From the NCBI GenBank assembly GCA_034433275.1, contig DAOUAT010000364.1, positions 1 through 38,604 on the forward strand: a stretch of DNA of 38,604 nucleotides. The letters are read 5' to 3'. Numbering within the stretch: position 1 is the first letter of the stretch; each line of letters opens with the position of its first letter. The notes beneath the pieces are model-generated. The model made no database searches and had not been told where the DNA came from. It saw nothing but the letters and a program-made list of their open reading frames with translations. A program made the translations under genes and the position numbers. Source of the DNA: Anaerolineae bacterium (lineage in GTDB: Bacteria; Chloroflexota; Anaerolineae; CG2-30-64-16). This document shows, piece by piece, positions 1-38,604 of the stretch.

Positions 1-2230
1 TCGCCCCGGTCGCGCGGCGCGGCCAAAGCATGCGTGCTGCGCAACACGGTGCCCGGCGTCCATACGCTGGCAGACGCTGCAGGTAGCACCGGCTGTGTGA
101 TCGCGCCGACTGCTCGGCCACCCCCTCTCGGAAGCTGATGGTCAGGGCGGGTGTTGTGACAACAGGAGCGCGCACTTCCCACCACAACGTCAACTCCACC
201 GGATCGCCCGGCCGCACGGGGTGATCGGAGATCTGCCAGGCGCGGAGTGCCAGCGAGCCTGCGGCAGGTGCAACAAGCGGCACAAAGGCGGCCGGCAGGT
301 CAGCCCGGCGGAACGTCTGAGTCGCGGCAACCGAGATCTCACCGAGGGTGATCGGCGCGAGGTCCGGCCAATTCTCAAGCGCGCCGTCATCGCGCAGGTA
401 GTAGGGCAGGAGGGCAACGGTGTACGCGCCGGCTGGCGCACCTGATGGCAACCGCAATGCGAGTACCGCCAGGCCCTCGATTCCCGCGCGCAACGTCTCA
501 ACCGGGTACCAGCCGATCACCAGTGGCTCGTTGAGGTGCAACACCGGCCCGCCGTCCACCGGTTTCAATGTCAGGGCCAGAAAGGTTGCGCGCGGTAGAT
601 CGCGGCGGGCCTGCCAGCAGAAGCGTAGCGCCTGAGCCGCTTTCTCGCGCGGTGAAGTATCCATCTCCCAGGCGTTGATCGCCAGCGGCCACGGCTCAGG
701 TGTGGTAAGGGATTGCGCCAACGGTGGACAACTTGTCGTCTGGCCGGAGGGCAACACGCGGATCAGATTGCCCCACGGGATCACAGTGTAACGCGCTGGC
801 AGGTCTGGCGTCCAGCCGTGCAGCGGGCCAGCCAGATAGAGCGGTCGGTCCGTTGCCAGCCAGGGATCGATCACCGTCTCAGCGCCGGGGGGGAAAAGGC
901 CGAGGATCTCGGGGCGGATGCCCTCAGCGTGCTGCAGATACCACATGGGCGTCAGATCGCTCCAATGGGCCAACAGCGCTGCGTCCGGCTCGATAGGATG
1001 CGCCAGGGTCGCGCGCCACCAGCGGCCGGTATCGGTCGCTCGACTTTTGTCGAGTTGGGGGTAACGGATCCAGACCAGCGCCAGCAGAAGCGTCATGGCT
1101 CCCAGGCTCAACATCGCATACGCCAGCCGCCTGAAATGAGGATGCTGAGATGTCAGCGCGGCACTGCCTGCCAGAGCCAAGTCGAGTGCGAACGATGCCA
1201 GGAACACTGCGACCCATGTTGCGGGTAACAGATAAGCGTCATTCTTACCCTGTTGGATATAAGCGACCACTAACGTCAACGTCACGGCGAACCCTGTCAA
1301 CGCCAGGACAAGCGACCGGTCACGCCGCCACAAGCGCGCCAGCCCAAGACCGGCCAGCAAGGCCAGCCACCAGGGAGCATCCACGCGCCAAAACGGCGCC
1401 AAGTCGGTCAGGCGCTGAAATGCTACGCCGAGGCTCTCCCGCGACATGTTTGTCGTGGTGGTGTTGAGGGTGATGTAACTGCGTAGGAGGTCCCACGTCA
1501 ACGCCGGCCGATACCAGACATGGGCCAGCCCGCGCAGCGCCGCCTCTGAGGTCTCTACCCCCGGCGCCAACGGCCACGCGCTCAAGGCCGCCCAGCGCCA
1601 CGGCACATACAAGTAGAGCAGCAACGGCGCCCCGGCCGCCAGCAGCAGCCCAAGCCAGAAGCGCGCATTGCGCCGCGCGGCGGGCATACGCCAGGCCAGG
1701 TAACCGAGCCAGAAGGGACCGAGCACGAGATTTGTCGGGTGAATAGCCAGGCTCAGCCCGAACAGAGCAGCCGAAACATAAGCCGGCGCCCGCCGGGCTG
1801 ATCGGCCCGCTTCCCAGGCGGCCCAGACCAACCCAATCGTCAACGCCAGGTTGATGGTATAACGCTCGGCCACCAGGCTGTATGACCAGAACGTGGGCGC
1901 CAGCGTTGTGAGCCCGGCCGCCAACAGCGCGGGCGCGGTTCGCTGTGTTATCCGGCCCACGAGCCCCGCCGTGAGTGCCACGGCAAGTGCGCCACCTACG
2001 GCAGAGAGCAGGTTCATGCGCCAGGCCAGTGTGCCCAGGGGCAAATGCGACCACGCCCAGCCCAGGAACATGTACAGGGGGAAGCCGTTGGGGTGCGCCA
2101 GGCCCAGTTGCGCAGGGAGGTACTGAAACTCGGCAAAATCGGTGCTGTAGACATCGGGCGCCAGGGCGCCCAGATAGAGCGCCAGCGCCAGGGAGAATGC
2201 CACAGCAGGAATGCCGATTCGTCGCCACAT
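1..2230 (-). CDS. Polytopic membrane protein, DUF2723/TMEM260-like (GT-C type glycosyltransferase family); 3' end lies beyond the window
   Basis: Absent from the ORF track because it runs off the window edge. Manual minus-strand translation from the ATG at 2230 gives MWRRIGIPAVAFSLALALYLGALAPDVYSTDFAEFQYLPAQLGLAHPNGFPLYMFLGWAW... I found no stop down to position 1. It has W/L-rich TM segments. I associate the D..Y..D.AEF...LG.AHP.G.PLY N-terminal motif with DUF2723. The listed ORF 1320..2228(-) is a different, non-coding-looking frame. Confidence 0.6.
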   Translation of the reverse strand, partial: MWRRIGIPAVAFSLALALYLGALAPDVYSTDFAEFQYLPAQLGLAHPNGFPLYMFLGWAWSHLPLGTLAWRMNLLSAVGGALAVALTAGLVGRITQRTAPALLAAGLTTLAPTFWSYSLVAERYTINLALTIGLVWAAWEAGRSARRAPAYVSAALFGLSLAIHPTNLVLGPFWLGYLAWRMPAARRNARFWLGLLLAAGAPLLLYLYVPWRWAALSAWPLAPGVETSEAALRGLAHVWYRPALTWDLLRSYITLNTTTTNMSRESLGVAFQRLTDLAPFWRVDAPWWLALLAGLGLARLWRRDRSLVLALTGFAVTLTLVVAYIQQGKNDAYLLPATWVAVFLASFALDLALAGSAALTSQHPHFRRLAYAMLSLGAMTLLLALVWIRYPQLDKSRATDTGRWWRATLAHPIEPDAALLAHWSDLTPMWYLQHAEGIRPEILGLFPPGAETVIDPWLATDRPLYLAGPLHGWTPDLPARYTVIPWGNLIRVLPSGQTTSCPPLAQSLTTPEPWPLAINAWEMDTSPREKAAQALRFCWQARRDLPRATFLALTLKPVDGGPVLHLNEPLVIGWYPVETLRAGIEGLAVLALRLPSGAPAGAYTVALLPYYLRDDGALENWPDLAPITLGEISVAATQTFRRADLPAAFVPLVAPAAGSLALRAWQISDHPVRPGDPVELTLWWEVRAPVVTTPALTISFREGVAEQSARSHSRCYLQRLPAYGRRAPCCAARMLWPRRATGA

Positions 2231-3752
2231 GATGTCACATTATCCCCACCCGACCCGAAACGACCAAATCATCGCACCAGCATATACCGCATTGCCGGCC
2301 ATCTTGTGTTATAATTCGCCCGTGCTAACCTATCTCGAATCCATCTTTTTCCATCCCGATCGGCGCATCGCGCATGGGAGCCGGGCCGCGTTACTGCTGC
2401 TCGGTGCACTGGCGGCCGCGCTGCTGGTCGCTCTGGCCGGGCCAATTTACAGCATCGTCGCCATCGTGGTGATCGTCGCTGCCCTGCTGATCCTGCGCGA
2501 TATCCGCTGGGGGCTGGCCGCGCTGTTCGCGGTGATCGGCCTGCTGCCGTTCGCGGCGCTGCCGTTCAAGATCGGCTTCACGCCGACGTTCCTGGACGTC
2601 GCGCTGCTGGCGATCTACCTGGTGTGGGTGCTGCGGATCGCCACGCGACGCGACCGCGAGCTCATCGGCACGCCCCTGGGCGCGGCCGTGCTGTTCTTCT
2701 TGCTCATGGCGATCTTCTCCTTCGCCAACGGGCTGCGCTACAGCCGGCCCACCAGCACCGTCATCCGCAACTTCGCCGAGCTGGCGCTGGCCATCAGCTT
2801 CTTCTTCGTGCTGGTGAACACGCTGCGCCGCCGGGCCGATGTACACCTGCTGGCGCGCATGGTGCTGTTGGCCGGCGCGGCGGCCGCGGCCATCGCCGTG
2901 ATCTTCTACGTGATCCCCGAAGCCTGGACGATCCGCGTGCTGGATGCCCTGGCCCGCTTCAACTATCCGGGCGGCGTGGGCGCGCTGCGCTACATCGAAG
3001 ATGATCCTGCCAACCCCATGCGCGCCATCGGCACCATGGTGGACCCCAACGTGCTCGGCGGCTTCCTGATCCTGGTGGCCGGCTTGACTGCGCCGCAGGT
3101 CGTCAGCCCCGCGCCGCTGTTCCGCCGCCGGTGGGTCGCCACCTTCTTGGGCCTTGAACTGCTGGCATTGTATTTGACCTACAGCCGCGGTTCTCTGGTC
3201 GGCCTGGCGGCCGGGCTGCTGGTCATCGGCGTGCTGCGCTATCGCAAGCTGCTGCTGGTCGGCGCGGTCGGCGCGGCGTTGCTCCTGCTGCTGCCCCCCG
3301 CCCAGGCCTACGTGGCCCACTTCATCGAGGGCATCCAACTTCAGGATCGGGCGACGTTGATGCGCCTGGGCGAGTACAAGGACGCGCTGGCCCTCATCAG
3401 CCGCTATCCGGTGTTGGGGGTGGGATTCGCCGGCTCACCAGACGCAGACCTGTATGTGGGGGTCTCGAACCTGTACCTGCTGATGGCCGAGATCATGGGC
3501 ATCATCGGGGTCGCAGCGTTCCTGGTGGTGGTAATCGGCTACCTGGGCAGCCTATGGCGCGCCTGGCGACAGGTGACCGATCCAAATCTGGAGGCGCTGC
3601 TGCTGGGGCTGGGCGGCGCCATCGTGGGCGCGCTGGCCGGCGGCATCTTCGACCACTACCTGTTCAACCTCGTCTACCCGCACATGTCGGTGATGCTGTG
3701 GACCTACATCGGCCTGGGTATGGCGACGGCCAGACTGGCGAAGGAGCACTGA
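2211..3752 (+). CDS. O-antigen ligase / Wzy_C-family polytopic membrane protein (true start probably GTG 2322)
   Basis: About 10-12 hydrophobic segments. The central motif LTYSRGSLVGLAAGLLV is typical of the O-antigen ligase (Wzy_C) domain. The first ~37 codons of the ORF overlap the divergent gene start at 2230 and look non-coding. Confidence 0.6.
   Translation: MPIRRHMMSHYPHPTRNDQIIAPAYTALPAILCYNSPVLTYLESIFFHPDRRIAHGSRAALLLLGALAAALLVALAGPIYSIVAIVVIVAALLILRDIRWGLAALFAVIGLLPFAALPFKIGFTPTFLDVALLAIYLVWVLRIATRRDRELIGTPLGAAVLFFLLMAIFSFANGLRYSRPTSTVIRNFAELALAISFFFVLVNTLRRRADVHLLARMVLLAGAAAAAIAVIFYVIPEAWTIRVLDALARFNYPGGVGALRYIEDDPANPMRAIGTMVDPNVLGGFLILVAGLTAPQVVSPAPLFRRRWVATFLGLELLALYLTYSRGSLVGLAAGLLVIGVLRYRKLLLVGAVGAALLLLLPPAQAYVAHFIEGIQLQDRATLMRLGEYKDALALISRYPVLGVGFAGSPDADLYVGVSNLYLLMAEIMGIIGVAAFLVVVIGYLGSLWRAWRQVTDPNLEALLLGLGGAIVGALAGGIFDHYLFNLVYPHMSVMLWTYIGLGMATARLAKEH
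2307..2315 (+). promoter_or_regulatory. Candidate extended -10 element (TGtTATAAT) in the divergent intergenic region
   Basis: TGTTATAAT at 2307..2315, 6 nt upstream of the in-frame GTG at 2322. No SD lies between them, so a leaderless or short-leader transcript is possible. I found no convincing -35. Confidence 0.25.
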
Positions 3753-3794
3753 GGACAGAAAAACTCCTGCCTGTTAGTTTCTGCTAAACTGGAG

Positions 3795-3823
3795 TTGTAT
3801 CCCGGCTTGCTTTATGGTATAGT
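3795..3823 (+). promoter_or_regulatory. Candidate sigma70-type promoter: TTGTAT(-35), 17 nt spacer, TGgTATAGT (extended -10)
   Basis: TTGTAT at 3795..3800 and TATAGT at 3818..3823, preceded by TGg. The spacer is 17 nt. The site lies in the AT-richer gap upstream of the STAS gene, which has AGGAGG at 3881..3886 and ATG at 3895. Confidence 0.35.
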
Positions 3824-3894
3824 CTCCTTGCTCACATGAGCCCCGACAACCTTTTTGCGCAGCGCGAGCTTGATTCCCAAAGGAGGCAATCGTT

Positions 3895-4230
3895 ATGGAC
3901 TTCACGAGCGTCGATCTCAAACGATGTACGCTGGCCCGGATCAGTGGCCGCATTGATGGCAGCGTGGCCCCGGAGTTGGGCAACCAACTGCGTGACCTGA
4001 TGGACTCAGGTCGCTTCAAACTGATCCTGAACATGAAGGATGTCAGTTATGTCTCTAGTGCGGCGCTGCGCGAGCTGATCGCCACCTGGAAAAACTGCCG
4101 GCGCTGGAATCGCGGCGACTTGCGCCTGGCTGAGGTCAACCCGAACATCCAGAAAGTCCTCGAACTCACAGGCTTGAACCGCCAGTTTTTGCTTTTCGAT
4201 ACAGAGGCCGAGGCCGTCGGCAGCTATTAG
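3895..4230 (+). CDS. STAS-domain anti-sigma-factor antagonist (SpoIIAA/RsbV-like)
   Basis: 111 aa with strong SD. The pattern ...LNMKDVSYVSSAALRELI...LRLAEVNPNIQKVLELTGLNRQF... is the classic STAS fold signature. It includes the phosphorylatable Ser in the DVSYVSSAAL context. Confidence 0.8.
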   Translation: MDFTSVDLKRCTLARISGRIDGSVAPELGNQLRDLMDSGRFKLILNMKDVSYVSSAALRELIATWKNCRRWNRGDLRLAEVNPNIQKVLELTGLNRQFLLFDTEAEAVGSY

Positions 4231-4344
4231 GCCGGCCAACGGTACTGGCGTATGGTGTGCGAAGCTGGGGGCCGTCGTTCAGCCGACCGCCAGCTTCCCT
4301 TCTCTTTATCTGCCTTATCCCCGCCTGAGGATACTATAACGCCG

Positions 4345-4806
4345 ATGCCGCCCTCTCAACGCGAGGCAACTTTTGCCAGCAAGATGACCGTCCTGCCGGA
4401 TATCCTGGCGTTTGTTGAAGAGGCGTGCGCGACAGCCGGCGTCGCCCCGACACTGCTCTTTGACCTGCAACTGGCGACTGAGGAAGCGTGTAGCAACGTC
4501 ATCGAGCATGCCTATCGCGGCAAGCGCGGGGTGTTCCGCCTCACGTTTACGGTCGAGAACCGCGACGTGATCATCACGCTGCACGATCAGGGGCGGCCTT
4601 TTGATCCTCAAGCCGTTACCAAACCCGACCCGACCCGACCACTAAACGAGCGGCCCATCGGCGGCCTGGGGTTGTACCTCATCTATCAGTTGATGGACGA
4701 TGTCCGCTTCAGCTTTGACGCCTCGGGCAACACCCTGGTGTTGGTGAAGCGCAACGCGATCGTGGATCACGCAGGCGCCTGCTGCGAGAAAACTGCCGAT
4801 GCATGA
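4345..4806 (+). CDS. Anti-sigma regulatory factor, Ser/Thr protein kinase (RsbW/SpoIIAB-like, HATPase_c_2)
   Basis: The ATEEACSNVIEHAY N-box-like motif, GGLGLYLIYQLMDDV and the ~150 aa size fit this family. The ORF is open from 4252, but ATG 4345 (MPPSQ...) follows GAGGA and gives the expected length. Confidence 0.7.
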   Translation: MPPSQREATFASKMTVLPDILAFVEEACATAGVAPTLLFDLQLATEEACSNVIEHAYRGKRGVFRLTFTVENRDVIITLHDQGRPFDPQAVTKPDPTRPLNERPIGGLGLYLIYQLMDDVRFSFDASGNTLVLVKRNAIVDHAGACCEKTADA

Positions 4807-7726
4807 GCCGACTGCTGCTGGCGCCCGACCCGCTCAGGGCCGCACGATGGCTCGCCGGTACGCTGAGCTTGCGACACTGGCCGAGATCGGCCGCGCGATT
4901 GTGCAGGCGCCGCTGGATCAGGACGCGCTCTGCGAGTTGATCCACAGCCTGGCCGGCCGCATCGTCCCCACTGAAAGTTTCCAACTGGGCCTGTTCCAGG
5001 GTGATCGCTATCACATCAAGGTTTGGTTTAAGGACGGTGTGCGCCAACCGCCCGCAACTTTCACGGTGCCGCCCGGGCAAGGTCTTGTGGGATGGGTGCG
5101 CAGCTCCCACCAGTCGTTGTTAGTGCAGGATTTCCAGGTCGAGATGGATCGGTTGCCGGCCCGTCCTATCTACATCAGCGATCAACCGCCCCGCTCGGCC
5201 ATCTTTCTCCCCATGCTGGTCGGCGACGAGGTGATCGGCGCCGTGTCCATCCAAAGCCCGCAGCCGGTCGCCTTCAATGAACGGCATCTGCGACTCCTGT
5301 CTATCCTGGCCAATCAATCTGCCTCGGCCATCAACAACGCACGCCTGTATGCACACGGCCAGCGGCGCCTCAACGACTTACTGGCCGTCGCTGAGGTGGG
5401 CCGTCGTCTCACCAGTATCCTCGAGCTGGACCGCCTGCTGACCGAAGTGGTGGAACTGATCCAGTCGCGGTTCGGCTACTATCACGTCCAGATCTTCCTG
5501 GTGGAACAGGACGGCCGCGCCATGTTCAAGGCCAGTAAGTCATCGCCCACGGGCAGCGATCACGCGTTAAACGAGCGGTGGCGTAGCGAAGGCCGTTCCA
5601 TGCACATCGGGGCGGAAGGGATCATCGGCTGGGTGGCGCAACATGGTGAGCTGTTCCTGGCCGGCGATGTTGCGGCCGAGCCGCGCTACGTGCCCGATGA
5701 CCCGCGGCTGCTGCCCGACACCCGCTCGGAACTGGCCGTGCCATTACGCGTCGAGGATGAAGTCCTCGGTGTTTTAGACGTCCAGAGCACAGCCGTGGAC
5801 GCGTTTGGCCCGGACGACGTTTTCATCTTGCGCACCCTGGCCGACCAGGTGGCTGTAGCGGTCAGCTCGGCGCGCGCCTACGAAGCGCAACGGGAAGAAG
5901 CCTGGGTCACGACGGTCATGCTGCAGGTCGCCGAGGCAACGAGCCAGGCTACCGGTGTGGATGCGGTGCTAGAGGCCGCTGTGCGCGTGACAGCGATGTT
6001 GGCCGGCGTCGAATCCACCTCGATCTGGCTGCTGGATGATGAATACGGCGCCTTTTTCTACGGCGCCTCATTCGGCATGAACCTGGCCGATGTGACCGAC
6101 CCCGCGCTGACGCTGCGCATGATGCCGGGGGAATGGCCGGCCTTGGATCGCTTACGCACCACCCACGCACCCGTTGTTCTCGTCCTGGCTGACTTGCCGG
6201 CGCCCTTGCGCGCCAGTTGCCCCGGCGAGGACATGGTGCTGCTGCCCTTGATGAACCAGGGGCAGGTGTTTGGCGTGATGGGCGCCAGTTTCAGCCCGGA
6301 GCGCGCCGCGGCCCTGGACGAGCGCCGCCTGGCCATGCTGAGCGGCATCGCCCACCAGGTCGCGGCCGCGGTGGATAACAGCCGCCTTTCGGCCGCGCGG
6401 GAGGAAGAAGCCCGCATCTCCCTGGTGCTGCTGCAAGTGGCCGAGGCGATGCGCCGGCTGCAGCCGGTTCAGGTGACGTTGGAACTGGTGACGCGGCTGG
6501 CCCCCTCGCTCACAGGCGTTGACCGGTGCGCAGCCCTACTGTTGGATGATGATCGCTGTTTCCATGTGCGCACGGTGTACGCCCGGCGCGAAAACCTGGC
6601 CGACGCCTATCAAGGGGCGGTGATTGCGCCCGGCGACCTGCCCTTGCTGGATGACGCCTGTCGCCTGGGCCAACCGTTGGTGGTCAACGATACGGCTGAT
6701 AACCCCTACATCCCGCCTGCGTGGCGCCAACGGTTCGGCAGCCGCACCATCCTGGTGGTGCCGCTGCTGGTAGCCGACGAGCCCATCGGCGCGCTGCTGG
6801 CCGACGATGTGGACGCCACCCACATGTTCAGCTTGCGCCGCGTCCGCATCCTCAGCGGGATCGCCAGCCAGGCGGCGGTCGCCATCGAAAACACGCGCCT
6901 GCAGGCGCAAGAGGCCGAGCGCGCGCGGTTGAGCCGCGAGCTGGAATTGGCGCACGCGATCCAACTCAACCTCCTGCCGCAGGTCGCACCCACCGTGCCC
7001 GGCTATCAAATTGCCTACCGTTGGCGCTCGGCGCGTGAGGTGGGCGGTGACTTTTTCGACTTCATTCCCCTGGCTGATCGGCGTCTGGGCCTGGTCGTGG
7101 CTGACGTCTCCGACAAGGGCGTGCCGGCCGCGCTCTACATGATGTTCGCGCGCACCTTGCTGCGCGCCGTCGCCTTCAGCGGCCGGACCCCGGCTGCCGC
7201 CTTGCAGCGCGCCAACGAGCTCATCCTGTCCGATAGCACCTCCGACATGTTCATCACGGCTTACTACAGCGTGTTGGACACCGCGGCCCATCGGTTAACC
7301 TATGCCAGCGGCGGCCACAACCTGGCCTTTTATGCGCCGGCGGACGGGTGCCAGGTCGAGGAGATGATCACGGCCGGGATCGCGCTGGGCATCGTGGAGC
7401 AGACCGATATCGAGCAAAAATCTTTGGACCTGCGCCCAGGCGATGTGGTGCTCTTCTACACTGACGGCGCGATTGACACGTTGAACGCCGCCGGCGAGGC
7501 GTTCGGCGAAGAGCGTCTTCGTGACATCCTGTGCGATCATCGCCACGAGCCGGCCGAGACCATCGCCGCAGCCATTGACAATGCGGTGCAGGCTTTTGCC
7601 GGCGATCAGGCGCAGTATGACGATTTCACCCTGGTGTTGGTCAAACGGGATCAGGTGGTCCCACGTGCGACACGGCCGGCCCGCCGCCGATCCACACCAG
7701 CCAATCGCGAGCGGAACCTCGCGTAA
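4799..7726 (+). CDS. Multi-GAF-domain PPM/PP2C-type (SpoIIE/RsbU-like) serine phosphatase
   Basis: 975 aa with four or so repeated GAF-like blocks (...LAVPL...VLGVLDVQS...F..DD...L..LA.Q.AVAI.NARL...). The C-terminal SpoIIE domain shows SAREVGGDFFDFIPL..RLGLVVADVSDKGVPAALYM...GGHN...GDVVLFYTDG...DDFTLVLV. The start overlaps the upstream stop by 8 nt. An alternative start is ATG 4847. Confidence 0.8.
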   Translation: MHEPTAAGARPAQGRTMARRYAELATLAEIGRAIVQAPLDQDALCELIHSLAGRIVPTESFQLGLFQGDRYHIKVWFKDGVRQPPATFTVPPGQGLVGWVRSSHQSLLVQDFQVEMDRLPARPIYISDQPPRSAIFLPMLVGDEVIGAVSIQSPQPVAFNERHLRLLSILANQSASAINNARLYAHGQRRLNDLLAVAEVGRRLTSILELDRLLTEVVELIQSRFGYYHVQIFLVEQDGRAMFKASKSSPTGSDHALNERWRSEGRSMHIGAEGIIGWVAQHGELFLAGDVAAEPRYVPDDPRLLPDTRSELAVPLRVEDEVLGVLDVQSTAVDAFGPDDVFILRTLADQVAVAVSSARAYEAQREEAWVTTVMLQVAEATSQATGVDAVLEAAVRVTAMLAGVESTSIWLLDDEYGAFFYGASFGMNLADVTDPALTLRMMPGEWPALDRLRTTHAPVVLVLADLPAPLRASCPGEDMVLLPLMNQGQVFGVMGASFSPERAAALDERRLAMLSGIAHQVAAAVDNSRLSAAREEEARISLVLLQVAEAMRRLQPVQVTLELVTRLAPSLTGVDRCAALLLDDDRCFHVRTVYARRENLADAYQGAVIAPGDLPLLDDACRLGQPLVVNDTADNPYIPPAWRQRFGSRTILVVPLLVADEPIGALLADDVDATHMFSLRRVRILSGIASQAAVAIENTRLQAQEAERARLSRELELAHAIQLNLLPQVAPTVPGYQIAYRWRSAREVGGDFFDFIPLADRRLGLVVADVSDKGVPAALYMMFARTLLRAVAFSGRTPAAALQRANELILSDSTSDMFITAYYSVLDTAAHRLTYASGGHNLAFYAPADGCQVEEMITAGIALGIVEQTDIEQKSLDLRPGDVVLFYTDGAIDTLNAAGEAFGEERLRDILCDHRHEPAETIAAAIDNAVQAFAGDQAQYDDFTLVLVKRDQVVPRATRPARRRSTPANRERNLA

Positions 7727-7880
7727 TCATACCCCGCACACAGGGCTGCACCCAACCCTTTTCCGCTCCCTGGCTTCGATATGACCCACATCATTTGTCC
7801 GCCTGGCAACTCGTGATAAGTTGTATGTGCACTCACAATCCAGGCCGTATGCACCTTATATTTTAGCGTGGGAGCGCACA

Positions 7881-8258
7881 ATGGCTAAAATTCTTGTAGT
7901 AGATGATGATCCCGATTTCGTGGAGATGACCCGTCTTGTGCTGGAGCGGGCTGGCCACCAGGTGTTAGCAGCCAACAGCGGCGACGAAGGCTATACCCGC
8001 GCGCGCGCAGAGCGGCCAGATCTGATGATCCTGGATGTGATCATGGATAGCGTGCTGGATGGCGTTTCGACCAGCCAGCGCGTGCATGATGATCCAGAGC
8101 TGCAGGGCTTACCTGTGATTATGGTGACATCCATCGCCAATACAGACTACGCCGAGTTGTTCCCGACCGACGAATACATCCACATTGATGCCTTCTTGAG
8201 CAAACCCGTCACGCCAGCCTCCTTGCTGCGCCAGGTAGATCGCCTGTTGGCCCGGTAA
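7881..8258 (+). CDS. Stand-alone response-regulator receiver (REC) protein
   Basis: MAKILVVDDDPDF...PDLMILDVIM...PVIMVTSI...DAFLSKP. The acidic pocket, phospho-Asp (LDVIM), T/S and KP Lys are all present and there is no output domain. GGGAG lies 6 nt upstream of ATG 7881. The ORF is open from 7821. Confidence 0.8.
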   Translation: MAKILVVDDDPDFVEMTRLVLERAGHQVLAANSGDEGYTRARAERPDLMILDVIMDSVLDGVSTSQRVHDDPELQGLPVIMVTSIANTDYAELFPTDEYIHIDAFLSKPVTPASLLRQVDRLLAR

Positions 8259-8279
8259 GGTGACAGATTCGAGATTGCG

Positions 8280-10265
8280 ATGTGGGAGACGGTAAGACGA
8301 CGAATACGAGACGTCTTCGGCGCACCGTTTCAAGGGGTGCTGGTGATCTCGTTCTCGCTGGTGGCGGCCACCACGATCCTCATCGGCTCCGGCGTCATCT
8401 CGCGTACGATCCGTGATTATCTGGCCGAGGCCATGGCCGAGCGGATAAACCGGGACATGCAGCTGGCCGAGGCGCTGTACAACATCCGGCTGCAGGAGAT
8501 CGCCGGCGCCGCGCACCGACTGGCGCTGGATCCGTTGGTGCTGTCGGGGCTGGCCGAGTTGACCAGCGACCGGGAGCACGCCCTGGCGGTGATTGACAAG
8601 CAGATCGCCAACAAAGTCGCGGTGCAGGCGTTGGCGGGCAATCATCTGATTGCGGTGCTCGATGGCGAGGGCAACCTGTTGGCCGGGCGTTTGATCTCGG
8701 CCACGGGCGAGCAGTCTACGCTGGCCGGGTCGGCGGTCAGCGTCCACTGGGCCGATCTGCCCATCGTCAAGGCTGCGGTAGCGCAGCAATCCATCCTGGC
8801 GGCCACCGAGGTGATGCCGGCCGAATTGCTGGCGAAAGTAGGCCTGGCGGAACAGGCGCGTATCACCGTGTTGGATACACCCCGGGCCGCCGAAACGCTT
8901 TTCGATCCGCGCGAGGGCCAGGCCGGCTTGACCCTGATGGGGGTGGCGCCCATCGTACAGGGGGATGATGGCATCGCCGGCATCGTCATGGCGTTTCACC
9001 TCTTTAACAACGATTTCACGCTGGTGGACCGCATCCGGGATGTGGCCGGCGTTGATACGGTTACCATTTTCTTCGGAGACCTGCGCGTTTCCACCAATGT
9101 GCGCACACTAGACGGTCAACGCGCTATTGGAACCCGCATCTCCGAAGAGGTGAGCCAGACCGTGTTGGGAGGCGGGGTTCCATACGTCGGAACGGCTTTT
9201 GTCGTCAGCGAGAATTACATTACCCGGTATGATCCGGTGCGCAATCATGCGGGTGAGGTCGTCGGCATCCTATACGTAGGCGCACGCCAGGCCGCGTTTA
9301 CGCGCCTGGTCAACACCTTCAACGAGCAGGTAGCCCTGATCGCGCTGGGTACGATCCTGGCGACGTTTTTGCTGGCGATCCCTGTCTCGCGCGCGGTGAC
9401 CCGCCCGTTGCAAGAGCTGCGCGATCTGGCCGAAGCTAACCGGCGCGTCGCACAGGGCGACATGTCAGTGCGGGTGCCGGTGCGAGCCGGCGGTGATGTT
9501 GGTGAGCTCGCCAAGTCATTCAACACAATGTTGGATGAACTGCAGGCTACCCAAGATCAACTGGTGCATTCGGAAAAGCTGGCCTCCCTGGGACAACTGG
9601 CCGCCGGTGTGGCGCACGCGTTGAACAACCCGCTGGCCACTGTATTGCTGTTTTCCGATATCCTGCTGCGTGAGTGTGGACCTGACGATCCCAAGCGCAC
9701 GGATCTGGAGATGATCGTCAAGGAGACCCGACGGTGCAAAGGGATCGTGGCGGCGCTGCTTGATTTTGCGCGCCAGAACCAGGTTGAAGCCCAACCTACG
9801 GACCTGAACGCCGTGATCCGGCAAGTGTTGCAGGTTGAGCAGAAGCGTCTGGGCGATGTTCCGATCACCATCGTGGCTGAGTTGAGCCCGCAGCTGCCCG
9901 AGATCCAAGCTGATCCGGGCCAGATGCACGAAGTGGTCGCCAATCTGGTCAGTAACGCCCTCGATGCCATGCCGATGGGCGGCAAGCTGACCATCCAGAC
10001 TTACCCGGGCCCCAACACTATGGTTACGCTGGAAGTGGCCGATACGGGTATGGGCATCACGGCAGAGGATCAAGCGAGGCTCTTCGTGCCGTTTTTTACA
10101 ACAAAACCGGTGGGCAAGGGCACCGGGCTGGGCCTGGCTATCGTCTACGGCATCATCAAGATGCACCGGGGACAGATCACAGTGCAAAGCCAGGTGGGTA
10201 AGGGGGCCACCTTCACGGTGTTGTTGCCCATTCGTCTGTCGCCCGCCACGCAACGTCTGCCCTAA
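8280..10265 (+). CDS. Membrane sensor histidine kinase: TM, double-Cache-type extracytoplasmic domain, TM, HAMP, HisKA, HATPase_c
   Basis: There is an N-terminal TM. The Cache-like signature is GDLRVSTNVRTLDGQRAIGTRIS...GTAFVVSENYITRYDPVRNHAGEVVGILYVG. A second TM (VALIALGTILATFLLAIPV) is followed by HAMP, the H-box GVAHALNNPL, the N box NLVSNALDA, and G boxes DTGMGI and GTGLGLAIV. Confidence 0.85.
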   Translation: MWETVRRRIRDVFGAPFQGVLVISFSLVAATTILIGSGVISRTIRDYLAEAMAERINRDMQLAEALYNIRLQEIAGAAHRLALDPLVLSGLAELTSDREHALAVIDKQIANKVAVQALAGNHLIAVLDGEGNLLAGRLISATGEQSTLAGSAVSVHWADLPIVKAAVAQQSILAATEVMPAELLAKVGLAEQARITVLDTPRAAETLFDPREGQAGLTLMGVAPIVQGDDGIAGIVMAFHLFNNDFTLVDRIRDVAGVDTVTIFFGDLRVSTNVRTLDGQRAIGTRISEEVSQTVLGGGVPYVGTAFVVSENYITRYDPVRNHAGEVVGILYVGARQAAFTRLVNTFNEQVALIALGTILATFLLAIPVSRAVTRPLQELRDLAEANRRVAQGDMSVRVPVRAGGDVGELAKSFNTMLDELQATQDQLVHSEKLASLGQLAAGVAHALNNPLATVLLFSDILLRECGPDDPKRTDLEMIVKETRRCKGIVAALLDFARQNQVEAQPTDLNAVIRQVLQVEQKRLGDVPITIVAELSPQLPEIQADPGQMHEVVANLVSNALDAMPMGGKLTIQTYPGPNTMVTLEVADTGMGITAEDQARLFVPFFTTKPVGKGTGLGLAIVYGIIKMHRGQITVQSQVGKGATFTVLLPIRLSPATQRLP

Positions 10266-10291
10266 ACGAGGCAAGATCAGTAGACGAACTC

Positions 10292-12250
10292 ATGAAGCTG
10301 CAAACTAAATTCCTGTTGGGTGTTATTGCGATTTTTGTCATCCTGGCCGCGGCCATGGCTGCGCTTACGGCAAACTTCATTAACACCAACACGATCCGCG
10401 AAACCGAGAACCGTGTCCGCATCTATATGCGCGCCGCATGGGAAATCCATGACAGCAAGATCGCACGCACCCGCTCCGCGGTCGAAACCCTGGCGCGCGA
10501 TTCGGCCTTGACCGAATTCCTGCTCACACAAGGAGATAGTCCGGCGGCCGACGAAGTGCGCACCCTGCTGGAGACGGTGCGACGTGATCAGGGAATGGAT
10601 ATCCTGAACGTGTTGGCGCCGGATGGGCGTGTGCTGTTGCGGACCCGCCCGCCTTACAACAAGGGTGACAGCTTGGCGCAGGATCCATTGATCAAACAGG
10701 CGCTCACGTTGCGTCAGAGCAGCGTCGGCAACATTATTTTAGAGCAAGAGCGGCTGGATATCGAAGGCAGCGAGTTGATCGAGCGCTGTCTGGCGGTGGG
10801 CAATGAGCCGCGTGGGATGTTCGGCGGCGCGGCGGCCCCAGTCTTCAGTAATGGTGAGCTGATTGGTCTGATCGAGATGGGTTCACTGCTCAACGGCGCG
10901 ACTGAAAAGGTGGACGCGATCCGCGATGCGGTGTTTGCCAGCGAGATCTATAAGGGCAAACCGGTGGGCACAGCCACCGTCTTCATGGGTGACTTGCGGA
11001 TCTCCACAAATGTGTTGGACGCCCAGGGGCGCCGGGCTGTTGGCACCCGGGTCTCGCAAGAGGTGGCTGATCGCGTACTGAAAGAAGGGCTTTTCTGGAC
11101 GGGCCGTGCCTTCGTTGTGGATACCTGGTATCTGGCCCAATATGACCCCATTCGCAACCCTGACGGCAGAGTCATCGGTATGCTGTATGTGGGCGAATTG
11201 GAGCAGAAGTACCTGGACCTGCGCACGCGCACGATCGTGTTTGACCTGATCGTGATACTGGCAGGTATGCTGCTGGCCTTTATCGGCGCGCTGTGGCTGG
11301 TCAGGAGCATCGTGAAGCCCCTTCACACCCTGGTGGATGCGACGCAGCGGTTGGCGGCCGGCGATCTGGCGTATCGTGTGGACATCAAGCGTTCCGATGA
11401 ATTAGGCGATCTGGGCGCCTGCTTCAACGCGATGGCCGGCCGGCTGGAAGAACAGCGCCAAGAACTGGAGAAGCGCCAAAGCAACCTGGAGGCGCTCAGC
11501 GAGCAATTACAAACCACCAACCGCAACTACATCGAAATGCTCGGCTTCGTCACGCATGAGCTGAAGAACCCGCTCACTTCGGCCATCATGGGGCTTTACA
11601 CGGTGAAAGACGGGTATTTGGGCGCGTTGAATGCCGGGCAAAAGAAAAGCTTGGAAACGGTGGCCAAGAGTCTGGACTACTTCCAGGACATGGTCCGCAA
11701 CTACCTGGATCTATCCCGCCTGGAACAAGGCCAGCTCGTGGCCAAGAAGCGGCCGCTCAAACTGCAAGAGGCGGTCATCGAGCCATCGCTGGAAGCGCTG
11801 GAGCGGCAGATCCAGGATCGCCGAATCGTGGTGGACAACCGTGTCCCCGACCAGCTCGTCGTCAACGCCGATCCCACGTTGATGCGGGTGATTTACGATG
11901 ATCTAATCTCCAACGCCATCAAGTATGGCCGGGAGGGCGGCCAGATCGAGCTTGCTGCCGAAGCGACGAATGGCAAGATCACGCTGAGCGTGCGCAATGA
12001 TGGCGAGGGGATCCCACCGGAGAAGCAGACGCAGCTCTTCAAGCGGTTCAGCCGGCTCGACACGCCCAGCGCGACCGGCAAGAAGGGGACGGGCCTGGGT
12101 CTGTACATCTGCAAGGAGATTGTGGAGAAGCACGGCGGTAAGATTTGGGCCGACTCGAAGATGGGCGAGTGGGTGAAGTTCAGCTTTACCCTTCCGAACG
12201 AAATCCACGGCGCACAACAACTGTCTGCACAGGCGCAGCAGGGGATGTGA
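10292..12250 (+). CDS. Membrane sensor histidine kinase, paralog of the preceding gene (Cache, HAMP, HisKA, HATPase_c)
   Basis: Same architecture as the preceding gene. The Cache block is clearly homologous: GDLRISTNVLDAQGRRAVGTRVS...GRAFVVDTWYLAQYDPIRNPDGRVIGMLYVGE. H-box FVTHELKNPL, N box LISNAIKYG, G2 GTGLGLYICK. Confidence 0.85.
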   Translation: MKLQTKFLLGVIAIFVILAAAMAALTANFINTNTIRETENRVRIYMRAAWEIHDSKIARTRSAVETLARDSALTEFLLTQGDSPAADEVRTLLETVRRDQGMDILNVLAPDGRVLLRTRPPYNKGDSLAQDPLIKQALTLRQSSVGNIILEQERLDIEGSELIERCLAVGNEPRGMFGGAAAPVFSNGELIGLIEMGSLLNGATEKVDAIRDAVFASEIYKGKPVGTATVFMGDLRISTNVLDAQGRRAVGTRVSQEVADRVLKEGLFWTGRAFVVDTWYLAQYDPIRNPDGRVIGMLYVGELEQKYLDLRTRTIVFDLIVILAGMLLAFIGALWLVRSIVKPLHTLVDATQRLAAGDLAYRVDIKRSDELGDLGACFNAMAGRLEEQRQELEKRQSNLEALSEQLQTTNRNYIEMLGFVTHELKNPLTSAIMGLYTVKDGYLGALNAGQKKSLETVAKSLDYFQDMVRNYLDLSRLEQGQLVAKKRPLKLQEAVIEPSLEALERQIQDRRIVVDNRVPDQLVVNADPTLMRVIYDDLISNAIKYGREGGQIELAAEATNGKITLSVRNDGEGIPPEKQTQLFKRFSRLDTPSATGKKGTGLGLYICKEIVEKHGGKIWADSKMGEWVKFSFTLPNEIHGAQQLSAQAQQGM

Positions 12251-12288
12251 CAATGTGACATGGTAGGTTGGCTAAAGGAGGCCATCTG

Positions 12289-12705
12289 ATGACCCAGAAA
12301 CAACGCATCCTTGTCGTTGACGATGATGTCCAAGTTGTGGATACCCTGGAAACTTTGCTCCAGAGCGTCGGCTACGAAACACTCCACGCCTATCGCTCCG
12401 ATGAAGGGATGGAACTGGCCCGGACTGCAAAACCGGACCTGATGCTGCTCGATGTCATGTTTTCCGGCCCACCCACGCCAGATGGGTTCGAGACCTCGCG
12501 GCTGATCCATGAGGATCCTGACTTGAAGAATATCCCGGTGATCATGCTGTCTGGGATCAAGACTGTGCTGGGTGTCAAGTTCGATGTTAGCCCGGATGAC
12601 ACCTGGATGCCCGTGAAAGCTTTTCTGGAGAAGCCGGTGCGGCCCGCTAAATTACTGCGGGAGATCGAAAAGGTGCTGGGCCCGCGTGAGAAGGTGGCGG
12701 CATAG
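12289..12705 (+). CDS. Stand-alone REC protein (type A; paralog of 26475..26888)
   Basis: AAAGGAGG at 12274..12281, then ATG 12289. MTQKQRILVVDDD...PDLMLLDVMF...PVIMLSGI...VKAFLEKP. No output domain. I estimate ~65% identity by eye to the 26475 product. Confidence 0.85.
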   Translation: MTQKQRILVVDDDVQVVDTLETLLQSVGYETLHAYRSDEGMELARTAKPDLMLLDVMFSGPPTPDGFETSRLIHEDPDLKNIPVIMLSGIKTVLGVKFDVSPDDTWMPVKAFLEKPVRPAKLLREIEKVLGPREKVAA

Positions 12706-12708
12706 CGC

Positions 12709-14949
12709 ATGGTGACACATGCCAGGATTCTGGTCATTGATGATGAGCCGGGCATCCGTGAGGGCTGTAAGCGTGCCTTGACGCCGCAAGGCCATGTGGT
12801 GGATGTCGCGCAGGACGGCGCGGCGGGCTTGGAAAAGGCTAAGGCCACCCCTTATGACCTGGTGCTGCTCGATGTGATGATGCCTGGCATCGGCGGCATC
12901 GAGTTGTTGAGCCTCATCCGAGAGCATGATCCGTGTGCCGTCTGCATCATCGTCACCGGCTACGCGACGGTGCAACTGGCGGTCAACGCCATCAAGCGCG
13001 GGGCTTACGATTTTCTCACCAAGCCGTTCACGCTGGACGACCTGCTGCTGGCGGTCAATCACGGCCTCGAACATCGGCGCCTGCTGTTGGAAGAGCAGCG
13101 CTTGCAGGCGCTGGAAACCGAAACCCAGCAACTGGCCTATGAAAAGCGCAAATTGGAGGAGGTGGAAAAAGCCAAGGCCGCCTTCATCCGCCTGGTCACC
13201 CACGAGCTTCAGGCGCCAATAGCCGCGATTCAGGGCTATTTGCAGCTCATCCTGGAAGGCTACGTGGAGTTGGACAGACAGCGAGAGTTGCTCGTGCGCG
13301 CTTCCGCCCGCGCGGACGAGCAGATGACGTTGATCGCTGACCTGCTGACCTTGAGTAAGCTGCGCGAGATCAAACAACACGAACACGTGGCGGACGTTCA
13401 CCTCGATGAGTTGCTGCGGAAGACCGTCGAGCCGTTCCAAACGCAGGCGGCGGAAAAAAGCATCGTGCTAAAGACCGAGATCGCGGGAGACATCCCCCCG
13501 ATGCACGGCGTCGCCGCGGAGTTCAAGAGCCTCTGGACCAATCTGATCAGCAATGCGGTGAAGTATACGGCGCCGGGCGGCGCCGTGGTTGTCAGTTTAC
13601 GCGCCGATGGTCAGCACATCATCGGCCGCGTGAGCGACACCGGCATCGGCATCCCACCCGAGGCGCGCGATCGCCTGTTCACCGAGTTCTTCCGAGCTGA
13701 TAACGCCAAAGCGCTGGCCCTGCGCGGCACGGGGCTGGGGCTGGTCATTGTCAAGCAAGCCATCGAAAATGCGGGCGGGCAAATCTGGGTTGAATCGGAG
13801 CTCGGGCGCGGAACAACTTTTACCTTCACCATACCCATTGCACCCGAGGTCAAAACCCATCTGCAAGTTGCCAGTACAGAAGCCAAGAAAGGAGGCCGGA
13901 TGAGTTTACGGATCATTGACAAAGGCGCAATGCCAGCATTTGTTGCCGGCATGATGCGCGAGTATGAAGTAGTAGGGCCGCGGGCCAAAGAATACCTGCC
14001 CAACGGCAAGGCCCAGTTTGCGTTCGGTCCCATCACCGACGCCAGCGAGCTGCGGTTGGACTACAACACCACTATCCTACCGCCGAAGAAGCACCTCTTG
14101 CCGCAGGAAGAGGCGTTGTTCACCTTCCAGACGGCAGACCTGAAAGCAACACCGCAGCTTGACGCTCAGCCGCGGGTGCTGTTCGGCGTCCACACTTGCG
14201 ATATCCATGCCTTGGGGCTGTTGGATGCCGTCTTTGCCACGGGTCAGCGCGATGAGCACTATCTGAAACGCCGTGCCGCGACCCTGGTCGTCGGGATCGA
14301 GTGTCTGGCCCCGTGCGACGAGCACAGCTTCTGCAAGAGCATGGGCACGCTCACCGCGGACAAAGGGTTTGACCTGCACCTGACCGACCTGGGGCACAGC
14401 TACGCCGTCGAAATCGGCACCGCGGATGGTGAGGCGCTGCTGCGGGAGCACGGCGCGGCCCGCGTCGCCGAAGCGCGCGACGTCGAAATGCTCAACCAGG
14501 CGCTGTCCGAAAAGTGGCCTCGCTTCCCCTATCGGCTCGACCTCGATGGCAGCGAACTGCCCAGCCTGATGGCCCTCAGCTATAAGGATGCGCTGTGGAA
14601 CGAATTGGGCGAGCGCTGCCTGGCATGTGGGTCGTGCAACCTGGTGTGCCCCACCTGCTACTGCTTCAATGTGACAGACCGGGTGGCCCTGGATGGCCAG
14701 ACCGGCGAGCGGGTGCGGATCTGGGACAGCTGCCAGTTGGATGAGTTCGCCCGTGTCGCCACCGGCGAGAACTTCCGCCACAAACGCGCCGAACGCCAAC
14801 GCCATCGCTTCTTCCGCAAAGGCAAGTACATCTTCGACATGCACGGCGAGTTGGGGTGCGTGGGGTGTGGCCGTTGCGCCCGCGCTTGCCTGGTGGATAT
14901 CACCCCGGTCGGCGTCTGGAACGCACTGCACCAGGCGCACGCCAGTTAG
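12709..14949 (+). CDS. Single 746-codon ORF. REC, HisKA and HATPase_c (hybrid histidine kinase, aa 1-~375) read without a stop into a HydB/AsrA-like 4Fe-4S beta subunit of a group 3b [NiFe] hydrogenase (aa 398-746)
   Basis: REC: RILVIDDEPG...DLVLLDVMMPG...ITGYA...FLTKP. H-box LVTHELQAPI, N box LISNAVKYT, G boxes DTGIGI and GTGLGLVIV. From M398: MSLRIIDKGAMPAFV...VGP...ILPPKK.L.P.E. Cys clusters CLACGSCNLVCPTCYCF and CVGCGRCARACLV are typical of sulfhydrogenase beta / AsrA-like proteins. I translated the junction by hand and found no stop between the modules. Confidence 0.8.
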   Translation: MVTHARILVIDDEPGIREGCKRALTPQGHVVDVAQDGAAGLEKAKATPYDLVLLDVMMPGIGGIELLSLIREHDPCAVCIIVTGYATVQLAVNAIKRGAYDFLTKPFTLDDLLLAVNHGLEHRRLLLEEQRLQALETETQQLAYEKRKLEEVEKAKAAFIRLVTHELQAPIAAIQGYLQLILEGYVELDRQRELLVRASARADEQMTLIADLLTLSKLREIKQHEHVADVHLDELLRKTVEPFQTQAAEKSIVLKTEIAGDIPPMHGVAAEFKSLWTNLISNAVKYTAPGGAVVVSLRADGQHIIGRVSDTGIGIPPEARDRLFTEFFRADNAKALALRGTGLGLVIVKQAIENAGGQIWVESELGRGTTFTFTIPIAPEVKTHLQVASTEAKKGGRMSLRIIDKGAMPAFVAGMMREYEVVGPRAKEYLPNGKAQFAFGPITDASELRLDYNTTILPPKKHLLPQEEALFTFQTADLKATPQLDAQPRVLFGVHTCDIHALGLLDAVFATGQRDEHYLKRRAATLVVGIECLAPCDEHSFCKSMGTLTADKGFDLHLTDLGHSYAVEIGTADGEALLREHGAARVAEARDVEMLNQALSEKWPRFPYRLDLDGSELPSLMALSYKDALWNELGERCLACGSCNLVCPTCYCFNVTDRVALDGQTGERVRIWDSCQLDEFARVATGENFRHKRAERQRHRFFRKGKYIFDMHGELGCVGCGRCARACLVDITPVGVWNALHQAHAS
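13889..13902 (+). promoter_or_regulatory. hydB: Internal Shine-Dalgarno (AAGGAGG) plus ATG, marking an independent start for the hydrogenase beta subunit (13900..14949) inside the long ORF
   Basis: AAGGAGG at 13889..13895, 4 nt spacer, ATG at 13900. It is in frame with 12709. A 349-aa product from 13900 matches the usual HydB/AsrA-like size. Confidence 0.6.
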
Positions 14950-14958
14950 GAGGCTGCT

Positions 14959-15795
14959 ATGGCAATCCCAACCGTCGGTTCGATCTACATCCCCAGCCCG
15001 GCGCGCGTCGCAAAAGTCGAGCCGTTGACCGCGCTGGAAAAATTATTCACCATTGAGCTGCCGTGGGGGCAAAGCCTGGGCCATGAGCCGGGCCAGTTCG
15101 TGGAGGTGAGCCTGCTGGGCATCGGCGAGGCGCCCATCTCCATCAGTTCCTCCCCCAGCCGCAGCAATGGCGCCTTCGAGCTGTGCGTGCGCAAAGTGGG
15201 CGACGTGACCGCGGCTATGCACAAACTGGAGGCCGGCGCCACCATCGGTGTGCGCGGCCCCTTCGGCCACGGCTTTCAGATTGACAAGATGCGCGGCAAA
15301 GACATCCTGTTCGCGCCCGGCGGCCTGGGCCTGGCCCCGGCGCGCAGCCTGATCAACCAGGTGCTGGACGAGCGCGGCTCCTTCGGCCGCGTCATCATCC
15401 TTTACGGCGCCCGCAATCCCTCGGAGCTGCTGTTCAAGGATGAGCTCGAGGTCTGGAGCGCACGCTCCGATATCGAGTTTCATGTGACCGTGGATCGCCC
15501 AGACCCGACCTGGACCGGTAATGTGGGGGTGATCACCACCCTGTTCAAGAAGGTACACGTCAACCCGCGCAACACCGTGGCTGTCACCGTCGGCCCGCCG
15601 ATCATGTATCGCTTCGTGCTGATGGAGTTGCTCGGCAAGGGCATCCCCGAGACCCAGATTTGGATGTCATTGGAGCGGCGCATGAAGTGCGGCGTGGGCA
15701 AGTGCGGCCATTGTCAGATCAACAATCTGTACTGCTGCCAGCAGGGCCCGGCCTTCACCTATGCCCAGATCAAGGGCATCGAGGAGGCGATTTGA
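14959..15795 (+). CDS. hydG: Group 3b [NiFe] hydrogenase gamma subunit (FAD/NAD(P)-binding, PyrK/AsrB-like, C-terminal 2Fe-2S)
   Basis: Ferredoxin-reductase-type fold motifs are present (GQFVEVS, LFAPGGLGLAPARSL, ILYGAR). The C-terminal CGVGKCGHCQI...CC motif is also present. AGGAGG lies upstream. Position is between the beta and delta subunits, as in hydBGDA operons. Confidence 0.8.
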   Translation: MAIPTVGSIYIPSPARVAKVEPLTALEKLFTIELPWGQSLGHEPGQFVEVSLLGIGEAPISISSSPSRSNGAFELCVRKVGDVTAAMHKLEAGATIGVRGPFGHGFQIDKMRGKDILFAPGGLGLAPARSLINQVLDERGSFGRVIILYGARNPSELLFKDELEVWSARSDIEFHVTVDRPDPTWTGNVGVITTLFKKVHVNPRNTVAVTVGPPIMYRFVLMELLGKGIPETQIWMSLERRMKCGVGKCGHCQINNLYCCQQGPAFTYAQIKGIEEAI

Positions 15796-16544
15796 TGAAA
15801 CCCAAAGTAGCGTTTTTCGATTTCACCAGTTGTGAAGGCTGCCAGCTCACCGTGGTGGACAGCCTGCAGACCCACCCGGAGCTCCTGGACGCCGTCGAGA
15901 TCGTGCAGTTTCGCGAGGCCATGACCGAAAAAGGTGAGGATTACGCGGTCGCGTTCGTGGAGGGGTCCATCAGCCGCGCCAGCGATGAGCCGCGCTTGAA
16001 GCAGATCCGGGAGCAAGCCGCGGTGCTGGTGGCGCTGGGCGCGTGCGCGCACCTGGGCGGCGTCAACAGCATCCGCAACACACAACCGCTGGACGATGTG
16101 CGGCGTTACGTGTACGGCGATAAGGCGGAGTGGTATGAAACCTACCCTGCCCGCCCCATTAGCGCGGTAGTGAAAGTGGACGCCTTCATTCCCGGCTGCC
16201 CCATTGACCGCAACGAGTTCCTGGAAGTGGTCAAGGCGGTGCTGCTGGGCAAGAAACCGCCCATCCCGGATTACCCGCTGTGCGTGGAGTGTAAGCTTAA
16301 AGAAAACGTCTGCCTGTTCCACAAGGGCGGCTTCTGCCTGGGGCCCGTCACCCGGGCCGGCTGCGACGCCATCTGCCCCACTTACGGCGACGGGTGCGAA
16401 GCCTGCCGCGGCCTGATCCCCGATCCCAACCGCAATGCGATGAGCAATGTCCTGGTCGAAAACGGTCTGACAGTTGAAGCGATGTTAGCCCGCTGGACGA
16501 TGTTTGGGACGTACCAGCAGATGGAAATGGCGGCGAAAAAGTAG
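15795..16544 (+). CDS. hydD: Group 3b [NiFe] hydrogenase small (delta) subunit, NuoB/20-kDa-like
   Basis: ATG 15795 overlaps the upstream TGA (ATGA) and GAGGAGG is at 15781. MKPKVAFFDFTSCEGCQL...GACA..GG...PGCP is the small-subunit proximal-cluster pattern. Additional Cys (CVECK..C, CDAICP..GDGCEAC) would serve the distal clusters. The ORF track entry starts spuriously at 15660. Confidence 0.8.
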   Translation: MKPKVAFFDFTSCEGCQLTVVDSLQTHPELLDAVEIVQFREAMTEKGEDYAVAFVEGSISRASDEPRLKQIREQAAVLVALGACAHLGGVNSIRNTQPLDDVRRYVYGDKAEWYETYPARPISAVVKVDAFIPGCPIDRNEFLEVVKAVLLGKKPPIPDYPLCVECKLKENVCLFHKGGFCLGPVTRAGCDAICPTYGDGCEACRGLIPDPNRNAMSNVLVENGLTVEAMLARWTMFGTYQQMEMAAKK

Positions 16545-16553
16545 GAGTGTCTT

Positions 16554-17843
16554 ATGGCAAATGTAAGTATTGAAGTCCATCACGTCACCCGCGTCGAGGG
16601 TCACGGCAACATCGTCGTCAACGCGAAGAACGGCGTGCTAGAGGAGTGCCGGCTAGAGATCGTCGAGACCCCGCGCTTCTTCGAAGCGATGCTGCGCGGC
16701 CGGCCCTACACCCAATCCAGCCACATCACCAGCCGCATCTGCGGCATCTGCGCGGTGGGCCATGCCACGGCCAGCCTGCGCGCCACCGAGAATGCGCTGG
16801 GCATCACACCGTCGGAGCAGACGGTGCTGCTGCGCAAGCTCAACTTCCACGGCGAGATGCTGGATAGCCACGTGCTGCACGTCTACATGCTGGTGGCCCC
16901 CGATATGCTCGGCGTCGGCTCCGTCATTCCGCTGGTGAAGATCGTGCCGGACGTGGTGTTGCGAGCCTTGCGCATGAAGAAACTGGCCGGTGACATCTGT
17001 GCGGTGATTGCCGGCCGGCACACGCACCCGATCGCGATGGCGGTCGGTGGCTTTACCCACTTCCCCACGATCGCCGAGCTGAAGGCGCTGCGCGCACGCC
17101 TGGTGGAGGCCCGCGCGGACGTGGACGAGACGGTTAAGCTGGCCAAGACGCTGCCCTGGCCGCAATTCACCCGCGAGACAGAGTACGTCGCGTTGCGCAA
17201 AGAGGATGAGTACGCGTTCATTGATGGCACGGTCACCACGACCGACGGCGGCAAGTACGCCATCAAGGACTACCGCCAGGTGACCAATGAACGGCTGGTC
17301 CAGCACTCGTCGGCCAAGCACTGCGCGCACAAGCGCGAGTCCTACATGGTCGGCGCGCTGGCCCGCTTCAACGTCAACTACGACAAGCTTCACCCGCGCG
17401 CCAAGGCGGCCGCCGAAGAGTTGGGTCTCAAGCCGATCTGCGCCAATTCATTCCTGAACACCGCGGCGCAGGTGGTTGAGATCGTCCACTGCGTCGAGGA
17501 CGCCATCGGCCTGATTGACGAGCTGACCCAGCGCGGCGTCCGGGCCGAGCCGCTGCCGGCGTTCCCCGGCAAGGGCGGCGACGGCGCGGGCTCCTGCGAG
17601 GTGCCGCGCGGCATCCTGTTCCACAACTATCAGATCGGGGATGATGGCCTGGTGGCGGGCGCGAACTGCATCATTCCCACCGGCCAGAACCTGGCGAACA
17701 TCGAGGCGGACATGCGCAAACTGGTGCCGGAGATCCTGGATCGGCCCCAAGACGAGATTCGCCAGATGATGGAGATGCTGGTGCGGGCGTATGACCCGTG
17801 CATCTCGTGCTCGACGCATTTTCTGGAAGTGAAGTTTGTTTGA
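16554..17843 (+). CDS. hydA: [NiFe] hydrogenase large (alpha) subunit, group 3b type
   Basis: N-terminal Ni-binding motif RICGICAVGH and C-terminal DPCISCSTH, followed by a short extension (FLEVKFV) for protease cleavage. 429 aa. Confidence 0.9.
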   Translation: MANVSIEVHHVTRVEGHGNIVVNAKNGVLEECRLEIVETPRFFEAMLRGRPYTQSSHITSRICGICAVGHATASLRATENALGITPSEQTVLLRKLNFHGEMLDSHVLHVYMLVAPDMLGVGSVIPLVKIVPDVVLRALRMKKLAGDICAVIAGRHTHPIAMAVGGFTHFPTIAELKALRARLVEARADVDETVKLAKTLPWPQFTRETEYVALRKEDEYAFIDGTVTTTDGGKYAIKDYRQVTNERLVQHSSAKHCAHKRESYMVGALARFNVNYDKLHPRAKAAAEELGLKPICANSFLNTAAQVVEIVHCVEDAIGLIDELTQRGVRAEPLPAFPGKGGDGAGSCEVPRGILFHNYQIGDDGLVAGANCIIPTGQNLANIEADMRKLVPEILDRPQDEIRQMMEMLVRAYDPCISCSTHFLEVKFV

Positions 17844-17924
17844 CGACGGACGACAGATGAAGGATGAAGGACGAAGGACGGACGAAACCGTTGGTCATTC
17901 GTCATTCGTCATTCGTCCCGTCCT
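17843..17924. repeat. Imperfect palindromic simple-repeat element: GAYGAAG/GACGRAC-type heptamers on the left arm and three TCATTCG heptamers on the right arm
   Basis: acgacggacgacagatgaaggatgaaggacgaaggacggacgaa-accgttgg-tcattcgtcattcgtcattcgtcccgtcc. Left gacgaa pairs with right ttcgtc, and ggacggacgaa pairs with ttcgtcccgtcc with one bulge. It sits exactly between the hydA stop (17841..17843) and the conserved protease core. Confidence 0.7.
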
Positions 17925-18816
17925 GGTTCTAGGCCTCGGCAACCCATTGCAAGGTGACGATGGCGTCGGTTGCCAGGCCATCGAGGTGTTGCGCCAACTC
18001 GCGCTGCCGGATATGGTCGAAGTCGTAGATGGCGGGACGCCAGGCATCGGCCTCATTCACCTGTTGGAAGGTCGCAGCCGCGCTATCCTGGTGGATGCGG
18101 CCGAGATGGGGCGGGCGCCGGGTGCGGTGGTCCGCTTTCGCCCGGATGAAGTGACCTTGACGGGCGCGACCGAGCGTTTTTCGCTGCACCGCAGCGCGGT
18201 CAGCGATGCCTTGGCGCTGGCCGCCGCGCTGAACCTGCCGCTGCCGGAAATCGTGTTCTTCGGCGTGCAGCCGGCCAGGGTAGAGTGGGACACCGCGTTG
18301 AGCCCAGCCGTGGCAGATGCGCTGCCAGGGCTGGTGCAGGTCATTCTGAGTGAAATCGCAGACTCAGCACGGGAGGTAAATATGCTCCAGACCACAGACT
18401 CGGCTCAGACCTTGGGCCTGATTTTGATCGTTGATGATGACCCGGACATGGCAGAAGCATTGCGGATGCCATTGGAAGCGCACGGCTATACCGTGGCCCA
18501 TGCCGGCAGCGGTCGCGTTGGTTTGAATATGGTGAAAGAACTGACGCCCGACCTGATCATCCTGGATGTGATGATGGAGTCCGCTACCGAGGGGTTCCAG
18601 GTCTCGCTGGCGCTGCGCAGTCCCGATTCGGACTCCGCGTATGCCGCCTACAGCCATATCCCCATCCTGATGTTGACATCCATCCATTCGACCACGCCGC
18701 TGCGGTTTGGTCCGGATCAGGACTATCTACCGGTGGATGCGTTCATTGATAAGCCGATTGACCCTGATGAGCTGCTGGCGAAGGTGAATGAACTGATACA
18801 CAAACCTGTTGCCTGA
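17857..18816 (+). CDS. Hydrogenase maturation endopeptidase (HycI/HoxW-like) reading without a stop into a C-terminal REC domain (type B)
   Basis: Protease signature VLVLGLGNPLQGDDGVGCQAIEVL...VVDGGT.G..L...AILVDA. From aa ~183 a full REC follows: LILIVDDDPDMAEAL...PDLIILDVMM...ILMLTSI...VDAFIDKP. The ORF is open from 17836. The first ATG is 17857, inside the repeat element. I found no canonical start next to the conserved core. Confidence 0.75.
   Translation: MKDEGRRTDETVGHSSFVIRPVLVLGLGNPLQGDDGVGCQAIEVLRQLALPDMVEVVDGGTPGIGLIHLLEGRSRAILVDAAEMGRAPGAVVRFRPDEVTLTGATERFSLHRSAVSDALALAAALNLPLPEIVFFGVQPARVEWDTALSPAVADALPGLVQVILSEIADSAREVNMLQTTDSAQTLGLILIVDDDPDMAEALRMPLEAHGYTVAHAGSGRVGLNMVKELTPDLIILDVMMESATEGFQVSLALRSPDSDSAYAAYSHIPILMLTSIHSTTPLRFGPDQDYLPVDAFIDKPIDPDELLAKVNELIHKPVA
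18371..18384 (+). promoter_or_regulatory. Internal SD (GGGAGG) plus ATG 18382, a possible independent start for the REC domain (18382..18816)
   Basis: GGGAGG at 18371..18376, 5 nt spacer, ATG at 18382, in frame with the protease ORF. The TAA at 18377..18379 is out of frame. Confidence 0.5.
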
Positions 18817-18855
18817 TGACTCAGTGCTCCCACTGCATCAAGATGCTCAAGTACA

Positions 18856-18921
18856 GCATCCTGAGTGGAGGGCGGTAGCCCGGGGTCGTCCTTCGACTTC
18901 GTTGCCCTCCGCTCAGGAGCT
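18856..18921. repeat. Hairpin-type short dispersed repeat (copy 1)
   Basis: cctgagtggagggc (18860..18873) is the near-perfect inverted complement of gccctccgctcagg (18904..18917). The left arm gcatcctgagtggagggcggtagcccggggtcg recurs at 19281..19313 with a few mismatches. tccttcgacttc occurs at 18889..18900 and again at 18949..18960. Confidence 0.6.
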
Positions 18922-19152
18922 CCGGAGCGATCTTCAAGCCAAATCGCATCCTTCGACTTCAGCCGGCGCACTGATGTCGGCTTCCGCCAGGATGCCGGGC
19001 CTTGTCTAAATGGTCAAGGCAGCGACCGCAACCCAGATTTCTTGTTGTATGTTTTCCCGCGATATGACGCGTATCATTGCATCATGCTGAAGCTATCCTA
19101 GACTTTGTAAAGATGGCGTTTGCCCATTTCTGCCAGAAGCAGCGCAGCTGCA

Positions 19153-19273
19153 CATGCCGTGCGCGGCGCCACGGCCCCTGAAAAAGCCAAATCAGGTAAA
19201 TCAGGCCGATCTGCGTCCGCTCTTTCCGGGTTAGTTTTTCATGCCGCGCGCGGCGCCACGGCCTATGAAAACG
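19153..19273. repeat. Two copies of a 34-bp direct repeat (19153..19186 and 19240..19273, 30/34 identical)
   Basis: catgccgTgcgcggcgccacggccCCtgaaaaAg versus catgccgCgcgcggcgccacggccTAtgaaaaCg. A small tandem aaatcagg x2 lies between them. Confidence 0.7.
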
Positions 19274-19280
19274 TAGCGGA

Positions 19281-19433
19281 GCATCTTGAGCGGAGGGCCG
19301 CAGCCCGTAGTCGAAGGATACGGAGCGGTCTTTTGGGCAGGGCCGCATCCCTTCGGCTTCGCTCAGGGCAGGCTCTTCGACTGGACGCTGTTCGTTAAGC
19401 ACGTTGACTTGCAGACCCGCTCAGGATGCTTGC
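19281..19433. repeat. Hairpin-type short dispersed repeat (copy 2, longer)
   Basis: gcatcttgagcggagggccgcagcccgtagtcg (19281..19313) matches the left arm of copy 1. Its inverted partner ccgctcaggatgc lies at ~19419..19431. The interior contains an inverted copy of the tccttcgac motif (gtcgaaggata) and ggctcttcgac. Confidence 0.55.
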
Positions 19434-19542
19434 TTATTTTCAGGGCAGCACTGTAATAGTGCCAGAGCTGACCGACCGCGGCCAACCAGGCCCCAGAGCG
19501 TATTGAGCCCGGGCCATTCTAAGTTACGCAAAAGGATCGCGC

Positions 19543-20016
19543 ATGACCGAACACACGAATACGCTTGATCTGGCGCCACTCGACCGGATCCTGGGGCAAT
19601 ATGGCAACCAGAAGGACGCTGTGATCCCGATCCTGCAGAACGTCCAGGAAGCTTACGGCTACCTGCCCAGGGAAATTCTGACCCAGATATCCAAACGCAC
19701 CGGCATCCCTGAGGCCCGGCTGATGGGGGTGGCGACCTTCTACGCCCAGTTCCGGCTGAAGCCGCGCGGCAAGCACCTGATTCGCATCTGTGATGGGACC
19801 GCCTGCCACGTGCGTGGGGCGCCTGGCATTGTCAGCGCTATCGCAGCCCAATACGACGTGCTCCCCGGAGCTTCGTCATCCGACTACAAATACACACTCG
19901 AAGTCGTGTATTGCGTGGGAGCGTGTGGGCTGGCCCCGGTCATCATAGTTGACGATCAAGTGCATGGCAATCTCTCCCCAGATGCTGCTATCGAAGCGTT
20001 GTGTCATATCGAGTGA
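19543..20016 (+). CDS. NuoE/HoxE/HydC-like thioredoxin-fold [2Fe-2S] subunit
   Basis: 157 aa. AVIPILQNVQEAYGYLP...ATFYAQF..KP.GKH.I.ICDGTACHVRGA...VYCVGACGLAPVIIVDD is the NuoE 24-kDa-subunit signature with its 4 Cys. Confidence 0.85.
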   Translation: MTEHTNTLDLAPLDRILGQYGNQKDAVIPILQNVQEAYGYLPREILTQISKRTGIPEARLMGVATFYAQFRLKPRGKHLIRICDGTACHVRGAPGIVSAIAAQYDVLPGASSSDYKYTLEVVYCVGACGLAPVIIVDDQVHGNLSPDAAIEALCHIE

Positions 20017-20039
20017 GGCCGTTCCACTAGGAGGAATTG

Positions 20040-21956
20040 ATGCCCCGACTGAACTCTGTCCGTGACTTGATGAGCCTGCGCGACAAGGCGATCTCCGATT
20101 TAGGCACACGTGCTGAAGGGGCGAGTCAGCCTGCGTATCGGAACGATATTGTGGTCTGTGGCGGAACAGGATGTCACTCTGCGAATTCCCAGCGGGTCCT
20201 GGAGGCTTTGCGCACACAGATCACTGAACGCGGGCTTGAGAAGGATATTCGTATCATTTCAACCGGATGCCGTGGGCTGTGCGCCATGGGGCCGGTGATG
20301 CAGATTTTCCCGCTAGGCATTTTTTACAACCGAGTTCAAGTCACCGATGTGCCGGAGATTGCCGAGAAGACGCTGATCAACGGCAGTATCATCGAGAGGC
20401 TTTGTTTCCGCGATCCAGTGCGGAAGGTCAGCCTGCCACGCTACCTGGATATCCCATTCTACAGCCGCCAGATCCGCATCGTTCTGCGCAACTGTGGCCT
20501 GATAGACCCTCAGAACATCGAAGAATATATCGCCAATGATGGCTATCGGGGGTTGGCCAAAGCATTGACCGAGTTGACACCCGATTCGGTCATTGAAATC
20601 GTAAAGGATTCGGGATTGCGTGGGCGCGGTGGCGCCGGCTTTCCCGTCGGCGTCAAGTGGGAGCTGTCTCGGCGGTCCGCAAATCAGCCCAAATATGTGA
20701 TTTGCAACGCCGATGAGGGTGATCCGGGCGCGTTCATGGACCGATCCATCCTGGAAGCTGACCCGCATAGCGTCATTGAGGGCATGATCATCGCTGCCTA
20801 TGCAATCGGTGCACAGGGGGGATACGTCTATGTGCGAGCCGAGTATCCGCTGGCAGTCATTCATCTCAAGAAAGCTATCGCTCAGGCGCACGATCACGGC
20901 CTGCTCGGCGAGAATATCCTGGGCAGCGGCTTTTCCTTCGATCTGCACTTGAAGGAAGGCGCCGGCGCGTTCGTCTGCGGCGAGGAAATGGCGCTCATCG
21001 CCTCGATCGAGGGACGCCGCGGTGAGCCGCGGCCCAAGCCGCCTTTTCCGGCCGTCGCCGGCCTGTGGCGACGGCCCACCGTTGTCAATAACGTCAAAAG
21101 TTACGCTATGACGCCCCCAATCCTGTTGAAGGGGCCAGAATGGTTCCGCACCATTGGCACACCCCGGTCGCCGGGCACGGCCGTCTTCGCCCTCACCGGA
21201 CAGATCAAAAACACCGGCCTGATCGAAGTGCCCATGGGCATCACCCTGCGCGAGATCATCTACGATGTCGGTGGTGGCATCCTCAAAAAGAAACGCCTCA
21301 AAGCGGTGCAGACCGGTGGCCCGTTGGGCGGCTGCCTGCCCGATTCAGCGCTCGATACACCCGTAGACTTCGACTCTCTGACCGCGGCCGGCGCGACGAT
21401 GGGCTCCGGCGGTATGATCGTGGTAGATCAGGACACGTGCATGGTGGAGTTTGCCAAGTACTTCCTGACCTTTGCGTCGGCTGAATCGTGCGGCAAGTGC
21501 GTGCCCTGTCGCATCGGCGGCCAACGGCTGCTGGAAGTGCTGATGCGCATCACGGAGGGCGCAGGGAAGCCAGGCGATCTGGATGAGATCGAACGCATCT
21601 CGCGCAACATGCGTGAGGCGTCGCTGTGCGCGCTGGGTCAGCTCACCCCCGGCCCGGTGATGTCGGCGCTCCGCTTCTTCCGCGCGGAATACGAGGCCCA
21701 TGTCCACGACAAGTTCTGTGCTGCCGGCGTGTGCAAGGGTCTCTACGATCTGACTGTGGTGGCGGACAAGTGCGCCGGCTGTGGTCTGTGCAAGAAAGCC
21801 TGTCCGCAAGACGCCATCTCCGGCAATCGCAAGGAACCCCATGCGATTGATCTGCTCAAATGTATCCAGTGCGGCGCGTGCGTGGAAGCGTGCAACCTGG
21901 ACGCCATCGTCGCACAGCCCCGCTCCAAGGGCGTGCATGCGATTACGTTGTCGTAA
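20040..21956 (+). CDS. NuoF/HydB-like NAD(H)- and FMN-binding subunit with an N-terminal Trx-like 2Fe-2S domain and a C-terminal 2x[4Fe-4S] ferredoxin domain
   Basis: AGGAGG at 20028, then ATG 20040. N-terminal VVCGGTGCHS...STGCRGLCAMGP. FMN/NADH site GLRGRGGAGFPVGVKWE...YVICNADEGDPGAFMDR. N3 cluster ESCGKCVPCRIG...CALG. C-terminal CAGCGLCKKACP...CIQCGACVEACN. Confidence 0.9.
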   Translation: MPRLNSVRDLMSLRDKAISDLGTRAEGASQPAYRNDIVVCGGTGCHSANSQRVLEALRTQITERGLEKDIRIISTGCRGLCAMGPVMQIFPLGIFYNRVQVTDVPEIAEKTLINGSIIERLCFRDPVRKVSLPRYLDIPFYSRQIRIVLRNCGLIDPQNIEEYIANDGYRGLAKALTELTPDSVIEIVKDSGLRGRGGAGFPVGVKWELSRRSANQPKYVICNADEGDPGAFMDRSILEADPHSVIEGMIIAAYAIGAQGGYVYVRAEYPLAVIHLKKAIAQAHDHGLLGENILGSGFSFDLHLKEGAGAFVCGEEMALIASIEGRRGEPRPKPPFPAVAGLWRRPTVVNNVKSYAMTPPILLKGPEWFRTIGTPRSPGTAVFALTGQIKNTGLIEVPMGITLREIIYDVGGGILKKKRLKAVQTGGPLGGCLPDSALDTPVDFDSLTAAGATMGSGGMIVVDQDTCMVEFAKYFLTFASAESCGKCVPCRIGGQRLLEVLMRITEGAGKPGDLDEIERISRNMREASLCALGQLTPGPVMSALRFFRAEYEAHVHDKFCAAGVCKGLYDLTVVADKCAGCGLCKKACPQDAISGNRKEPHAIDLLKCIQCGACVEACNLDAIVAQPRSKGVHAITLS

Positions 21957-21975
21957 CCTGGGCAAGAGGTAGCCA

Positions 21976-24825
21976 ATGCCAACAGTCAACATCACGATAG
22001 ACGGCCGCAAAATCCAGGCCGAGGCCATGCAGACCATCTACCAGGTGGCGTCAGCTAATGGGGTCTACATTCCCGTCTTGTGCCACCACCCGGCGCTGCC
22101 GCCCGAGGGCGCGTGCCGGGTCTGCCTGGTGGAAATCGAGCGCCAGCGCGCGCTCCAGCCAGCCTGCACCTTCCCCGTCACCGAGGGGCTGGTGATCCAC
22201 ACCAACTCCCCCAAGGTGCGGGAGGCGCGTAAGTTCGCCCTGGAGTTGATCATCTCCGACCACCCGCTGGACTGCATGACCTGCGAGGCGACGGGCGATT
22301 GCCGGTTGCAAGACCTGGCTTACGAGTACGATGTCAAAGGCGATGAATATACCGGCGGAGTGAAGCATAGTTATCCGGTGGATGACCCGAATCCGTTCAT
22401 CCAGGTGGATCGTAACAAGTGTATCCTGTGCCGCCGCTGTGTGCGGGCGTGCAACCATATCAACGGTGTCGAGGCAATCAGCGTGGTCTATCGCGGGTTC
22501 AACGCCAAGATCGCCTTCGGTATGGACTCCACCATGGAAGACAGCCCGTGTGAGTTCTGCGGGAGTTGCGTCGAGGTGTGCCCGGTGGCCGCGTTGTGGC
22601 CCAAGATGAGCCTCGGCAAGGGCCGGCCCTACCAAACTCGCCAGGTGGAGACGGTCTGCTCGTACTGTGGCGTGGGCTGCAAGCTGATCCTGCACCTGCG
22701 CGGCAATGAGATCGTCCGAGTGAGCGGCGGCAATGGTCCGGCCAACCACGGCTTCACCTGCGTCAAGGGCCGCTTTGGTTACGACTACGTCAACCATGCT
22801 GACCGGCTAAAAAAGCCGTTGGTGCGGCGTTATCTGCTGGAGGGCAAGCCCAAGCCGCGACCGCACGCGCCCGAAAGCGGCAACGGACACCATGAAGCAG
22901 CCGGGGCCGATCTGGATTGGGTTGAGACCTCCTGGGAGGAAGCCTTGGGGGTGGTCGCCCGGCAATGGATCGCGATCAAGCGGACCTTCGGCGGCGACGC
23001 GTTTACGGCCCTGTGCTCGGCCCGGTGCTCCAACGAGGAGAACTTTCTGACGGCCAAGCTGACCCGGCAACTGATGGAGACGCACAACATAGACCACTGT
23101 GCGCGGTTGTGACACAGCCCCACCGTCTCCGGTCTGGGGACTTCATTTGGCTCCGGGGCCATGACCAACACGTTCGATGACATCGCAGAACACGCGAAGT
23201 GCCTGTTCATCATCGGCTCCAACACCACCGAGCAGCATCCGGTGTTCGGCATGCGGCTGCGCCAGGCAGTCAGGCAGCGCGAGGTGCCGCTGATCGTGGC
23301 CGACCCGCGGCGCATCCCGATCACGCAATTTGCGACGATCCATCTGCGCCACAAGCCCGGCACTGATACGGCGCTGCTCAATGGCCTGATGCACGTGCTG
23401 ATTGCTGAAGACCTCTACGACCACGACTTTGTCGCCAATCGCACCGAAGGATTTGAAGATCTGAAGGCCAAGCTGGCGGAGTATCCGCCGGAGCGGGTGG
23501 CTGAAATCTGCGGCGTGCCCGCCAACGACATCCGCCGGGCGGCGCGCCTGATGGCCGCCAACAAACCCACCGCGATGATGTACGCGATGGGCATCACCCA
23601 GCACACCAACGGCCACGGCAACGTGATGAGCTGCGCCAATCTGCAAATGCTGCTGGGCAACATGGGCGTGCCGGGCGGCGGCGTCAACCCGCTGCGGGGC
23701 CAGTCCAACGTCCAGGGCGCGTGCGATATGGGCGGCCTGCCCAACGTCTACTCCGGCTATCAAAACGTGGCGTTGGAAGCCACGCACAAGAAGTTTGAGG
23801 CGGCCTGGGGCGCCGTGCCGCTGCAGGACAAGCCCGGCTTGACTGTGGTCGAGATGATGAACGCAGCCATTGATGGCAAAGTCAGGACGATGTACGTTTT
23901 GGGCGAGAACCCGATGCTATCGGATCCAGATCTCAACCATGTGCGCCACGCGCTGGAATCGTTGGACCTGCTGGTCGTGCAAGACTTGTTCATGACCGAG
24001 ACCGCGCAGATAGCCGATGTGGTGCTGCCGGGCGCCTCGTTTGCTGAGAAGGATGGCACCTTTACCAACAGCGAGCGTCGGGTGCAACTCGTCCGGCGGG
24101 CGCTGGACCCCTTGGGCGATACGCGGCCCGACTGGCAGATCATCTCGGAGTTGGGCCAGCAGCTGCTGGGGGCCGGCGTCCTGGCAGAACGCACGGCGGC
24201 CGTAGAGGCCGCCCCTTACGGTGCGTGGGACTACCTGAACCCGGCCGAGATCATGGACGAGGTCGCGGCGCTCACGCCGAGTTACGGCGGCGTCCGCCAT
24301 CAGCGCCTGATGAGCGGCAAGGGGCTGCAATGGCCGTGCCCCGATGACAAGCATCCCGGCACGCCGATCTTGCACGTGGGCAAGTTCACGCGCGGCCTGG
24401 GCAAGTTTGCCCCGGTGGACTTCTTAGGGCCGGCCGAGCTACCGGATGACGAATATCCACTGCTGCTGACCACCGGCCGCGTGCTGTGGCACTATCACAC
24501 CGGCTCTCTCACCCGGCGCGCCCAAGGCCTGGCGGCCATCTATCCCGAGGGCTTCATCGAGATGCACCCCGAGGACGCGGCGCGGCTGGGCGTTGCCAGT
24601 GGCGAGCTGGTAGAAGTCTCCAGCCGCCGTGGCCAGGTGAACGTGAAGGCTGATGTCACAGAAAAGATCCAGCCCGGGGTGGTGTTCATGACCTTCCACT
24701 TTGCCGAGAGCGCGGCCAACCTGCTCACCAATTCTGCCTTCGACCCGGTGGCCAAGATCCCCGAACTCAAGGCGTGTGCGGTGAAGGTGGTCAAATTGCC
24801 CGAAACCGTCTGTGAGGCGTGTTAA
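21976..24825 (+). CDS. fdhA: Formate dehydrogenase catalytic (alpha) subunit with a NuoG-like FeS N-terminus and a Mo/W-bisPGD domain; selenoprotein with in-frame UGA at 23110..23112
   Basis: The two listed ORFs (21976..23112 and 23161..24825) are in the same frame. The junction reads ...[35 protein letters not shown]..., the conserved FdhA/FdhF active-site context in which Sec or Cys is followed by H. N-terminus: 2Fe-2S (CHHP...CRVCLVE) plus 4Fe-4S motifs. The C-terminus is typical of the molybdopterin dinucleotide-binding domain. Confidence 0.85.
23116..23142 (+). promoter_or_regulatory. Candidate bacterial SECIS stem-loop just 3' of the fdhA UGA
   Basis: agccccaccg-tctc-cggtctggggact. Apical stem accg/cggt, lower stem cccc/gggg with a ct bulge. 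It contains GGUCU as in the E. coli fdhF SECIS and starts 4 nt after the UGA. Confidence 0.5.
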
Positions 24826-24910
24826 CCGGAATAACGGCAGTAACCGGTCTATCGGGATGACGCGCCAACCGGCATTCCGAGGGGTTTTCTGACGAGGTGA
24901 TCATTTTCTT

Positions 24911-26029
24911 ATGCCAAATGGAGAACTAACAATTGATGCCTTGATGCCGCCGCAGATGGCCGATCGGGCCGAAGCGATTGGCATCAAGAAAGCGAACACG
25001 GACTTCTGGACCATGTTTGCGTTAGCTGTGCTGGCCGGCGCATTCATCGGCGCTGGCGCGATGTTCGCAACAGTTGTGACAGCCGACGCGGCCGGCAAGT
25101 TGTCTTACGGCGTCGCCCGCTTATTGGGTGGCATCGTGTTTGCCGTCGGCCTGATCCTGGTCGTTGTTGCCGGGGCGGAGCTGTTCACGGGCAACAACCT
25201 GATCGTGATGGCCTGGGCAAATCGCAAAGTCAGCACCGGCAGACTCCTGCGCAACTGGGCCATCGTGTACGTGGGGAACCTGGTGGGGTCCGTGGCAAAT
25301 GCCATCCTGATCTTCTTGGGCCGCCAGTATACGTTCGGGAGCGGCGCAGTGGGCCTGCAAGTGCTCAATACGGCCGCATCTAAAACGAGTCTGAACTTCG
25401 TCCAAGCGTTAGCGTTAGGGATCATCTGCAATGCGCTGGTATGTATGGCTGTCTGGTTGTGCTACAGCGCCCGCAGCACGACAGATAAGATCCTCTCGAT
25501 CATCTTTCCGATTTCAGCGTTCGTAGCCGGTGGCTTCGAGCATAGCATCGCCAACATGTACTTCAGTAGACACGCTGACGTGTCTGGCAGTCGAGTAACA
25601 GTCAATCGTCGGCAAGGCGCAGGGAGGTGTGCCATGAAGCTTAACAATGTCCTGCAGGCCATAGACGGTAAGCTCATCACCAAAGAAGCAGACCTGGAGC
25701 TGGAAGTGCAGATGGGGTGCGGCGCCGACCTGATGAGCGATGTGCTGGCGTTCACCCACGCAGATACGCTGTTGCTCACCGGGCTCACCAACCCGCAGGT
25801 CGTGCGCACGGCGGACATGGCCGGGATCAGAGCGATTGTTTTCGTGCGGGGGAAACTTCCTCCCTCCGAAACGATCGCCCTGGCCGAGGACAAGGGCATC
25901 CCATTACTGGCCTCGAAGTACACGCTCTATGAAACTTGTGGCAAGCTTTATCGCGCAGGCATGCCGAGTTGTGGCCTGTTTGAGCACAGCGTCCGGCGTT
26001 GGGAGCAGTACTTTGAGGGCAAATCATGA
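24911..26029 (+). CDS. Single ORF. A formate/nitrite transporter (FNT) family protein lacking its last TM helix (aa 1-~218) reads without a stop into a DRTGG-domain protein (aa 242-372)
   Basis: The FNT part aligns by eye with FocA up to the conserved GGFEHSIANMYF motif (ends ~25564), then homology stops about 65 aa short. The other two frames hit stops within ~35 nt. From M242: MKLNNVLQAIDGKL...GADLMSDVLAF...LLLTGLTNPQVVRTA...IPLL..KYTLYETCGKLY, paralogous to 29812..30153. Confidence 0.7.
   Translation: MPNGELTIDALMPPQMADRAEAIGIKKANTDFWTMFALAVLAGAFIGAGAMFATVVTADAAGKLSYGVARLLGGIVFAVGLILVVVAGAELFTGNNLIVMAWANRKVSTGRLLRNWAIVYVGNLVGSVANAILIFLGRQYTFGSGAVGLQVLNTAASKTSLNFVQALALGIICNALVCMAVWLCYSARSTTDKILSIIFPISAFVAGGFEHSIANMYFSRHADVSGSRVTVNRRQGAGRCAMKLNNVLQAIDGKLITKEADLELEVQMGCGADLMSDVLAFTHADTLLLTGLTNPQVVRTADMAGIRAIVFVRGKLPPSETIALAEDKGIPLLASKYTLYETCGKLYRAGMPSCGLFEHSVRRWEQYFEGKS
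25621..25636 (+). promoter_or_regulatory. Internal SD (AGGGAGG) plus ATG 25634, the likely real start of the DRTGG protein (25634..26029)
   Basis: AGGGAGG at 25621..25627, 6 nt spacer, ATG at 25634, in frame with the FNT ORF. A perfect 7-bp hairpin agacacg-ctga-cgtgtct (25568..25585) lies at the point where FNT homology ends. Confidence 0.6.
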
Positions 26030-26430
26030 TGCTCCGTAAGATCCTCATCGTTGAAGATGATCCCGATATGGCGTTGGCGCTGCGTATGCCGCTGGAGGCC
26101 AGTGGCTACGAGATCATTGAAGCGCGTTCGGGCCTGGAAGGACTGCAAAAGCTCCAGGAAGTGCAGCCCGACCTGGTCATCTTGGACGCGATGATGGAAA
26201 CCAGTACGGCCGGGTTCCAATTCTCCCTGACCCTGCGCAGCCCTGATCCGCGGTCGCCGTATGCGGCCTACCGTCATGTTCCCCTGCTGATGGTTACAGC
26301 CATCCACACGACCACATCGCTGCGCTTTGGACCCGATGAGGCATACTTGCCCGTGGATGATTTTGTAGAAAAGCCGGTTGACCCTGATGTGCTCGTACAC
26401 AAGGTGCAGACGCTGCTCAGTAGCGCGTGA
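26026..26430 (+). CDS. Stand-alone REC protein (type B; paralog of the REC at 18382..18816)
   Basis: ATGA overlap with the upstream stop. ILIVEDDPDMALALRMPLEASGY...PDLVILDAMMETSTAGFQFSLTLRSPD..SPYAAY.H.PLLM.T.IH.TT.LRFGPD.AYLPVDDF.EKPVDP. This is nearly colinear with the 18382 domain. Confidence 0.85.
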   Translation: MMLRKILIVEDDPDMALALRMPLEASGYEIIEARSGLEGLQKLQEVQPDLVILDAMMETSTAGFQFSLTLRSPDPRSPYAAYRHVPLLMVTAIHTTTSLRFGPDEAYLPVDDFVEKPVDPDVLVHKVQTLLSSA

Positions 26431-26474
26431 CTGCCCCCAGCAATTCATGATAGCCAAGCAAAAGGAGGCATATA

Positions 26475-26888
26475 ATGGCTAAAAGACAGCATATTCTGAT
26501 CGTTGACGATGATGTTCAGGCCGTAGACACGGTCGAGACGCTGCTCCAGAGTGTCGGCTATGAAACATCGCACGCGTACCTGGCCATGGATGGCCTGGAG
26601 CTTGCCCGGCAAGCGAAGCCGGATCTCATCCTGCTGGATGTCATGTTCGCGGGACCGCCCGGCCCCGACGGCTTCGAGGTCTCGCGCGAGCTCCATGAAG
26701 ATCCGGAACTCAAGGACATCCCGGTGATCATTCTATCGGGGCTCAAAAAGGTGATGGGCATCGCGGCCGATTTCACGCCGGACGAGACCTGGATGCCCGT
26801 CAAGGCCTTCATGGAGAAACCGGTCAAACCGGCCGACCTGTTGGCCCAGATCGAAAAGGTCATCGGCCCGCGGCCGCAGGCGGCGTAA
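26475..26888 (+). CDS. Stand-alone REC protein (type A; paralog of 12289..12705)
   Basis: AAGGAGG upstream. MAKRQHILIVDDDVQAVDTVETLLQSVGYET.HAY...PDLILLDVMFAGPPGPDGFEVSR.LHEDPELK.IPVIILSG...TWMPVKAFMEKPV.PA.LL..IEKV.GPR. Confidence 0.85.
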   Translation: MAKRQHILIVDDDVQAVDTVETLLQSVGYETSHAYLAMDGLELARQAKPDLILLDVMFAGPPGPDGFEVSRELHEDPELKDIPVIILSGLKKVMGIAADFTPDETWMPVKAFMEKPVKPADLLAQIEKVIGPRPQAA

Positions 26889-26911
26889 GCACGCTTGCGG
26901 ACTCCGTTGGG

Positions 26912-26937
26912 GCGCGCGAGCGCGTGTGCTCGCGCGT
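26912..26937 (+). terminator. GC-rich hairpin (9-10 bp stem) followed by tatgatttt; a possible intrinsic terminator after the REC gene
   Basis: gcgcgcgagc-gcgtgt-gctcgcgcgt, then atgattttgg. The U-tract is short and interrupted, so terminator function is uncertain. Confidence 0.4.
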
Positions 26938-26939
26938 AT

Positions 26940-26978
26940 GATTTTGGTCGCGATCTGTCCTGGGTCGCGGCCAAAATC
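26940..26978. repeat. Second, 14-bp-stem inverted repeat immediately after the first hairpin
   Basis: gattttggtcgcga-tctgtcctggg-tcgcggccaaaatc. All 14 positions pair if one G-U is allowed. It lies 36 nt upstream of the kinase ATG at 27014. Confidence 0.6.
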
Positions 26979-27013
26979 GTTATAGTCACCAGTCGGCAGG
27001 AGGGGTCTGTGCC

Positions 27014-28132
27014 ATGTCAGGCACGACTGAGGCGCTGGAGTCGTTGAGCGCGGCGGTGCGGTGCATCGTGCCGCCCGGCGCCATCTCCGCGTGGGAGCTA
27101 AACCCATCGGCGGCCCAACTCACGTTGACATGCCCCCAGGGTTCCCCAACGGCTATCGTGGCCTGCGCCGTAACTGATAGCCCGCTGGCCCAGAAGGCGT
27201 TGGCTGACGGCAGTGCATCAGCCGCGCCCGATCCCGCGGTGGCTGACCCACTCCTGACGCACCTCGATGGCATGGCCCTGGCCCTGCGCCTGGGGACAGT
27301 GGAACAGCCCCGGGGCCTGCTCCTGATCCACACCGCCGCGCCGCACACCTTCACCCCCGAGGAGATCACGACCCTGCAAGCGCTGTGCCGACTTGGATCG
27401 GTCGCGCTGGGGGCAGCGCAGCGCGCCACCGAGTTAGCCCGGGTTGACGCCGGTCGGGATCAATTCATCCACGTCACCACGCACGAGCTCCGCTCGCCCC
27501 TGGCCGTCTCGCAAACACTGATCCGCAACGTCGTCAAAGGCTATGCCGGCCAGCTGACCGATAAACAAAAGGATGTGTTCACACGCATCTCCGGCCAGCT
27601 CGACCGGCTGGAAGGACTGGTCAACGACCTGTTGGACCTGGCCGCCAGCCGGGCCATCGGCGCCGAGGCGCTCATGTCAGTCATGCTCAACGCTGCGGTT
27701 GGCAGGGCAGTGCTGCTACTGAGCCCGCACGCAGAGGAGAAGGGGGTAGTGCTCGTCCTGCAGCCCTGTCGCGAGGAGCTTGTGGTTGCCGCGACGGAAG
27801 ATGGCCTCGACCGCATTTTCGTCAACCTGGTGGGCAACGCCATCAAGTACACCCCCGCCGGCGGCCAGGTCACCGTGTCAGTGATTCGCTCCGAAGCGCA
27901 GGCGGCAGTCACCGTGGCTGATACCGGGCTCGGCATCCCGGCCGAGGCTATGACGCACCTGTTTGAGGAATTCTATCGCGCACCCAACGTGCGCGCGGCC
28001 AATATCACGGGCACCGGCCTGGGTCTCGTCATTGTTAAGGAGCTGGTGGTGCGGTTTCACGGGCAGATTGATGTACAGAGTGAGGAGGGCAAAGGCGCCT
28101 CTTTCACAGTTCACCTGCCACGGTTCCGCTAA
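27014..28132 (+). CDS. Soluble sensor histidine kinase (GAF-like N-terminus, HisKA, HATPase_c)
   Basis: No TM segments. GAF-like ending ...RGLLLIHTAAPHTFTPEEITTLQALCRLGSVALGAAQ. H-box VTTHELRSPL, N box LVGNAIKYT, G boxes DTGLGI and GTGLGLVIVKE. The kinase core resembles that of 12709..13899 (EF[FY]RA.N...TGTGLGLVIVK). Confidence 0.8.
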   Translation: MSGTTEALESLSAAVRCIVPPGAISAWELNPSAAQLTLTCPQGSPTAIVACAVTDSPLAQKALADGSASAAPDPAVADPLLTHLDGMALALRLGTVEQPRGLLLIHTAAPHTFTPEEITTLQALCRLGSVALGAAQRATELARVDAGRDQFIHVTTHELRSPLAVSQTLIRNVVKGYAGQLTDKQKDVFTRISGQLDRLEGLVNDLLDLAASRAIGAEALMSVMLNAAVGRAVLLLSPHAEEKGVVLVLQPCREELVVAATEDGLDRIFVNLVGNAIKYTPAGGQVTVSVIRSEAQAAVTVADTGLGIPAEAMTHLFEEFYRAPNVRAANITGTGLGLVIVKELVVRFHGQIDVQSEEGKGASFTVHLPRFR

Positions 28133-28266
28133 CCAACACAAACCAGTCACCTTCGACCATCCATCATCAGGCCAAGTTGTATGATATTCGTCATATCCCC
28201 ATTGGCCGTGAGTAGTTATACTCATGAGGGTCATTTTTGCGCCTATCATCACAAAACATGATCTGT

Positions 28267-28291
28267 GTGAATTGGGTCTAACCTAATTCAC
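28267..28291. promoter_or_regulatory. Inverted repeat GTGAATT-N11-AATTCAC in the AT-richer 220-bp region upstream of hdrC; a possible operator
   Basis: gtgaatt (28267..28273) and aattcac (28285..28291) are perfect complements. The site is ~60 nt upstream of the hdrC GTG. Confidence 0.3.
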
Positions 28292-28352
28292 GCTCATCGG
28301 TAACCTTGTCCTCTCGACAACGCTGACACGGCAGATTGCAAGGAGGCGTCTC

Positions 28353-28931
28353 GTGGCAACCCATGAGGTCATTGTGCTCACTGACGTCAAACGCGATATG
28401 GCGTTTGGCGACCGCCTGACCCCCGCCGGGCTCGAGCTTCGTACTTGTATTCAATGCGGCACCTGCACGGCATCCTGTCCGTCAGCCTCCGCGATGGACA
28501 TCACCCCCCGCAAGATGTGGCGCATGGTGCAGTTGGGCATGGTCGAAGAGGTGCTGAAAAGCAAGACCATGTGGCTGTGCAGCATCTGCTATCAGTGCCA
28601 GGTGCGCTGCCCCCGCGGCATCCCCCTCACCGAGGCCATCGCCAAGCTCAAGCAGCTTGCGATCCAGCAGCAGGTCAAGCAGTGGCGTGAGAGCACCACG
28701 TTCTACCTGGCCTTCAGCGACGTGATGCGGCGCTATGGCCGGATGCGCGAGACCGAGTTCATGGCGCGTTACTTCCTCTCCACCAATCCGCTGGAGGCGC
28801 TGGGCTACGCCGGAATGGGGCTGACCCTGCTGCGTCGTGGCAAGCTGCGCCCTGAGCTGCCGCGGTTAGCAGGCGAGGGCAAGCTGTCCAGGCTGTTCGA
28901 TCGCGTGGCGGAACTGGAGGGTCGCAAATGA
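28353..28931 (+). CDS. hdrC: Heterodisulfide reductase subunit C-like (2x[4Fe-4S])
   Basis: AGGAGG is 7 nt upstream of GTG 28353. CIQCGTCTASCP and CSICYQCQVRCP motifs with typical HdrC spacing. 192 aa. Confidence 0.85.
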   Translation: MATHEVIVLTDVKRDMAFGDRLTPAGLELRTCIQCGTCTASCPSASAMDITPRKMWRMVQLGMVEEVLKSKTMWLCSICYQCQVRCPRGIPLTEAIAKLKQLAIQQQVKQWRESTTFYLAFSDVMRRYGRMRETEFMARYFLSTNPLEALGYAGMGLTLLRRGKLRPELPRLAGEGKLSRLFDRVAELEGRK

Positions 28932-29797
28932 AACGCTATCTGTTCTACCCCGGCTGCTCCATGGACGCTTCGGCGCTGGAGTACAAGAGCGCCATGCTGG
29001 CCGTGTTTGCCGCCCTGGGCGCCGAAGTCACCGAGCTAGAGGATTGGACCTGCTGCGGCGCCAGCGTGGCACCGGTGATGAGCGACTTGCTGGGGCTGGC
29101 GTTGCCGGCGCGCAATCTGGCGATCGCCGAGAAGATGGGCAACAGCCGGACCATGGTAGTTGGTTGCAGCGCGTGCTTCACCAGCTTTGCCCGCACCAAT
29201 GCGGCCGTTGCCGCTCCCGCCGCCTTGAGCCGTGTGAACCAGGCGTTGGTGGTGGAAAACCTCCAATACAACAACACCATCACGGTCCGCCACATGCTGG
29301 ACGTGCTGGCCAACGACTTTGGCCCGGCCGCAGTGGCCGCGGCTGTCAAACGCCCGTTGACCGGCCTGAAGGTGGCCCCCTACTACGGCTGCCAGACGGT
29401 GCGGCCGTATGCCTCGTTTGATGACGGCCAGCAGCCGTGGTCTATGGTGGCCCTGCTCGAGGCCTTGGGCGCTACGGTCTACCACCACCTGCAGGAGGCG
29501 ACCTGCTGCGGCACTGCGCTCTTAACGACCAAACCGGAATTGGGGCTGCGCATCGCCGGCAGCATCCTGGAGGCTGCGCAACCGGCCGACTGCATCGCCG
29601 CCGTGTGTCCCATGTGCCACATGAACCTGGATAGCTATCAAGATAAAGTGTCCAAGGTGTTACGCAAACCGATCAAGATCCCGGTGGTGTTCCTGCCGCA
29701 GCTGATCGGCCTGGCGTTTGGGCTCGGAGAGAAGGAACTGCTCTTCAAACGACACGTGGTGCCGGTTGCTCCGGTGTTGGACAAGGCGCCCGCCTGA
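28928..29797 (+). CDS. hdrB: Heterodisulfide reductase subunit B-like (two CCG domains)
   Basis: ATGA overlap with hdrC. There are two CX..CCG..CXXC modules: PGCS...WTCCGAS...GCSACF and YYGCQ...ATCCGTA...CPMCHMNL. Confidence 0.85.
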   Translation: MKRYLFYPGCSMDASALEYKSAMLAVFAALGAEVTELEDWTCCGASVAPVMSDLLGLALPARNLAIAEKMGNSRTMVVGCSACFTSFARTNAAVAAPAALSRVNQALVVENLQYNNTITVRHMLDVLANDFGPAAVAAAVKRPLTGLKVAPYYGCQTVRPYASFDDGQQPWSMVALLEALGATVYHHLQEATCCGTALLTTKPELGLRIAGSILEAAQPADCIAAVCPMCHMNLDSYQDKVSKVLRKPIKIPVVFLPQLIGLAFGLGEKELLFKRHVVPVAPVLDKAPA

Positions 29798-29811
29798 TGG
29801 TTGGAGGGACC

Positions 29812-30153
29812 ATGAAACTATCCGAGATCGTCCAACAGCTTTCGTTGGAAATCAAGGCCGGGACCGAGAAACTCGATGTCGAGGTCACCGGGGGCTATGC
29901 CTGCGATTTGTTGAGCTATGTGATGGCAAACGGCAAGGCAGGCGATCTCTGGATCACCATCCAGGGGCATCCCAATATCATCGCCGTCGCCAGCCTGATC
30001 AACCTTGCGGGGATCATCGTGGTTGAGGGCGCCAAGATCGATCCGGCAACCGTGGCCAAGGCCGACCAGGAACGCATCCCCTTGCTGGCAACCAACGAGA
30101 CGACCTACAACGTGGCTGGCAAACTGTACGCCTTGGGTGTGCATAGCGCGTAG
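29812..30153 (+). CDS. DRTGG-domain protein (paralog of 25634..26029)
   Basis: GGAGGG, then ATG 29812. MKLSEIVQQLSLEI..G...L...VTGGYACDLLSYVMA......LWITIQGHPNIIAVA.L..LAGIIV.EG......T...A....IPLLAT...TY.VAGKLY. The ORF is open from 29797. Confidence 0.75.
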   Translation: MKLSEIVQQLSLEIKAGTEKLDVEVTGGYACDLLSYVMANGKAGDLWITIQGHPNIIAVASLINLAGIIVVEGAKIDPATVAKADQERIPLLATNETTYNVAGKLYALGVHSA

Positions 30154-30157
30154 CCCC

Positions 30158-30748
30158 ATGCGTGAGTTGAGCCTGCACATCCTGGACATCTTGCAGAACT
30201 CGGCCGAAGCGGGCGCGACCCTGGTAGCGCTCACCATCGAGGAGGACCTGGCAGCTGACTGGTTGACCATCGTGGTGTGCGACAACGGTCGCGGCATCCC
30301 GGCCGATGTCTTGTCACACGTATTCGACCCGTTTTATACCAGCCGAAAAACGCGGCACGTGGGCCTGGGATTGCCTCTGCTGAAGGCGGCGGCCGAACGC
30401 TGCGCAGGCGATGTGGTGATCACGTCGGAAGTGGGTGTGGGAACGACGCTCACAGCCACCTTTCGACATAGTCACATCGATCGGGCCCCGTTGGGCGACC
30501 TGGGAGCAACGCTGCTGTCGTTCATCCTGGGTGGGACGTGCGATCTGCACTATGTACACCGCGTGACCGGCAGATCAGAAGATGGTAGATTGGCAGACTG
30601 GGATGTGGGCGCTGAGATCGGGGAATTCGAGTTTCATACCGTCCAGATCAAGGCCGCGTTAGGGGACGTGCCTCTGAGCCATCCGGCCGTGCGGGCATGG
30701 CTGCAAGAATTCATCACCGAGGGCGAAGCTGAGCTCAGGGGGGCTTAG
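30158..30748 (+). CDS. Stand-alone histidine-kinase-like ATPase (HATPase_c only; no HisKA or sensor domain)
   Basis: MRELSLHILDILQNSAEAGAT (N box), VCDNGRGIP (G1), HVGLGLPLLK (G2), GVGTTLTATF. ATG 30158 lies 4 nt after the upstream TAG. The ORF-track start at 30005 overlaps the previous gene. Confidence 0.75.
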   Translation: MRELSLHILDILQNSAEAGATLVALTIEEDLAADWLTIVVCDNGRGIPADVLSHVFDPFYTSRKTRHVGLGLPLLKAAAERCAGDVVITSEVGVGTTLTATFRHSHIDRAPLGDLGATLLSFILGGTCDLHYVHRVTGRSEDGRLADWDVGAEIGEFEFHTVQIKAALGDVPLSHPAVRAWLQEFITEGEAELRGA

Positions 30749-30826
30749 AAGCGGGATCAGGAGCATCCCTTCTACGCCACCCAGCCTGCAAGCCCCCAAT
30801 CTACCAGTCTACCAAGTTGCCAACCC

Positions 30827-31612
30827 ATGGCCTTTTTTGCCGCCGACCTGCACCTGCACACCGTCCTCTCGGCGTGCGCCGAGAGTGAGATGCTGCCCGC
30901 CCTGATCCTTGAGCGGACGGCGGCCTTGGGGCTGGATATCATCGCCATCACCGACCATAACTCGTCGGAGAACGCGGCCGCGATGATTCAGGCGGCGGAA
31001 GCTATGGGGATCGTCGTCTGGCCGGGCATGGAGTTGCAATCACGGGAAGAGGCGCACCTGCTGTGCCTGTTCGACACGTTGGCGCAGGCGCTGCAATGGC
31101 AAGCGCTCGTTTACACCAGCCTGCCGCCTTTGAAGAACAAGCCGGCCGTCTTCGGCCAGCAGGTTGTGCTGGCGCCGGACGGCGATCCGGTCGGCTACAA
31201 CGACCGGCTGCTGGCGACCTCGTCGGCGCTTTCGGTGGATGAAGCCGTCGCCGGCGTGCGTGCGCTGGGCGGCCTGTGCATCCCGGCGCACGTTGACCGA
31301 CCGATGTACAGCATCATCGCGAACCTGGGCTTCGTCCCGCCGGAACTGGACGTCCCGGGCGTGGAGATTTCGCACCTGTTGGGCCCGAAGGAGGCGCGGG
31401 CCCGGTTTCCCCAATTGGCGCGTTATGGGTTGATCGCCAACAGCGATGCGCATCGGCTGAGCGAGATACGCAAACGCACCACCCTGAAGCTGGCCGCGCC
31501 GACGGTGGCCGAGTTGGCGCTGGCATTGGCAGGCCGGGAAGACCGAGGCGTTTGGATTGATGGCTTGCGCGCCAACCGTGAAGGCGCCACTGAGCAGTGG
31601 CACAGCCTATGA
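30827..31612 (+). CDS. PHP-domain (polymerase/histidinol-phosphatase-like) metal-dependent phosphoesterase
   Basis: N-terminal ADLHLHTVLSACA...IIAITDHNS, later PAHVDR and NSDAH. These are the His/Asp metal-ligand motifs of PHP domains. Confidence 0.75.
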   Translation: MAFFAADLHLHTVLSACAESEMLPALILERTAALGLDIIAITDHNSSENAAAMIQAAEAMGIVVWPGMELQSREEAHLLCLFDTLAQALQWQALVYTSLPPLKNKPAVFGQQVVLAPDGDPVGYNDRLLATSSALSVDEAVAGVRALGGLCIPAHVDRPMYSIIANLGFVPPELDVPGVEISHLLGPKEARARFPQLARYGLIANSDAHRLSEIRKRTTLKLAAPTVAELALALAGREDRGVWIDGLRANREGATEQWHSL

Positions 31613-32790
31613 CACCGCCCAAGCTTTGGATCGAAACCGCGCACGAAACGTGGCCCGGCCCGGCCGACGAGGGAACCGGCATCATCATTCGCACCTTATC
31701 AACTGAGGACCGCTTTCTGGCGTTGTTGGCGCATGGGAACGGGTGGGCTACCCCAGATCCTCGTGCCGCGCTGCTGGCTGCCTGGGAGGCGTTGGCCTGG
31801 GGGGCTGAGTTCACGCTCACCGGCGAGCGCCTGCTGGCGAAGTTGCCGGTCGGCATGCACCTGCCGTGGGCCGCGCTGGAAGCGGGGCCGGCGAGCGCTG
31901 CGGGGGGCGGATCAGGGCAACTGCTGGAGTGCGACGCGCCACCGATGTTCTATGCGCGGCGCGGGGAGGTCGTGCTGCTGCCCGTCATCGAGGAAGAGGC
32001 GCACGGCCGGTTGTTACGTCGCTGCGACTTCGACGTTCGGGACGGCGACCACCTGGCGTTGGTCAGCGAAAACTACATTCGCGCCAAAGGCGGCGCCCAA
32101 CCGTGGTGCTGGCGCGATATCGCTGTATCCATCCGTCGCTTGATAGTCACGGGGGGCAGCGCGGCGGAACTGGCGGGGGCATTGGCGCGGATAGCGAATC
32201 AGCGAATCAGCGAATCAACGAATCAGCGAATCGGTGAATTCGCCATTCGCCATTCACCATTCGCCATCCTTGCCATGCGCGTCCGGCCCGTGCGCAGCGT
32301 GAGGGTGTGGACCGGCCCGCCGGCCGAGCGGAAACGGGATCAGGCGGCGTTAGCGCAGCTCTTGGCAGAGGAGGGTCGCCGCGTCATCTGCGGTGACACG
32401 ACGGCTGAGATCGCGGCCCGACTGCTGGGCGGCAGACTGGCGATGGACCCGCCGCCGCCGGAGGGTTGGGGCGAAGTGCCGCCGACCTTGCGCCTGGCCG
32501 GGGCCGCCGAGCGGGTGGATTTGATCACCGAAGGCGCGGTGACGCTCCATGTGGCGCAGCAACGGCTAGCCGAGACGCAGCGGCCGCGCGACCTGGCAGG
32601 CCGCAGCGATGGCGCTTCTCAGCTGGCAAAGCTGTTATTGGAAGCGGACAAGGTCACCTTTCTGGTCGGCCTGGCTGTGAACCCGGCTCAAACGGAGCGG
32701 GATGGAACGCCGTTGCGCAAGGCCGCGGTCGAGGATCTGGTGCAGAGGTTGAGGGCACGCGGCAAGATCGTGTCTGTGACATTTTTCTGA
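31609..32790 (+). CDS. SpoIIE/PP2C-like protein with an apparently degenerate catalytic site plus a C-terminal domain of unknown function; carries an in-frame repeat insertion
   Basis: ATG 31609 overlaps the PHP stop (ATGA). The ORF is open from GTG 31597. SpoIIE-like spacing is present (...LLAHGNGW..P..AAL...ECDAPPMFYARRGEVVLL...VRDGDHLALVSENYI). However, the usual GD..D, DVSGHG and SDG acidic residues are replaced. The C-terminal half (VICGDTTAEIAARLLG...VDLITEGAVTL...) is a type I recall seeing next to hydrogenase-operon phosphatases. Confidence 0.55.
   Translation: MTPPKLWIETAHETWPGPADEGTGIIIRTLSTEDRFLALLAHGNGWATPDPRAALLAAWEALAWGAEFTLTGERLLAKLPVGMHLPWAALEAGPASAAGGGSGQLLECDAPPMFYARRGEVVLLPVIEEEAHGRLLRRCDFDVRDGDHLALVSENYIRAKGGAQPWCWRDIAVSIRRLIVTGGSAAELAGALARIANQRISESTNQRIGEFAIRHSPFAILAMRVRPVRSVRVWTGPPAERKRDQAALAQLLAEEGRRVICGDTTAEIAARLLGGRLAMDPPPPEGWGEVPPTLRLAGAAERVDLITEGAVTLHVAQQRLAETQRPRDLAGRSDGASQLAKLLLEADKVTFLVGLAVNPAQTERDGTPLRKAAVEDLVQRLRARGKIVSVTFF
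32194..32267. repeat. Palindromic simple-repeat element inside the CDS: five GCGAATCA-type octamers followed by four ATTCGCC-type heptamers
   Basis: gcgaatca gcgaatca gcgaatca acgaatca gcgaatcg gtga attcgcc attcgcc attcacc attcgcc. The arms are mutually complementary through the gcgaat/attcgc core. It translates in frame as ANQRISESTNQRIGEFAIRHSPFAI. It shares the CGAAT/ATTCG core with the element at 17843..17924. Confidence 0.75.
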
Positions 32791-32847
32791 TTTCTTATCA
32801 GGGGAAGATTTGTATACGCGATACCCCACCGAAGGAGGGACTCGTTC

Positions 32848-33693
32848 ATGGAAAAACCCAAGATCGGCGTCTATGTCTGTGACTGTGGCGTGAACATTGC
32901 GGCCACAGTCAATGTCCCCGAGGTCGTCAAGTTCTCGGAGGGGCTGCCGAACGTGACCGTGGCGCGCGAGTACAAGTATATGTGCTCCGATCCCGGCCAA
33001 AAGATGATCAAGGAGGACATCAAACAATTCGGGCTGGACCGTGTCGTCGTCGCAGCATGTACGCCCCGCATGCACGAACCGACCTTTCAAAACGCCGTCA
33101 ACGAAGCTGGCATGAACCCGTACCACTTCGCCATGGCGAACATCCGCGAGCACGTCTCCTGGGTGGTCAAGGACGTGCCCGCGGGCACCGAAAAGGCTAA
33201 GCGCCTGGTCAACGCCACTGTGATGCGCGTGGCGCTGCAAACCGAGCTGTACGCGCGCAAGGAACCGGTGACGCCGGCCGCGCTGATCGTCGGCGGTGGC
33301 ATCGCCGGCATCCAGGCTGCGCTCACGGTCGCTGATGCAGGCTACAAGGTGTACCTGGTCGAGCGGGAATCGTCCATCGGCGGGCACATGGCCCAGCTGG
33401 ACAAAACGTTCCCCACGCTCGACTGTAGCACCTGAATTCTGGGGCCCAAAATGATGGATGCCGGTCGGCATCCCCAGATAGAGCTCCTGACCTACAGCGA
33501 AATCGAAGAAGTGTCGGGCTACGTGGGTAACTTCAAAGTGAAGGTGCGCAAAAAGGCCCGCTACGTGGACACCGAGGCGTGCACCGGTTGCGGCTTGTGC
33601 TGGCAGGAATGCCTCACCGTGCGCATCCCGCAGCTCAAGCTCATCAAGATGGGCGAGATGAGCCTGGGTGAAAGGAGGCCCGGCGACCGATGA
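32848..33693 (+). CDS. hdrA: HdrA N-terminal fragment: N-terminal 4Fe-4S domain, FAD (GxGxxG) region and the first CxxCxxCxxxC motif of the inserted ferredoxin domain; selenoprotein with in-frame UGA at 33433..33435
   Basis: ORFs 32848..33435 and 33451..33693 share one frame. The junction reads [37 protein letters not shown]. This matches the conserved HdrA ...LDKTFPT.DCS.C(U)IL.PKM... segment, in which some organisms use Sec. GGAGGG lies upstream of ATG 32848. It ends ...RYVDTEACTGCGLCWQECL... and stops at 33693, overlapping the next start (ATGA). Confidence 0.8.
33456..33473 (+). promoter_or_regulatory. Candidate SECIS apical stem-loop (7-bp stem, GGUC loop) downstream of the hdrA UGA
   Basis: ggatgcc-ggtc-ggcatcc, flanked by ctgggg (33439..33444) and ccccag (33473..33478), which can extend the helix. 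The loop sequence is the same as in the E. coli fdhF SECIS (gcaGGUCugc). It starts 20 nt after the UGA. Confidence 0.55.
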
Positions 33694-34241
33694 ACGAGTA
33701 CAGCACGCAACGCGTCGAAGAGATCATCCGCAGCTACAACTCGGACATGACCAACGGCCTGGCCATCCTCCAGGATATCCAGCGTGAGTATAACTACCTC
33801 CCGCGCCAGGCACTTGAACTGGTTGCCGAGCGCGTGGGCCTGCCGCCGGGGCACGTCTATCGCCTCGCCACCTTCTTCAAGGCGTTCAGCCTCAACCCCA
33901 AGGGCGAGCACCAGTGCAAGGTCTGCCTGGGCACCGCCTGCCACGTCAAGGGCGGCGCGTTGATCCTGGAGACGTTGGAGAAGGAGCTGGGCGTCAAGGC
34001 GGGCATCACCACGGCCGACGGCAAGTTTTCGCTGGAAGGGGTGCGCTGCCTGGGCGCCTGCGCCCTGGCGCCGATCGTCGTGATTGACGATGAGCCGTTG
34101 GGACAGATGACATCGGATGCCGCCGCCAGCAAACTGCGCGACCTGCGCGCCGGCAAGGCGGTGCCCGTGCCGGCCCAGGTGGCGCCCAAAGTTGCTGCCA
34201 AGACGCCGGTGGACCGCTCAGCCGTGCCGCCGAAAGGATAA
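33690..34241 (+). CDS. NuoE/HydC-like thioredoxin-fold [2Fe-2S] subunit (second copy)
   Basis: LAILQDIQREYNYLP...ATFFKAFSL.PKGEH..KVCLGTACHVKGG...VRCLGACALAPIVVIDD. AAAGGAGG lies upstream. It has a C-terminal Ala/Pro/Lys-rich tail. Confidence 0.85.
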   Translation: MNEYSTQRVEEIIRSYNSDMTNGLAILQDIQREYNYLPRQALELVAERVGLPPGHVYRLATFFKAFSLNPKGEHQCKVCLGTACHVKGGALILETLEKELGVKAGITTADGKFSLEGVRCLGACALAPIVVIDDEPLGQMTSDAAASKLRDLRAGKAVPVPAQVAPKVAAKTPVDRSAVPPKG

Positions 34242-34247
34242 GCCAAG

Positions 34248-34622
34248 ATGCCTCAACTCAAAAGCTTAGACGAACTCCGCTCCTTGCGCGCGCGGCTGCA
34301 ACAGGATATCAAAACCCGCACCGAGACCAGCACGACTATCACCGTCGGCATGGGGACGTGCGGCATCGCGGCCGGTGCGCGCGAGGTGATGCAGGCCTTT
34401 TGGGACGAGCTGGCGGCCCGCCAGATTGACGCCCATGTCGTCACCACCGGCTGCATCGGCATGTGCTCCAAGGAGCCGCTGGTAGACATCCAACAGGGCG
34501 ATGGCCCGCGCATCACTTACGGCAACATAGACACAACCATGGTGCCGCGCATCATCGAAGAGCACATCATCCAGGGGCATGTGGTGAGCCCGTGGGTGGT
34601 GGGCCAGGCGGCGAGGGGGTAA
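34248..34622 (+). CDS. Small thioredoxin-like (2Fe-2S) ferredoxin-domain protein (HydD-like position between the NuoE-like and NuoF-like genes)
   Basis: 124 aa. ITVGMGTCGIAAGAREV...VVTTGCIGMCSKEPLVDI...YGN......I.EEHI..G. The same position and size are seen for the small fourth subunit described for some NADH-dependent [FeFe] hydrogenase operons. Confidence 0.7.
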   Translation: MPQLKSLDELRSLRARLQQDIKTRTETSTTITVGMGTCGIAAGAREVMQAFWDELAARQIDAHVVTTGCIGMCSKEPLVDIQQGDGPRITYGNIDTTMVPRIIEEHIIQGHVVSPWVVGQAARG

Positions 34623-34624
34623 AG

Positions 34625-36550
34625 ATGGCAGATCCTTCGACTCCACTCAGGATGCACCGAGCCGATGTCCTGGTCAGTTGTCTGCACGGCCGGGCCCCCG
34701 AATTCATCCCCACCTTGAAAGAGGAGATCGCCCAGCGCGGCCTGGCCGAAGAGGTCAGGGTGGTTGAGACCGGCTGCCGCGGCTTCTGCAGCATGGGGCC
34801 GGTGCTCACGATCGAGCCCGGCGGCGTTTTCTACGCCAACGTACAAGCGGCCGACGTCCCCGAACTGGTTGAAGAGACGCTGGTGAAGGGCCGTGTGGTG
34901 CAGAAGCTGTTGTACAAGGAGCCGGTGGGCCGCAAGGCCGTGCAAAAGTACGAGCAGATCCCGTTCTACGCCAAACAGATGCGCATCGTCCTGGGCAATT
35001 CCGGCCGCATCGAGCCGACCTCCATTGAAGAGTACATCGCGGTCGGCGGCTACGAAGCCCTGGGTAAGGCGCTGGCTTCGCTGACACCGGAGCAGGTGAT
35101 TGACGAGGTCAAGAAGTCCGGTCTGCGCGGGCGCGGGGGCGCGGGGTTCTACACCGGCCGGAAGTGGGAGCACACCCGCCACGCGGCCGGAGACGTGAAA
35201 TACATCATCGCCAACGGTGACGAGGGCGATCCGGGCGCGTTCATGGATCGCGCCTTGATGGAAGGCGATCCGCACGCGGTGCTCGAGGGGATGATCATCG
35301 GCGGGTATGCTGTGGGCGCACACCAGGGCTACATCTACGTGCGCGACGAATATCCCTTGGCGGTGAAGAACCTCGGCATCGCGCTCGGCCAGGCGCGCGA
35401 GTTCGGCCTGCTCGGCGCCGACATCCTGGGCTCCGGCTTCGATTTCGATATCAAGATCGTGCGCGGGGCCGGCGCGTTTGTGTGCGGCGAGTCCTCGGCG
35501 CTGATGCAATCGCTGGAGGGCAAGGTTGGCGAGCCGCGGGCCAAGCACGTCCACGCCACCGACCGCGGCTTGTGGGATCGGCCCTCATGCCTCAACAACG
35601 TCGAAACCTGGGCCAACATCCCGCACATCATTAACCAGGGCGCGGACTGGTTCGCCAGCATCGGCACCGAGCACAGTAAGGGCACCAAGGCATTCTGTCT
35701 GGTGGGCAAGGTGCGCAACCCCGGCCTGATCGAAGTGCCCATGGGGATGAGCCTGAAGAGCATCGTCAACGACATCGGCGGCGGGCCGCCCAAGGGCCGT
35801 AAGATCAAGGCGGTGCAGACCGGCGGGCCGTCCGGCGGCTGCATCCCGGCCGACAAGCTCGACATCCCGGTGGACTACGAAACCCTGACCGAAGCCGGCT
35901 CCATGATGGGCTCCGGCGGCATGATCGTGCTGGATGACCGGACCTGCATGGTGGACATCGCCCGCTACTTCCTGGAGTTCCTCAAGGACGAGTCCTGCGG
36001 CAAGTGCTCCACCTGCCGCGAGGGCATCAAGCGCATGTTGGAGATCCTGACCCGCATCGCTGATGGCACGACCAGGCCGGGCGACCTGCCGATGTTGGAG
36101 GCGCTGGCGAAGACAGTCGCTTCCTCTTCGTTGTGCGGCCTGGGCAAGTCGGCGCCGAACCCGGTCATCAGCACCCTGCGCTACTTCCGCCACGAGTACG
36201 AGCAGCACATCAACCAGCAGTTCTGCGAGTCCGGTGTGTGCCGCGATCTGGTGGCGTTCGTGATCCTGGAGGACAAGTGCAAGGGCTGCGGCTTGTGCAT
36301 CAAGGTCTGCTCGCAGGATGGCATCTCCGGTTCGCTGAAACAGCCGCACGAGATTGACCAGGTGAAGTGCATCCAGTGCGGCGCGTGCTTCGAGGCGTGC
36401 AATCTCAACGCCATCCAGATCGTGCCGCGGTCGACCGTGGTGGTCGGCCAGACAACCGTGCCGGTGCTCACGCAACCGACGGCGGGCGCCGCCGGTCGAA
36501 AGGCGCAAAGCGGCGGCAACGGCAACGGCCGCAAGGCTGCGGGGAGGTGA
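34625..36550 (+). CDS. NuoF/HydB-like NAD(H)/FMN subunit (second copy) with a C-terminal 2x[4Fe-4S] domain
   Basis: ATG 34625 lies 2 nt after the upstream TAA. The ORF track extends it spuriously to 34463. GLRGRGGAGFYTGRKWE...YIIANGDEGDPGAFMDR, ESCGKCSTCREG...CGLG, CKGCGLCIKVCS...CIQCGACFEACN. It is colinear with 20040..21956. Confidence 0.9.
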   Translation: MADPSTPLRMHRADVLVSCLHGRAPEFIPTLKEEIAQRGLAEEVRVVETGCRGFCSMGPVLTIEPGGVFYANVQAADVPELVEETLVKGRVVQKLLYKEPVGRKAVQKYEQIPFYAKQMRIVLGNSGRIEPTSIEEYIAVGGYEALGKALASLTPEQVIDEVKKSGLRGRGGAGFYTGRKWEHTRHAAGDVKYIIANGDEGDPGAFMDRALMEGDPHAVLEGMIIGGYAVGAHQGYIYVRDEYPLAVKNLGIALGQAREFGLLGADILGSGFDFDIKIVRGAGAFVCGESSALMQSLEGKVGEPRAKHVHATDRGLWDRPSCLNNVETWANIPHIINQGADWFASIGTEHSKGTKAFCLVGKVRNPGLIEVPMGMSLKSIVNDIGGGPPKGRKIKAVQTGGPSGGCIPADKLDIPVDYETLTEAGSMMGSGGMIVLDDRTCMVDIARYFLEFLKDESCGKCSTCREGIKRMLEILTRIADGTTRPGDLPMLEALAKTVASSSLCGLGKSAPNPVISTLRYFRHEYEQHINQQFCESGVCRDLVAFVILEDKCKGCGLCIKVCSQDGISGSLKQPHEIDQVKCIQCGACFEACNLNAIQIVPRSTVVVGQTTVPVLTQPTAGAAGRKAQSGGNGNGRKAAGR

Positions 36551-36554
36551 AGAC

Positions 36555-38354
36555 ATGGCAAAATCAACCCTGACGATTGACGGTCAGATCATCCAGGCCG
36601 ACGGCAGCATGACCATCCTGGAGGTCTGCCGCAAGAACAACATTCACATCCCCACGCTGTGCTACCATCCGGTGCTGGAACCGTACGGCGCGTGTCGCCT
36701 CTGCACCGTCGAGGTGACCCGCAAAGGCTGGTCGAGCCTGCACACCTCCTGCACGCATCCGGCGTGGGACGGGATCGAGGTGAAGACCAACTCGCCGGAG
36801 GTGCGCGAGGCGCGCAAGATGATCATGGGACTGATGCTCTCGCGCACCCCCAACGTGCCGATCATCCAGGAGTTGGCCGCGGAGTATGGCGTGGCCGAGC
36901 CACCCTTTGCCGTGGATGACCCCAACGAGAAGTGCATCCTGTGCGGGCTGTGCGTGCGGGTGTGCAACGACATGGTGCAGGCCCACGTGCTGAACTTCTC
37001 GGATCGGGGCGTGGATCGCAAGGTTGGCCCGCCGTTCATGGAGAAAACACGGCAGTGCATCGGCTGCGGCGCATGCACCATCGTCTGCCCCACCGGCGCC
37101 ATCGAGATCGTGCTGGAGCAAAACGGCATCTATGCCGAGAAGCCGCTCGGTCCCACGGCGGCCATCTACGTGCCGTCGCTGCAGGCAGTGCCCCGCGCGC
37201 CGGTGATCGACACCGACTCGTGCATCCGCTTCCGGCAGTACGACCGCTCCAACGGAGAGATCGCCGACGCGTGCGGCGCGTGCCAGCAGCTCTGCGAGGC
37301 GAACGCGATTGACTTCACCCAAAAGGACGAGGTCATCGAGCTGGACGTGGGCGCCATCATCGTGGCCACCGGCTTCCAGATGTGGGATTCCAGCAAGCTG
37401 AGCCAGTACTCTTACGGCAAGTCACCCAACATCATCACCGCGCTGGAGTTCGAACGGCTGTCCAACGCCAGCGGCCCCACCGGCGGCCAAATCGTCACCG
37501 CCGACGGGAAGACGCCGGAGCGAGTCGCGCTCATCCACTGCGTGGGCTCGCGCGACAAAAACGTCAACGCGCACGAATACTGCTCGCGCATCTGCTGCAT
37601 GTACTCGCTGAAGCAGGCCCACCTGGTGCGCGACAAGACGCACGCCGACGTGTACGAGTTCTACATGGACATGCGCGCGTTCGGCAAGGGCTACGAGGAG
37701 TTCTACGAGCGCGTCCAGGAAGAAGGGGTGGTGATGGTGCGCGGCCGCGGGGCCGAGGTGCAGGTGCTGCCCTCCGGCAAGCTGCGCGTGACGGGCGAGG
37801 ATGCCAACCTGGGCAAACTGGTGGCCGTGGACGTGGACATGGTGGTGCTGAGCTCGGCCATCGAGGCCCCGGCCGACGCGTCGAAGGTCGGCTCGCTGTT
37901 CGGCCTCTCCCGCACCTCCGACGGCTGGTTCGCCGAAGCGCATCCCAAGCTGAAGCCGGTGGAGACCAATACCGACGGCGTGTTCCTGGCCGGCTGCGCG
38001 CAGGGGCCGAAGGACGTGCCCGACACGGTGGCGCACGCGGGCGCGGCGGCCTCTCAAGTCCTCGCGCTGTTGAGCAAGGGCGAAGTGACCATCTCGCCGC
38101 AGGTTGCGATCGTGGACGAGAAGCTCTGCTCCGCGTGCAAGACCTGCCTGTCAGTGTGCCCGTATGGCGCCATCGGCTTCATCGTGGACGCGAACAGCGC
38201 GCGCATCAACGAGGCGCTGTGCAAGGGCTGCGGCACCTGCGTGGCAACCTGCCCGGCCGGCGCGATCACCGGCCAGCACTTCACTGATGAGCAGATCTAC
38301 GCGCAGATCGAGGGGCTGTTCCGGCTGCCGGAGCGGGTGGAGGTGGTAAGATGA
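36555..38354 (+). CDS. hdrA: Fusion protein: HydA/NuoG-type FeS N-terminus (2Fe-2S, 4Fe-4S clusters) joined to the C-terminal two-thirds of HdrA (rest of the inserted ferredoxin domain, FAD domain, C-terminal 2x[4Fe-4S])
   Basis: The N-terminus [15 protein letters not shown]...[19 protein letters not shown]...[12 protein letters not shown]...[16 protein letters not shown] parallels the FdhA N-terminus at 21976. From ...[21 protein letters not shown]...[15 protein letters not shown]...[14 protein letters not shown]...CVGSRD...[14 protein letters not shown]...[28 protein letters not shown]...[16 protein letters not shown]...[16 protein letters not shown] it is canonical HdrA. GGGAGGTGA lies upstream. 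Confidence 0.85.
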
Positions 38355-38604
38355 GTACTAATGGTAAATTCGAGCCTCGTATTGTAGGCTTCCTCTGCAA
38401 CTGGTGTACCTACACCGCGGCCGACACCGCCGGCGTCTCGCGCATGGAGCAGCCGCCCAACGTGGACATCATCCGCTTCATGTGTACGGGCCGCATCGAG
38501 CCGGCCTTCGTGCTGAAGGCGTTCGCCGAAGGGGCCGATGGCGTGATCATCTCCGGCTGCCATCCGCCCGGCGATTGCCACTACACCAACGGCAACTACA
38601 AGAC
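38351..38604 (+). CDS. mvhD: MvhD-like (methyl-viologen-reducing hydrogenase delta subunit family) protein; 3' end lies beyond the window
   Basis: ATG 38351 overlaps the upstream TGA (ATGA). [31 protein letters not shown]...[38 protein letters not shown] is the MvhD signature. Confidence 0.85.

What the first reader, a model, noticed from the sequence alone, without database searches (positions are those of the whole stretch)
12709..14949. A REC-histidine kinase reads straight into the hydrogenase beta subunit with no stop codon
Seen in sequence:
- The hybrid kinase ends its ATPase domain at ...GRGTTFTFTIP.
- The next 22 codons (IAPEVKTHLQVASTEAKKGGR) contain no stop.
- The frame then continues into MSLRIIDKG..., the normal N-terminus of a HydB/AsrA-like FeS subunit.
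- A strong AAGGAGG lies 4 nt before that ATG.

Two readings are possible. One is that a 746-aa sensor-kinase::hydrogenase-subunit fusion is made, perhaps together with a free 349-aa HydB from the internal start. The other is that the kinase stop codon was lost recently or by sequencing error.

I do not recall a kinase covalently tethered to a [NiFe] hydrogenase electron-transfer subunit having been described.
Basis: seen in the sequence. Interest (0 to 1): 0.7.

Follow-up and report, generated by a model that had tools for sequence, protein, structure and literature searches.

The report
Kinase fused to hydrogenase beta subunit
A two-component signalling kinase gene really does run, with no stop codon, into the gene for the iron-sulfur (beta) subunit of an NAD(P)-linked [NiFe] hydrogenase; the fusion is conserved across a clade of uncultured Anaerolineae, so it is not an error, and it suggests that a phosphorylation switch is attached directly to the enzyme.

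Summary
ORF 12709-14949 (746 aa) reads REC-HisKA-HATPase, then a 21-residue linker, then a HydB-like beta subunit. AAGGAGG sits 4 nt before the internal ATG at 13900.

It is not a sequencing error or a recent stop loss. The same architecture occurs in 28 protein clusters (60-100% identity) from independent NCBI, ENA, JGI and Logan assemblies, all in the same operon context. The kinase and HydB halves are both under strong purifying selection (dN/dS about 0.1). The linker is hypervariable, has ten different lengths, and is always in frame.

Two products are likely. GGAGG and the ATG are invariant in 10 of 10 loci, although GGA is a rare Gly codon here (5%). Both signals survive in two relatives that have lost the kinase. 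Other relatives lack any internal start, so there HydB can only be made as a fusion.

The fusion is part of a wider, apparently undescribed pattern. Other lineages carry membrane-kinase::HydB, REC::HydB and REC::HydB::HydG fusions. A single-domain REC gene follows hycI in most related operons and is fused to HycI in this window.

The closest known analogue is the non-covalent sensory hydrogenase-HoxJ kinase complex. The mechanism proposed here is inferred and untested. I rate this a new variant of a known kind.

The parts
12709..14949 (+). Fusion ORF REC-HisKA-HATPase_c-linker-HydB (746 aa)
   Evidence: The architecture is conserved in 28 clusters.
12727..13056 (+). N-terminal receiver (REC) domain, aa 7-116. 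The phospho-acceptor D55 and D11/D12, T87 and K105 are conserved.
   Evidence: Pfam. Invariant and near-invariant columns. dN/dS 0.06-0.11.
13174..13842 (+). Histidine-kinase core: HisKA (aa 156-219, H165 invariant) and HATPase_c (aa 271-378, N and G boxes invariant)
   Evidence: HK853-like PDB matches. dN/dS 0.08-0.12.
13837..13899 (+). 21-codon linker, formerly an intergenic-like spacer. It is hypervariable and predicted to be disordered.
   Evidence: ten lengths, 20-31 residues. AF2 pLDDT below 50 for residues 379-395. dN/dS 0.33-0.88.
13889..13895 (+). Internal Shine-Dalgarno AAGGAGG, encoded by the K-G-G codons
   Evidence: GGAGG is invariant in 10 of 10 loci. GGA is only 5% of Gly codons in the window's genes.
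13900..14949 (+). HydB-like beta subunit (349 aa from the internal ATG). It carries a Fer4_22 domain, and all cluster cysteines are invariant.
   Evidence: PDB 9nez_B at E=2e-59. NCBIfam ShyB/HydB best hits.
14959..15795 (+). HydG-like gamma subunit (FAD/NAD(P)-binding, 2Fe-2S)
15795..16544 (+). HydD-like small subunit
16554..17843 (+). HydA [NiFe] large subunit, group 3b type
   Evidence: Best PDB matches are 5yxy_A and 9nez_D at about 1e-69.
17836..18816 (+). HycI-type maturation protease fused to a C-terminal REC domain. This is the ORF as listed; the true start is probably about 30 codons downstream.
   Evidence: Pfam. Fused in the window, L001, L081, L084, L167 and L168. The two are separate adjacent genes in 54 other loci.
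12268..12705 (+). Single-domain REC (REC1). The likely start is ATG 12289, downstream of AAGGAGG at 12275.
   Evidence: Syntenic in L001, L003, L005, L081 and L084.
10292..12250 (+). sCache-HAMP histidine kinase 2
   Evidence: Synteny.
8280..10265 (+). sCache-HAMP histidine kinase 1
   Evidence: Synteny.
7821..8258 (+). Single-domain REC (REC0)
   Evidence: Synteny.

Best explanation
This is a genuine, selectively maintained gene fusion. It most likely arose when a kinase gene lost its stop codon while its 3' end already overlapped the ribosome-binding site of hydB.

Shown:
- The ORF encodes an intact REC-histidine kinase joined by a flexible linker of about 21 residues to an intact beta (FeS) subunit of a group-3b-type [NiFe] hydrogenase.
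- The fusion is conserved across an Anaerolineae clade.

Inferred with good support: in this genome the ORF gives two products.
- A minor full-length kinase::HydB, made from the weak upstream start.
- A major free HydB, made from the strong conserved internal SD and ATG.
- Only a fraction of hydrogenase complexes would therefore carry a tethered kinase.

Inferred, weaker: the tether places the kinase on the HydB/HydG electron-transfer module.
- The N-terminal REC of the fusion receives phosphoryl groups from the two upstream Cache-HAMP sensor kinases.
- The kinase core passes phosphoryl groups to the operon's output-less REC domains. These are REC0, REC1 and the REC fused to the HycI maturation protease.
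- These REC domains then act after translation on hydrogenase activity or maturation, rather than on transcription.
- HydB redox state may also feed into kinase activity.
For: Not an error:
- 28 clusters at 90% identity show REC+HisKA+HATPase+Fer4_22 on one polypeptide of 742-863 aa. They come from NCBI, ENA, JGI and Logan assemblies.
- DNA loci L001-L005, L081, L084, L085, L119, L167 and L168 show the same open junction.

Selection:
- dN/dS is 0.06-0.12 for REC, kinase and HydB, and 0.33-0.88 for the linker.
- Catalytic residues and FeS cysteines are invariant.
- Ten linker lengths occur, all in frame.

Internal start:
- GGAGG-N4/5-ATG is invariant in 10 of 10 loci, while the 33 nt upstream are unconserved.
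- GGA is only 5% of Gly codons here.
- The structural genes hydB, hydG, hydD and hydA have strong SDs, whereas the signalling genes have weak ones.
- L082/L083 deleted the ATPase domain. There the truncated ORF ends in ATGA, overlapping the hydB start. L006 lost the kinase altogether. Both keep the SD and ATG.

Fusion is functional as HydB:
- L002 has neither Met nor SD nor any alternative in-frame start at the junction; L085 also lacks both but keeps one weak in-frame GTG with no SD. L165 has no Met at the junction.
- The same no-Met junction is seen in the proteins P0025, P0027 and P0028.
- L165 lies in a complete hydG-hydD-hydA-hycI operon.

Origin:
- L069 has an unfused kinase ending '...GAA GGA GGA AAA TAA ATG', in frame with hydB. 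That is one stop codon away from the fused state.

Recurrence (Rosetta-stone logic):
- 6TM_PilS-HK::HydB (P0050, P0125, P0179), a second REC-HK::HydB group (P0121, P0156, L165, L114), REC::HydB (P0123, P0127, P0130, P0131, P0136) and REC::HydB::HydG (P0132, L153, L156, L157, L160) all exist.
- These groups fall in different parts of a HydB tree.
- A REC gene follows hycI in 54 loci and is fused to HycI in the window's subclade.
- A kinase gene lies within 4 kb downstream of hycI in 38 of 56 loci.

Linker: predicted disordered.
Against: - There is no protein, transcript or ribosome-profiling evidence. All sequences come from metagenome-assembled genomes and metagenomes.
- The linker evolves almost neutrally. 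The kinase has been lost twice within the clade without loss of the hydrogenase genes (L006, L082/L083), so the tether is dispensable.
- The subclade without an internal start (L002, L164, the P0027 locus) has no hydD or hydA next to hydB-hydG. There the partner enzyme may not be a hydrogenase.
- Phosphotransfer partners were not identified. No Hpt domain or DNA-binding regulator is present in the cluster.
- I could not examine whether the HydB N-terminus is exposed in the assembled complex (PDB 9nez).
- The set of fused proteins was found by searching with a fused query, so the in-frame statistic has an ascertainment bias. This is only partly offset by the fact that every kinase hit at 60% identity or more was fused, truncated or fragmentary, or from a frameshift-ridden contig.
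Confidence: 0.7

Rival explanations
1. Sequencing or assembly error, or a very recent stop-codon loss in this one genome. Kinase and HydB would really be separate genes.
For: A single GC-rich 21-codon stretch without stops is not improbable on its own; frames +1 and +2 of the linker are also nearly stop-free (read). Two related long-read contigs (L161, L164) do show frameshifts near or within the gene.
Against: - The same in-frame junction is present in 28 clusters from four data sources, down to 60% identity.
- It is present in the closest relatives L167 and L168 at dS 0.4-1.2.
- L161 and L164 carry frameshifts in several neighbouring genes too, which is typical of long-read indel errors.
Confidence: 0.02
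2. A tolerated but functionally neutral read-through. The stop was lost once in an ancestor, free HydB from the internal start does all the work, and the HydB tail on the low-abundance kinase is harmless baggage kept by drift.
For: - The linker is hypervariable, with dN/dS up to 0.88.
- The internal SD and ATG are strictly kept.
- Kinase loss is tolerated in L006 and L082/L083.
Against: - Under neutrality, stop codons or frame-breaking indels in the linker should have restored separate genes in some lineages. Instead ten different linker lengths are all in frame, at synonymous saturation.
- Lineages without an internal start depend on the fusion.
- N-terminal fusions of kinase or REC domains to HydB arose repeatedly in unrelated HydB lineages.
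Confidence: 0.17
3. The fusion is a precursor that is cleaved in the linker after translation, giving a separate kinase and HydB in a fixed 1:1 ratio.
For: The linker is disordered and exposed. A protease (HycI) is encoded in the operon.
Against: - The linker has no conserved cleavage motif. Apart from the SD-encoding K/Q-G-G-R it is unconserved.
- HycI-type proteases are specific for the C-terminus of the large subunit (established knowledge).
- A conserved internal SD would be unnecessary.
Confidence: 0.05
4. The tethered kinase uses the hydrogenase as its sensor. The redox state of the HydB FeS clusters, set by H2 and NAD(P)H, would control autophosphorylation, as in the H2-sensing hydrogenase-HoxJ complex. 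Localisation to a target would not be the point.
For: - The kinase has no sensor domain other than REC.
- A known precedent exists for a hydrogenase acting as kinase input (PMC6978683; HydDB group 2b).
- Kinase::HydB fusions with a different, membrane-bound kinase type exist.
Against: - It is not exclusive of the best explanation.
- REC::HydB fusions without any kinase fit 'HydB is the regulated target' better than 'HydB is the sensor'.
- Two Cache sensor kinases upstream already provide inputs.
Confidence: 0.25

Closest known systems
H2-sensing regulatory hydrogenase with its kinase: HoxBC-HoxJ of Cupriavidus necator and HupUV-HupT ([NiFe] group 2b, 'histidine kinase-linked')
   Same: A histidine kinase is physically coupled to a [NiFe] hydrogenase and is encoded in the hydrogenase gene cluster. 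The system links hydrogenase state to a two-component pathway (PMC6978683; PMC5037454).
   Different: - There the coupling is non-covalent and goes to a dedicated, low-activity sensor hydrogenase; that it runs through the kinase's PAS domain is from my own knowledge.
- There the output is the DNA-binding activator HoxA.
- Here the large subunit is group 3b and the kinase has REC but no PAS.
- Here the link is a peptide bond to the beta FeS subunit, which group 2b lacks.
- Here the cluster encodes only output-less REC domains.
[FeFe] group C putative sensory hydrogenases (C1 histidine-kinase-linked, C2 chemotactic, C3 phosphatase-linked)
   Same: Signalling modules are fused to, or co-encoded with, a hydrogenase (HydDB table).
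   Different: The metal-centre superfamily is different. In group C the association is with signalling proteins (histidine kinases, chemotaxis proteins, phosphatases) and the hydrogenase is itself the putative sensor (HydDB table). Here a catalytic NAD(P)-type enzyme carries a full kinase on an accessory subunit.
Group 3b NAD(P)-coupled [NiFe] hydrogenase (Pyrococcus furiosus SHI HydBGDA, PDB 9nez; Thermococcus kodakarensis, PDB 5yxy)
   Same: Same four subunits, in the order hydB-hydG-hydD-hydA. The beta subunit matches at E=2e-59 and the alpha subunit at about 1e-69.
   Different: The characterised enzymes have no signalling domains. NCBIfam equivalog cut-offs, which are built on archaeal proteins, are not reached.
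Single ORFs that yield two proteins through an in-frame internal start, such as E. coli CheA-L/CheA-S and ClpB (own knowledge)
   Same: A conserved internal SD and ATG lie inside a longer ORF. They would give a long and a short isoform sharing a C-terminus.
   Different: In those cases the short form is a truncated version of one protein. Here the short form is a complete, ancestrally independent enzyme subunit.

Membership tests
Group 3b [NiFe] hydrogenase (HydBGDA / sulfhydrogenase type) | Four-gene module: beta (FeS), gamma (FAD/NAD(P)), delta (small) and alpha (large), in this order | tested here: met
   Pfam and NCBIfam on 13900-17843. Every subunit has its best NCBIfam match to the Hyd or Shy equivalent, but below the archaeal equivalog cut-offs.
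Group 3b [NiFe] hydrogenase (HydBGDA / sulfhydrogenase type) | Large subunit groups with 3b rather than 3c, 3d, 3a or groups 1-2 | tested here: met
   PDB search. Group 3b chains (5yxy_A, 9nez_D, 9e15_B) score about 1e-69, against Mvh at 4e-52, Hox at 4e-40 and Frh at 1e-36. No formal HydDB or phylogenetic classification was run.
Group 3b [NiFe] hydrogenase (HydBGDA / sulfhydrogenase type) | Ni-binding CxxC pairs near the N- and C-termini of the large subunit | tested here: met
   Read from the translation...RICGICAVGH... and ...DPCISCSTH, followed by a 7-residue tail.
Group 3b [NiFe] hydrogenase (HydBGDA / sulfhydrogenase type) | NAD(P)(H)-coupled H2 turnover | not testable with these tools
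   Requires an enzyme assay.
HisKA-family histidine kinase | H-box His in the DHp domain, and N, G1 and G2 boxes in the ATPase domain | tested here: met
   H165, N278/N282, D310-x-G312-x-G314 and G340-x-G342-x-G344 are invariant in 28 sequences. Pfam HisKA and HATPase_c match. HK853-type PDB matches.
HisKA-family histidine kinase | Autophosphorylation and phosphotransfer to a cognate REC | not testable with these tools
   Requires a biochemical assay. The cognate REC has not been identified.
Receiver (REC) domain | Acidic pocket, phospho-acceptor Asp, and conserved Thr/Ser and Lys | tested here: met
   D11 and D12 are invariant. D55, T87 and K105 are conserved in at least 90% of sequences.
Group 2b sensory hydrogenase-kinase system (HoxBC-HoxJ-HoxA type) | Group 2b large subunit, PAS-containing kinase, and an NtrC-type DNA-binding regulator | tested here: not met
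   The large subunit is 3b-like. The kinase has REC and no PAS. No DNA-binding response regulator lies in the conserved cluster. The system may work like this family but is not a member.
Dual-product ORF with internal translation start | Conserved ribosome-binding site and start codon inside the ORF, kept at the nucleotide level | tested here: met
   GGAGG and ATG are invariant in 10 of 10 loci. The rare GGA codon is retained. Both signals are retained after kinase loss.
Dual-product ORF with internal translation start | Both protein species detected | not testable with these tools
   Needs proteomics, western blots or ribosome profiling.

The most novel reading that the evidence does not exclude
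Group 3b hydrogenases of Chloroflexota and several other uncultured lineages are direct post-translational outputs of two-component signalling.
- A kinase tethered to HydB, or encoded downstream of hycI, phosphorylates output-less REC domains.
- These REC domains bind or are fused to HydB (REC::HydB, REC::HydB::HydG) or to the HycI maturation protease.
- Phosphorylation would thereby switch electron transfer or large-subunit maturation on and off.
- The HydB clusters would possibly feed H2 and NAD(P)H redox state back into the kinase.

This would be the first phosphorelay whose effector is a hydrogenase itself rather than a promoter.
Probability: 0.3. Interest if true: 0.8.

Novelty: new variant of a known kind. 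Interest (0 to 1): 0.62.

Why it matters
Known hydrogenase regulation is largely transcriptional. The one well-known kinase-hydrogenase partnership (HoxBC-HoxJ) uses a dedicated sensor enzyme.

A catalytic NAD(P)-linked hydrogenase whose beta subunit carries a complete kinase points to fast, enzyme-level control of H2 metabolism in abundant but uncultured Anaerolineae. The recurrent REC::HydB and HycI::REC fusions point the same way.

The fusions also act as natural 'Rosetta stones': they nominate specific protein-protein contacts (kinase-HydB, REC-HydB, REC-HycI) that can be tested directly with recombinant proteins.

The locus is also a clean example of gene fusion by stop loss that keeps the downstream gene's ribosome-binding site inside the new ORF. 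The pre-fusion state (L069), the fused state, the obligate-fusion state and reverted states are all observable in nature.

Tried and rejected
- **Sequencing error or recent stop loss.** Rejected.
- **L161 (P0034) and L164 (P0031) as unfused counter-examples.** Rejected. Both are long-read contigs with frameshifts in several neighbouring genes.
- **Stop-codon avoidance in the linker as evidence of translation.** Not informative. At 62% GC the other two frames of the linker are also nearly stop-free (read), so I relied on in-frame length variation instead.
- **Promoter and terminator scan of 7500-19600.** Nothing above shuffled expectation, and no internal promoter before hydB.
- **An early tblastn with HydB coordinates off by one (13901).** It gave spuriously low HydB identities and a failed PDB query. 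Both were corrected to 13900. The synteny conclusions are unaffected.
- **AF2 model of the whole fusion.** It gives only moderate confidence (pLDDT 71.5, pTM 0.41) and low confidence in the FeS region. I used it only for linker disorder and ran no fold search.
- **Similarity of REC domains.** The REC of REC::HydB fusions is closest to the N-terminal REC of this fusion. That may reflect a shared REC subfamily rather than common descent, so I did not use it as evidence.
- **Literature.** Seven full-text searches found no description of kinase::HydB, REC::HydB or HycI::REC. Subscription-only papers are not covered.
Full report
**1. Observation**

The window contains one uninterrupted ORF at 12709..14949 (+) of 746 codons. 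Pfam finds Response_reg (aa 7-116), HisKA (156-219), HATPase_c (271-378) and Fer4_22 (636-731).

After ...GRGTTFTFTIP376 come 21 codons, IAPEVKTHLQVASTEAKKGGR (nt 13837-13899). Then follows M398-SLRIIDKG. AAGGAGG is at 13889-13895, the spacer is CCGG and the ATG is at 13900. The internal product would be 349 aa.

The C-terminal half is a clear homologue of Pyrococcus furiosus sulfhydrogenase I subunit beta (PDB 9nez_B, E=2e-59). It is followed by:
- hydG (14959-15795)
- hydD (15795-16544)
- hydA (16554-17843)
- a HycI-type protease (17836-18816)

The best solved relatives of the large subunit are group 3b enzymes (5yxy_A and 9nez_D at about 1e-69). Mvh scores 4e-52 and Hox 4e-40.

**2. The fusion is not an error and not recent**

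A search of 5.8 billion proteins returned 28 clusters at 90% identity, the window's own included. All carry the four domains on one polypeptide of 742-863 aa, at 100% down to 60% identity, from NCBI, ENA, JGI and Logan assemblies.

Scans of species-representative genomes and of metagenomes, plus exact look-ups, gave DNA for L001-L005, L081, L084, L085, L119, L167 and L168. All have the open in-frame junction.

The operon is syntenic in L001, L003, L005, L081, L084, L167 and L168:

REC - Cache-HAMP kinase - Cache-HAMP kinase - REC - [REC-kinase::HydB] - HydG - HydD - HydA - HycI(-REC) - NuoE ...

In L001, L005, L081 and L084 the conserved order continues as NuoE - NuoF - FdhA; L167 and L168 show further genes after NuoE.

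Against the nearest relatives (dS 0.4-1.3), dN/dS by segment is:
- REC: 0.06-0.11
- kinase core: 0.08-0.12
- HydB: 0.07-0.11
- linker: 0.33-0.88

All catalytic residues are invariant or nearly so. These include D11, D12, D55, T87 and K105 of REC, H165, the N and G boxes, and the HydB cysteines. Both halves are therefore functional genes.

**3. The linker**

The linker is hypervariable and rich in A, G, E, V, P and R. It occurs in ten lengths, 20-31 residues measured from P376 to L400, all in frame. AlphaFold2 predicts residues 379-395 as disordered, with pLDDT below 50, between confidently folded domains.

The set was collected with a fused query, so this statistic carries an ascertainment bias. 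However, every kinase hit at 60% identity or more was fused, truncated or fragmentary, or from a contig with frameshifts in several genes (P0029-P0034). The closest unfused homologues examined (P0038, 56% identity) sit elsewhere. They lie at the end of a HoxH (group 3d) operon, next to a REC, an ACT protein and a Cache kinase.

**4. The internal start is under selection of its own**

In the main subclade the junction reads [A/C]AA GGA GG[C/T] CGG ATG. GGAGG and ATG are invariant in 10 of 10 loci, while the preceding 33 nt are unconserved. GGA makes up only 5% of Gly codons in the window's genes, against 65% for GGC, so the conservation acts on the nucleotides.

The structural genes all have strong ribosome-binding sites:
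- hydB: AAGGAGG
- hydG: TAGGAGG
- hydD: GAGGAGG
- hydA: TAGGAG

The signalling genes, including the fusion's own start at 12709, have weak or no such sites.

Two natural experiments show that the internal start can work alone.
- In L082/L083 the ATPase domain (aa 223-362) is deleted with a frameshift. The truncated ORF ends in a TGA that overlaps the hydB ATG (ATGA), and the SD is kept.
- In L006 the kinase is gone. An AT-rich non-coding stretch precedes a remnant of the linker, followed by GGGAGGCAGAATG.

Both lineages sit inside the fused clade in a neighbour-joining tree of HydB domains. They are therefore secondary losses.

**5. In some relatives HydB can only be made as a fusion**

L002 and L085, and the proteins P0025, P0027 and P0028, have neither Met nor SD at the junction (...EPRAKLRII = GAA CCC CGC GCC AAA CTG CGA).

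A more distant REC-kinase::HydB (P0035/L165, 38% identity) also lacks an internal start. It lies in a complete hydG-hydD-hydA-hycI operon. There the fusion must serve as the beta subunit, unless a second copy exists elsewhere in that genome.

One caveat applies. The L002 / L164 / P0027 subclade has no hydD or hydA after hydG. Instead it has nuoE, a small ORF, a rubrerythrin-like gene and nuoF.

**6. How the fusion probably arose**

In L069, a distant lineage with a 6TM PilS-like kinase, the kinase ORF is in frame with hydB. It ends '...CCT GAA GGA GGA AAA TAA ATG', so its tail already encodes the hydB SD and a single stop separates the two genes. Loss of such a stop gives exactly the window's ...K-G-G-R-M... 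junction.

**7. A wider pattern**

Scoring the fusion against 1.84 billion cluster representatives, followed by Pfam, shows several architectures:

| Architecture | Examples |
|---|---|
| REC-kinase::HydB | P0005 (this clade), P0121, P0156 |
| 6TM_PilS-kinase::HydB | P0050, P0125, P0179 |
| REC::HydB | P0123, P0127, P0130, P0131, P0136 |
| REC::HydB::HydG | P0132, L153, L156, L157, L160 |

P0050/L166 lies in a hydG-hydD-hydA operon. The REC::HydB::HydG loci L153, L157 and L160 are followed by hydD and hydA.

These groups fall in different parts of the HydB tree. That suggests at least three independent fusions of two-component domains to the HydB N-terminus.

Independently, a single-domain REC gene follows hycI in 54 related loci. 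It is fused to HycI in the window, L001, L081 and L084, and also in L167 and L168. A kinase gene lies within 4 kb downstream in 38 of the 56 loci with enough sequence. One example is a GAF kinase in L008.

None of the REC proteins in the conserved cluster has a DNA-binding domain.

**8. Mechanism**

Shown: a conserved ORF encodes an intact REC-kinase tethered by a flexible linker to an intact HydB, with a conserved internal initiation signal.

Inferred:
- The weak upstream start gives little full-length fusion and the strong internal start gives abundant free HydB. A minority of hydrogenase complexes would then carry a kinase.
- By Rosetta-stone logic, the kinase, a REC domain and HydB interact, and so do REC and HycI. 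The pathway output would therefore be the enzyme or its maturation rather than transcription.
- The Cache kinases phosphorylate the fusion's REC domain.
- HydB redox state may modulate the kinase, as the sensor hydrogenase does for HoxJ.

None of these steps is tested.

**9. Comparison with known systems**

The nearest analogue is the group 2b 'histidine kinase-linked' sensory hydrogenase, HoxBC-HoxJ or HupUV-HupT (PMC5037454; PMC6978683). The [FeFe] group C1 class is a more distant analogue.

The present system is not a member of group 2b. Its large subunit is 3b-type, the kinase has no PAS domain, the link is covalent and goes to a subunit that group 2b lacks, and no DNA-binding regulator is present.

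Seven full-text searches found no description of kinase::HydB, REC::HydB or HycI::REC. Database names for these proteins are generic: '4Fe-4S dicluster domain-containing protein' and 'sulfhydrogenase subunit beta'.

**10. Verdict**

This is a real, conserved and apparently undescribed fusion, best called a new variant of the kinase-linked hydrogenase theme.
- Confidence that the fusion ORF is genuine and maintained: about 0.95.
- Confidence that free HydB is also made from the internal start: about 0.75.
- Confidence in the proposed signalling role: about 0.3-0.4.

Noticed in passing
window 17836-18816: A second stop-less fusion in the same operon: the HycI-type hydrogenase maturation protease carries a C-terminal REC domain. 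In 54 related loci the protease and the REC are separate adjacent genes. They are fused only in the window's closest subclade (L001, L081, L084, L167, L168).
   Followed up: yes
window 21976-24825 (TGA at 23110-23112): The formate dehydrogenase alpha subunit appears split into two ORFs in the same frame. They are separated by a single TGA in the context HCARL*HSPTV, which looks like the usual selenocysteine site. A simple fold of the 66 nt downstream was no more stable than shuffled sequence (z=0.27).
   Followed up: partly
window 24911-26029: A formate/nitrite transporter (FocA-like) carries a C-terminal DRTGG domain, directly after the NuoE-NuoF-FdhA genes. Together with the hydrogenase this looks like a formate/H2/NAD(P)H interconversion island.
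   Followed up: no
L002 547-8010; L164 10001-17000; P0027 locus: The subclade whose fusion has no internal start also lacks hydD and hydA after hydG. There hydB-hydG is followed by nuoE, a small ORF, a rubrerythrin-like gene, nuoF and (in L164) an Fdh/NuoG-like gene. In L164 the HydB C-terminus appears fused to HydG. HydBG may serve a different enzyme there.
   Followed up: partly
L153 7974-10328; L157 8778-11153; L160 2369-4780; proteins P0123, P0127, P0130, P0131, P0136, P0132: REC::HydB and REC::HydB::HydG fusions without a kinase occur in other lineages. In L153, L157 and L160 they are followed by hydD and hydA. L157 has two further REC-domain matches directly upstream.
   Followed up: partly
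L166 1351-3963 (P0050); P0125; P0179; L065 and L069 (unfused): A kinase with a six-helix PilS-like membrane domain is fused to HydB. This would anchor a normally cytosolic group 3b hydrogenase to the membrane. The same kinase type is unfused, 10-31 nt upstream of hydB, in L065, L067 and L069.
   Followed up: partly
L162 497-9239; L163: The closest unfused homologue examined of the REC-kinase (P0038, 56% identity) lies at the end of a HoxH (group 3d) hydrogenase operon, together with a REC, an ACT-domain protein and a Cache-HAMP kinase. The signalling module therefore seems to be hydrogenase-associated more generally.
   Followed up: partly
window 12268-12705: The listed TTG start of the single-domain REC gene is probably wrong. 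AAGGAGG at 12275 is followed by ATG at 12289 (MTQKQRILVVDDD...).
   Followed up: no
window 4252-7726: An RsbW-like anti-sigma kinase (HATPase_c_2) and a protein with four GAF domains and a SpoIIE phosphatase domain lie upstream of the two-component cluster. A GAF-rich gene at the same position is seen in L167 and L168 but not in the more distant syntenic loci.
   Followed up: no
window 26026-29797: A second signalling set (REC, REC, and a 372-aa histidine kinase without a recognised sensor domain) is followed by HdrC/HdrB-like genes (Fer4_17 and CCG domains). Further on come another NuoF-like gene (34463-36550) and a multi-FeS gene (36555-38354).
   Followed up: no

What the first reader, a model, noticed from the sequence alone, without database searches (positions are those of the whole stretch)
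29812..32790. Hydrogenase-operon-type regulatory cassette (DRTGG, HATPase-only, PHP, SpoIIE-like) inserted between hdrB and hdrA, with no sensory hydrogenase
Seen in sequence: four tightly packed genes (ATGA or short gaps) encode a DRTGG protein, a kinase-like ATPase without a HisKA or sensor domain, a PHP phosphoesterase and a SpoIIE-like protein.

From memory: this combination is typically found next to NuoE/NuoF-type [FeFe] hydrogenase operons in Firmicutes and Thermotogae, often with a HydS-type sensory hydrogenase. Its mechanism is poorly understood.

Here the cassette sits inside an hdr operon. No [FeFe] hydrogenase or HydS-like gene is in the window. A second DRTGG gene (25634..26029) sits next to the FDH.

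Inference: the cassette travels with the NuoEF-type module rather than with the hydrogenase itself. It may control the module post-translationally.
Basis: partly seen in the sequence, partly recalled or inferred. Interest (0 to 1): 0.65.

Follow-up and report, generated by a model that had tools for sequence, protein, structure and literature searches.

The report
Hydrogenase-type regulator genes inside an Hdr operon
Four small genes between hdrB and hdrA are real and conserved: they are relatives of the poorly understood accessory genes of clostridial bifurcating [FeFe] hydrogenases, reused in a Chloroflexi Hdr-NuoEF-[NiFe]-hydrogenase operon without the H2-sensor HydS and with a catalytically dead phosphatase.

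Summary
The four genes exist as described. DRTGG, a HisKA-less HATPase and PHP pass Pfam. The fourth gene has no Pfam hit, but it belongs to a two-domain family in which 81 of 87 sampled representatives match SpoIIE. Its model has a PP2C fold. Its metal-binding aspartates are lost, so it is a pseudo-phosphatase. All four genes are under purifying selection.

- The window ends in mvhD. In 7 of 7 related loci with enough downstream sequence the operon continues into an Mvh-type [NiFe] hydrogenase, so a hydrogenase is present.
- In Bacillota the HATPase gene always sits between nuoE and nuoF of hydABC, with HydA in 37 of 38 loci. A divergent operon usually holds DRTGG, a HydS-like protein and PHP.
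- The PP2C-type gene follows HydS in 73 of 79 loci. NuoF is nearby in only 21 of 79.
- The FDH-linked NuoEF module in the same window lacks the cassette.

The cassette therefore tracks H2-linked NuoEF (Bfu-type) complexes, not NuoEF as such. The H-cluster sensor is dispensable. A [NiFe] hydrogenase whose beta subunit is fused to a histidine kinase lies 15 kb upstream and may be the substitute sensor. The mechanism is inferred only. This is a new variant of a known kind.

The parts
29812..30153 (+). DRTGG-b: a stand-alone DRTGG-domain protein of 113 aa (118 aa if read from the upstream ATG at 29797)
   Evidence: Pfam DRTGG E 3.2e-6. Its best match in Bacillota loci is the DRTGG gene next to PHP (35% identity, E 2e-19). 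dN/dS 0.13.
30158..30748 (+). HATPase-only protein: the catalytic ATP-binding domain of a histidine kinase plus a conserved extension of about 90 aa. It has no HisKA/DHp domain and no sensor domain.
   Evidence: Pfam HATPase_c E 1.1e-18. The N, G1, F and G2 boxes are intact, as is the conserved 'SHIDRxPLGD' motif. It is 44% identical over its full length to the gene between nuoE and fdx in Bacillota hydABC operons. The closest solved structures are histidine-kinase CA domains, with weaker matches to BCKDH kinase. dN/dS 0.09.
30827..31612 (+). PHP-family metal-dependent phosphoesterase, probably active
   Evidence: Pfam PHP E 3.5e-9. The metal ligands H9, H11, D43, H44, E69, H77, H155, D207 and H209 are conserved in at least 90% of 41 family members and are present here. 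The closest solved structure is 3e0f/3o0f, a putative metal-dependent phosphoesterase. dN/dS 0.12.
31609..32790 (+). HfsC-like two-domain protein. The N-terminal domain has a PP2C/SpoIIE fold without catalytic aspartates (to about 32190). The linker is encoded by simple sequence repeats (32193-32267). The C-terminal alpha/beta domain is conserved and uncharacterised (about 32260-32790).
   Evidence: Fold match to SpoIIE 5mqh at E 1e-9. Of 87 family representatives, 81 match Pfam SpoIIE. Family-wide catalytic residues are replaced here: GD to GI, DG to HG, SDG to SEN, GDD to EF. The C-terminal domain has no Pfam hit and no significant PDB fold hit. dN/dS is 0.14 for the N-terminal domain and 0.22 for the C-terminal domain. 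The repeats are described.
28353..29797 (+). hdrC (28353-28931) and hdrB (28928-29797), directly upstream in the same operon
   Evidence: Pfam Fer4_17/Fer4_8 for hdrC and CCG (E 2.6e-24) for hdrB. In L088-L090 the two are fused into one gene that lies between the HATPase and PHP genes.
32848..33693 (+). N-terminal part of a split HdrA, with an in-frame TGA at 33436-33438 that is probably selenocysteine
   Evidence: Pfam FAD_oxidored and related families. The sequence reads 'DCST*ILGPK'. The same split into 195 aa plus 80 aa is seen in all relatives.
33690..38354 (+). nuoE (33690-34241), fdx (34248-34622, HydD-like), nuoF (34625-36550) and a NuoG-like 2Fe-2S/4Fe-4S domain fused to the C-terminal part of HdrA (36555-38354)
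   Evidence: Pfam 2Fe-2S_thioredx E 1e-45, Complex1_51K E 1.9e-45, NADH_4Fe-4S, Fer2_4 and Fer4. Calling the C-terminal part HdrA is my own reading of its motifs.
38351..38604 (+). Start of mvhD (FlpD), cut off by the end of the contig. Relatives continue with the NiFe small and large subunits, rubrerythrin, HycI and another DRTGG gene.
   Evidence: Sequence read. FlpD, Oxidored_q6 and NiFeSe_Hases follow at the same position in L001, L002, L003, L084, L085, L086 and L087.
25634..28132 (+). DRTGG-a (25634-26029), two receiver-only response regulators (26026-26430 and 26475-26888) and a soluble histidine kinase (27014-28132). These are probably part of the same regulatory set.
   Evidence: Pfam results. 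DRTGG-a is 42% identical (E 6e-33) to the Bacillota DRTGG gene that sits next to an RsbW-like kinase. The order is conserved in L001-L003 and L087.
12709..18816 (+). Candidate substitute H2 sensor, made of five genes: a receiver-HisKA-HATPase-Fer4_22 fusion (sulfhydrogenase-beta-like, 12709-14949), a gamma subunit (14959-15795), the NiFe small subunit (15660-16544), the NiFe large subunit (16554-17843) and a HycI::receiver fusion (17836-18816).
   Evidence: Pfam results. The large subunit has intact RICGICAVGH and DPCISCSTH motifs. The fusion is conserved at about 745 aa in about 28 clusters at 60-92% identity. The same gene order is found in L173 (69% identity) and in L175 (38% identity, with an NtrC-type regulator upstream).

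Best explanation
What it is (shown):
- The cassette is a conserved set of signal-transduction or accessory genes under purifying selection.
- The set is homologous to the genes that accompany the hydC(nuoE)-X-hydD(fdx)-hydB(nuoF)-hydA bifurcating [FeFe] hydrogenase operon of Bacillota and its putative sensory hydrogenases.
- In this Anaerolineae-type Chloroflexi lineage from subsurface and hot-spring metagenomes, the set sits inside one operon: hdrC-hdrB-[DRTGG-HATPase-PHP-pseudoPP2C]-hdrA'-nuoE-fdx-nuoF-nuoG::hdrA''-mvhD-mvhG-mvhA.
- It therefore serves an H2-linked Hdr/NuoEF(Bfu)/[NiFe]-hydrogenase complex.
- Both H-cluster sensor proteins and the RsbW-like kinase of the Bacillota set are missing.
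- The PP2C domain has lost its metal-binding aspartates.

How it probably works (inferred):
- None of the proteins has a DNA-binding domain. The neighbouring response regulators are receiver-only. Control is therefore probably at the protein level.
- The HATPase-only protein binds ATP. It either phosphorylates a partner (DRTGG-b or a subunit of the NuoE-Fdx-NuoF core) or acts as an ATP-dependent clamp on it.
- The PHP enzyme, whose metal ligands are conserved, is the hydrolase that reverses or resets this step.
- The dead PP2C protein, with its conserved C-terminal domain, serves as a scaffold or ligand sensor.
- The H2 or redox input that HydS supplies in Bacillota would come instead from the complex itself or from the kinase-fused [NiFe] hydrogenase upstream.
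For: - Domains, fold and loss of catalytic residues.
- Active-site conservation in PHP and HATPase.
- Purifying selection, dN/dS 0.09-0.21.
- The same operon in 12 related loci down to 48% identity, with Mvh in 7 of 7 where sequence allows.
- The cassette is interleaved with hdr genes in L088-L090 (DRTGG-HATPase-hdrCB-PHP-P4), so it is part of the operon and not a recent insert.
- Homology with the Bacillota set:
  - HATPase: 44% identity over the full length.
  - PHP: 151 bits, E 4e-45.
  - DRTGG-b and DRTGG-a: reciprocal best matches.
  - P4: same family as the gene downstream of HydS-PAS.
- Bacillota survey counts.
- Literature:
  - HfsB/HydS acts in regulation, and HfsC is a serine-phosphatase homologue (PMC5707799, PMC11837493).
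  - HydDB defines [FeFe] group C1 as kinase-linked and C3 as phosphatase-linked putative sensors (PMC5037454).
- No H-cluster motif in the window.
Against: - No biochemical function is known for any of the four families, in any organism.
- Kinase activity of a histidine-kinase CA domain without a DHp domain is unproven.
- The strictly fixed position of the HATPase gene between nuoE and fdx (50 of 50 loci) would fit a stoichiometric subunit or an assembly factor equally well.
- The surveys kept only the 80 best loci out of at least 585 and at least 597 matches. These are biased towards relatives of the query, so other enzyme partners may exist.
- No RNA data were found.
- Locus L092 shows hdrCB-HATPase-PHP followed by unrelated genes, so the link to NuoEF and Mvh is not absolute, or that contig is rearranged.
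Confidence: 0.55

Rival explanations
1. One reading: the cassette is a companion of the NuoEF-type module itself and is independent of any hydrogenase. It controls that module post-translationally.
For: The HATPase-only gene is embedded in nuoE-fdx-nuoF in every locus examined. The catalytic partner changes from [FeFe] HydA in Bacillota to Hdr plus [NiFe] Mvh in Chloroflexi, while NuoE-Fdx-NuoF stays the same.
Against: A hydrogenase is in the operon wherever the sequence reaches far enough: HydA in 37 of 38 loci and Mvh in 7 of 7. The FDH-linked NuoEF modules in the window (19543-24825) and in L173 carry no HATPase, PHP or PP2C-type gene. The PP2C-type gene follows HydS in 73 of 79 loci, with NuoF nearby in only 21 of 79.
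Confidence: 0.15
2. The four proteins are not regulators. They are assembly or maturation factors, or extra subunits, of the NuoE-Fdx-NuoF-containing complex. Examples would be a GHKL-type ATPase chaperone and a PHP nucleotide hydrolase acting on a cofactor or nucleotide by-product.
For: The HATPase gene has an invariant position inside the structural operon between nuoE and fdx, and its genes are tightly packed or overlapping. The pseudo-phosphatase cannot dephosphorylate anything, yet it is conserved. The closest solved relative of PHP is a putative metal-dependent phosphoesterase. NCBIfam shows weak similarity to nucleotide bisphosphate phosphatases and RNase RNM.
Against: In Bacillota the same families are linked to sensor-type proteins (HydS-PAS, an RsbW-like kinase). 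Genetic work on hfs points to regulation (PMC5707799). Many HydABC operons with a fused Fdx-NuoF lack the HATPase gene, so it is not generally needed for assembly.
Confidence: 0.2
3. The cassette, or at least gene 4, is a decaying remnant. It was carried along when a hydABC-type nuoE-fdx-nuoF block was recruited into an hdr/mvh operon.
For: The catalytic residues of the PP2C domain are gone. The former GDD motif is replaced by a linker encoded by 8-nt and 7-nt tandem repeats. HydS and the RsbW-like kinase have been lost.
Against: dN/dS is 0.14 for the dead domain and 0.09-0.13 for the other genes. More than 100 intact, full-length homologue clusters exist at 47-81% identity. The C-terminal domain has 30 or more invariant positions.
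Confidence: 0.05

Closest known systems
hfsABCD operon of Thermoanaerobacterium, equivalent to HydS (group C3, 'phosphatase-linked' [FeFe] hydrogenase) with its PP2C partner
   Same: Gene 4 belongs to the same full-length two-domain family (PP2C plus an unnamed C-terminal domain, about 390 aa) as the gene that follows HydS-PAS in 73 of 79 Bacillota loci. The typical operon there is a 2Fe-2S protein of about 85 aa, HydS of about 570 aa, the PP2C-type protein of about 390 aa, and an [FeFe] hydrogenase of about 490 aa. This matches the published hfsA-D description (PMC5707799, PMC11837493).
   Different: Here there is no HydS, HfsA or HfsD. The catalytic aspartates are lost. The neighbours are Hdr, NuoEF and Mvh. 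I did not align the T. saccharolyticum HfsC sequence itself, so the equation with HfsC rests on gene order, lengths and the SpoIIE match.
Accessory genes of the Bacillota tetrameric bifurcating hydrogenase operon. Layout: PHP, DRTGG-b, a HydS-like protein, an RsbW-like kinase and DRTGG-a on one strand, divergent from nuoE, HATPase, fdx, nuoF and hydA on the other.
   Same: DRTGG-b, the HATPase-only protein, PHP and DRTGG-a all have clear counterparts (35-44% identity) in the same relative pairings: DRTGG-b with PHP, DRTGG-a with a kinase, and the HATPase with nuoE and fdx.
   Different: In the window the genes are gathered into one co-directional block inside an hdr operon. The H-cluster protein of about 465 aa and the HATPase_c_2 kinase of 141 aa are absent. 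DRTGG-a is followed by two receivers and a HisKA kinase instead. The catalytic hydrogenase is [NiFe] Mvh.
RsbU/RsbV/RsbW and SpoIIE/SpoIIAA/SpoIIAB partner-switching modules
   Same: The combination is a GHKL-fold kinase-like ATPase, a PP2C/SpoIIE-fold protein and a small protein of about 115 aa encoded next to a kinase.
   Different: No STAS protein and no sigma factor were seen. The ATPase is of the HATPase_c type, not HATPase_c_2. The PP2C domain is inactive. The resemblance is in how it may work, not in membership.
Mitochondrial PDK/BCKDK kinases with the PP2C phosphatases PDP/PPM1K
   Same: This is a precedent for histidine-kinase-fold kinases and PP2C phosphatases that dock on a multi-subunit dehydrogenase complex and switch it post-translationally. 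BCKDH kinase appears among the PDB sequence matches of the HATPase family. The pairing with PDP/PPM1K is from my own knowledge.
   Different: The similarity is distant and limited to the ATP-binding fold. No evidence of docking or phosphorylation exists here.
Mvh-Hdr of methanogens and the Bam-Bfu (BamDEFGHI) type of HdrA-plus-NuoEFG complexes
   Same: The enzyme context combines HdrABC, MvhDGA and a NuoE/NuoF/NuoG-like Bfu core. Bam-Bfu also joins an HdrA module to BfuABC (PMC9304861).
   Different: HdrA is split around nuoE-fdx-nuoF, and its C-terminal part is fused to the NuoG-like domain. An Hdr/Mvh-linked class is not among the Bfu classes named in that paper.

Membership tests
PP2C / SpoIIE (PPM) phosphatases | PPM fold (central beta-sandwich flanked by helices) | tested here: met
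   Foldseek against PDB: SpoIIE 5mqh at E 1.1e-9, then 3pu9, PstP, tPphA and RsbX, all with probability 1.00. The model has pLDDT 86.
PP2C / SpoIIE (PPM) phosphatases | Profile match to Pfam SpoIIE or PP2C above threshold | tested here: not met
   The window protein has no Pfam or NCBIfam hit. Of 87 family representatives, 81 match SpoIIE. The six that do not are the window protein and five of its closest relatives in the alignment.
PP2C / SpoIIE (PPM) phosphatases | Conserved metal-binding aspartates (the GD, DGxGxG, SDG and GDD motifs) | tested here: not met
   The window has I29, H46, E158-N159 and E214-F215 at positions where 80-85 of 87 family members have D, D, D-G and D-D.
HfsC-type (HydS-linked) two-domain phosphatase family | Full-length homology: PP2C domain plus conserved C-terminal domain (CGGTTA, TEG, NPA and GK motifs) | tested here: met
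   The profile covers positions 1-391 in most of the 150 listed hits. G266, E312, G313 and G358 are invariant in all 87 sequences.
HfsC-type (HydS-linked) two-domain phosphatase family | Encoded directly downstream of a HydS-type (group C3) [FeFe] hydrogenase | tested here: not met
   This holds in 73 of 79 Bacillota loci. It holds in none of the window and 12 Chloroflexi-type loci. The window has no H-cluster motif.
Two-component histidine kinase | HATPase_c catalytic domain with N, G1, F and G2 boxes | tested here: met
   Pfam E 1.1e-18. The boxes are conserved in alignment A5.
Two-component histidine kinase | DHp/HisKA domain with a phospho-acceptor histidine | tested here: not met
   No HisKA hit. 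The protein starts at the ATP-binding domain.
RsbW/SpoIIAB-type serine kinase (partner switching) | HATPase_c_2 profile, and a STAS antagonist encoded alongside | tested here: not met
   Only HATPase_c and HATPase_c_3 match. No cassette protein matches STAS. A true HATPase_c_2 protein lies elsewhere in the window (4252-4806) and in the Bacillota divergent operon.
PHP phosphoesterase | PHP profile above threshold and the His/Asp/Glu metal ligands | tested here: met
   37.7 bits against a cut-off of 26.4. H9, H11, D43, H44, E69, H77, H155, D207 and H209 are conserved.
DRTGG domain | Profile match above threshold | tested here: met
   27.4 bits against 25.2 for the cassette copy. 31.0 bits for the second copy. 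Both have counterparts in Bacillota loci.
Bfu (HydABC-type) bifurcating enzyme core (the context, not the cassette) | NuoE-like and NuoF-like subunits plus a NuoG-like BfuA N-terminal domain | tested here: met
   Pfam 2Fe-2S_thioredx, Complex1_51K, NADH_4Fe-4S and Fer2_4. Residues specific to bifurcation were not examined.

The most novel reading that the evidence does not exclude
In this lineage the H-cluster sensors were replaced. The proposal has three parts.
- The DRTGG/HATPase/PHP/pseudo-PP2C set is an ATP-dependent, protein-level switch. It docks on the NuoE-Fdx-NuoF core and gates electron flow in an Hdr-Bfu-Mvh complex.
- Its H2 input comes from a previously undescribed kind of sensor: a group-3-type [NiFe] hydrogenase whose beta subunit is fused to a receiver and a histidine kinase (12709-17843).
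- The dead PP2C would be a natural example of a phosphatase turned into a scaffold within a redox-enzyme regulator.
Probability: 0.2. Interest if true: 0.8.

Novelty: new variant of a known kind. Interest (0 to 1): 0.55.

Why it matters
Bifurcating hydrogenases and other NuoEF (Bfu-type) enzymes set the H2, NADH and ferredoxin balance of anaerobes. How they are regulated is unknown. HydS and its kinase- and phosphatase-linked partners are still only 'putative' sensors (PMC5037454).

This operon is a natural dissection of that system.
- The accessory genes persist under selection without any H-cluster sensor.
- They do so with a different hydrogenase type.
- They do so with a catalytically dead phosphatase.

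This tells experimenters three things. [quoted passage not shown] Phosphatase activity is not always needed. The interaction partner should be sought in the NuoE-Fdx-NuoF part or in H2-linked electron flow. The work also flags an unnamed domain family with more than 900 representatives, and a possible new class of H2 sensor.

Tried and rejected
- Direct Pfam, NCBIfam and PDB sequence searches of gene 4 gave nothing useful. One Pfam call failed on a frame error.
- The C-terminal domain of gene 4 was modelled alone (pLDDT 90.5) and searched against PDB. The best E-value was 0.02. Only weak similarity to methylglyoxal synthase and to subunit B of formylmethanofuran dehydrogenase appeared, so no fold was assigned.
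- A single NBD_C hit and the 'CGGTTA' motif suggested a link to the nucleotide-binding domain of four-carbon acid sugar kinases. A permissive Pfam scan of ten C-terminal domains did not support this.
- The diverse alignment A2 was too divergent for the search for related loci. A Bacillota-only alignment was used instead, which biases that survey towards Bacillota.
- My first BLAST clustering and iterative HMMs under-detected DRTGG and PHP. Multi-seed phmmer labelling replaced them.
- The stand-alone DRTGG protein has no solved relative by sequence. Its only hits are designer 'Pizza' proteins, which are chance matches.
- Full-text searches for DRTGG with hydrogenase, HydS with PP2C, and histidine kinase with PHP and hydABC found no study of these accessory genes. 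PMC4248817 (Zheng 2014) is not held.
- The promoter and terminator scan shows no significant terminator on the + strand between hdrC and hdrA, and the counts are at chance level.
- No RNA runs hold the locus. Only subsurface and hot-spring DNA metagenomes do.
- The idea that gene 4 is a decaying pseudogene was rejected on dN/dS.

Full report
**1. The observation**

The + strand between hdrB and hdrA carries four genes.
- DRTGG, 29812-30153. It starts 14 nt after the hdrB stop and is preceded by GGAGGGA.
- An HATPase gene, 30158-30748. The gap from DRTGG is 4 nt.
- PHP, 30827-31612. The gap from the HATPase gene is 78 nt.
- A fourth gene, 31609-32790. Its ATG overlaps the PHP stop as ATGA.
- hdrA follows 57 nt later.

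Pfam confirms three assignments.
- DRTGG: E 3.2e-6, just above the curated cut-off.
- HATPase_c: E 1.1e-18, with no HisKA domain and no sensor domain.
- PHP: E 3.5e-9.

- hdrC and hdrB match Fer4 and CCG.
- hdrA starts with an FAD-binding part.
- NuoE, a small ferredoxin, NuoF and a NuoG-like protein follow.

The second DRTGG gene at 25634-26029 is also confirmed. No H-cluster signature occurs in any reading frame of the window. The window is a whole 38,604-bp contig. Nearly identical sequence occurs in subsurface metagenomes, and more distant traces occur in hot-spring metagenomes.

**2. The fourth gene**

It has no hit in Pfam, NCBIfam or PDB sequences. Its 120 closest homologues are unnamed Chloroflexi, Anaerolineae and Thermoflexales proteins without Pfam domains.

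An exhaustive profile search found a large full-length family of about 385-390 aa. It has 934 representatives at E <= 1e-3 and 593 at E <= 1e-10. Of 87 sampled representatives, 81 match Pfam SpoIIE, with a best E-value of 2.4e-25. The six that do not are the window protein and five of its closest relatives in the alignment.

An AlphaFold model (pLDDT 86) has a PP2C fold in its N-terminal half. The best match is the SpoIIE phosphatase domain at E 1e-9, followed by PstP, tPphA and RsbX. 'SpoIIE-like' is therefore right.

The domain is nevertheless catalytically dead. Family-wide residues are replaced in the window protein.

| Family motif | Members with the motif (of 87) | Window protein |
|---|---|---|
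| GD | 85 | GI |
| DG | 81 | HG |
| SDG | 80 | SEN |
| GDD | 81-82 | EF, inside a low-complexity linker |

The linker is encoded by two tandem repeats, (AGCGAATC)x5 and (ATTCGCC)x4.3.

The C-terminal half (about 32260-32790) is the best conserved part across the whole family, with CGGTTA, TEG, NPA and GK motifs. It has no Pfam family and no significant structural neighbour in PDB.

The gene is not decaying. dN/dS against an 88%-identical relative is 0.14 for the dead domain and 0.22 for the C-terminal domain. For comparison, it is 0.09-0.13 for the other three genes and 0.05-0.09 for hdrB, nuoE and nuoF.

**3. The other three genes look functional**

- The HATPase-only protein keeps the N, G1, F and G2 boxes. 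It also carries a conserved C-terminal extension with an invariant SHIDRxPLGD motif.
- Its closest solved relatives are the ATP-binding domains of histidine kinases. Branched-chain ketoacid dehydrogenase kinase matches more weakly.
- The PHP protein keeps all canonical metal ligands. Its closest solved relative is a putative metal-dependent phosphoesterase.

**4. What the operon really is**

Twelve related loci were fetched through gene 4 or the HATPase gene. They show the same operon down to 48% identity of gene 4:

hdrC-hdrB-DRTGG-HATPase-PHP-gene 4-hdrA(N)-nuoE-fdx-nuoF-nuoG::hdrA(C)

In all seven loci with enough downstream sequence, the operon continues with FlpD/MvhD, a [NiFe] small subunit, a [NiFe] large subunit, rubrerythrin, a small rubredoxin-like (RUBY_RBDX) protein, HycI and another DRTGG gene.

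The last 254 nt of the window are the start of mvhD. A hydrogenase is therefore part of the unit. It is a [NiFe] enzyme and lies past the contig end.

In three loci (L088-L090) a fused hdrCB gene lies between the HATPase and PHP genes. The cassette is thus interleaved with hdr genes and is not inserted as a foreign block.

HdrA is split around nuoE-fdx-nuoF. It carries an in-frame TGA in the motif DCST*ILGPK. The upstream FdhA has one in ARL*HSPTVSGLG. Both fit selenocysteine.

**5. Neighbourhood surveys**

(a) Survey anchored on the PP2C-type family.
- One scan covered one genome per species and gave at least 597 matches. The best 80 were kept. Most are Bacillota, with a few Calditrichales, Treponema, Fusobacteriaceae, Planctomycetota and Izemoplasmatales.
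- In 73 of 79 loci the gene directly upstream is a HydS-type protein with Fer4, Fe_hyd_lg_C, FeS and often PAS domains.
- The common operon is a 2Fe-2S protein of about 85 aa, HydS of about 570 aa, the PP2C-type protein of about 390 aa and an [FeFe] hydrogenase of about 490 aa.
- This is the published hfsABCD arrangement, in which HfsB is the HydS homologue and HfsC a serine-phosphatase homologue (PMC5707799, PMC11837493).
- NuoF lies within 10 kb in only 21 of 79 loci.

(b) Survey anchored on the Bacillota homologue of the HATPase-only gene.
- One metagenome scan gave at least 585 matches. The best 80 were kept.
- NuoE lies directly upstream in 50 of 50 loci with enough sequence.
- NuoF lies downstream in 38 of 38, HydA in 37 of 38 and the small ferredoxin in 35 of 38.
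- A divergent operon holds PHP (27 of 31), DRTGG (25 of 31) and a HydS-like protein of about 465 aa without a PAS domain (25 of 31). All three are present in 23 of 31.
- That operon also holds a 141-aa HATPase_c_2 protein.
- HydS-PAS plus the PP2C-type gene follow hydA in 6-7 of 38 loci.

The Bacillota layout is therefore as follows. PHP, DRTGG-b, the HydS-like protein, the RsbW-like kinase and DRTGG-a run on one strand. They are divergent from nuoE, HATPase, fdx, nuoF and hydA, which are sometimes followed by hydS and the PP2C-type gene.

The window's cassette DRTGG is the counterpart of DRTGG-b (35% identity, E 2e-19). The window's second DRTGG gene, which precedes two receiver proteins and a histidine kinase, is the counterpart of DRTGG-a (42% identity, E 6e-33).

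HydDB calls these sensor groups C1 (kinase-linked) and C3 (phosphatase-linked), both 'putative' (PMC5037454).

**6. Verdict on the inference**

The claim that the cassette follows NuoEF rather than the hydrogenase is not supported, for three reasons.
- Every adequately long locus has a hydrogenase in the operon.
- The PP2C-type gene follows HydS, not NuoEF, in Bacillota.
- The FDH-linked NuoE-NuoF modules in this window (19543-21956) and in L173 have no HATPase, PHP or PP2C-type gene.

The common denominator is an H2-linked complex built on NuoE-Fdx-NuoF.

Both surveys kept only the best-scoring 80 loci. Rarer partners cannot be excluded.

**7. Likely mechanism (inferred)**

- No cassette protein has a DNA-binding domain. 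The adjacent regulators are receiver-only. Action at the protein level is therefore the simplest reading.
- I propose that the HATPase-only protein uses ATP to phosphorylate or clamp a partner. The partner would be DRTGG-b or a core subunit.
- The PHP enzyme would undo this step.
- The pseudo-PP2C protein would act as a scaffold or sensor through its conserved C-terminal domain.
- Partner-switching modules and the mitochondrial dehydrogenase kinase/PP2C pairs are functional precedents. They are not families to which these proteins belong.
- The main rival is that the proteins are subunits or assembly factors. The fixed position of the HATPase gene between nuoE and fdx fits that reading equally well.

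**8. A possible replacement sensor**

Upstream in the window lie five genes.
- A receiver-HisKA-HATPase protein fused to a sulfhydrogenase-beta-type Fer4_22 domain (12709-14949).
- A gamma subunit.
- A [NiFe] small subunit.
- A [NiFe] large subunit with intact nickel-binding motifs.
- A HycI::receiver fusion.

The kinase fusion is conserved at about 745 aa in about 28 clusters at 60-92% identity. It recurs with the same gene order at 69% and 38% identity. In the 38% case an NtrC-type regulator lies upstream. Four of its homologues come from contigs of the same lengths as contigs carrying homologues of gene 4.

The title's 'no sensory hydrogenase' may therefore hold only for the [FeFe] type.

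**9. Novelty**

The gene families and their link to bifurcating hydrogenases and HydS are known at the annotation level. The following appear to be new.
- The HydS-free, Hdr/Mvh-embedded version of the set.
- The dead phosphatase.
- The correspondence between the two DRTGG paralogues in Chloroflexi and Bacillota.
- The candidate kinase-fused [NiFe] sensor.

This is a new variant of a known kind. Its interest is moderate, because it narrows down which parts of an unexplained regulatory system are essential.

Noticed in passing
window 12709-18816: A [NiFe] hydrogenase gene set whose beta-like subunit is fused to a receiver and a HisKA/HATPase histidine kinase (746 aa). It is followed by the gamma, small and large subunits and by a HycI::receiver fusion. 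The fusion is conserved at about 745 aa in about 28 clusters. The same gene order is found at 69% and 38% identity. It is a possible new kind of H2- or redox-sensing kinase. I found no description of it in the literature searched.
   Followed up: partly
window 25565-25569 (compared with L001 3445-3864): The window has a 420-bp deletion relative to an 87%-identical relative. The deletion removes the 3' end of the formate/nitrite transporter gene and a 75-aa AsnC_trans_reg-like gene. It fuses the truncated transporter ORF in frame to the DRTGG-a gene (ORF 24911-26029). An independent contig from run X1 spans the junction without gaps, so the deletion is not an artefact of this assembly.
   Followed up: partly
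window 32193-32267: The linker of gene 4 replaces the lost GDD catalytic motif. It is encoded by two tandem repeats, (AGCGAATC)x5 and (ATTCGCC)x4.3, which are near reverse complements of each other. Relatives carry different low-complexity peptides at the same spot. Depth over this bin in the source metagenomes is about 100-600x against about 2-8x elsewhere, so the repeat is dispersed in those communities. Repeat units of 8 and 7 nt would shift the frame if the copy number changed.
   Followed up: partly
window 32848-33693 and 36555-38354; 21976-24825: HdrA is split. Its N-terminal part has an in-frame TGA at 33436 (DCST*ILGPK). Its C-terminal part is fused behind a NuoG-like 2Fe-2S/4Fe-4S domain, with nuoE-fdx-nuoF in between. 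FdhA also has an in-frame TGA at about 23113 (ARL*HSPTVSGLG). Both are probably selenocysteine. An Hdr/Mvh-linked NuoEF complex of this build is not among the Bfu classes named in PMC9304861.
   Followed up: partly
window 4252-7726: A classical pair of an RsbW-like HATPase_c_2 protein (184 aa) and a GAFx3-SpoIIE phosphatase (975 aa, SpoIIE E 5.7e-48). Further downstream lie two Cache-HAMP histidine kinases (8280-12250). This makes the window unusually rich in signalling genes.
   Followed up: no
L088, L089, L090 (about 9500-13800 in each): A variant operon order. DRTGG, HATPase, a fused hdrCB gene (about 398 aa), PHP and gene 4 come first. In L088 and L089 a toxin-antitoxin-like pair (NTP_transf_2/HepT) and an HU-HIG gene are then inserted before hdrA(N).
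   Followed up: no
Bacillota loci L004-L083 and L093-L172: In the loci examined, the HATPase-only gene was seen only in hydABC operons where the small ferredoxin (about 125 aa) is a separate gene. It was not seen where that domain is fused to NuoF (about 620-630 aa). L011 and L173 have a separate ferredoxin without the HATPase gene, so the link runs one way only.
   Followed up: partly
L092 8087-12100: One locus has hdrC, hdrB, HATPase, PHP and a 192-aa ORF followed by unrelated genes, with no NuoEF or Mvh. This is either a rearranged or chimeric contig or a case of cassette decay.
   Followed up: no

Follow-up and report, generated by a model that had tools for sequence, protein, structure and literature searches.

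The operon near the end of a 38,604-nucleotide contig of an Anaerolineae bacterium (the whole stretch analysed here, referred to as the window) raises the question of whether an hdrA gene in two pieces, with the genes of a NAD(H)/ferredoxin module between them, still encodes one HdrA and, if so, what kind of enzyme the operon specifies. A first-pass annotation had described hdrA as split around NuoE-like, small Trx-like ferredoxin and NuoF-like genes, and this arrangement of two genes wrapped around a Bfu cassette is confirmed, coordinates included (Table 1). The order is hdrC, hdrB, four other genes, hdrA-N, bfuC, the Trx-like ferredoxin gene, bfuB, the BfuA::HdrA-C fusion and mvhD, with gene spacing of -16 to +78 nt across the operon and ATGA overlaps at hdrA-N/bfuC and at fusion/mvhD. 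Pfam matches bear out the naming of hdrC and hdrB upstream, of mvhD downstream and of the three genes between the halves, the match of the Trx-like ferredoxin to 2Fe-2S_thioredx being weak and below the cut-off.

Table 1. Features of the split-hdrA operon, in window coordinates
Feature	Position	Strand	Size or extent	Details
hdrC	28353..28931	+	192 aa	two [4Fe-4S] motifs; Pfam Fer4_17/Fer4_8
hdrB	28928..29797	+	289 aa	two complete CCG motifs; Pfam CCG x2
DRTGG-domain protein	29797..30153	+		Pfam DRTGG; opens four-gene cassette between hdrB and hdrA-N
HATPase_c-domain protein (histidine-kinase-like ATPase)	30158..30748	+		Pfam HATPase_c 2e-18
PHP-domain protein	30827..31612	+		Pfam PHP 3.5e-9
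Conserved protein	31597..32790	+	397 aa	same place in >15 loci, 40-58% identity
hdrA N-half	32848..33693	+	281 aa; HdrA residues 1-261	E ~1e-101; N-terminal 4-Cys cluster domain, FAD GGGIAG start, Cys193/Sec196 pair, motif I of inserted ferredoxin domain, then conserved 26-aa tail
Sec codon TGA	33433..33435	+		equivalent to Cys/Sec197 of methanogen HdrA
SECIS-like hairpin	33456..33473	+		GGAUGCC-GGUC-GGCAUCC; 20 nt past UGA; in MFE fold
bfuC / nuoE-like [2Fe-2S] subunit	33690..34241	+	183 aa	Pfam 2Fe-2S_thioredx 1e-45
Small Trx-like ferredoxin, HydD-like	34248..34622	+	124 aa	only 3 Cys
bfuB / nuoF-like FMN-NADH subunit	34625..36550	+	641 aa	N-terminal Trx-like, Complex1_51K, NADH_4Fe-4S, C-terminal 2x[4Fe-4S] (Pfam)
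BfuA::HdrA-C fusion	36555..38354	+	599 aa	
BfuA-type module of fusion	36555..37118	+	residues 1-188	Pfam Fer2_4 and Fer4; ligands [2Fe-2S] C36/47/50/66, 2x[4Fe-4S] C127/130/133/137 + C168/171/174/178
HdrA C-half of fusion	37137..38354	+	residues ~195-599; HdrA residues ~265 to 654-656	inserted Fd motif II C223, C240, C243, C247; TrxR-domain cluster C329/343/347/348; Lys353; C-terminal 2x[4Fe-4S] domain
mvhD (ends with window)	38351..38604	+	first 84 codons	Pfam FlpD 2.8e-34

The N-half aligns with residues 1-261 of solved HdrA (5odc_A, E 4.6e-101; 8rvu_a, E 6e-103) and its homology stops just past CTGCGLCWQEC, such that it holds the N-terminal cluster, GGGIAG, the Sec site and Cys motif I only, as first described. 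Residues ~159-592 of the fusion match HdrA 246-656 (E 1.5e-121), in keeping with the earlier view that HdrA homology resumes in the middle of this gene and runs to the C-terminus. Alignment of both products to solved HdrA, a check suggested at first pass, maps the break right after motif I. On the NCBIfam HdrA2 profile (777 positions) the N-half covers 1-254, the fusion 264-641 and the mvhD fragment 646-722, this non-overlapping coverage indicating that N-half and fusion are complementary parts of one HdrA. With the break after motif I and the second half on the fusion, the FAD (TrxR) domain and the inserted ferredoxin fold would, as predicted, have to assemble from two polypeptides.

The 28 ligand cysteines of the fusion are invariant in 119 full-length relatives (at least 119 such relatives exist), and Lys353, which corresponds to Lys409 of 5ODC, is invariant in 119 sequences. 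The N-half is always 281 aa long with ten invariant Cys/Sec positions (25 loci). A search for the synteny among MAGs, likewise suggested earlier, found the five-gene order in 24 complete species-level Anaerolineae loci, and it is also seen in ~10 loci cut by contig ends, the assemblies being independent and from many studies. Such recurrence is far beyond chance, with the split arrangement conserved in ~30 uncultured Anaerolineae species. An assembly artefact is ruled out by this conservation of the fusion protein and of gene order. It might nevertheless be held that there is no single complex, with hdrA a pseudogene, the contig a chimera or the adjacent enzymes unrelated, given that gene callers end their call at the TGA and treat the pieces as separate genes and that one related locus (L008) looks rearranged, its fusion gene lying behind a 5′-truncated bfuB with hdrA-N and bfuC absent upstream. 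This is very improbable, being contradicted by the invariant ligands of the full-length fusions, the constant length of the N-half, the order shared by MAGs of many independent studies and, as set out below, by compensatory changes in a SECIS-like hairpin and inter-subunit fusions in other lineages.

A single in-frame TGA lies within 32848-33693, and judged from sequence it is a genuine selenocysteine codon; HdrA of M. maripaludis carries Sec197 (PMC13518236). Among the HdrA genes of the fetched loci the codon is TGA in 54 of 59 and TGC or TGT in the other five. The SECIS-like hairpin is nearly invariant in nucleotides among related loci, with a compensatory GGATGTC/GACATCC stem in four of them (L028, L032, L068 and L070), and its GGTC loop is gone in both Chloroflexota TGC variants (L007 and L040). 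The 71-nt fold around the hairpin does not reach significance (z -1.41, with an equally good fold in 21 of 200 shuffles), and an Rfam search of the hairpin gave no match. In one locus (L010) the N-half alone occurs as Sec and Cys isoforms in tandem, which shows it to be a separate, exchangeable subunit.

The best PDB matches of BfuC are the HydC/BfuC subunits of bifurcating enzymes (8a6t_C, 7p5h_C, 7t2r_C and 9mqx_C), and the gene for the Trx-like ferredoxin is kept in related loci. BfuB is colinear with NiFe-BfuB (7t2r_B, E 2.6e-229) and with WorB (9mqx_B), retaining the B2 His that serves as diagnostic criterion for Bfu (PMC9304861) and three of the four other B2 ligand positions (C, H, C and C present, the C476 position being Ala), with a B5 site that departs from the family consensus in having three Cys and a conserved His (SCLH). 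Residues 6-188 of the fusion match BfuA of WorABCSL (9mqx_A, E 1.7e-42) and the N-termini of HydA/NuoG. The first-pass view of the C-half as lying behind a NuoG/HydA-like FeS module holds as regards a fused 2Fe-2S/2x[4Fe-4S] module but not as regards its closest type, which is the Wor/Bam BfuA; since the His-ligated A3 cluster is absent, the module is nearer to the WorA/BamI type than to HydA. Lys353 being invariant in the HdrA part and the B2 His retained in BfuB, the operon may well encode the two bifurcating flavin sites that had been proposed.

At the sequence level the BfuA FeS chain (A1, A2, A4) is nested within the inserted ferredoxin domain, a topology seen in P0143, where a single chain has the order HdrA-N, BfuA-N, HdrA-C. 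Further fusions join HdrA-N to BfuC (L082, L083) and BfuA-N to HdrA-C and MvhD (P0130). Fusions of this kind, between subunits and in other lineages, speak for a single complex of all the pieces.

HdrB matches 5odc_B over its full length (E 1e-36), while the matches of HdrC to NCBIfam HdrC profiles are below the cut-off, the upstream position of hdrC being kept in many related loci. The DRTGG, HATPase_c and PHP genes are also conserved in position, and the 397-aa protein had no match in Pfam, NCBIfam or PDB. As the window stops inside mvhD, mvhG and mvhA are visible in relatives only. The mvhD of the window is 98% identical to those of L001 and L033, in both of which mvhG follows, with mvhA too in L033 (L001 breaks off inside mvhG). 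More generally mvhG-mvhA ([NiFe] hydrogenase) follows mvhD in the closest relatives and Sec-FdhA (formate dehydrogenase) in others, such that H2 or formate is probably the electron donor. The proposed NADH-linked HdrABC/MvhD-type complex would, given these donor genes, not be linked to NADH only. In some split loci (L021, L024-L026 and L032) mvhD, Mvh or Fdh are not nearby.

It is probable that the arrangement connects two distinct electron-bifurcating systems within a single H2- or formate-oxidising enzyme. The specific reading favoured here, given roughly an even chance, is of one multi-subunit oxidoreductase in which an MvhD/HdrABC bifurcating core is hard-wired to a BfuABC NAD(H)/ferredoxin module for two-stage bifurcation driven by H2 or formate. 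We infer its electron direction and substrate, and the wiring of its clusters from domain order. In HdrA the C-terminal ferredoxin domain is the entry from MvhD and the inserted ferredoxin domain the low-potential exit (PMC9012536, PMC13518236), and as the cassette sits in this canonical exit Bfu is read as the low-potential output. H2 via MvhAG and MvhD, or formate via Fdh in sister lineages, would reduce the HdrA FAD, which would bifurcate, high-potential electrons passing through HdrC and HdrB to a disulfide and low-potential electrons through the N-terminal cluster and the inserted ferredoxin clusters to BfuA and the FMN/FeS core of BfuBC, where NAD+ and ferredoxin would be reduced. If so, two serial bifurcation stages would lower the average acceptor potential, and oxidation of H2 or formate could stay exergonic at low H2 yet yield reduced ferredoxin. 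The site changes in BfuB, locus L008 and the split loci without mvhD, Mvh or Fdh are counterpoints to the proposed complex.

The same complex could run with Bfu reversed, BfuBC confurcating NADH and reduced ferredoxin via BfuA into HdrA, which would by bifurcation divide the resulting mid-potential electrons between HdrBC (disulfide) and a low-potential acceptor, with Mvh/Fdh as alternative donor or H2/formate-evolving outlet. Bfu enzymes are reversible, and in class II benzoyl-CoA reductase (BCRII), the sole characterised precedent, Bfu is the confurcating input by way of BamI, the C-terminal ferredoxin domain and BamF, the opposite of the role proposed here; where split loci have no Mvh/Fdh partner NADH/ferredoxin may be the sole donor, and EtfAB and acyl-CoA dehydrogenase genes adjoin the distant variants L082 and L083, recalling the ETF acceptor of BCRII. 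Yet BfuA is nested in the canonical exit and not beside the C-terminal ferredoxin/MvhD entry used in BCRII, that entry is already taken by MvhD in the subgroup of the window, joined by MvhGA in relatives, and a separate low-potential output module is not encoded, so reversed Bfu is rated a possible but clearly less probable reading. Less probable again, and unlikely, is that HdrA is mainly a wire or scaffold within a [NiFe]- or Fdh-type Bfu enzyme that couples H2 or formate to NAD+ and ferredoxin, akin to NiFe-Bfu or HydABC, Mvh electrons crossing HdrA to BfuABC without FAD bifurcation and HdrBC forming a redox-sensing or safety-valve branch. The BfuA of Bfu enzymes takes many third-substrate modules, BamE holds a second, non-bifurcating FAD in a structural role, and the operon has a conserved sensor-like DRTGG, HATPase, PHP cassette. 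Against this, the bifurcating hallmarks (Lys353, the Cys/Sec pair, the HdrC-ward cluster and the HdrB CCG motifs) are all strictly conserved, many species keep hdrCB in the operon, and Sec would be expensive to maintain at a non-catalytic site.

The literature search found no paper on the split HdrA or the BfuA::HdrA-C architecture, in agreement with the first-pass view that this is not a characterised enzyme, a view to be qualified in that BCRII also joins Bfu and HdrA modules, wired differently. BCRII of Geobacter metallireducens, Bam[(BC)2DEFGHI]2 (Bam-Bfu), is the only characterised enzyme with both a HydBC/Bfu module (BamGHI) and a HdrA-type flavoprotein (BamE). It shares with the window an MvhD-like adaptor (BamF), HdrBC-like BamD, selenocysteine and, in BamI, an A1/A2/A4-type BfuA without the A3 cluster. 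In BCRII, however, BamI is a separate subunit contacting the BamE C-terminal ferredoxin domain and BamF on the entry side, BamE corresponds to an HdrA dimer that is fused and permuted, and the low-potential exit leads to the tungsten AOR (BamBC), of which none is encoded in the window. By contrast, in the window BfuA lies on the exit side, covalently embedded within the inserted ferredoxin domain; HdrA is in two pieces and HdrB has both complete CCG motifs, the partner in relatives being Mvh or Fdh.

The methanogen MvhAGD-HdrABC and Fdh-Hdr complexes (5ODC, 7BKB, 8RVU) provide full-length homologues of HdrA, HdrB, HdrC and MvhD in which every cofactor ligand, the FAD-proximal Lys and the Cys/Sec197 position are shared, and in relatives the genes after mvhD encode a donor of the same kind, Mvh or Sec-Fdh. 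Methanogen HdrA is a single chain whose inserted ferredoxin domain reduces free ferredoxin or polyferredoxin, whereas in the window BfuA breaks up this domain, and bfuC and bfuB lie between the two parts of the gene; the host being an Anaerolineae bacterium, CoM-S-S-CoB is not the expected substrate. Bfu family members (HydABC, NiFe-Bfu, Nfn-Bfu/Stn, Wor-Bfu; Schut et al., 2022) have colinear BfuB/BfuC with the diagnostic B2 His, and in Type 1 members, as in the window, BfuA carries a fused third-substrate domain; in the window this partner is one half of a second bifurcating flavoprotein, B5 has three Cys and a His, and Ala stands at one B2 ligand position. The main text and one supplementary file of Schut et al. 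(2022) contain no Hdr- or Mvh-linked Bfu class beyond Bam-Bfu.

The inserted ferredoxin domain is a known insertion hot spot, with a NfnB/GltD-like NAD(P)H module in sister Anaerolineae HdrA and in ANME-1 HdrA. In these HdrL-type proteins a pyridine-nucleotide module interrupts the same domain, and the C-half is most closely related to those of Anaerolineae (72% versus 60-66% for ordinary HdrA), mvhDGA following there too. Their insertion is one FAD/NAD(P)H domain in a single polypeptide, whereas in the window it is a four-gene cassette that splits the gene and adds a Bfu-type bifurcating core.

The HdrA of this locus is encoded in two parts, an N-terminal product (the N-half) and the C-terminal portion of a downstream protein in which it follows an FeS module (the fusion), such that the HdrA halves lie in two genes 2.9 kb apart and not in one continuous polypeptide as in HdrA proper. 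The first-pass annotation had placed these at 32848-33693 and 36555-38354, and re-translation and alignment to solved HdrA found both the coordinates and the features to be correct. Read through a single in-frame TGA, the N-half is a 281-aa product that matches residues 1 to ~261 of HdrA from the solved methanogen complexes (8rvu_a, E 6e-103; 5odc_A, E 4.6e-101), terminating 26 residues past CTGCGLCWQEC, the first Cys motif (motif I) of the inserted ferredoxin domain. Behind its FeS module the 599-aa fusion continues as HdrA up to the normal HdrA end (E 1.5e-121). The NCBIfam HdrA2 profile is matched at positions 1-254 by the N-half, at 264-641 by the fusion and at 646-722 by the mvhD fragment, so that the two pieces are, as had been claimed, complementary parts of one HdrA without overlap, with each piece scoring below the curated cut-off of the NCBIfam HdrA profiles. 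An apparent overlap of the halves, in which HMMER extended the match to HdrA residue 246, was rejected as a generic match between the last CxxCxxCxxxCP of the FeS module and motif I, true HdrA homology in the fusion beginning at around residue 195.

The cofactor sites of HdrA are distributed over both products. The four-Cys N-terminal [4Fe-4S] site (C11, C13, C46, C71) aligns to solved HdrA and is invariant in 25 N-halves, which also carry the Cys/Sec197 pair (LDCSxC/U) as C193 and U196. The hallmarks of the TrxR-like FAD domain are kept, with GGGIAG (GxGxxG) in the N-half and the four Cys of the CxGSRD...CSxxCC cluster motif plus K353 in the fusion, invariant in 119 sequences, Lys353 corresponding to Lys409 of 5ODC, which adjoins the flavin N5. 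Of the inserted 2x[4Fe-4S] domain, motif I (C245/248/251/255) lies in the N-half and motif II in the fusion, all of the Cys being invariant, and we infer that the two motifs assemble in trans into one ferredoxin domain. The C-terminal 2x[4Fe-4S] domain of the fusion is likewise invariant.

The in-frame TGA lies in the LDCSx(C/U)ILxPKM site that corresponds to Cys/Sec197 of methanogen HdrA, and 54 of the 59 HdrA genes in the fetched loci have TGA at this position. A hairpin (GGAUGCC-GGUC-GGCAUCC) that is nearly invariant in nucleotides is found 20 nt 3′ of the UGA, with compensatory GGAUGUC/GACAUCC pairs in four loci, and the GGUC loop is missing in the two Chloroflexota variants with TGC (L007 and L040). 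The 71-nt fold overall is no more stable than shuffled sequence (z -1.41), so the case for a SECIS-like hairpin rests on its conservation; likewise Rfam gave no match in the window at gathering thresholds, and none at E<=10 around the UGA, such that the SECIS call is based on comparative evidence. In one related locus (L010) the N-half alone is present in tandem, both copies being 281 aa with TGA (Sec) in the first and TGC (Cys) in the second at site 196, which is the behaviour that would be expected of a separately assembled subunit. A second selenoprotein gene in the window encodes FdhA (Table).

Between the halves lie NuoE-like, small Trx-like ferredoxin and NuoF-like genes, in that order, the NuoE-like and NuoF-like products being putative BfuC and BfuB subunits of the NAD(H)/ferredoxin bifurcating (Bfu) family. 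The best solved relatives of the NuoE-like protein are bifurcating HydC/BfuC subunits, and it matches Pfam 2Fe-2S_thioredx (1e-45) and has the Cx4C...Cx3C pattern for the C1 [2Fe-2S] cluster. The NuoF-like protein is colinear with bifurcating BfuB over residues 11-597 (7t2r_B of NiFe-Bfu, E 2.6e-229), also matches 9mqx_B, HydB, StnB and NfnB and is much less like complex I NuoF. Its BfuB architecture is complete, comprising an N-terminal Trx-like domain, an FMN/NADH domain, the B1 site and a C-terminal 2x[4Fe-4S] domain. In the Bfu classification the signature of bifurcating BfuB is the B2 [2Fe-2S] site, with ligands C438, C476/T, H525, C531 and C536 in A. mobile, the His being absent from non-bifurcating homologues (Schut et al., 2022; PMC9304861). 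Four of these five ligands (Cys, His, Cys, Cys) are kept in the window, including the diagnostic His, while position 476, elsewhere Cys or Thr, is Ala. The four-Cys rule of the B5 [2Fe-2S] site in the N-terminal domain of BfuB is broken in the window and in most orthologues, where three Cys and a conserved His are found with SCLH(G/D)R in place of CxxxxC; the canonical CxxxxC is retained in L014 and L035. The separate small Trx-like ferredoxin likewise has three Cys only.

At the start of the fusion, residues 6-188 are closest to the 247-aa BfuA of the WorABCSL complex (9mqx_A, E 1.7e-42), followed by the N-termini of HydA, NiFe-BfuA, NuoG and FdhA. The module is predicted to carry the A1, A2 and A4 clusters and lacks the His-ligated A3 cluster, which makes it a BfuA module of the Wor/Bam/F420 type rather than HydA proper. 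As such the earlier description of a 2Fe-2S/4Fe-4S module fused in front of the HdrA C-half stands, while its assignment to the HydA type is replaced.

Features of the window and of related loci. Coordinates are those of the window or of the respective locus, except for the ligand Cys, which are residues of the fusion protein.
Feature	Coordinates or residues	Remarks
Response-regulator/histidine-kinase protein fused to Fer4_22 domain	12709-14949	
FAD/NAD-binding subunit, [NiFe] small subunit, large subunit	14959-17843	
Hydrogenase maturation protease fused to receiver domain	17836-18816	
Second Bfu-type enzyme with the transporter gene that follows	19543-26029	
nuoE-like	19543-20016	
nuoF-like	20037-21956	canonical CGGTGC Trx-like N-terminus
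NuoG-N::formate dehydrogenase alpha subunit with selenocysteine	21976-24825	in-frame TGA 23110-23112 in CARL-U-HSP
Formate/nitrite transporter fused to DRTGG domain	24911-26029	
Four-gene cassette	29797-32790	DRTGG, HATPase_c, PHP, 397-aa protein
hdrA N-half	32848-33693 (+)	in-frame TGA 33433-33435
bfuC/nuoE-like	33690-34241	
Small Trx-like ferredoxin	34248-34622	
bfuB/nuoF-like	34625-36550	altered B5 site in 34625-34800
Fusion (bfuA-N::hdrA-C)	36555-38354 (+)	
Fusion ligand Cys, [2Fe-2S]	C36/47/50/66	
Fusion ligand Cys, BfuA dicluster	C127-C137, C168-C178	
Fusion ligand Cys, motif II	C223/240/243/247	
Fusion ligand Cys, TrxR cluster	C329/343/347/348	
Fusion ligand Cys, C-terminal dicluster	C525-C566	
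L002, PD-(D/E)XK nuclease-family gene	13284-13652	
L008, stretch with fusion and mvhD	8295-11755	5.2-Mb scaffold
L010, tandem N-halves	5515-7221	
L025, LplA-like lipoate-protein ligase gene	11761-12807	
L081, stretch with the gene of fusion protein P0121	96-6409	contig cut upstream
L082, HdrA-N::BfuC variant	2796-11941	
L083, HdrA-N::BfuC variant	363-9928	BfuA-N::HdrA-C also fused to MvhD

In the window hdrC and hdrB lie 3 kb upstream of the hdrA N-half, and the mvhD start overlaps the fusion stop codon. The twelve genes from hdrC to mvhD share one strand, and the spacing between them ranges from -16 to +78 nt. The fusion protein was found in more than 120 database clusters (74-100% identity, ~590-610 aa), all from Chloroflexota metagenome bins, and the 28 predicted ligand Cys are invariant in 119 of 119 full-length members while two non-ligand Cys vary. 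All 25 copies of the N-half examined are exactly 281 aa in length, with ten invariant Cys/Sec positions and a conserved tail, CWxEC(L/F)TxRIPxLKLIKMGEMSxGERRxGxR. A synteny survey with one genome per species returned 80 loci, and the complete order hdrA-N / nuoE / (Trx-Fd) / nuoF / bfuA-N::hdrA-C was found again in 24 of these, with about ten further loci showing part of it as far as the contig reaches. That the split results from a chimeric assembly or a pseudogene can be rejected, since ligand-invariant fusions, N-halves of constant length and a conserved gene order exclude both assembly error and pseudogenisation. Gene callers cut the N-half short at the TGA, and the fusion is annotated as '4Fe-4S dicluster protein' or 'HdrA'.

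Many related loci keep hdrC-hdrB together with the DRTGG/HATPase/PHP/397-aa cassette upstream. In the window this four-gene cassette lies between hdrB and hdrA-N, a place that it also occupies in more than 15 related loci, and may serve in regulation or sensing; the conserved 397-aa protein matched no family in Pfam or NCBIfam and no solved structure in the PDB. A single odd locus (L008) has the fusion and mvhD behind a 5′-truncated bfuB and unrelated genes, with no hdrA-N or bfuC within 10 kb, and reflects a copy that is rearranged or in decay, or else an error in the scaffold. Elsewhere in the window a second Bfu-type enzyme includes the selenocysteine formate dehydrogenase, and a subunit set resembling a group 3b hydrogenase follows a protein with a Fer4_22 domain, which is typical of sulfhydrogenase beta subunits.

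The genes following the fusion suggest different electron donors. The window contains hdrCB, split hdrA and mvhD and ends inside mvhD, which is 98% identical to mvhD of L001 and L033, where mvhG comes directly after. In the closest relatives (L001, L002, L003, L005, L033) mvhG follows mvhD, and mvhA is present too except in L001, which is cut within mvhG. The set mvhD-mvhG-mvhA, of the [NiFe] group 3c type, comes after the fusion in L002, L003, L005, L007, L016, L017, L020, L031 and L033 and further downstream in L013, and mvhG is also found in L001, L010, L014 and L015, the sequence of which ends before mvhA. A gene of the PD-(D/E)XK nuclease family lies between mvhG and mvhA in L002. L009 and L022 form a second subgroup, with mvhD, an FeS protein and a Sec formate dehydrogenase instead of mvhGA, and a third (L021, L024-L026, L032) is without mvhD. 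In L025, which belongs to this third subgroup, an LplA-like lipoate-protein ligase gene overlaps the fusion stop codon, a possible hint at a lipoylated protein as the HdrB substrate, as in the sHdr systems of sulfur oxidisers.

In the same MAGs the split form can be accompanied by an ordinary hdrCBA-mvhD locus and by a GltD/NfnB-inserted HdrA followed by mvhDGA. The latter type was seen in sister Anaerolineae (L036, L039, L043, L045, L055, L058, L063-L065, L071, L072) as one long Sec HdrA of ~1110-1150 aa, the inserted ferredoxin domain of which is interrupted by a GltD/NfnB-like NAD(P)H module at the site that the Bfu cassette occupies in the split form. Most of these loci have mvhD afterwards, with mvhG-mvhA in L036, L039, L043, L045, L055 and L058 and not detected in L063, L064, L071 and L072. 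The closest kin of the C-half is the GltD-inserted HdrA, at 72% identity where ordinary HdrA reaches 60-66%, and a neighbour-joining tree of the C-half, which is not robust and supports close kinship only, intermixes the two forms.

That the pieces would form one enzyme is indicated by fusions between subunits in distant relatives, which were taken from 50%-identity representatives. L082 and L083 each encode an entire HdrA N-half joined to BfuC in one 423-aa protein, followed by BfuB and then BfuA-N::HdrA-C; both adjoin EtfAB, acyl-CoA dehydrogenase and HdrD-like or CCG proteins, which suggests an Etf-linked version. P0130 has the C-half additionally fused to MvhD. In P0143 (JGI 3300042731) a single chain runs from HdrA-N with motif I through a linker and BfuA-N to HdrA-C with motif II, such that BfuA-N is nested between both Cys motifs of the inserted ferredoxin domain, and its gene adjoins those of BamC/BamB-like tungsten AOR proteins. 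Two further proteins of ~1090 aa (P0124, P0126) have BfuA-N fused to a permuted double HdrA, an architecture that looks BamE-like. Finally, in L081 the fusion protein P0121 (50% identical) lies behind a C-terminal fragment of BfuB in which a GltD-like FAD/NAD(P)H domain replaces the dicluster ferredoxin domain, with mvhD-mvhG-mvhA after it.

In published structures electrons from the hydrogenase enter HdrA through the C-terminal ferredoxin domain and MvhD. The high-potential route, to HdrC and HdrB, runs over the TrxR-domain cluster, and ferredoxin is reached on the low-potential route by way of the N-terminal cluster, the Cys/Sec197 pair and the inserted ferredoxin domain (PMC9012536; PMC13518236). 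Mapped onto these roles, the N-half would in essence consist of the low-potential route and the beginning of the FAD fold, and BfuA would be inserted where that route ends, with the distal (A4/A2) end of BfuA lying next to it. In Type 1 Bfu enzymes electrons from the catalytic domain enter BfuA in the same A4/A2 orientation (Schut et al., 2022). Together, the published domain roles and the position of BfuA at the exit route lead to a proposed path in which electrons from H2 or formate would pass via MvhD to the HdrA FAD and be bifurcated there, one branch going to HdrBC and a disulfide and the other through BfuA to the BfuBC core, where NAD+ and ferredoxin would be reduced. HdrB carries both CCG motifs; the host being an Anaerolineae bacterium, CoM-S-S-CoB would not be the expected substrate. 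By our estimate from textbook midpoint potentials, NAD+ as a co-acceptor would raise the mean acceptor potential, and the reaction could thereby stay feasible at low H2.

The main rival has the reverse order, in which Bfu may confurcate NADH and reduced ferredoxin into HdrA. This order has been demonstrated for class II benzoyl-CoA reductase (BCRII) and may hold at least for the subgroup without Mvh or Fdh and for the Etf-linked cousins. Membership of BCRII itself was rejected on the grounds that no AOR gene was found and that the HdrA is of a different form: no AFOR-family (BamB/BamC) gene was present among the scanned ORFs of the window (the genes of the operon and long ORFs between 12.7 and 28.1 kb, beyond the first ~12.7 kb) or in the related Anaerolineae stretches examined. 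A fuller reading of the HdrA-first order can be put forward only tentatively, the balance leaning somewhat against it when taken as a whole. It would be a natural two-stage machine in series, in which HdrA bifurcation driven by H2 or formate passes low-potential electrons straight into the Bfu FMN/FeS core to yield NADH and reduced ferredoxin at the expense of a disulfide, with an FAD domain and a two-cluster fold assembled in trans, a low-potential half acting as an exchangeable Sec/Cys subunit, an order unlike that of BCRII, and a wide distribution among Anaerolineae of sediment and groundwater, with cousins linked to Etf and AOR elsewhere. As a matter of genetics and architecture the split is well supported, while the reaction and its direction are uncertain.

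The coupled arrangement is common in uncultured Anaerolineae, and hydrogenase-, formate-dehydrogenase-, Etf- and AOR-linked versions of it exist. Were the proposed wiring right, it would bear on how abundant sediment Chloroflexota gain low-potential reductant from traces of H2 or formate, would provide a natural split-flavoprotein test of whether a bifurcating flavin domain can be built from two chains, and would bear on the role of Cys/Sec197, the Sec-bearing half being a separate swappable subunit (as with the tandem copies in L010), and on the annotation of TGA-truncated N-half and fusion genes.

None of the modules is new, and Bam-Bfu already provides the precedent for a coupling of Bfu with HdrA. 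A full-text literature search, with the HdrA review of Appel et al. (2021) outside its coverage, returned no split hdrA, BfuA::HdrA fusion or Mvh/Fdh-Hdr-Bfu operon. The Bfu classification leaves 18 of 57 BfuB clades uncharacterised, and the searched parts of its main text and one supplement hold no Hdr/Mvh class besides Bam-Bfu (Schut et al., 2022; PMC9304861). In HdrL-type HdrA a GltD/NfnB FAD-NAD(P)H domain occupies the insertion site, whereas the window has BfuA-N there, with bfuC and bfuB as separate genes. BCRII is the only enzyme known to couple HdrA-type FAD and Bfu-type FMN/FeS bifurcation, which are unrelated systems (structure: 2026 preprint), the preprint (April 2026) describing two bifurcation modules in one complex as not previously reported. 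The BamE of BCRII is a fused, permuted HdrA dimer of ~1000 aa, whereas the window encodes one HdrA equivalent split into 281 aa and ~405 aa, and where BCRII confurcates and then bifurcates, the order proposed here would be bifurcation by HdrA and then by Bfu. The locus shows a second coupling of Bfu and HdrA, one that would be wired differently from BCRII.
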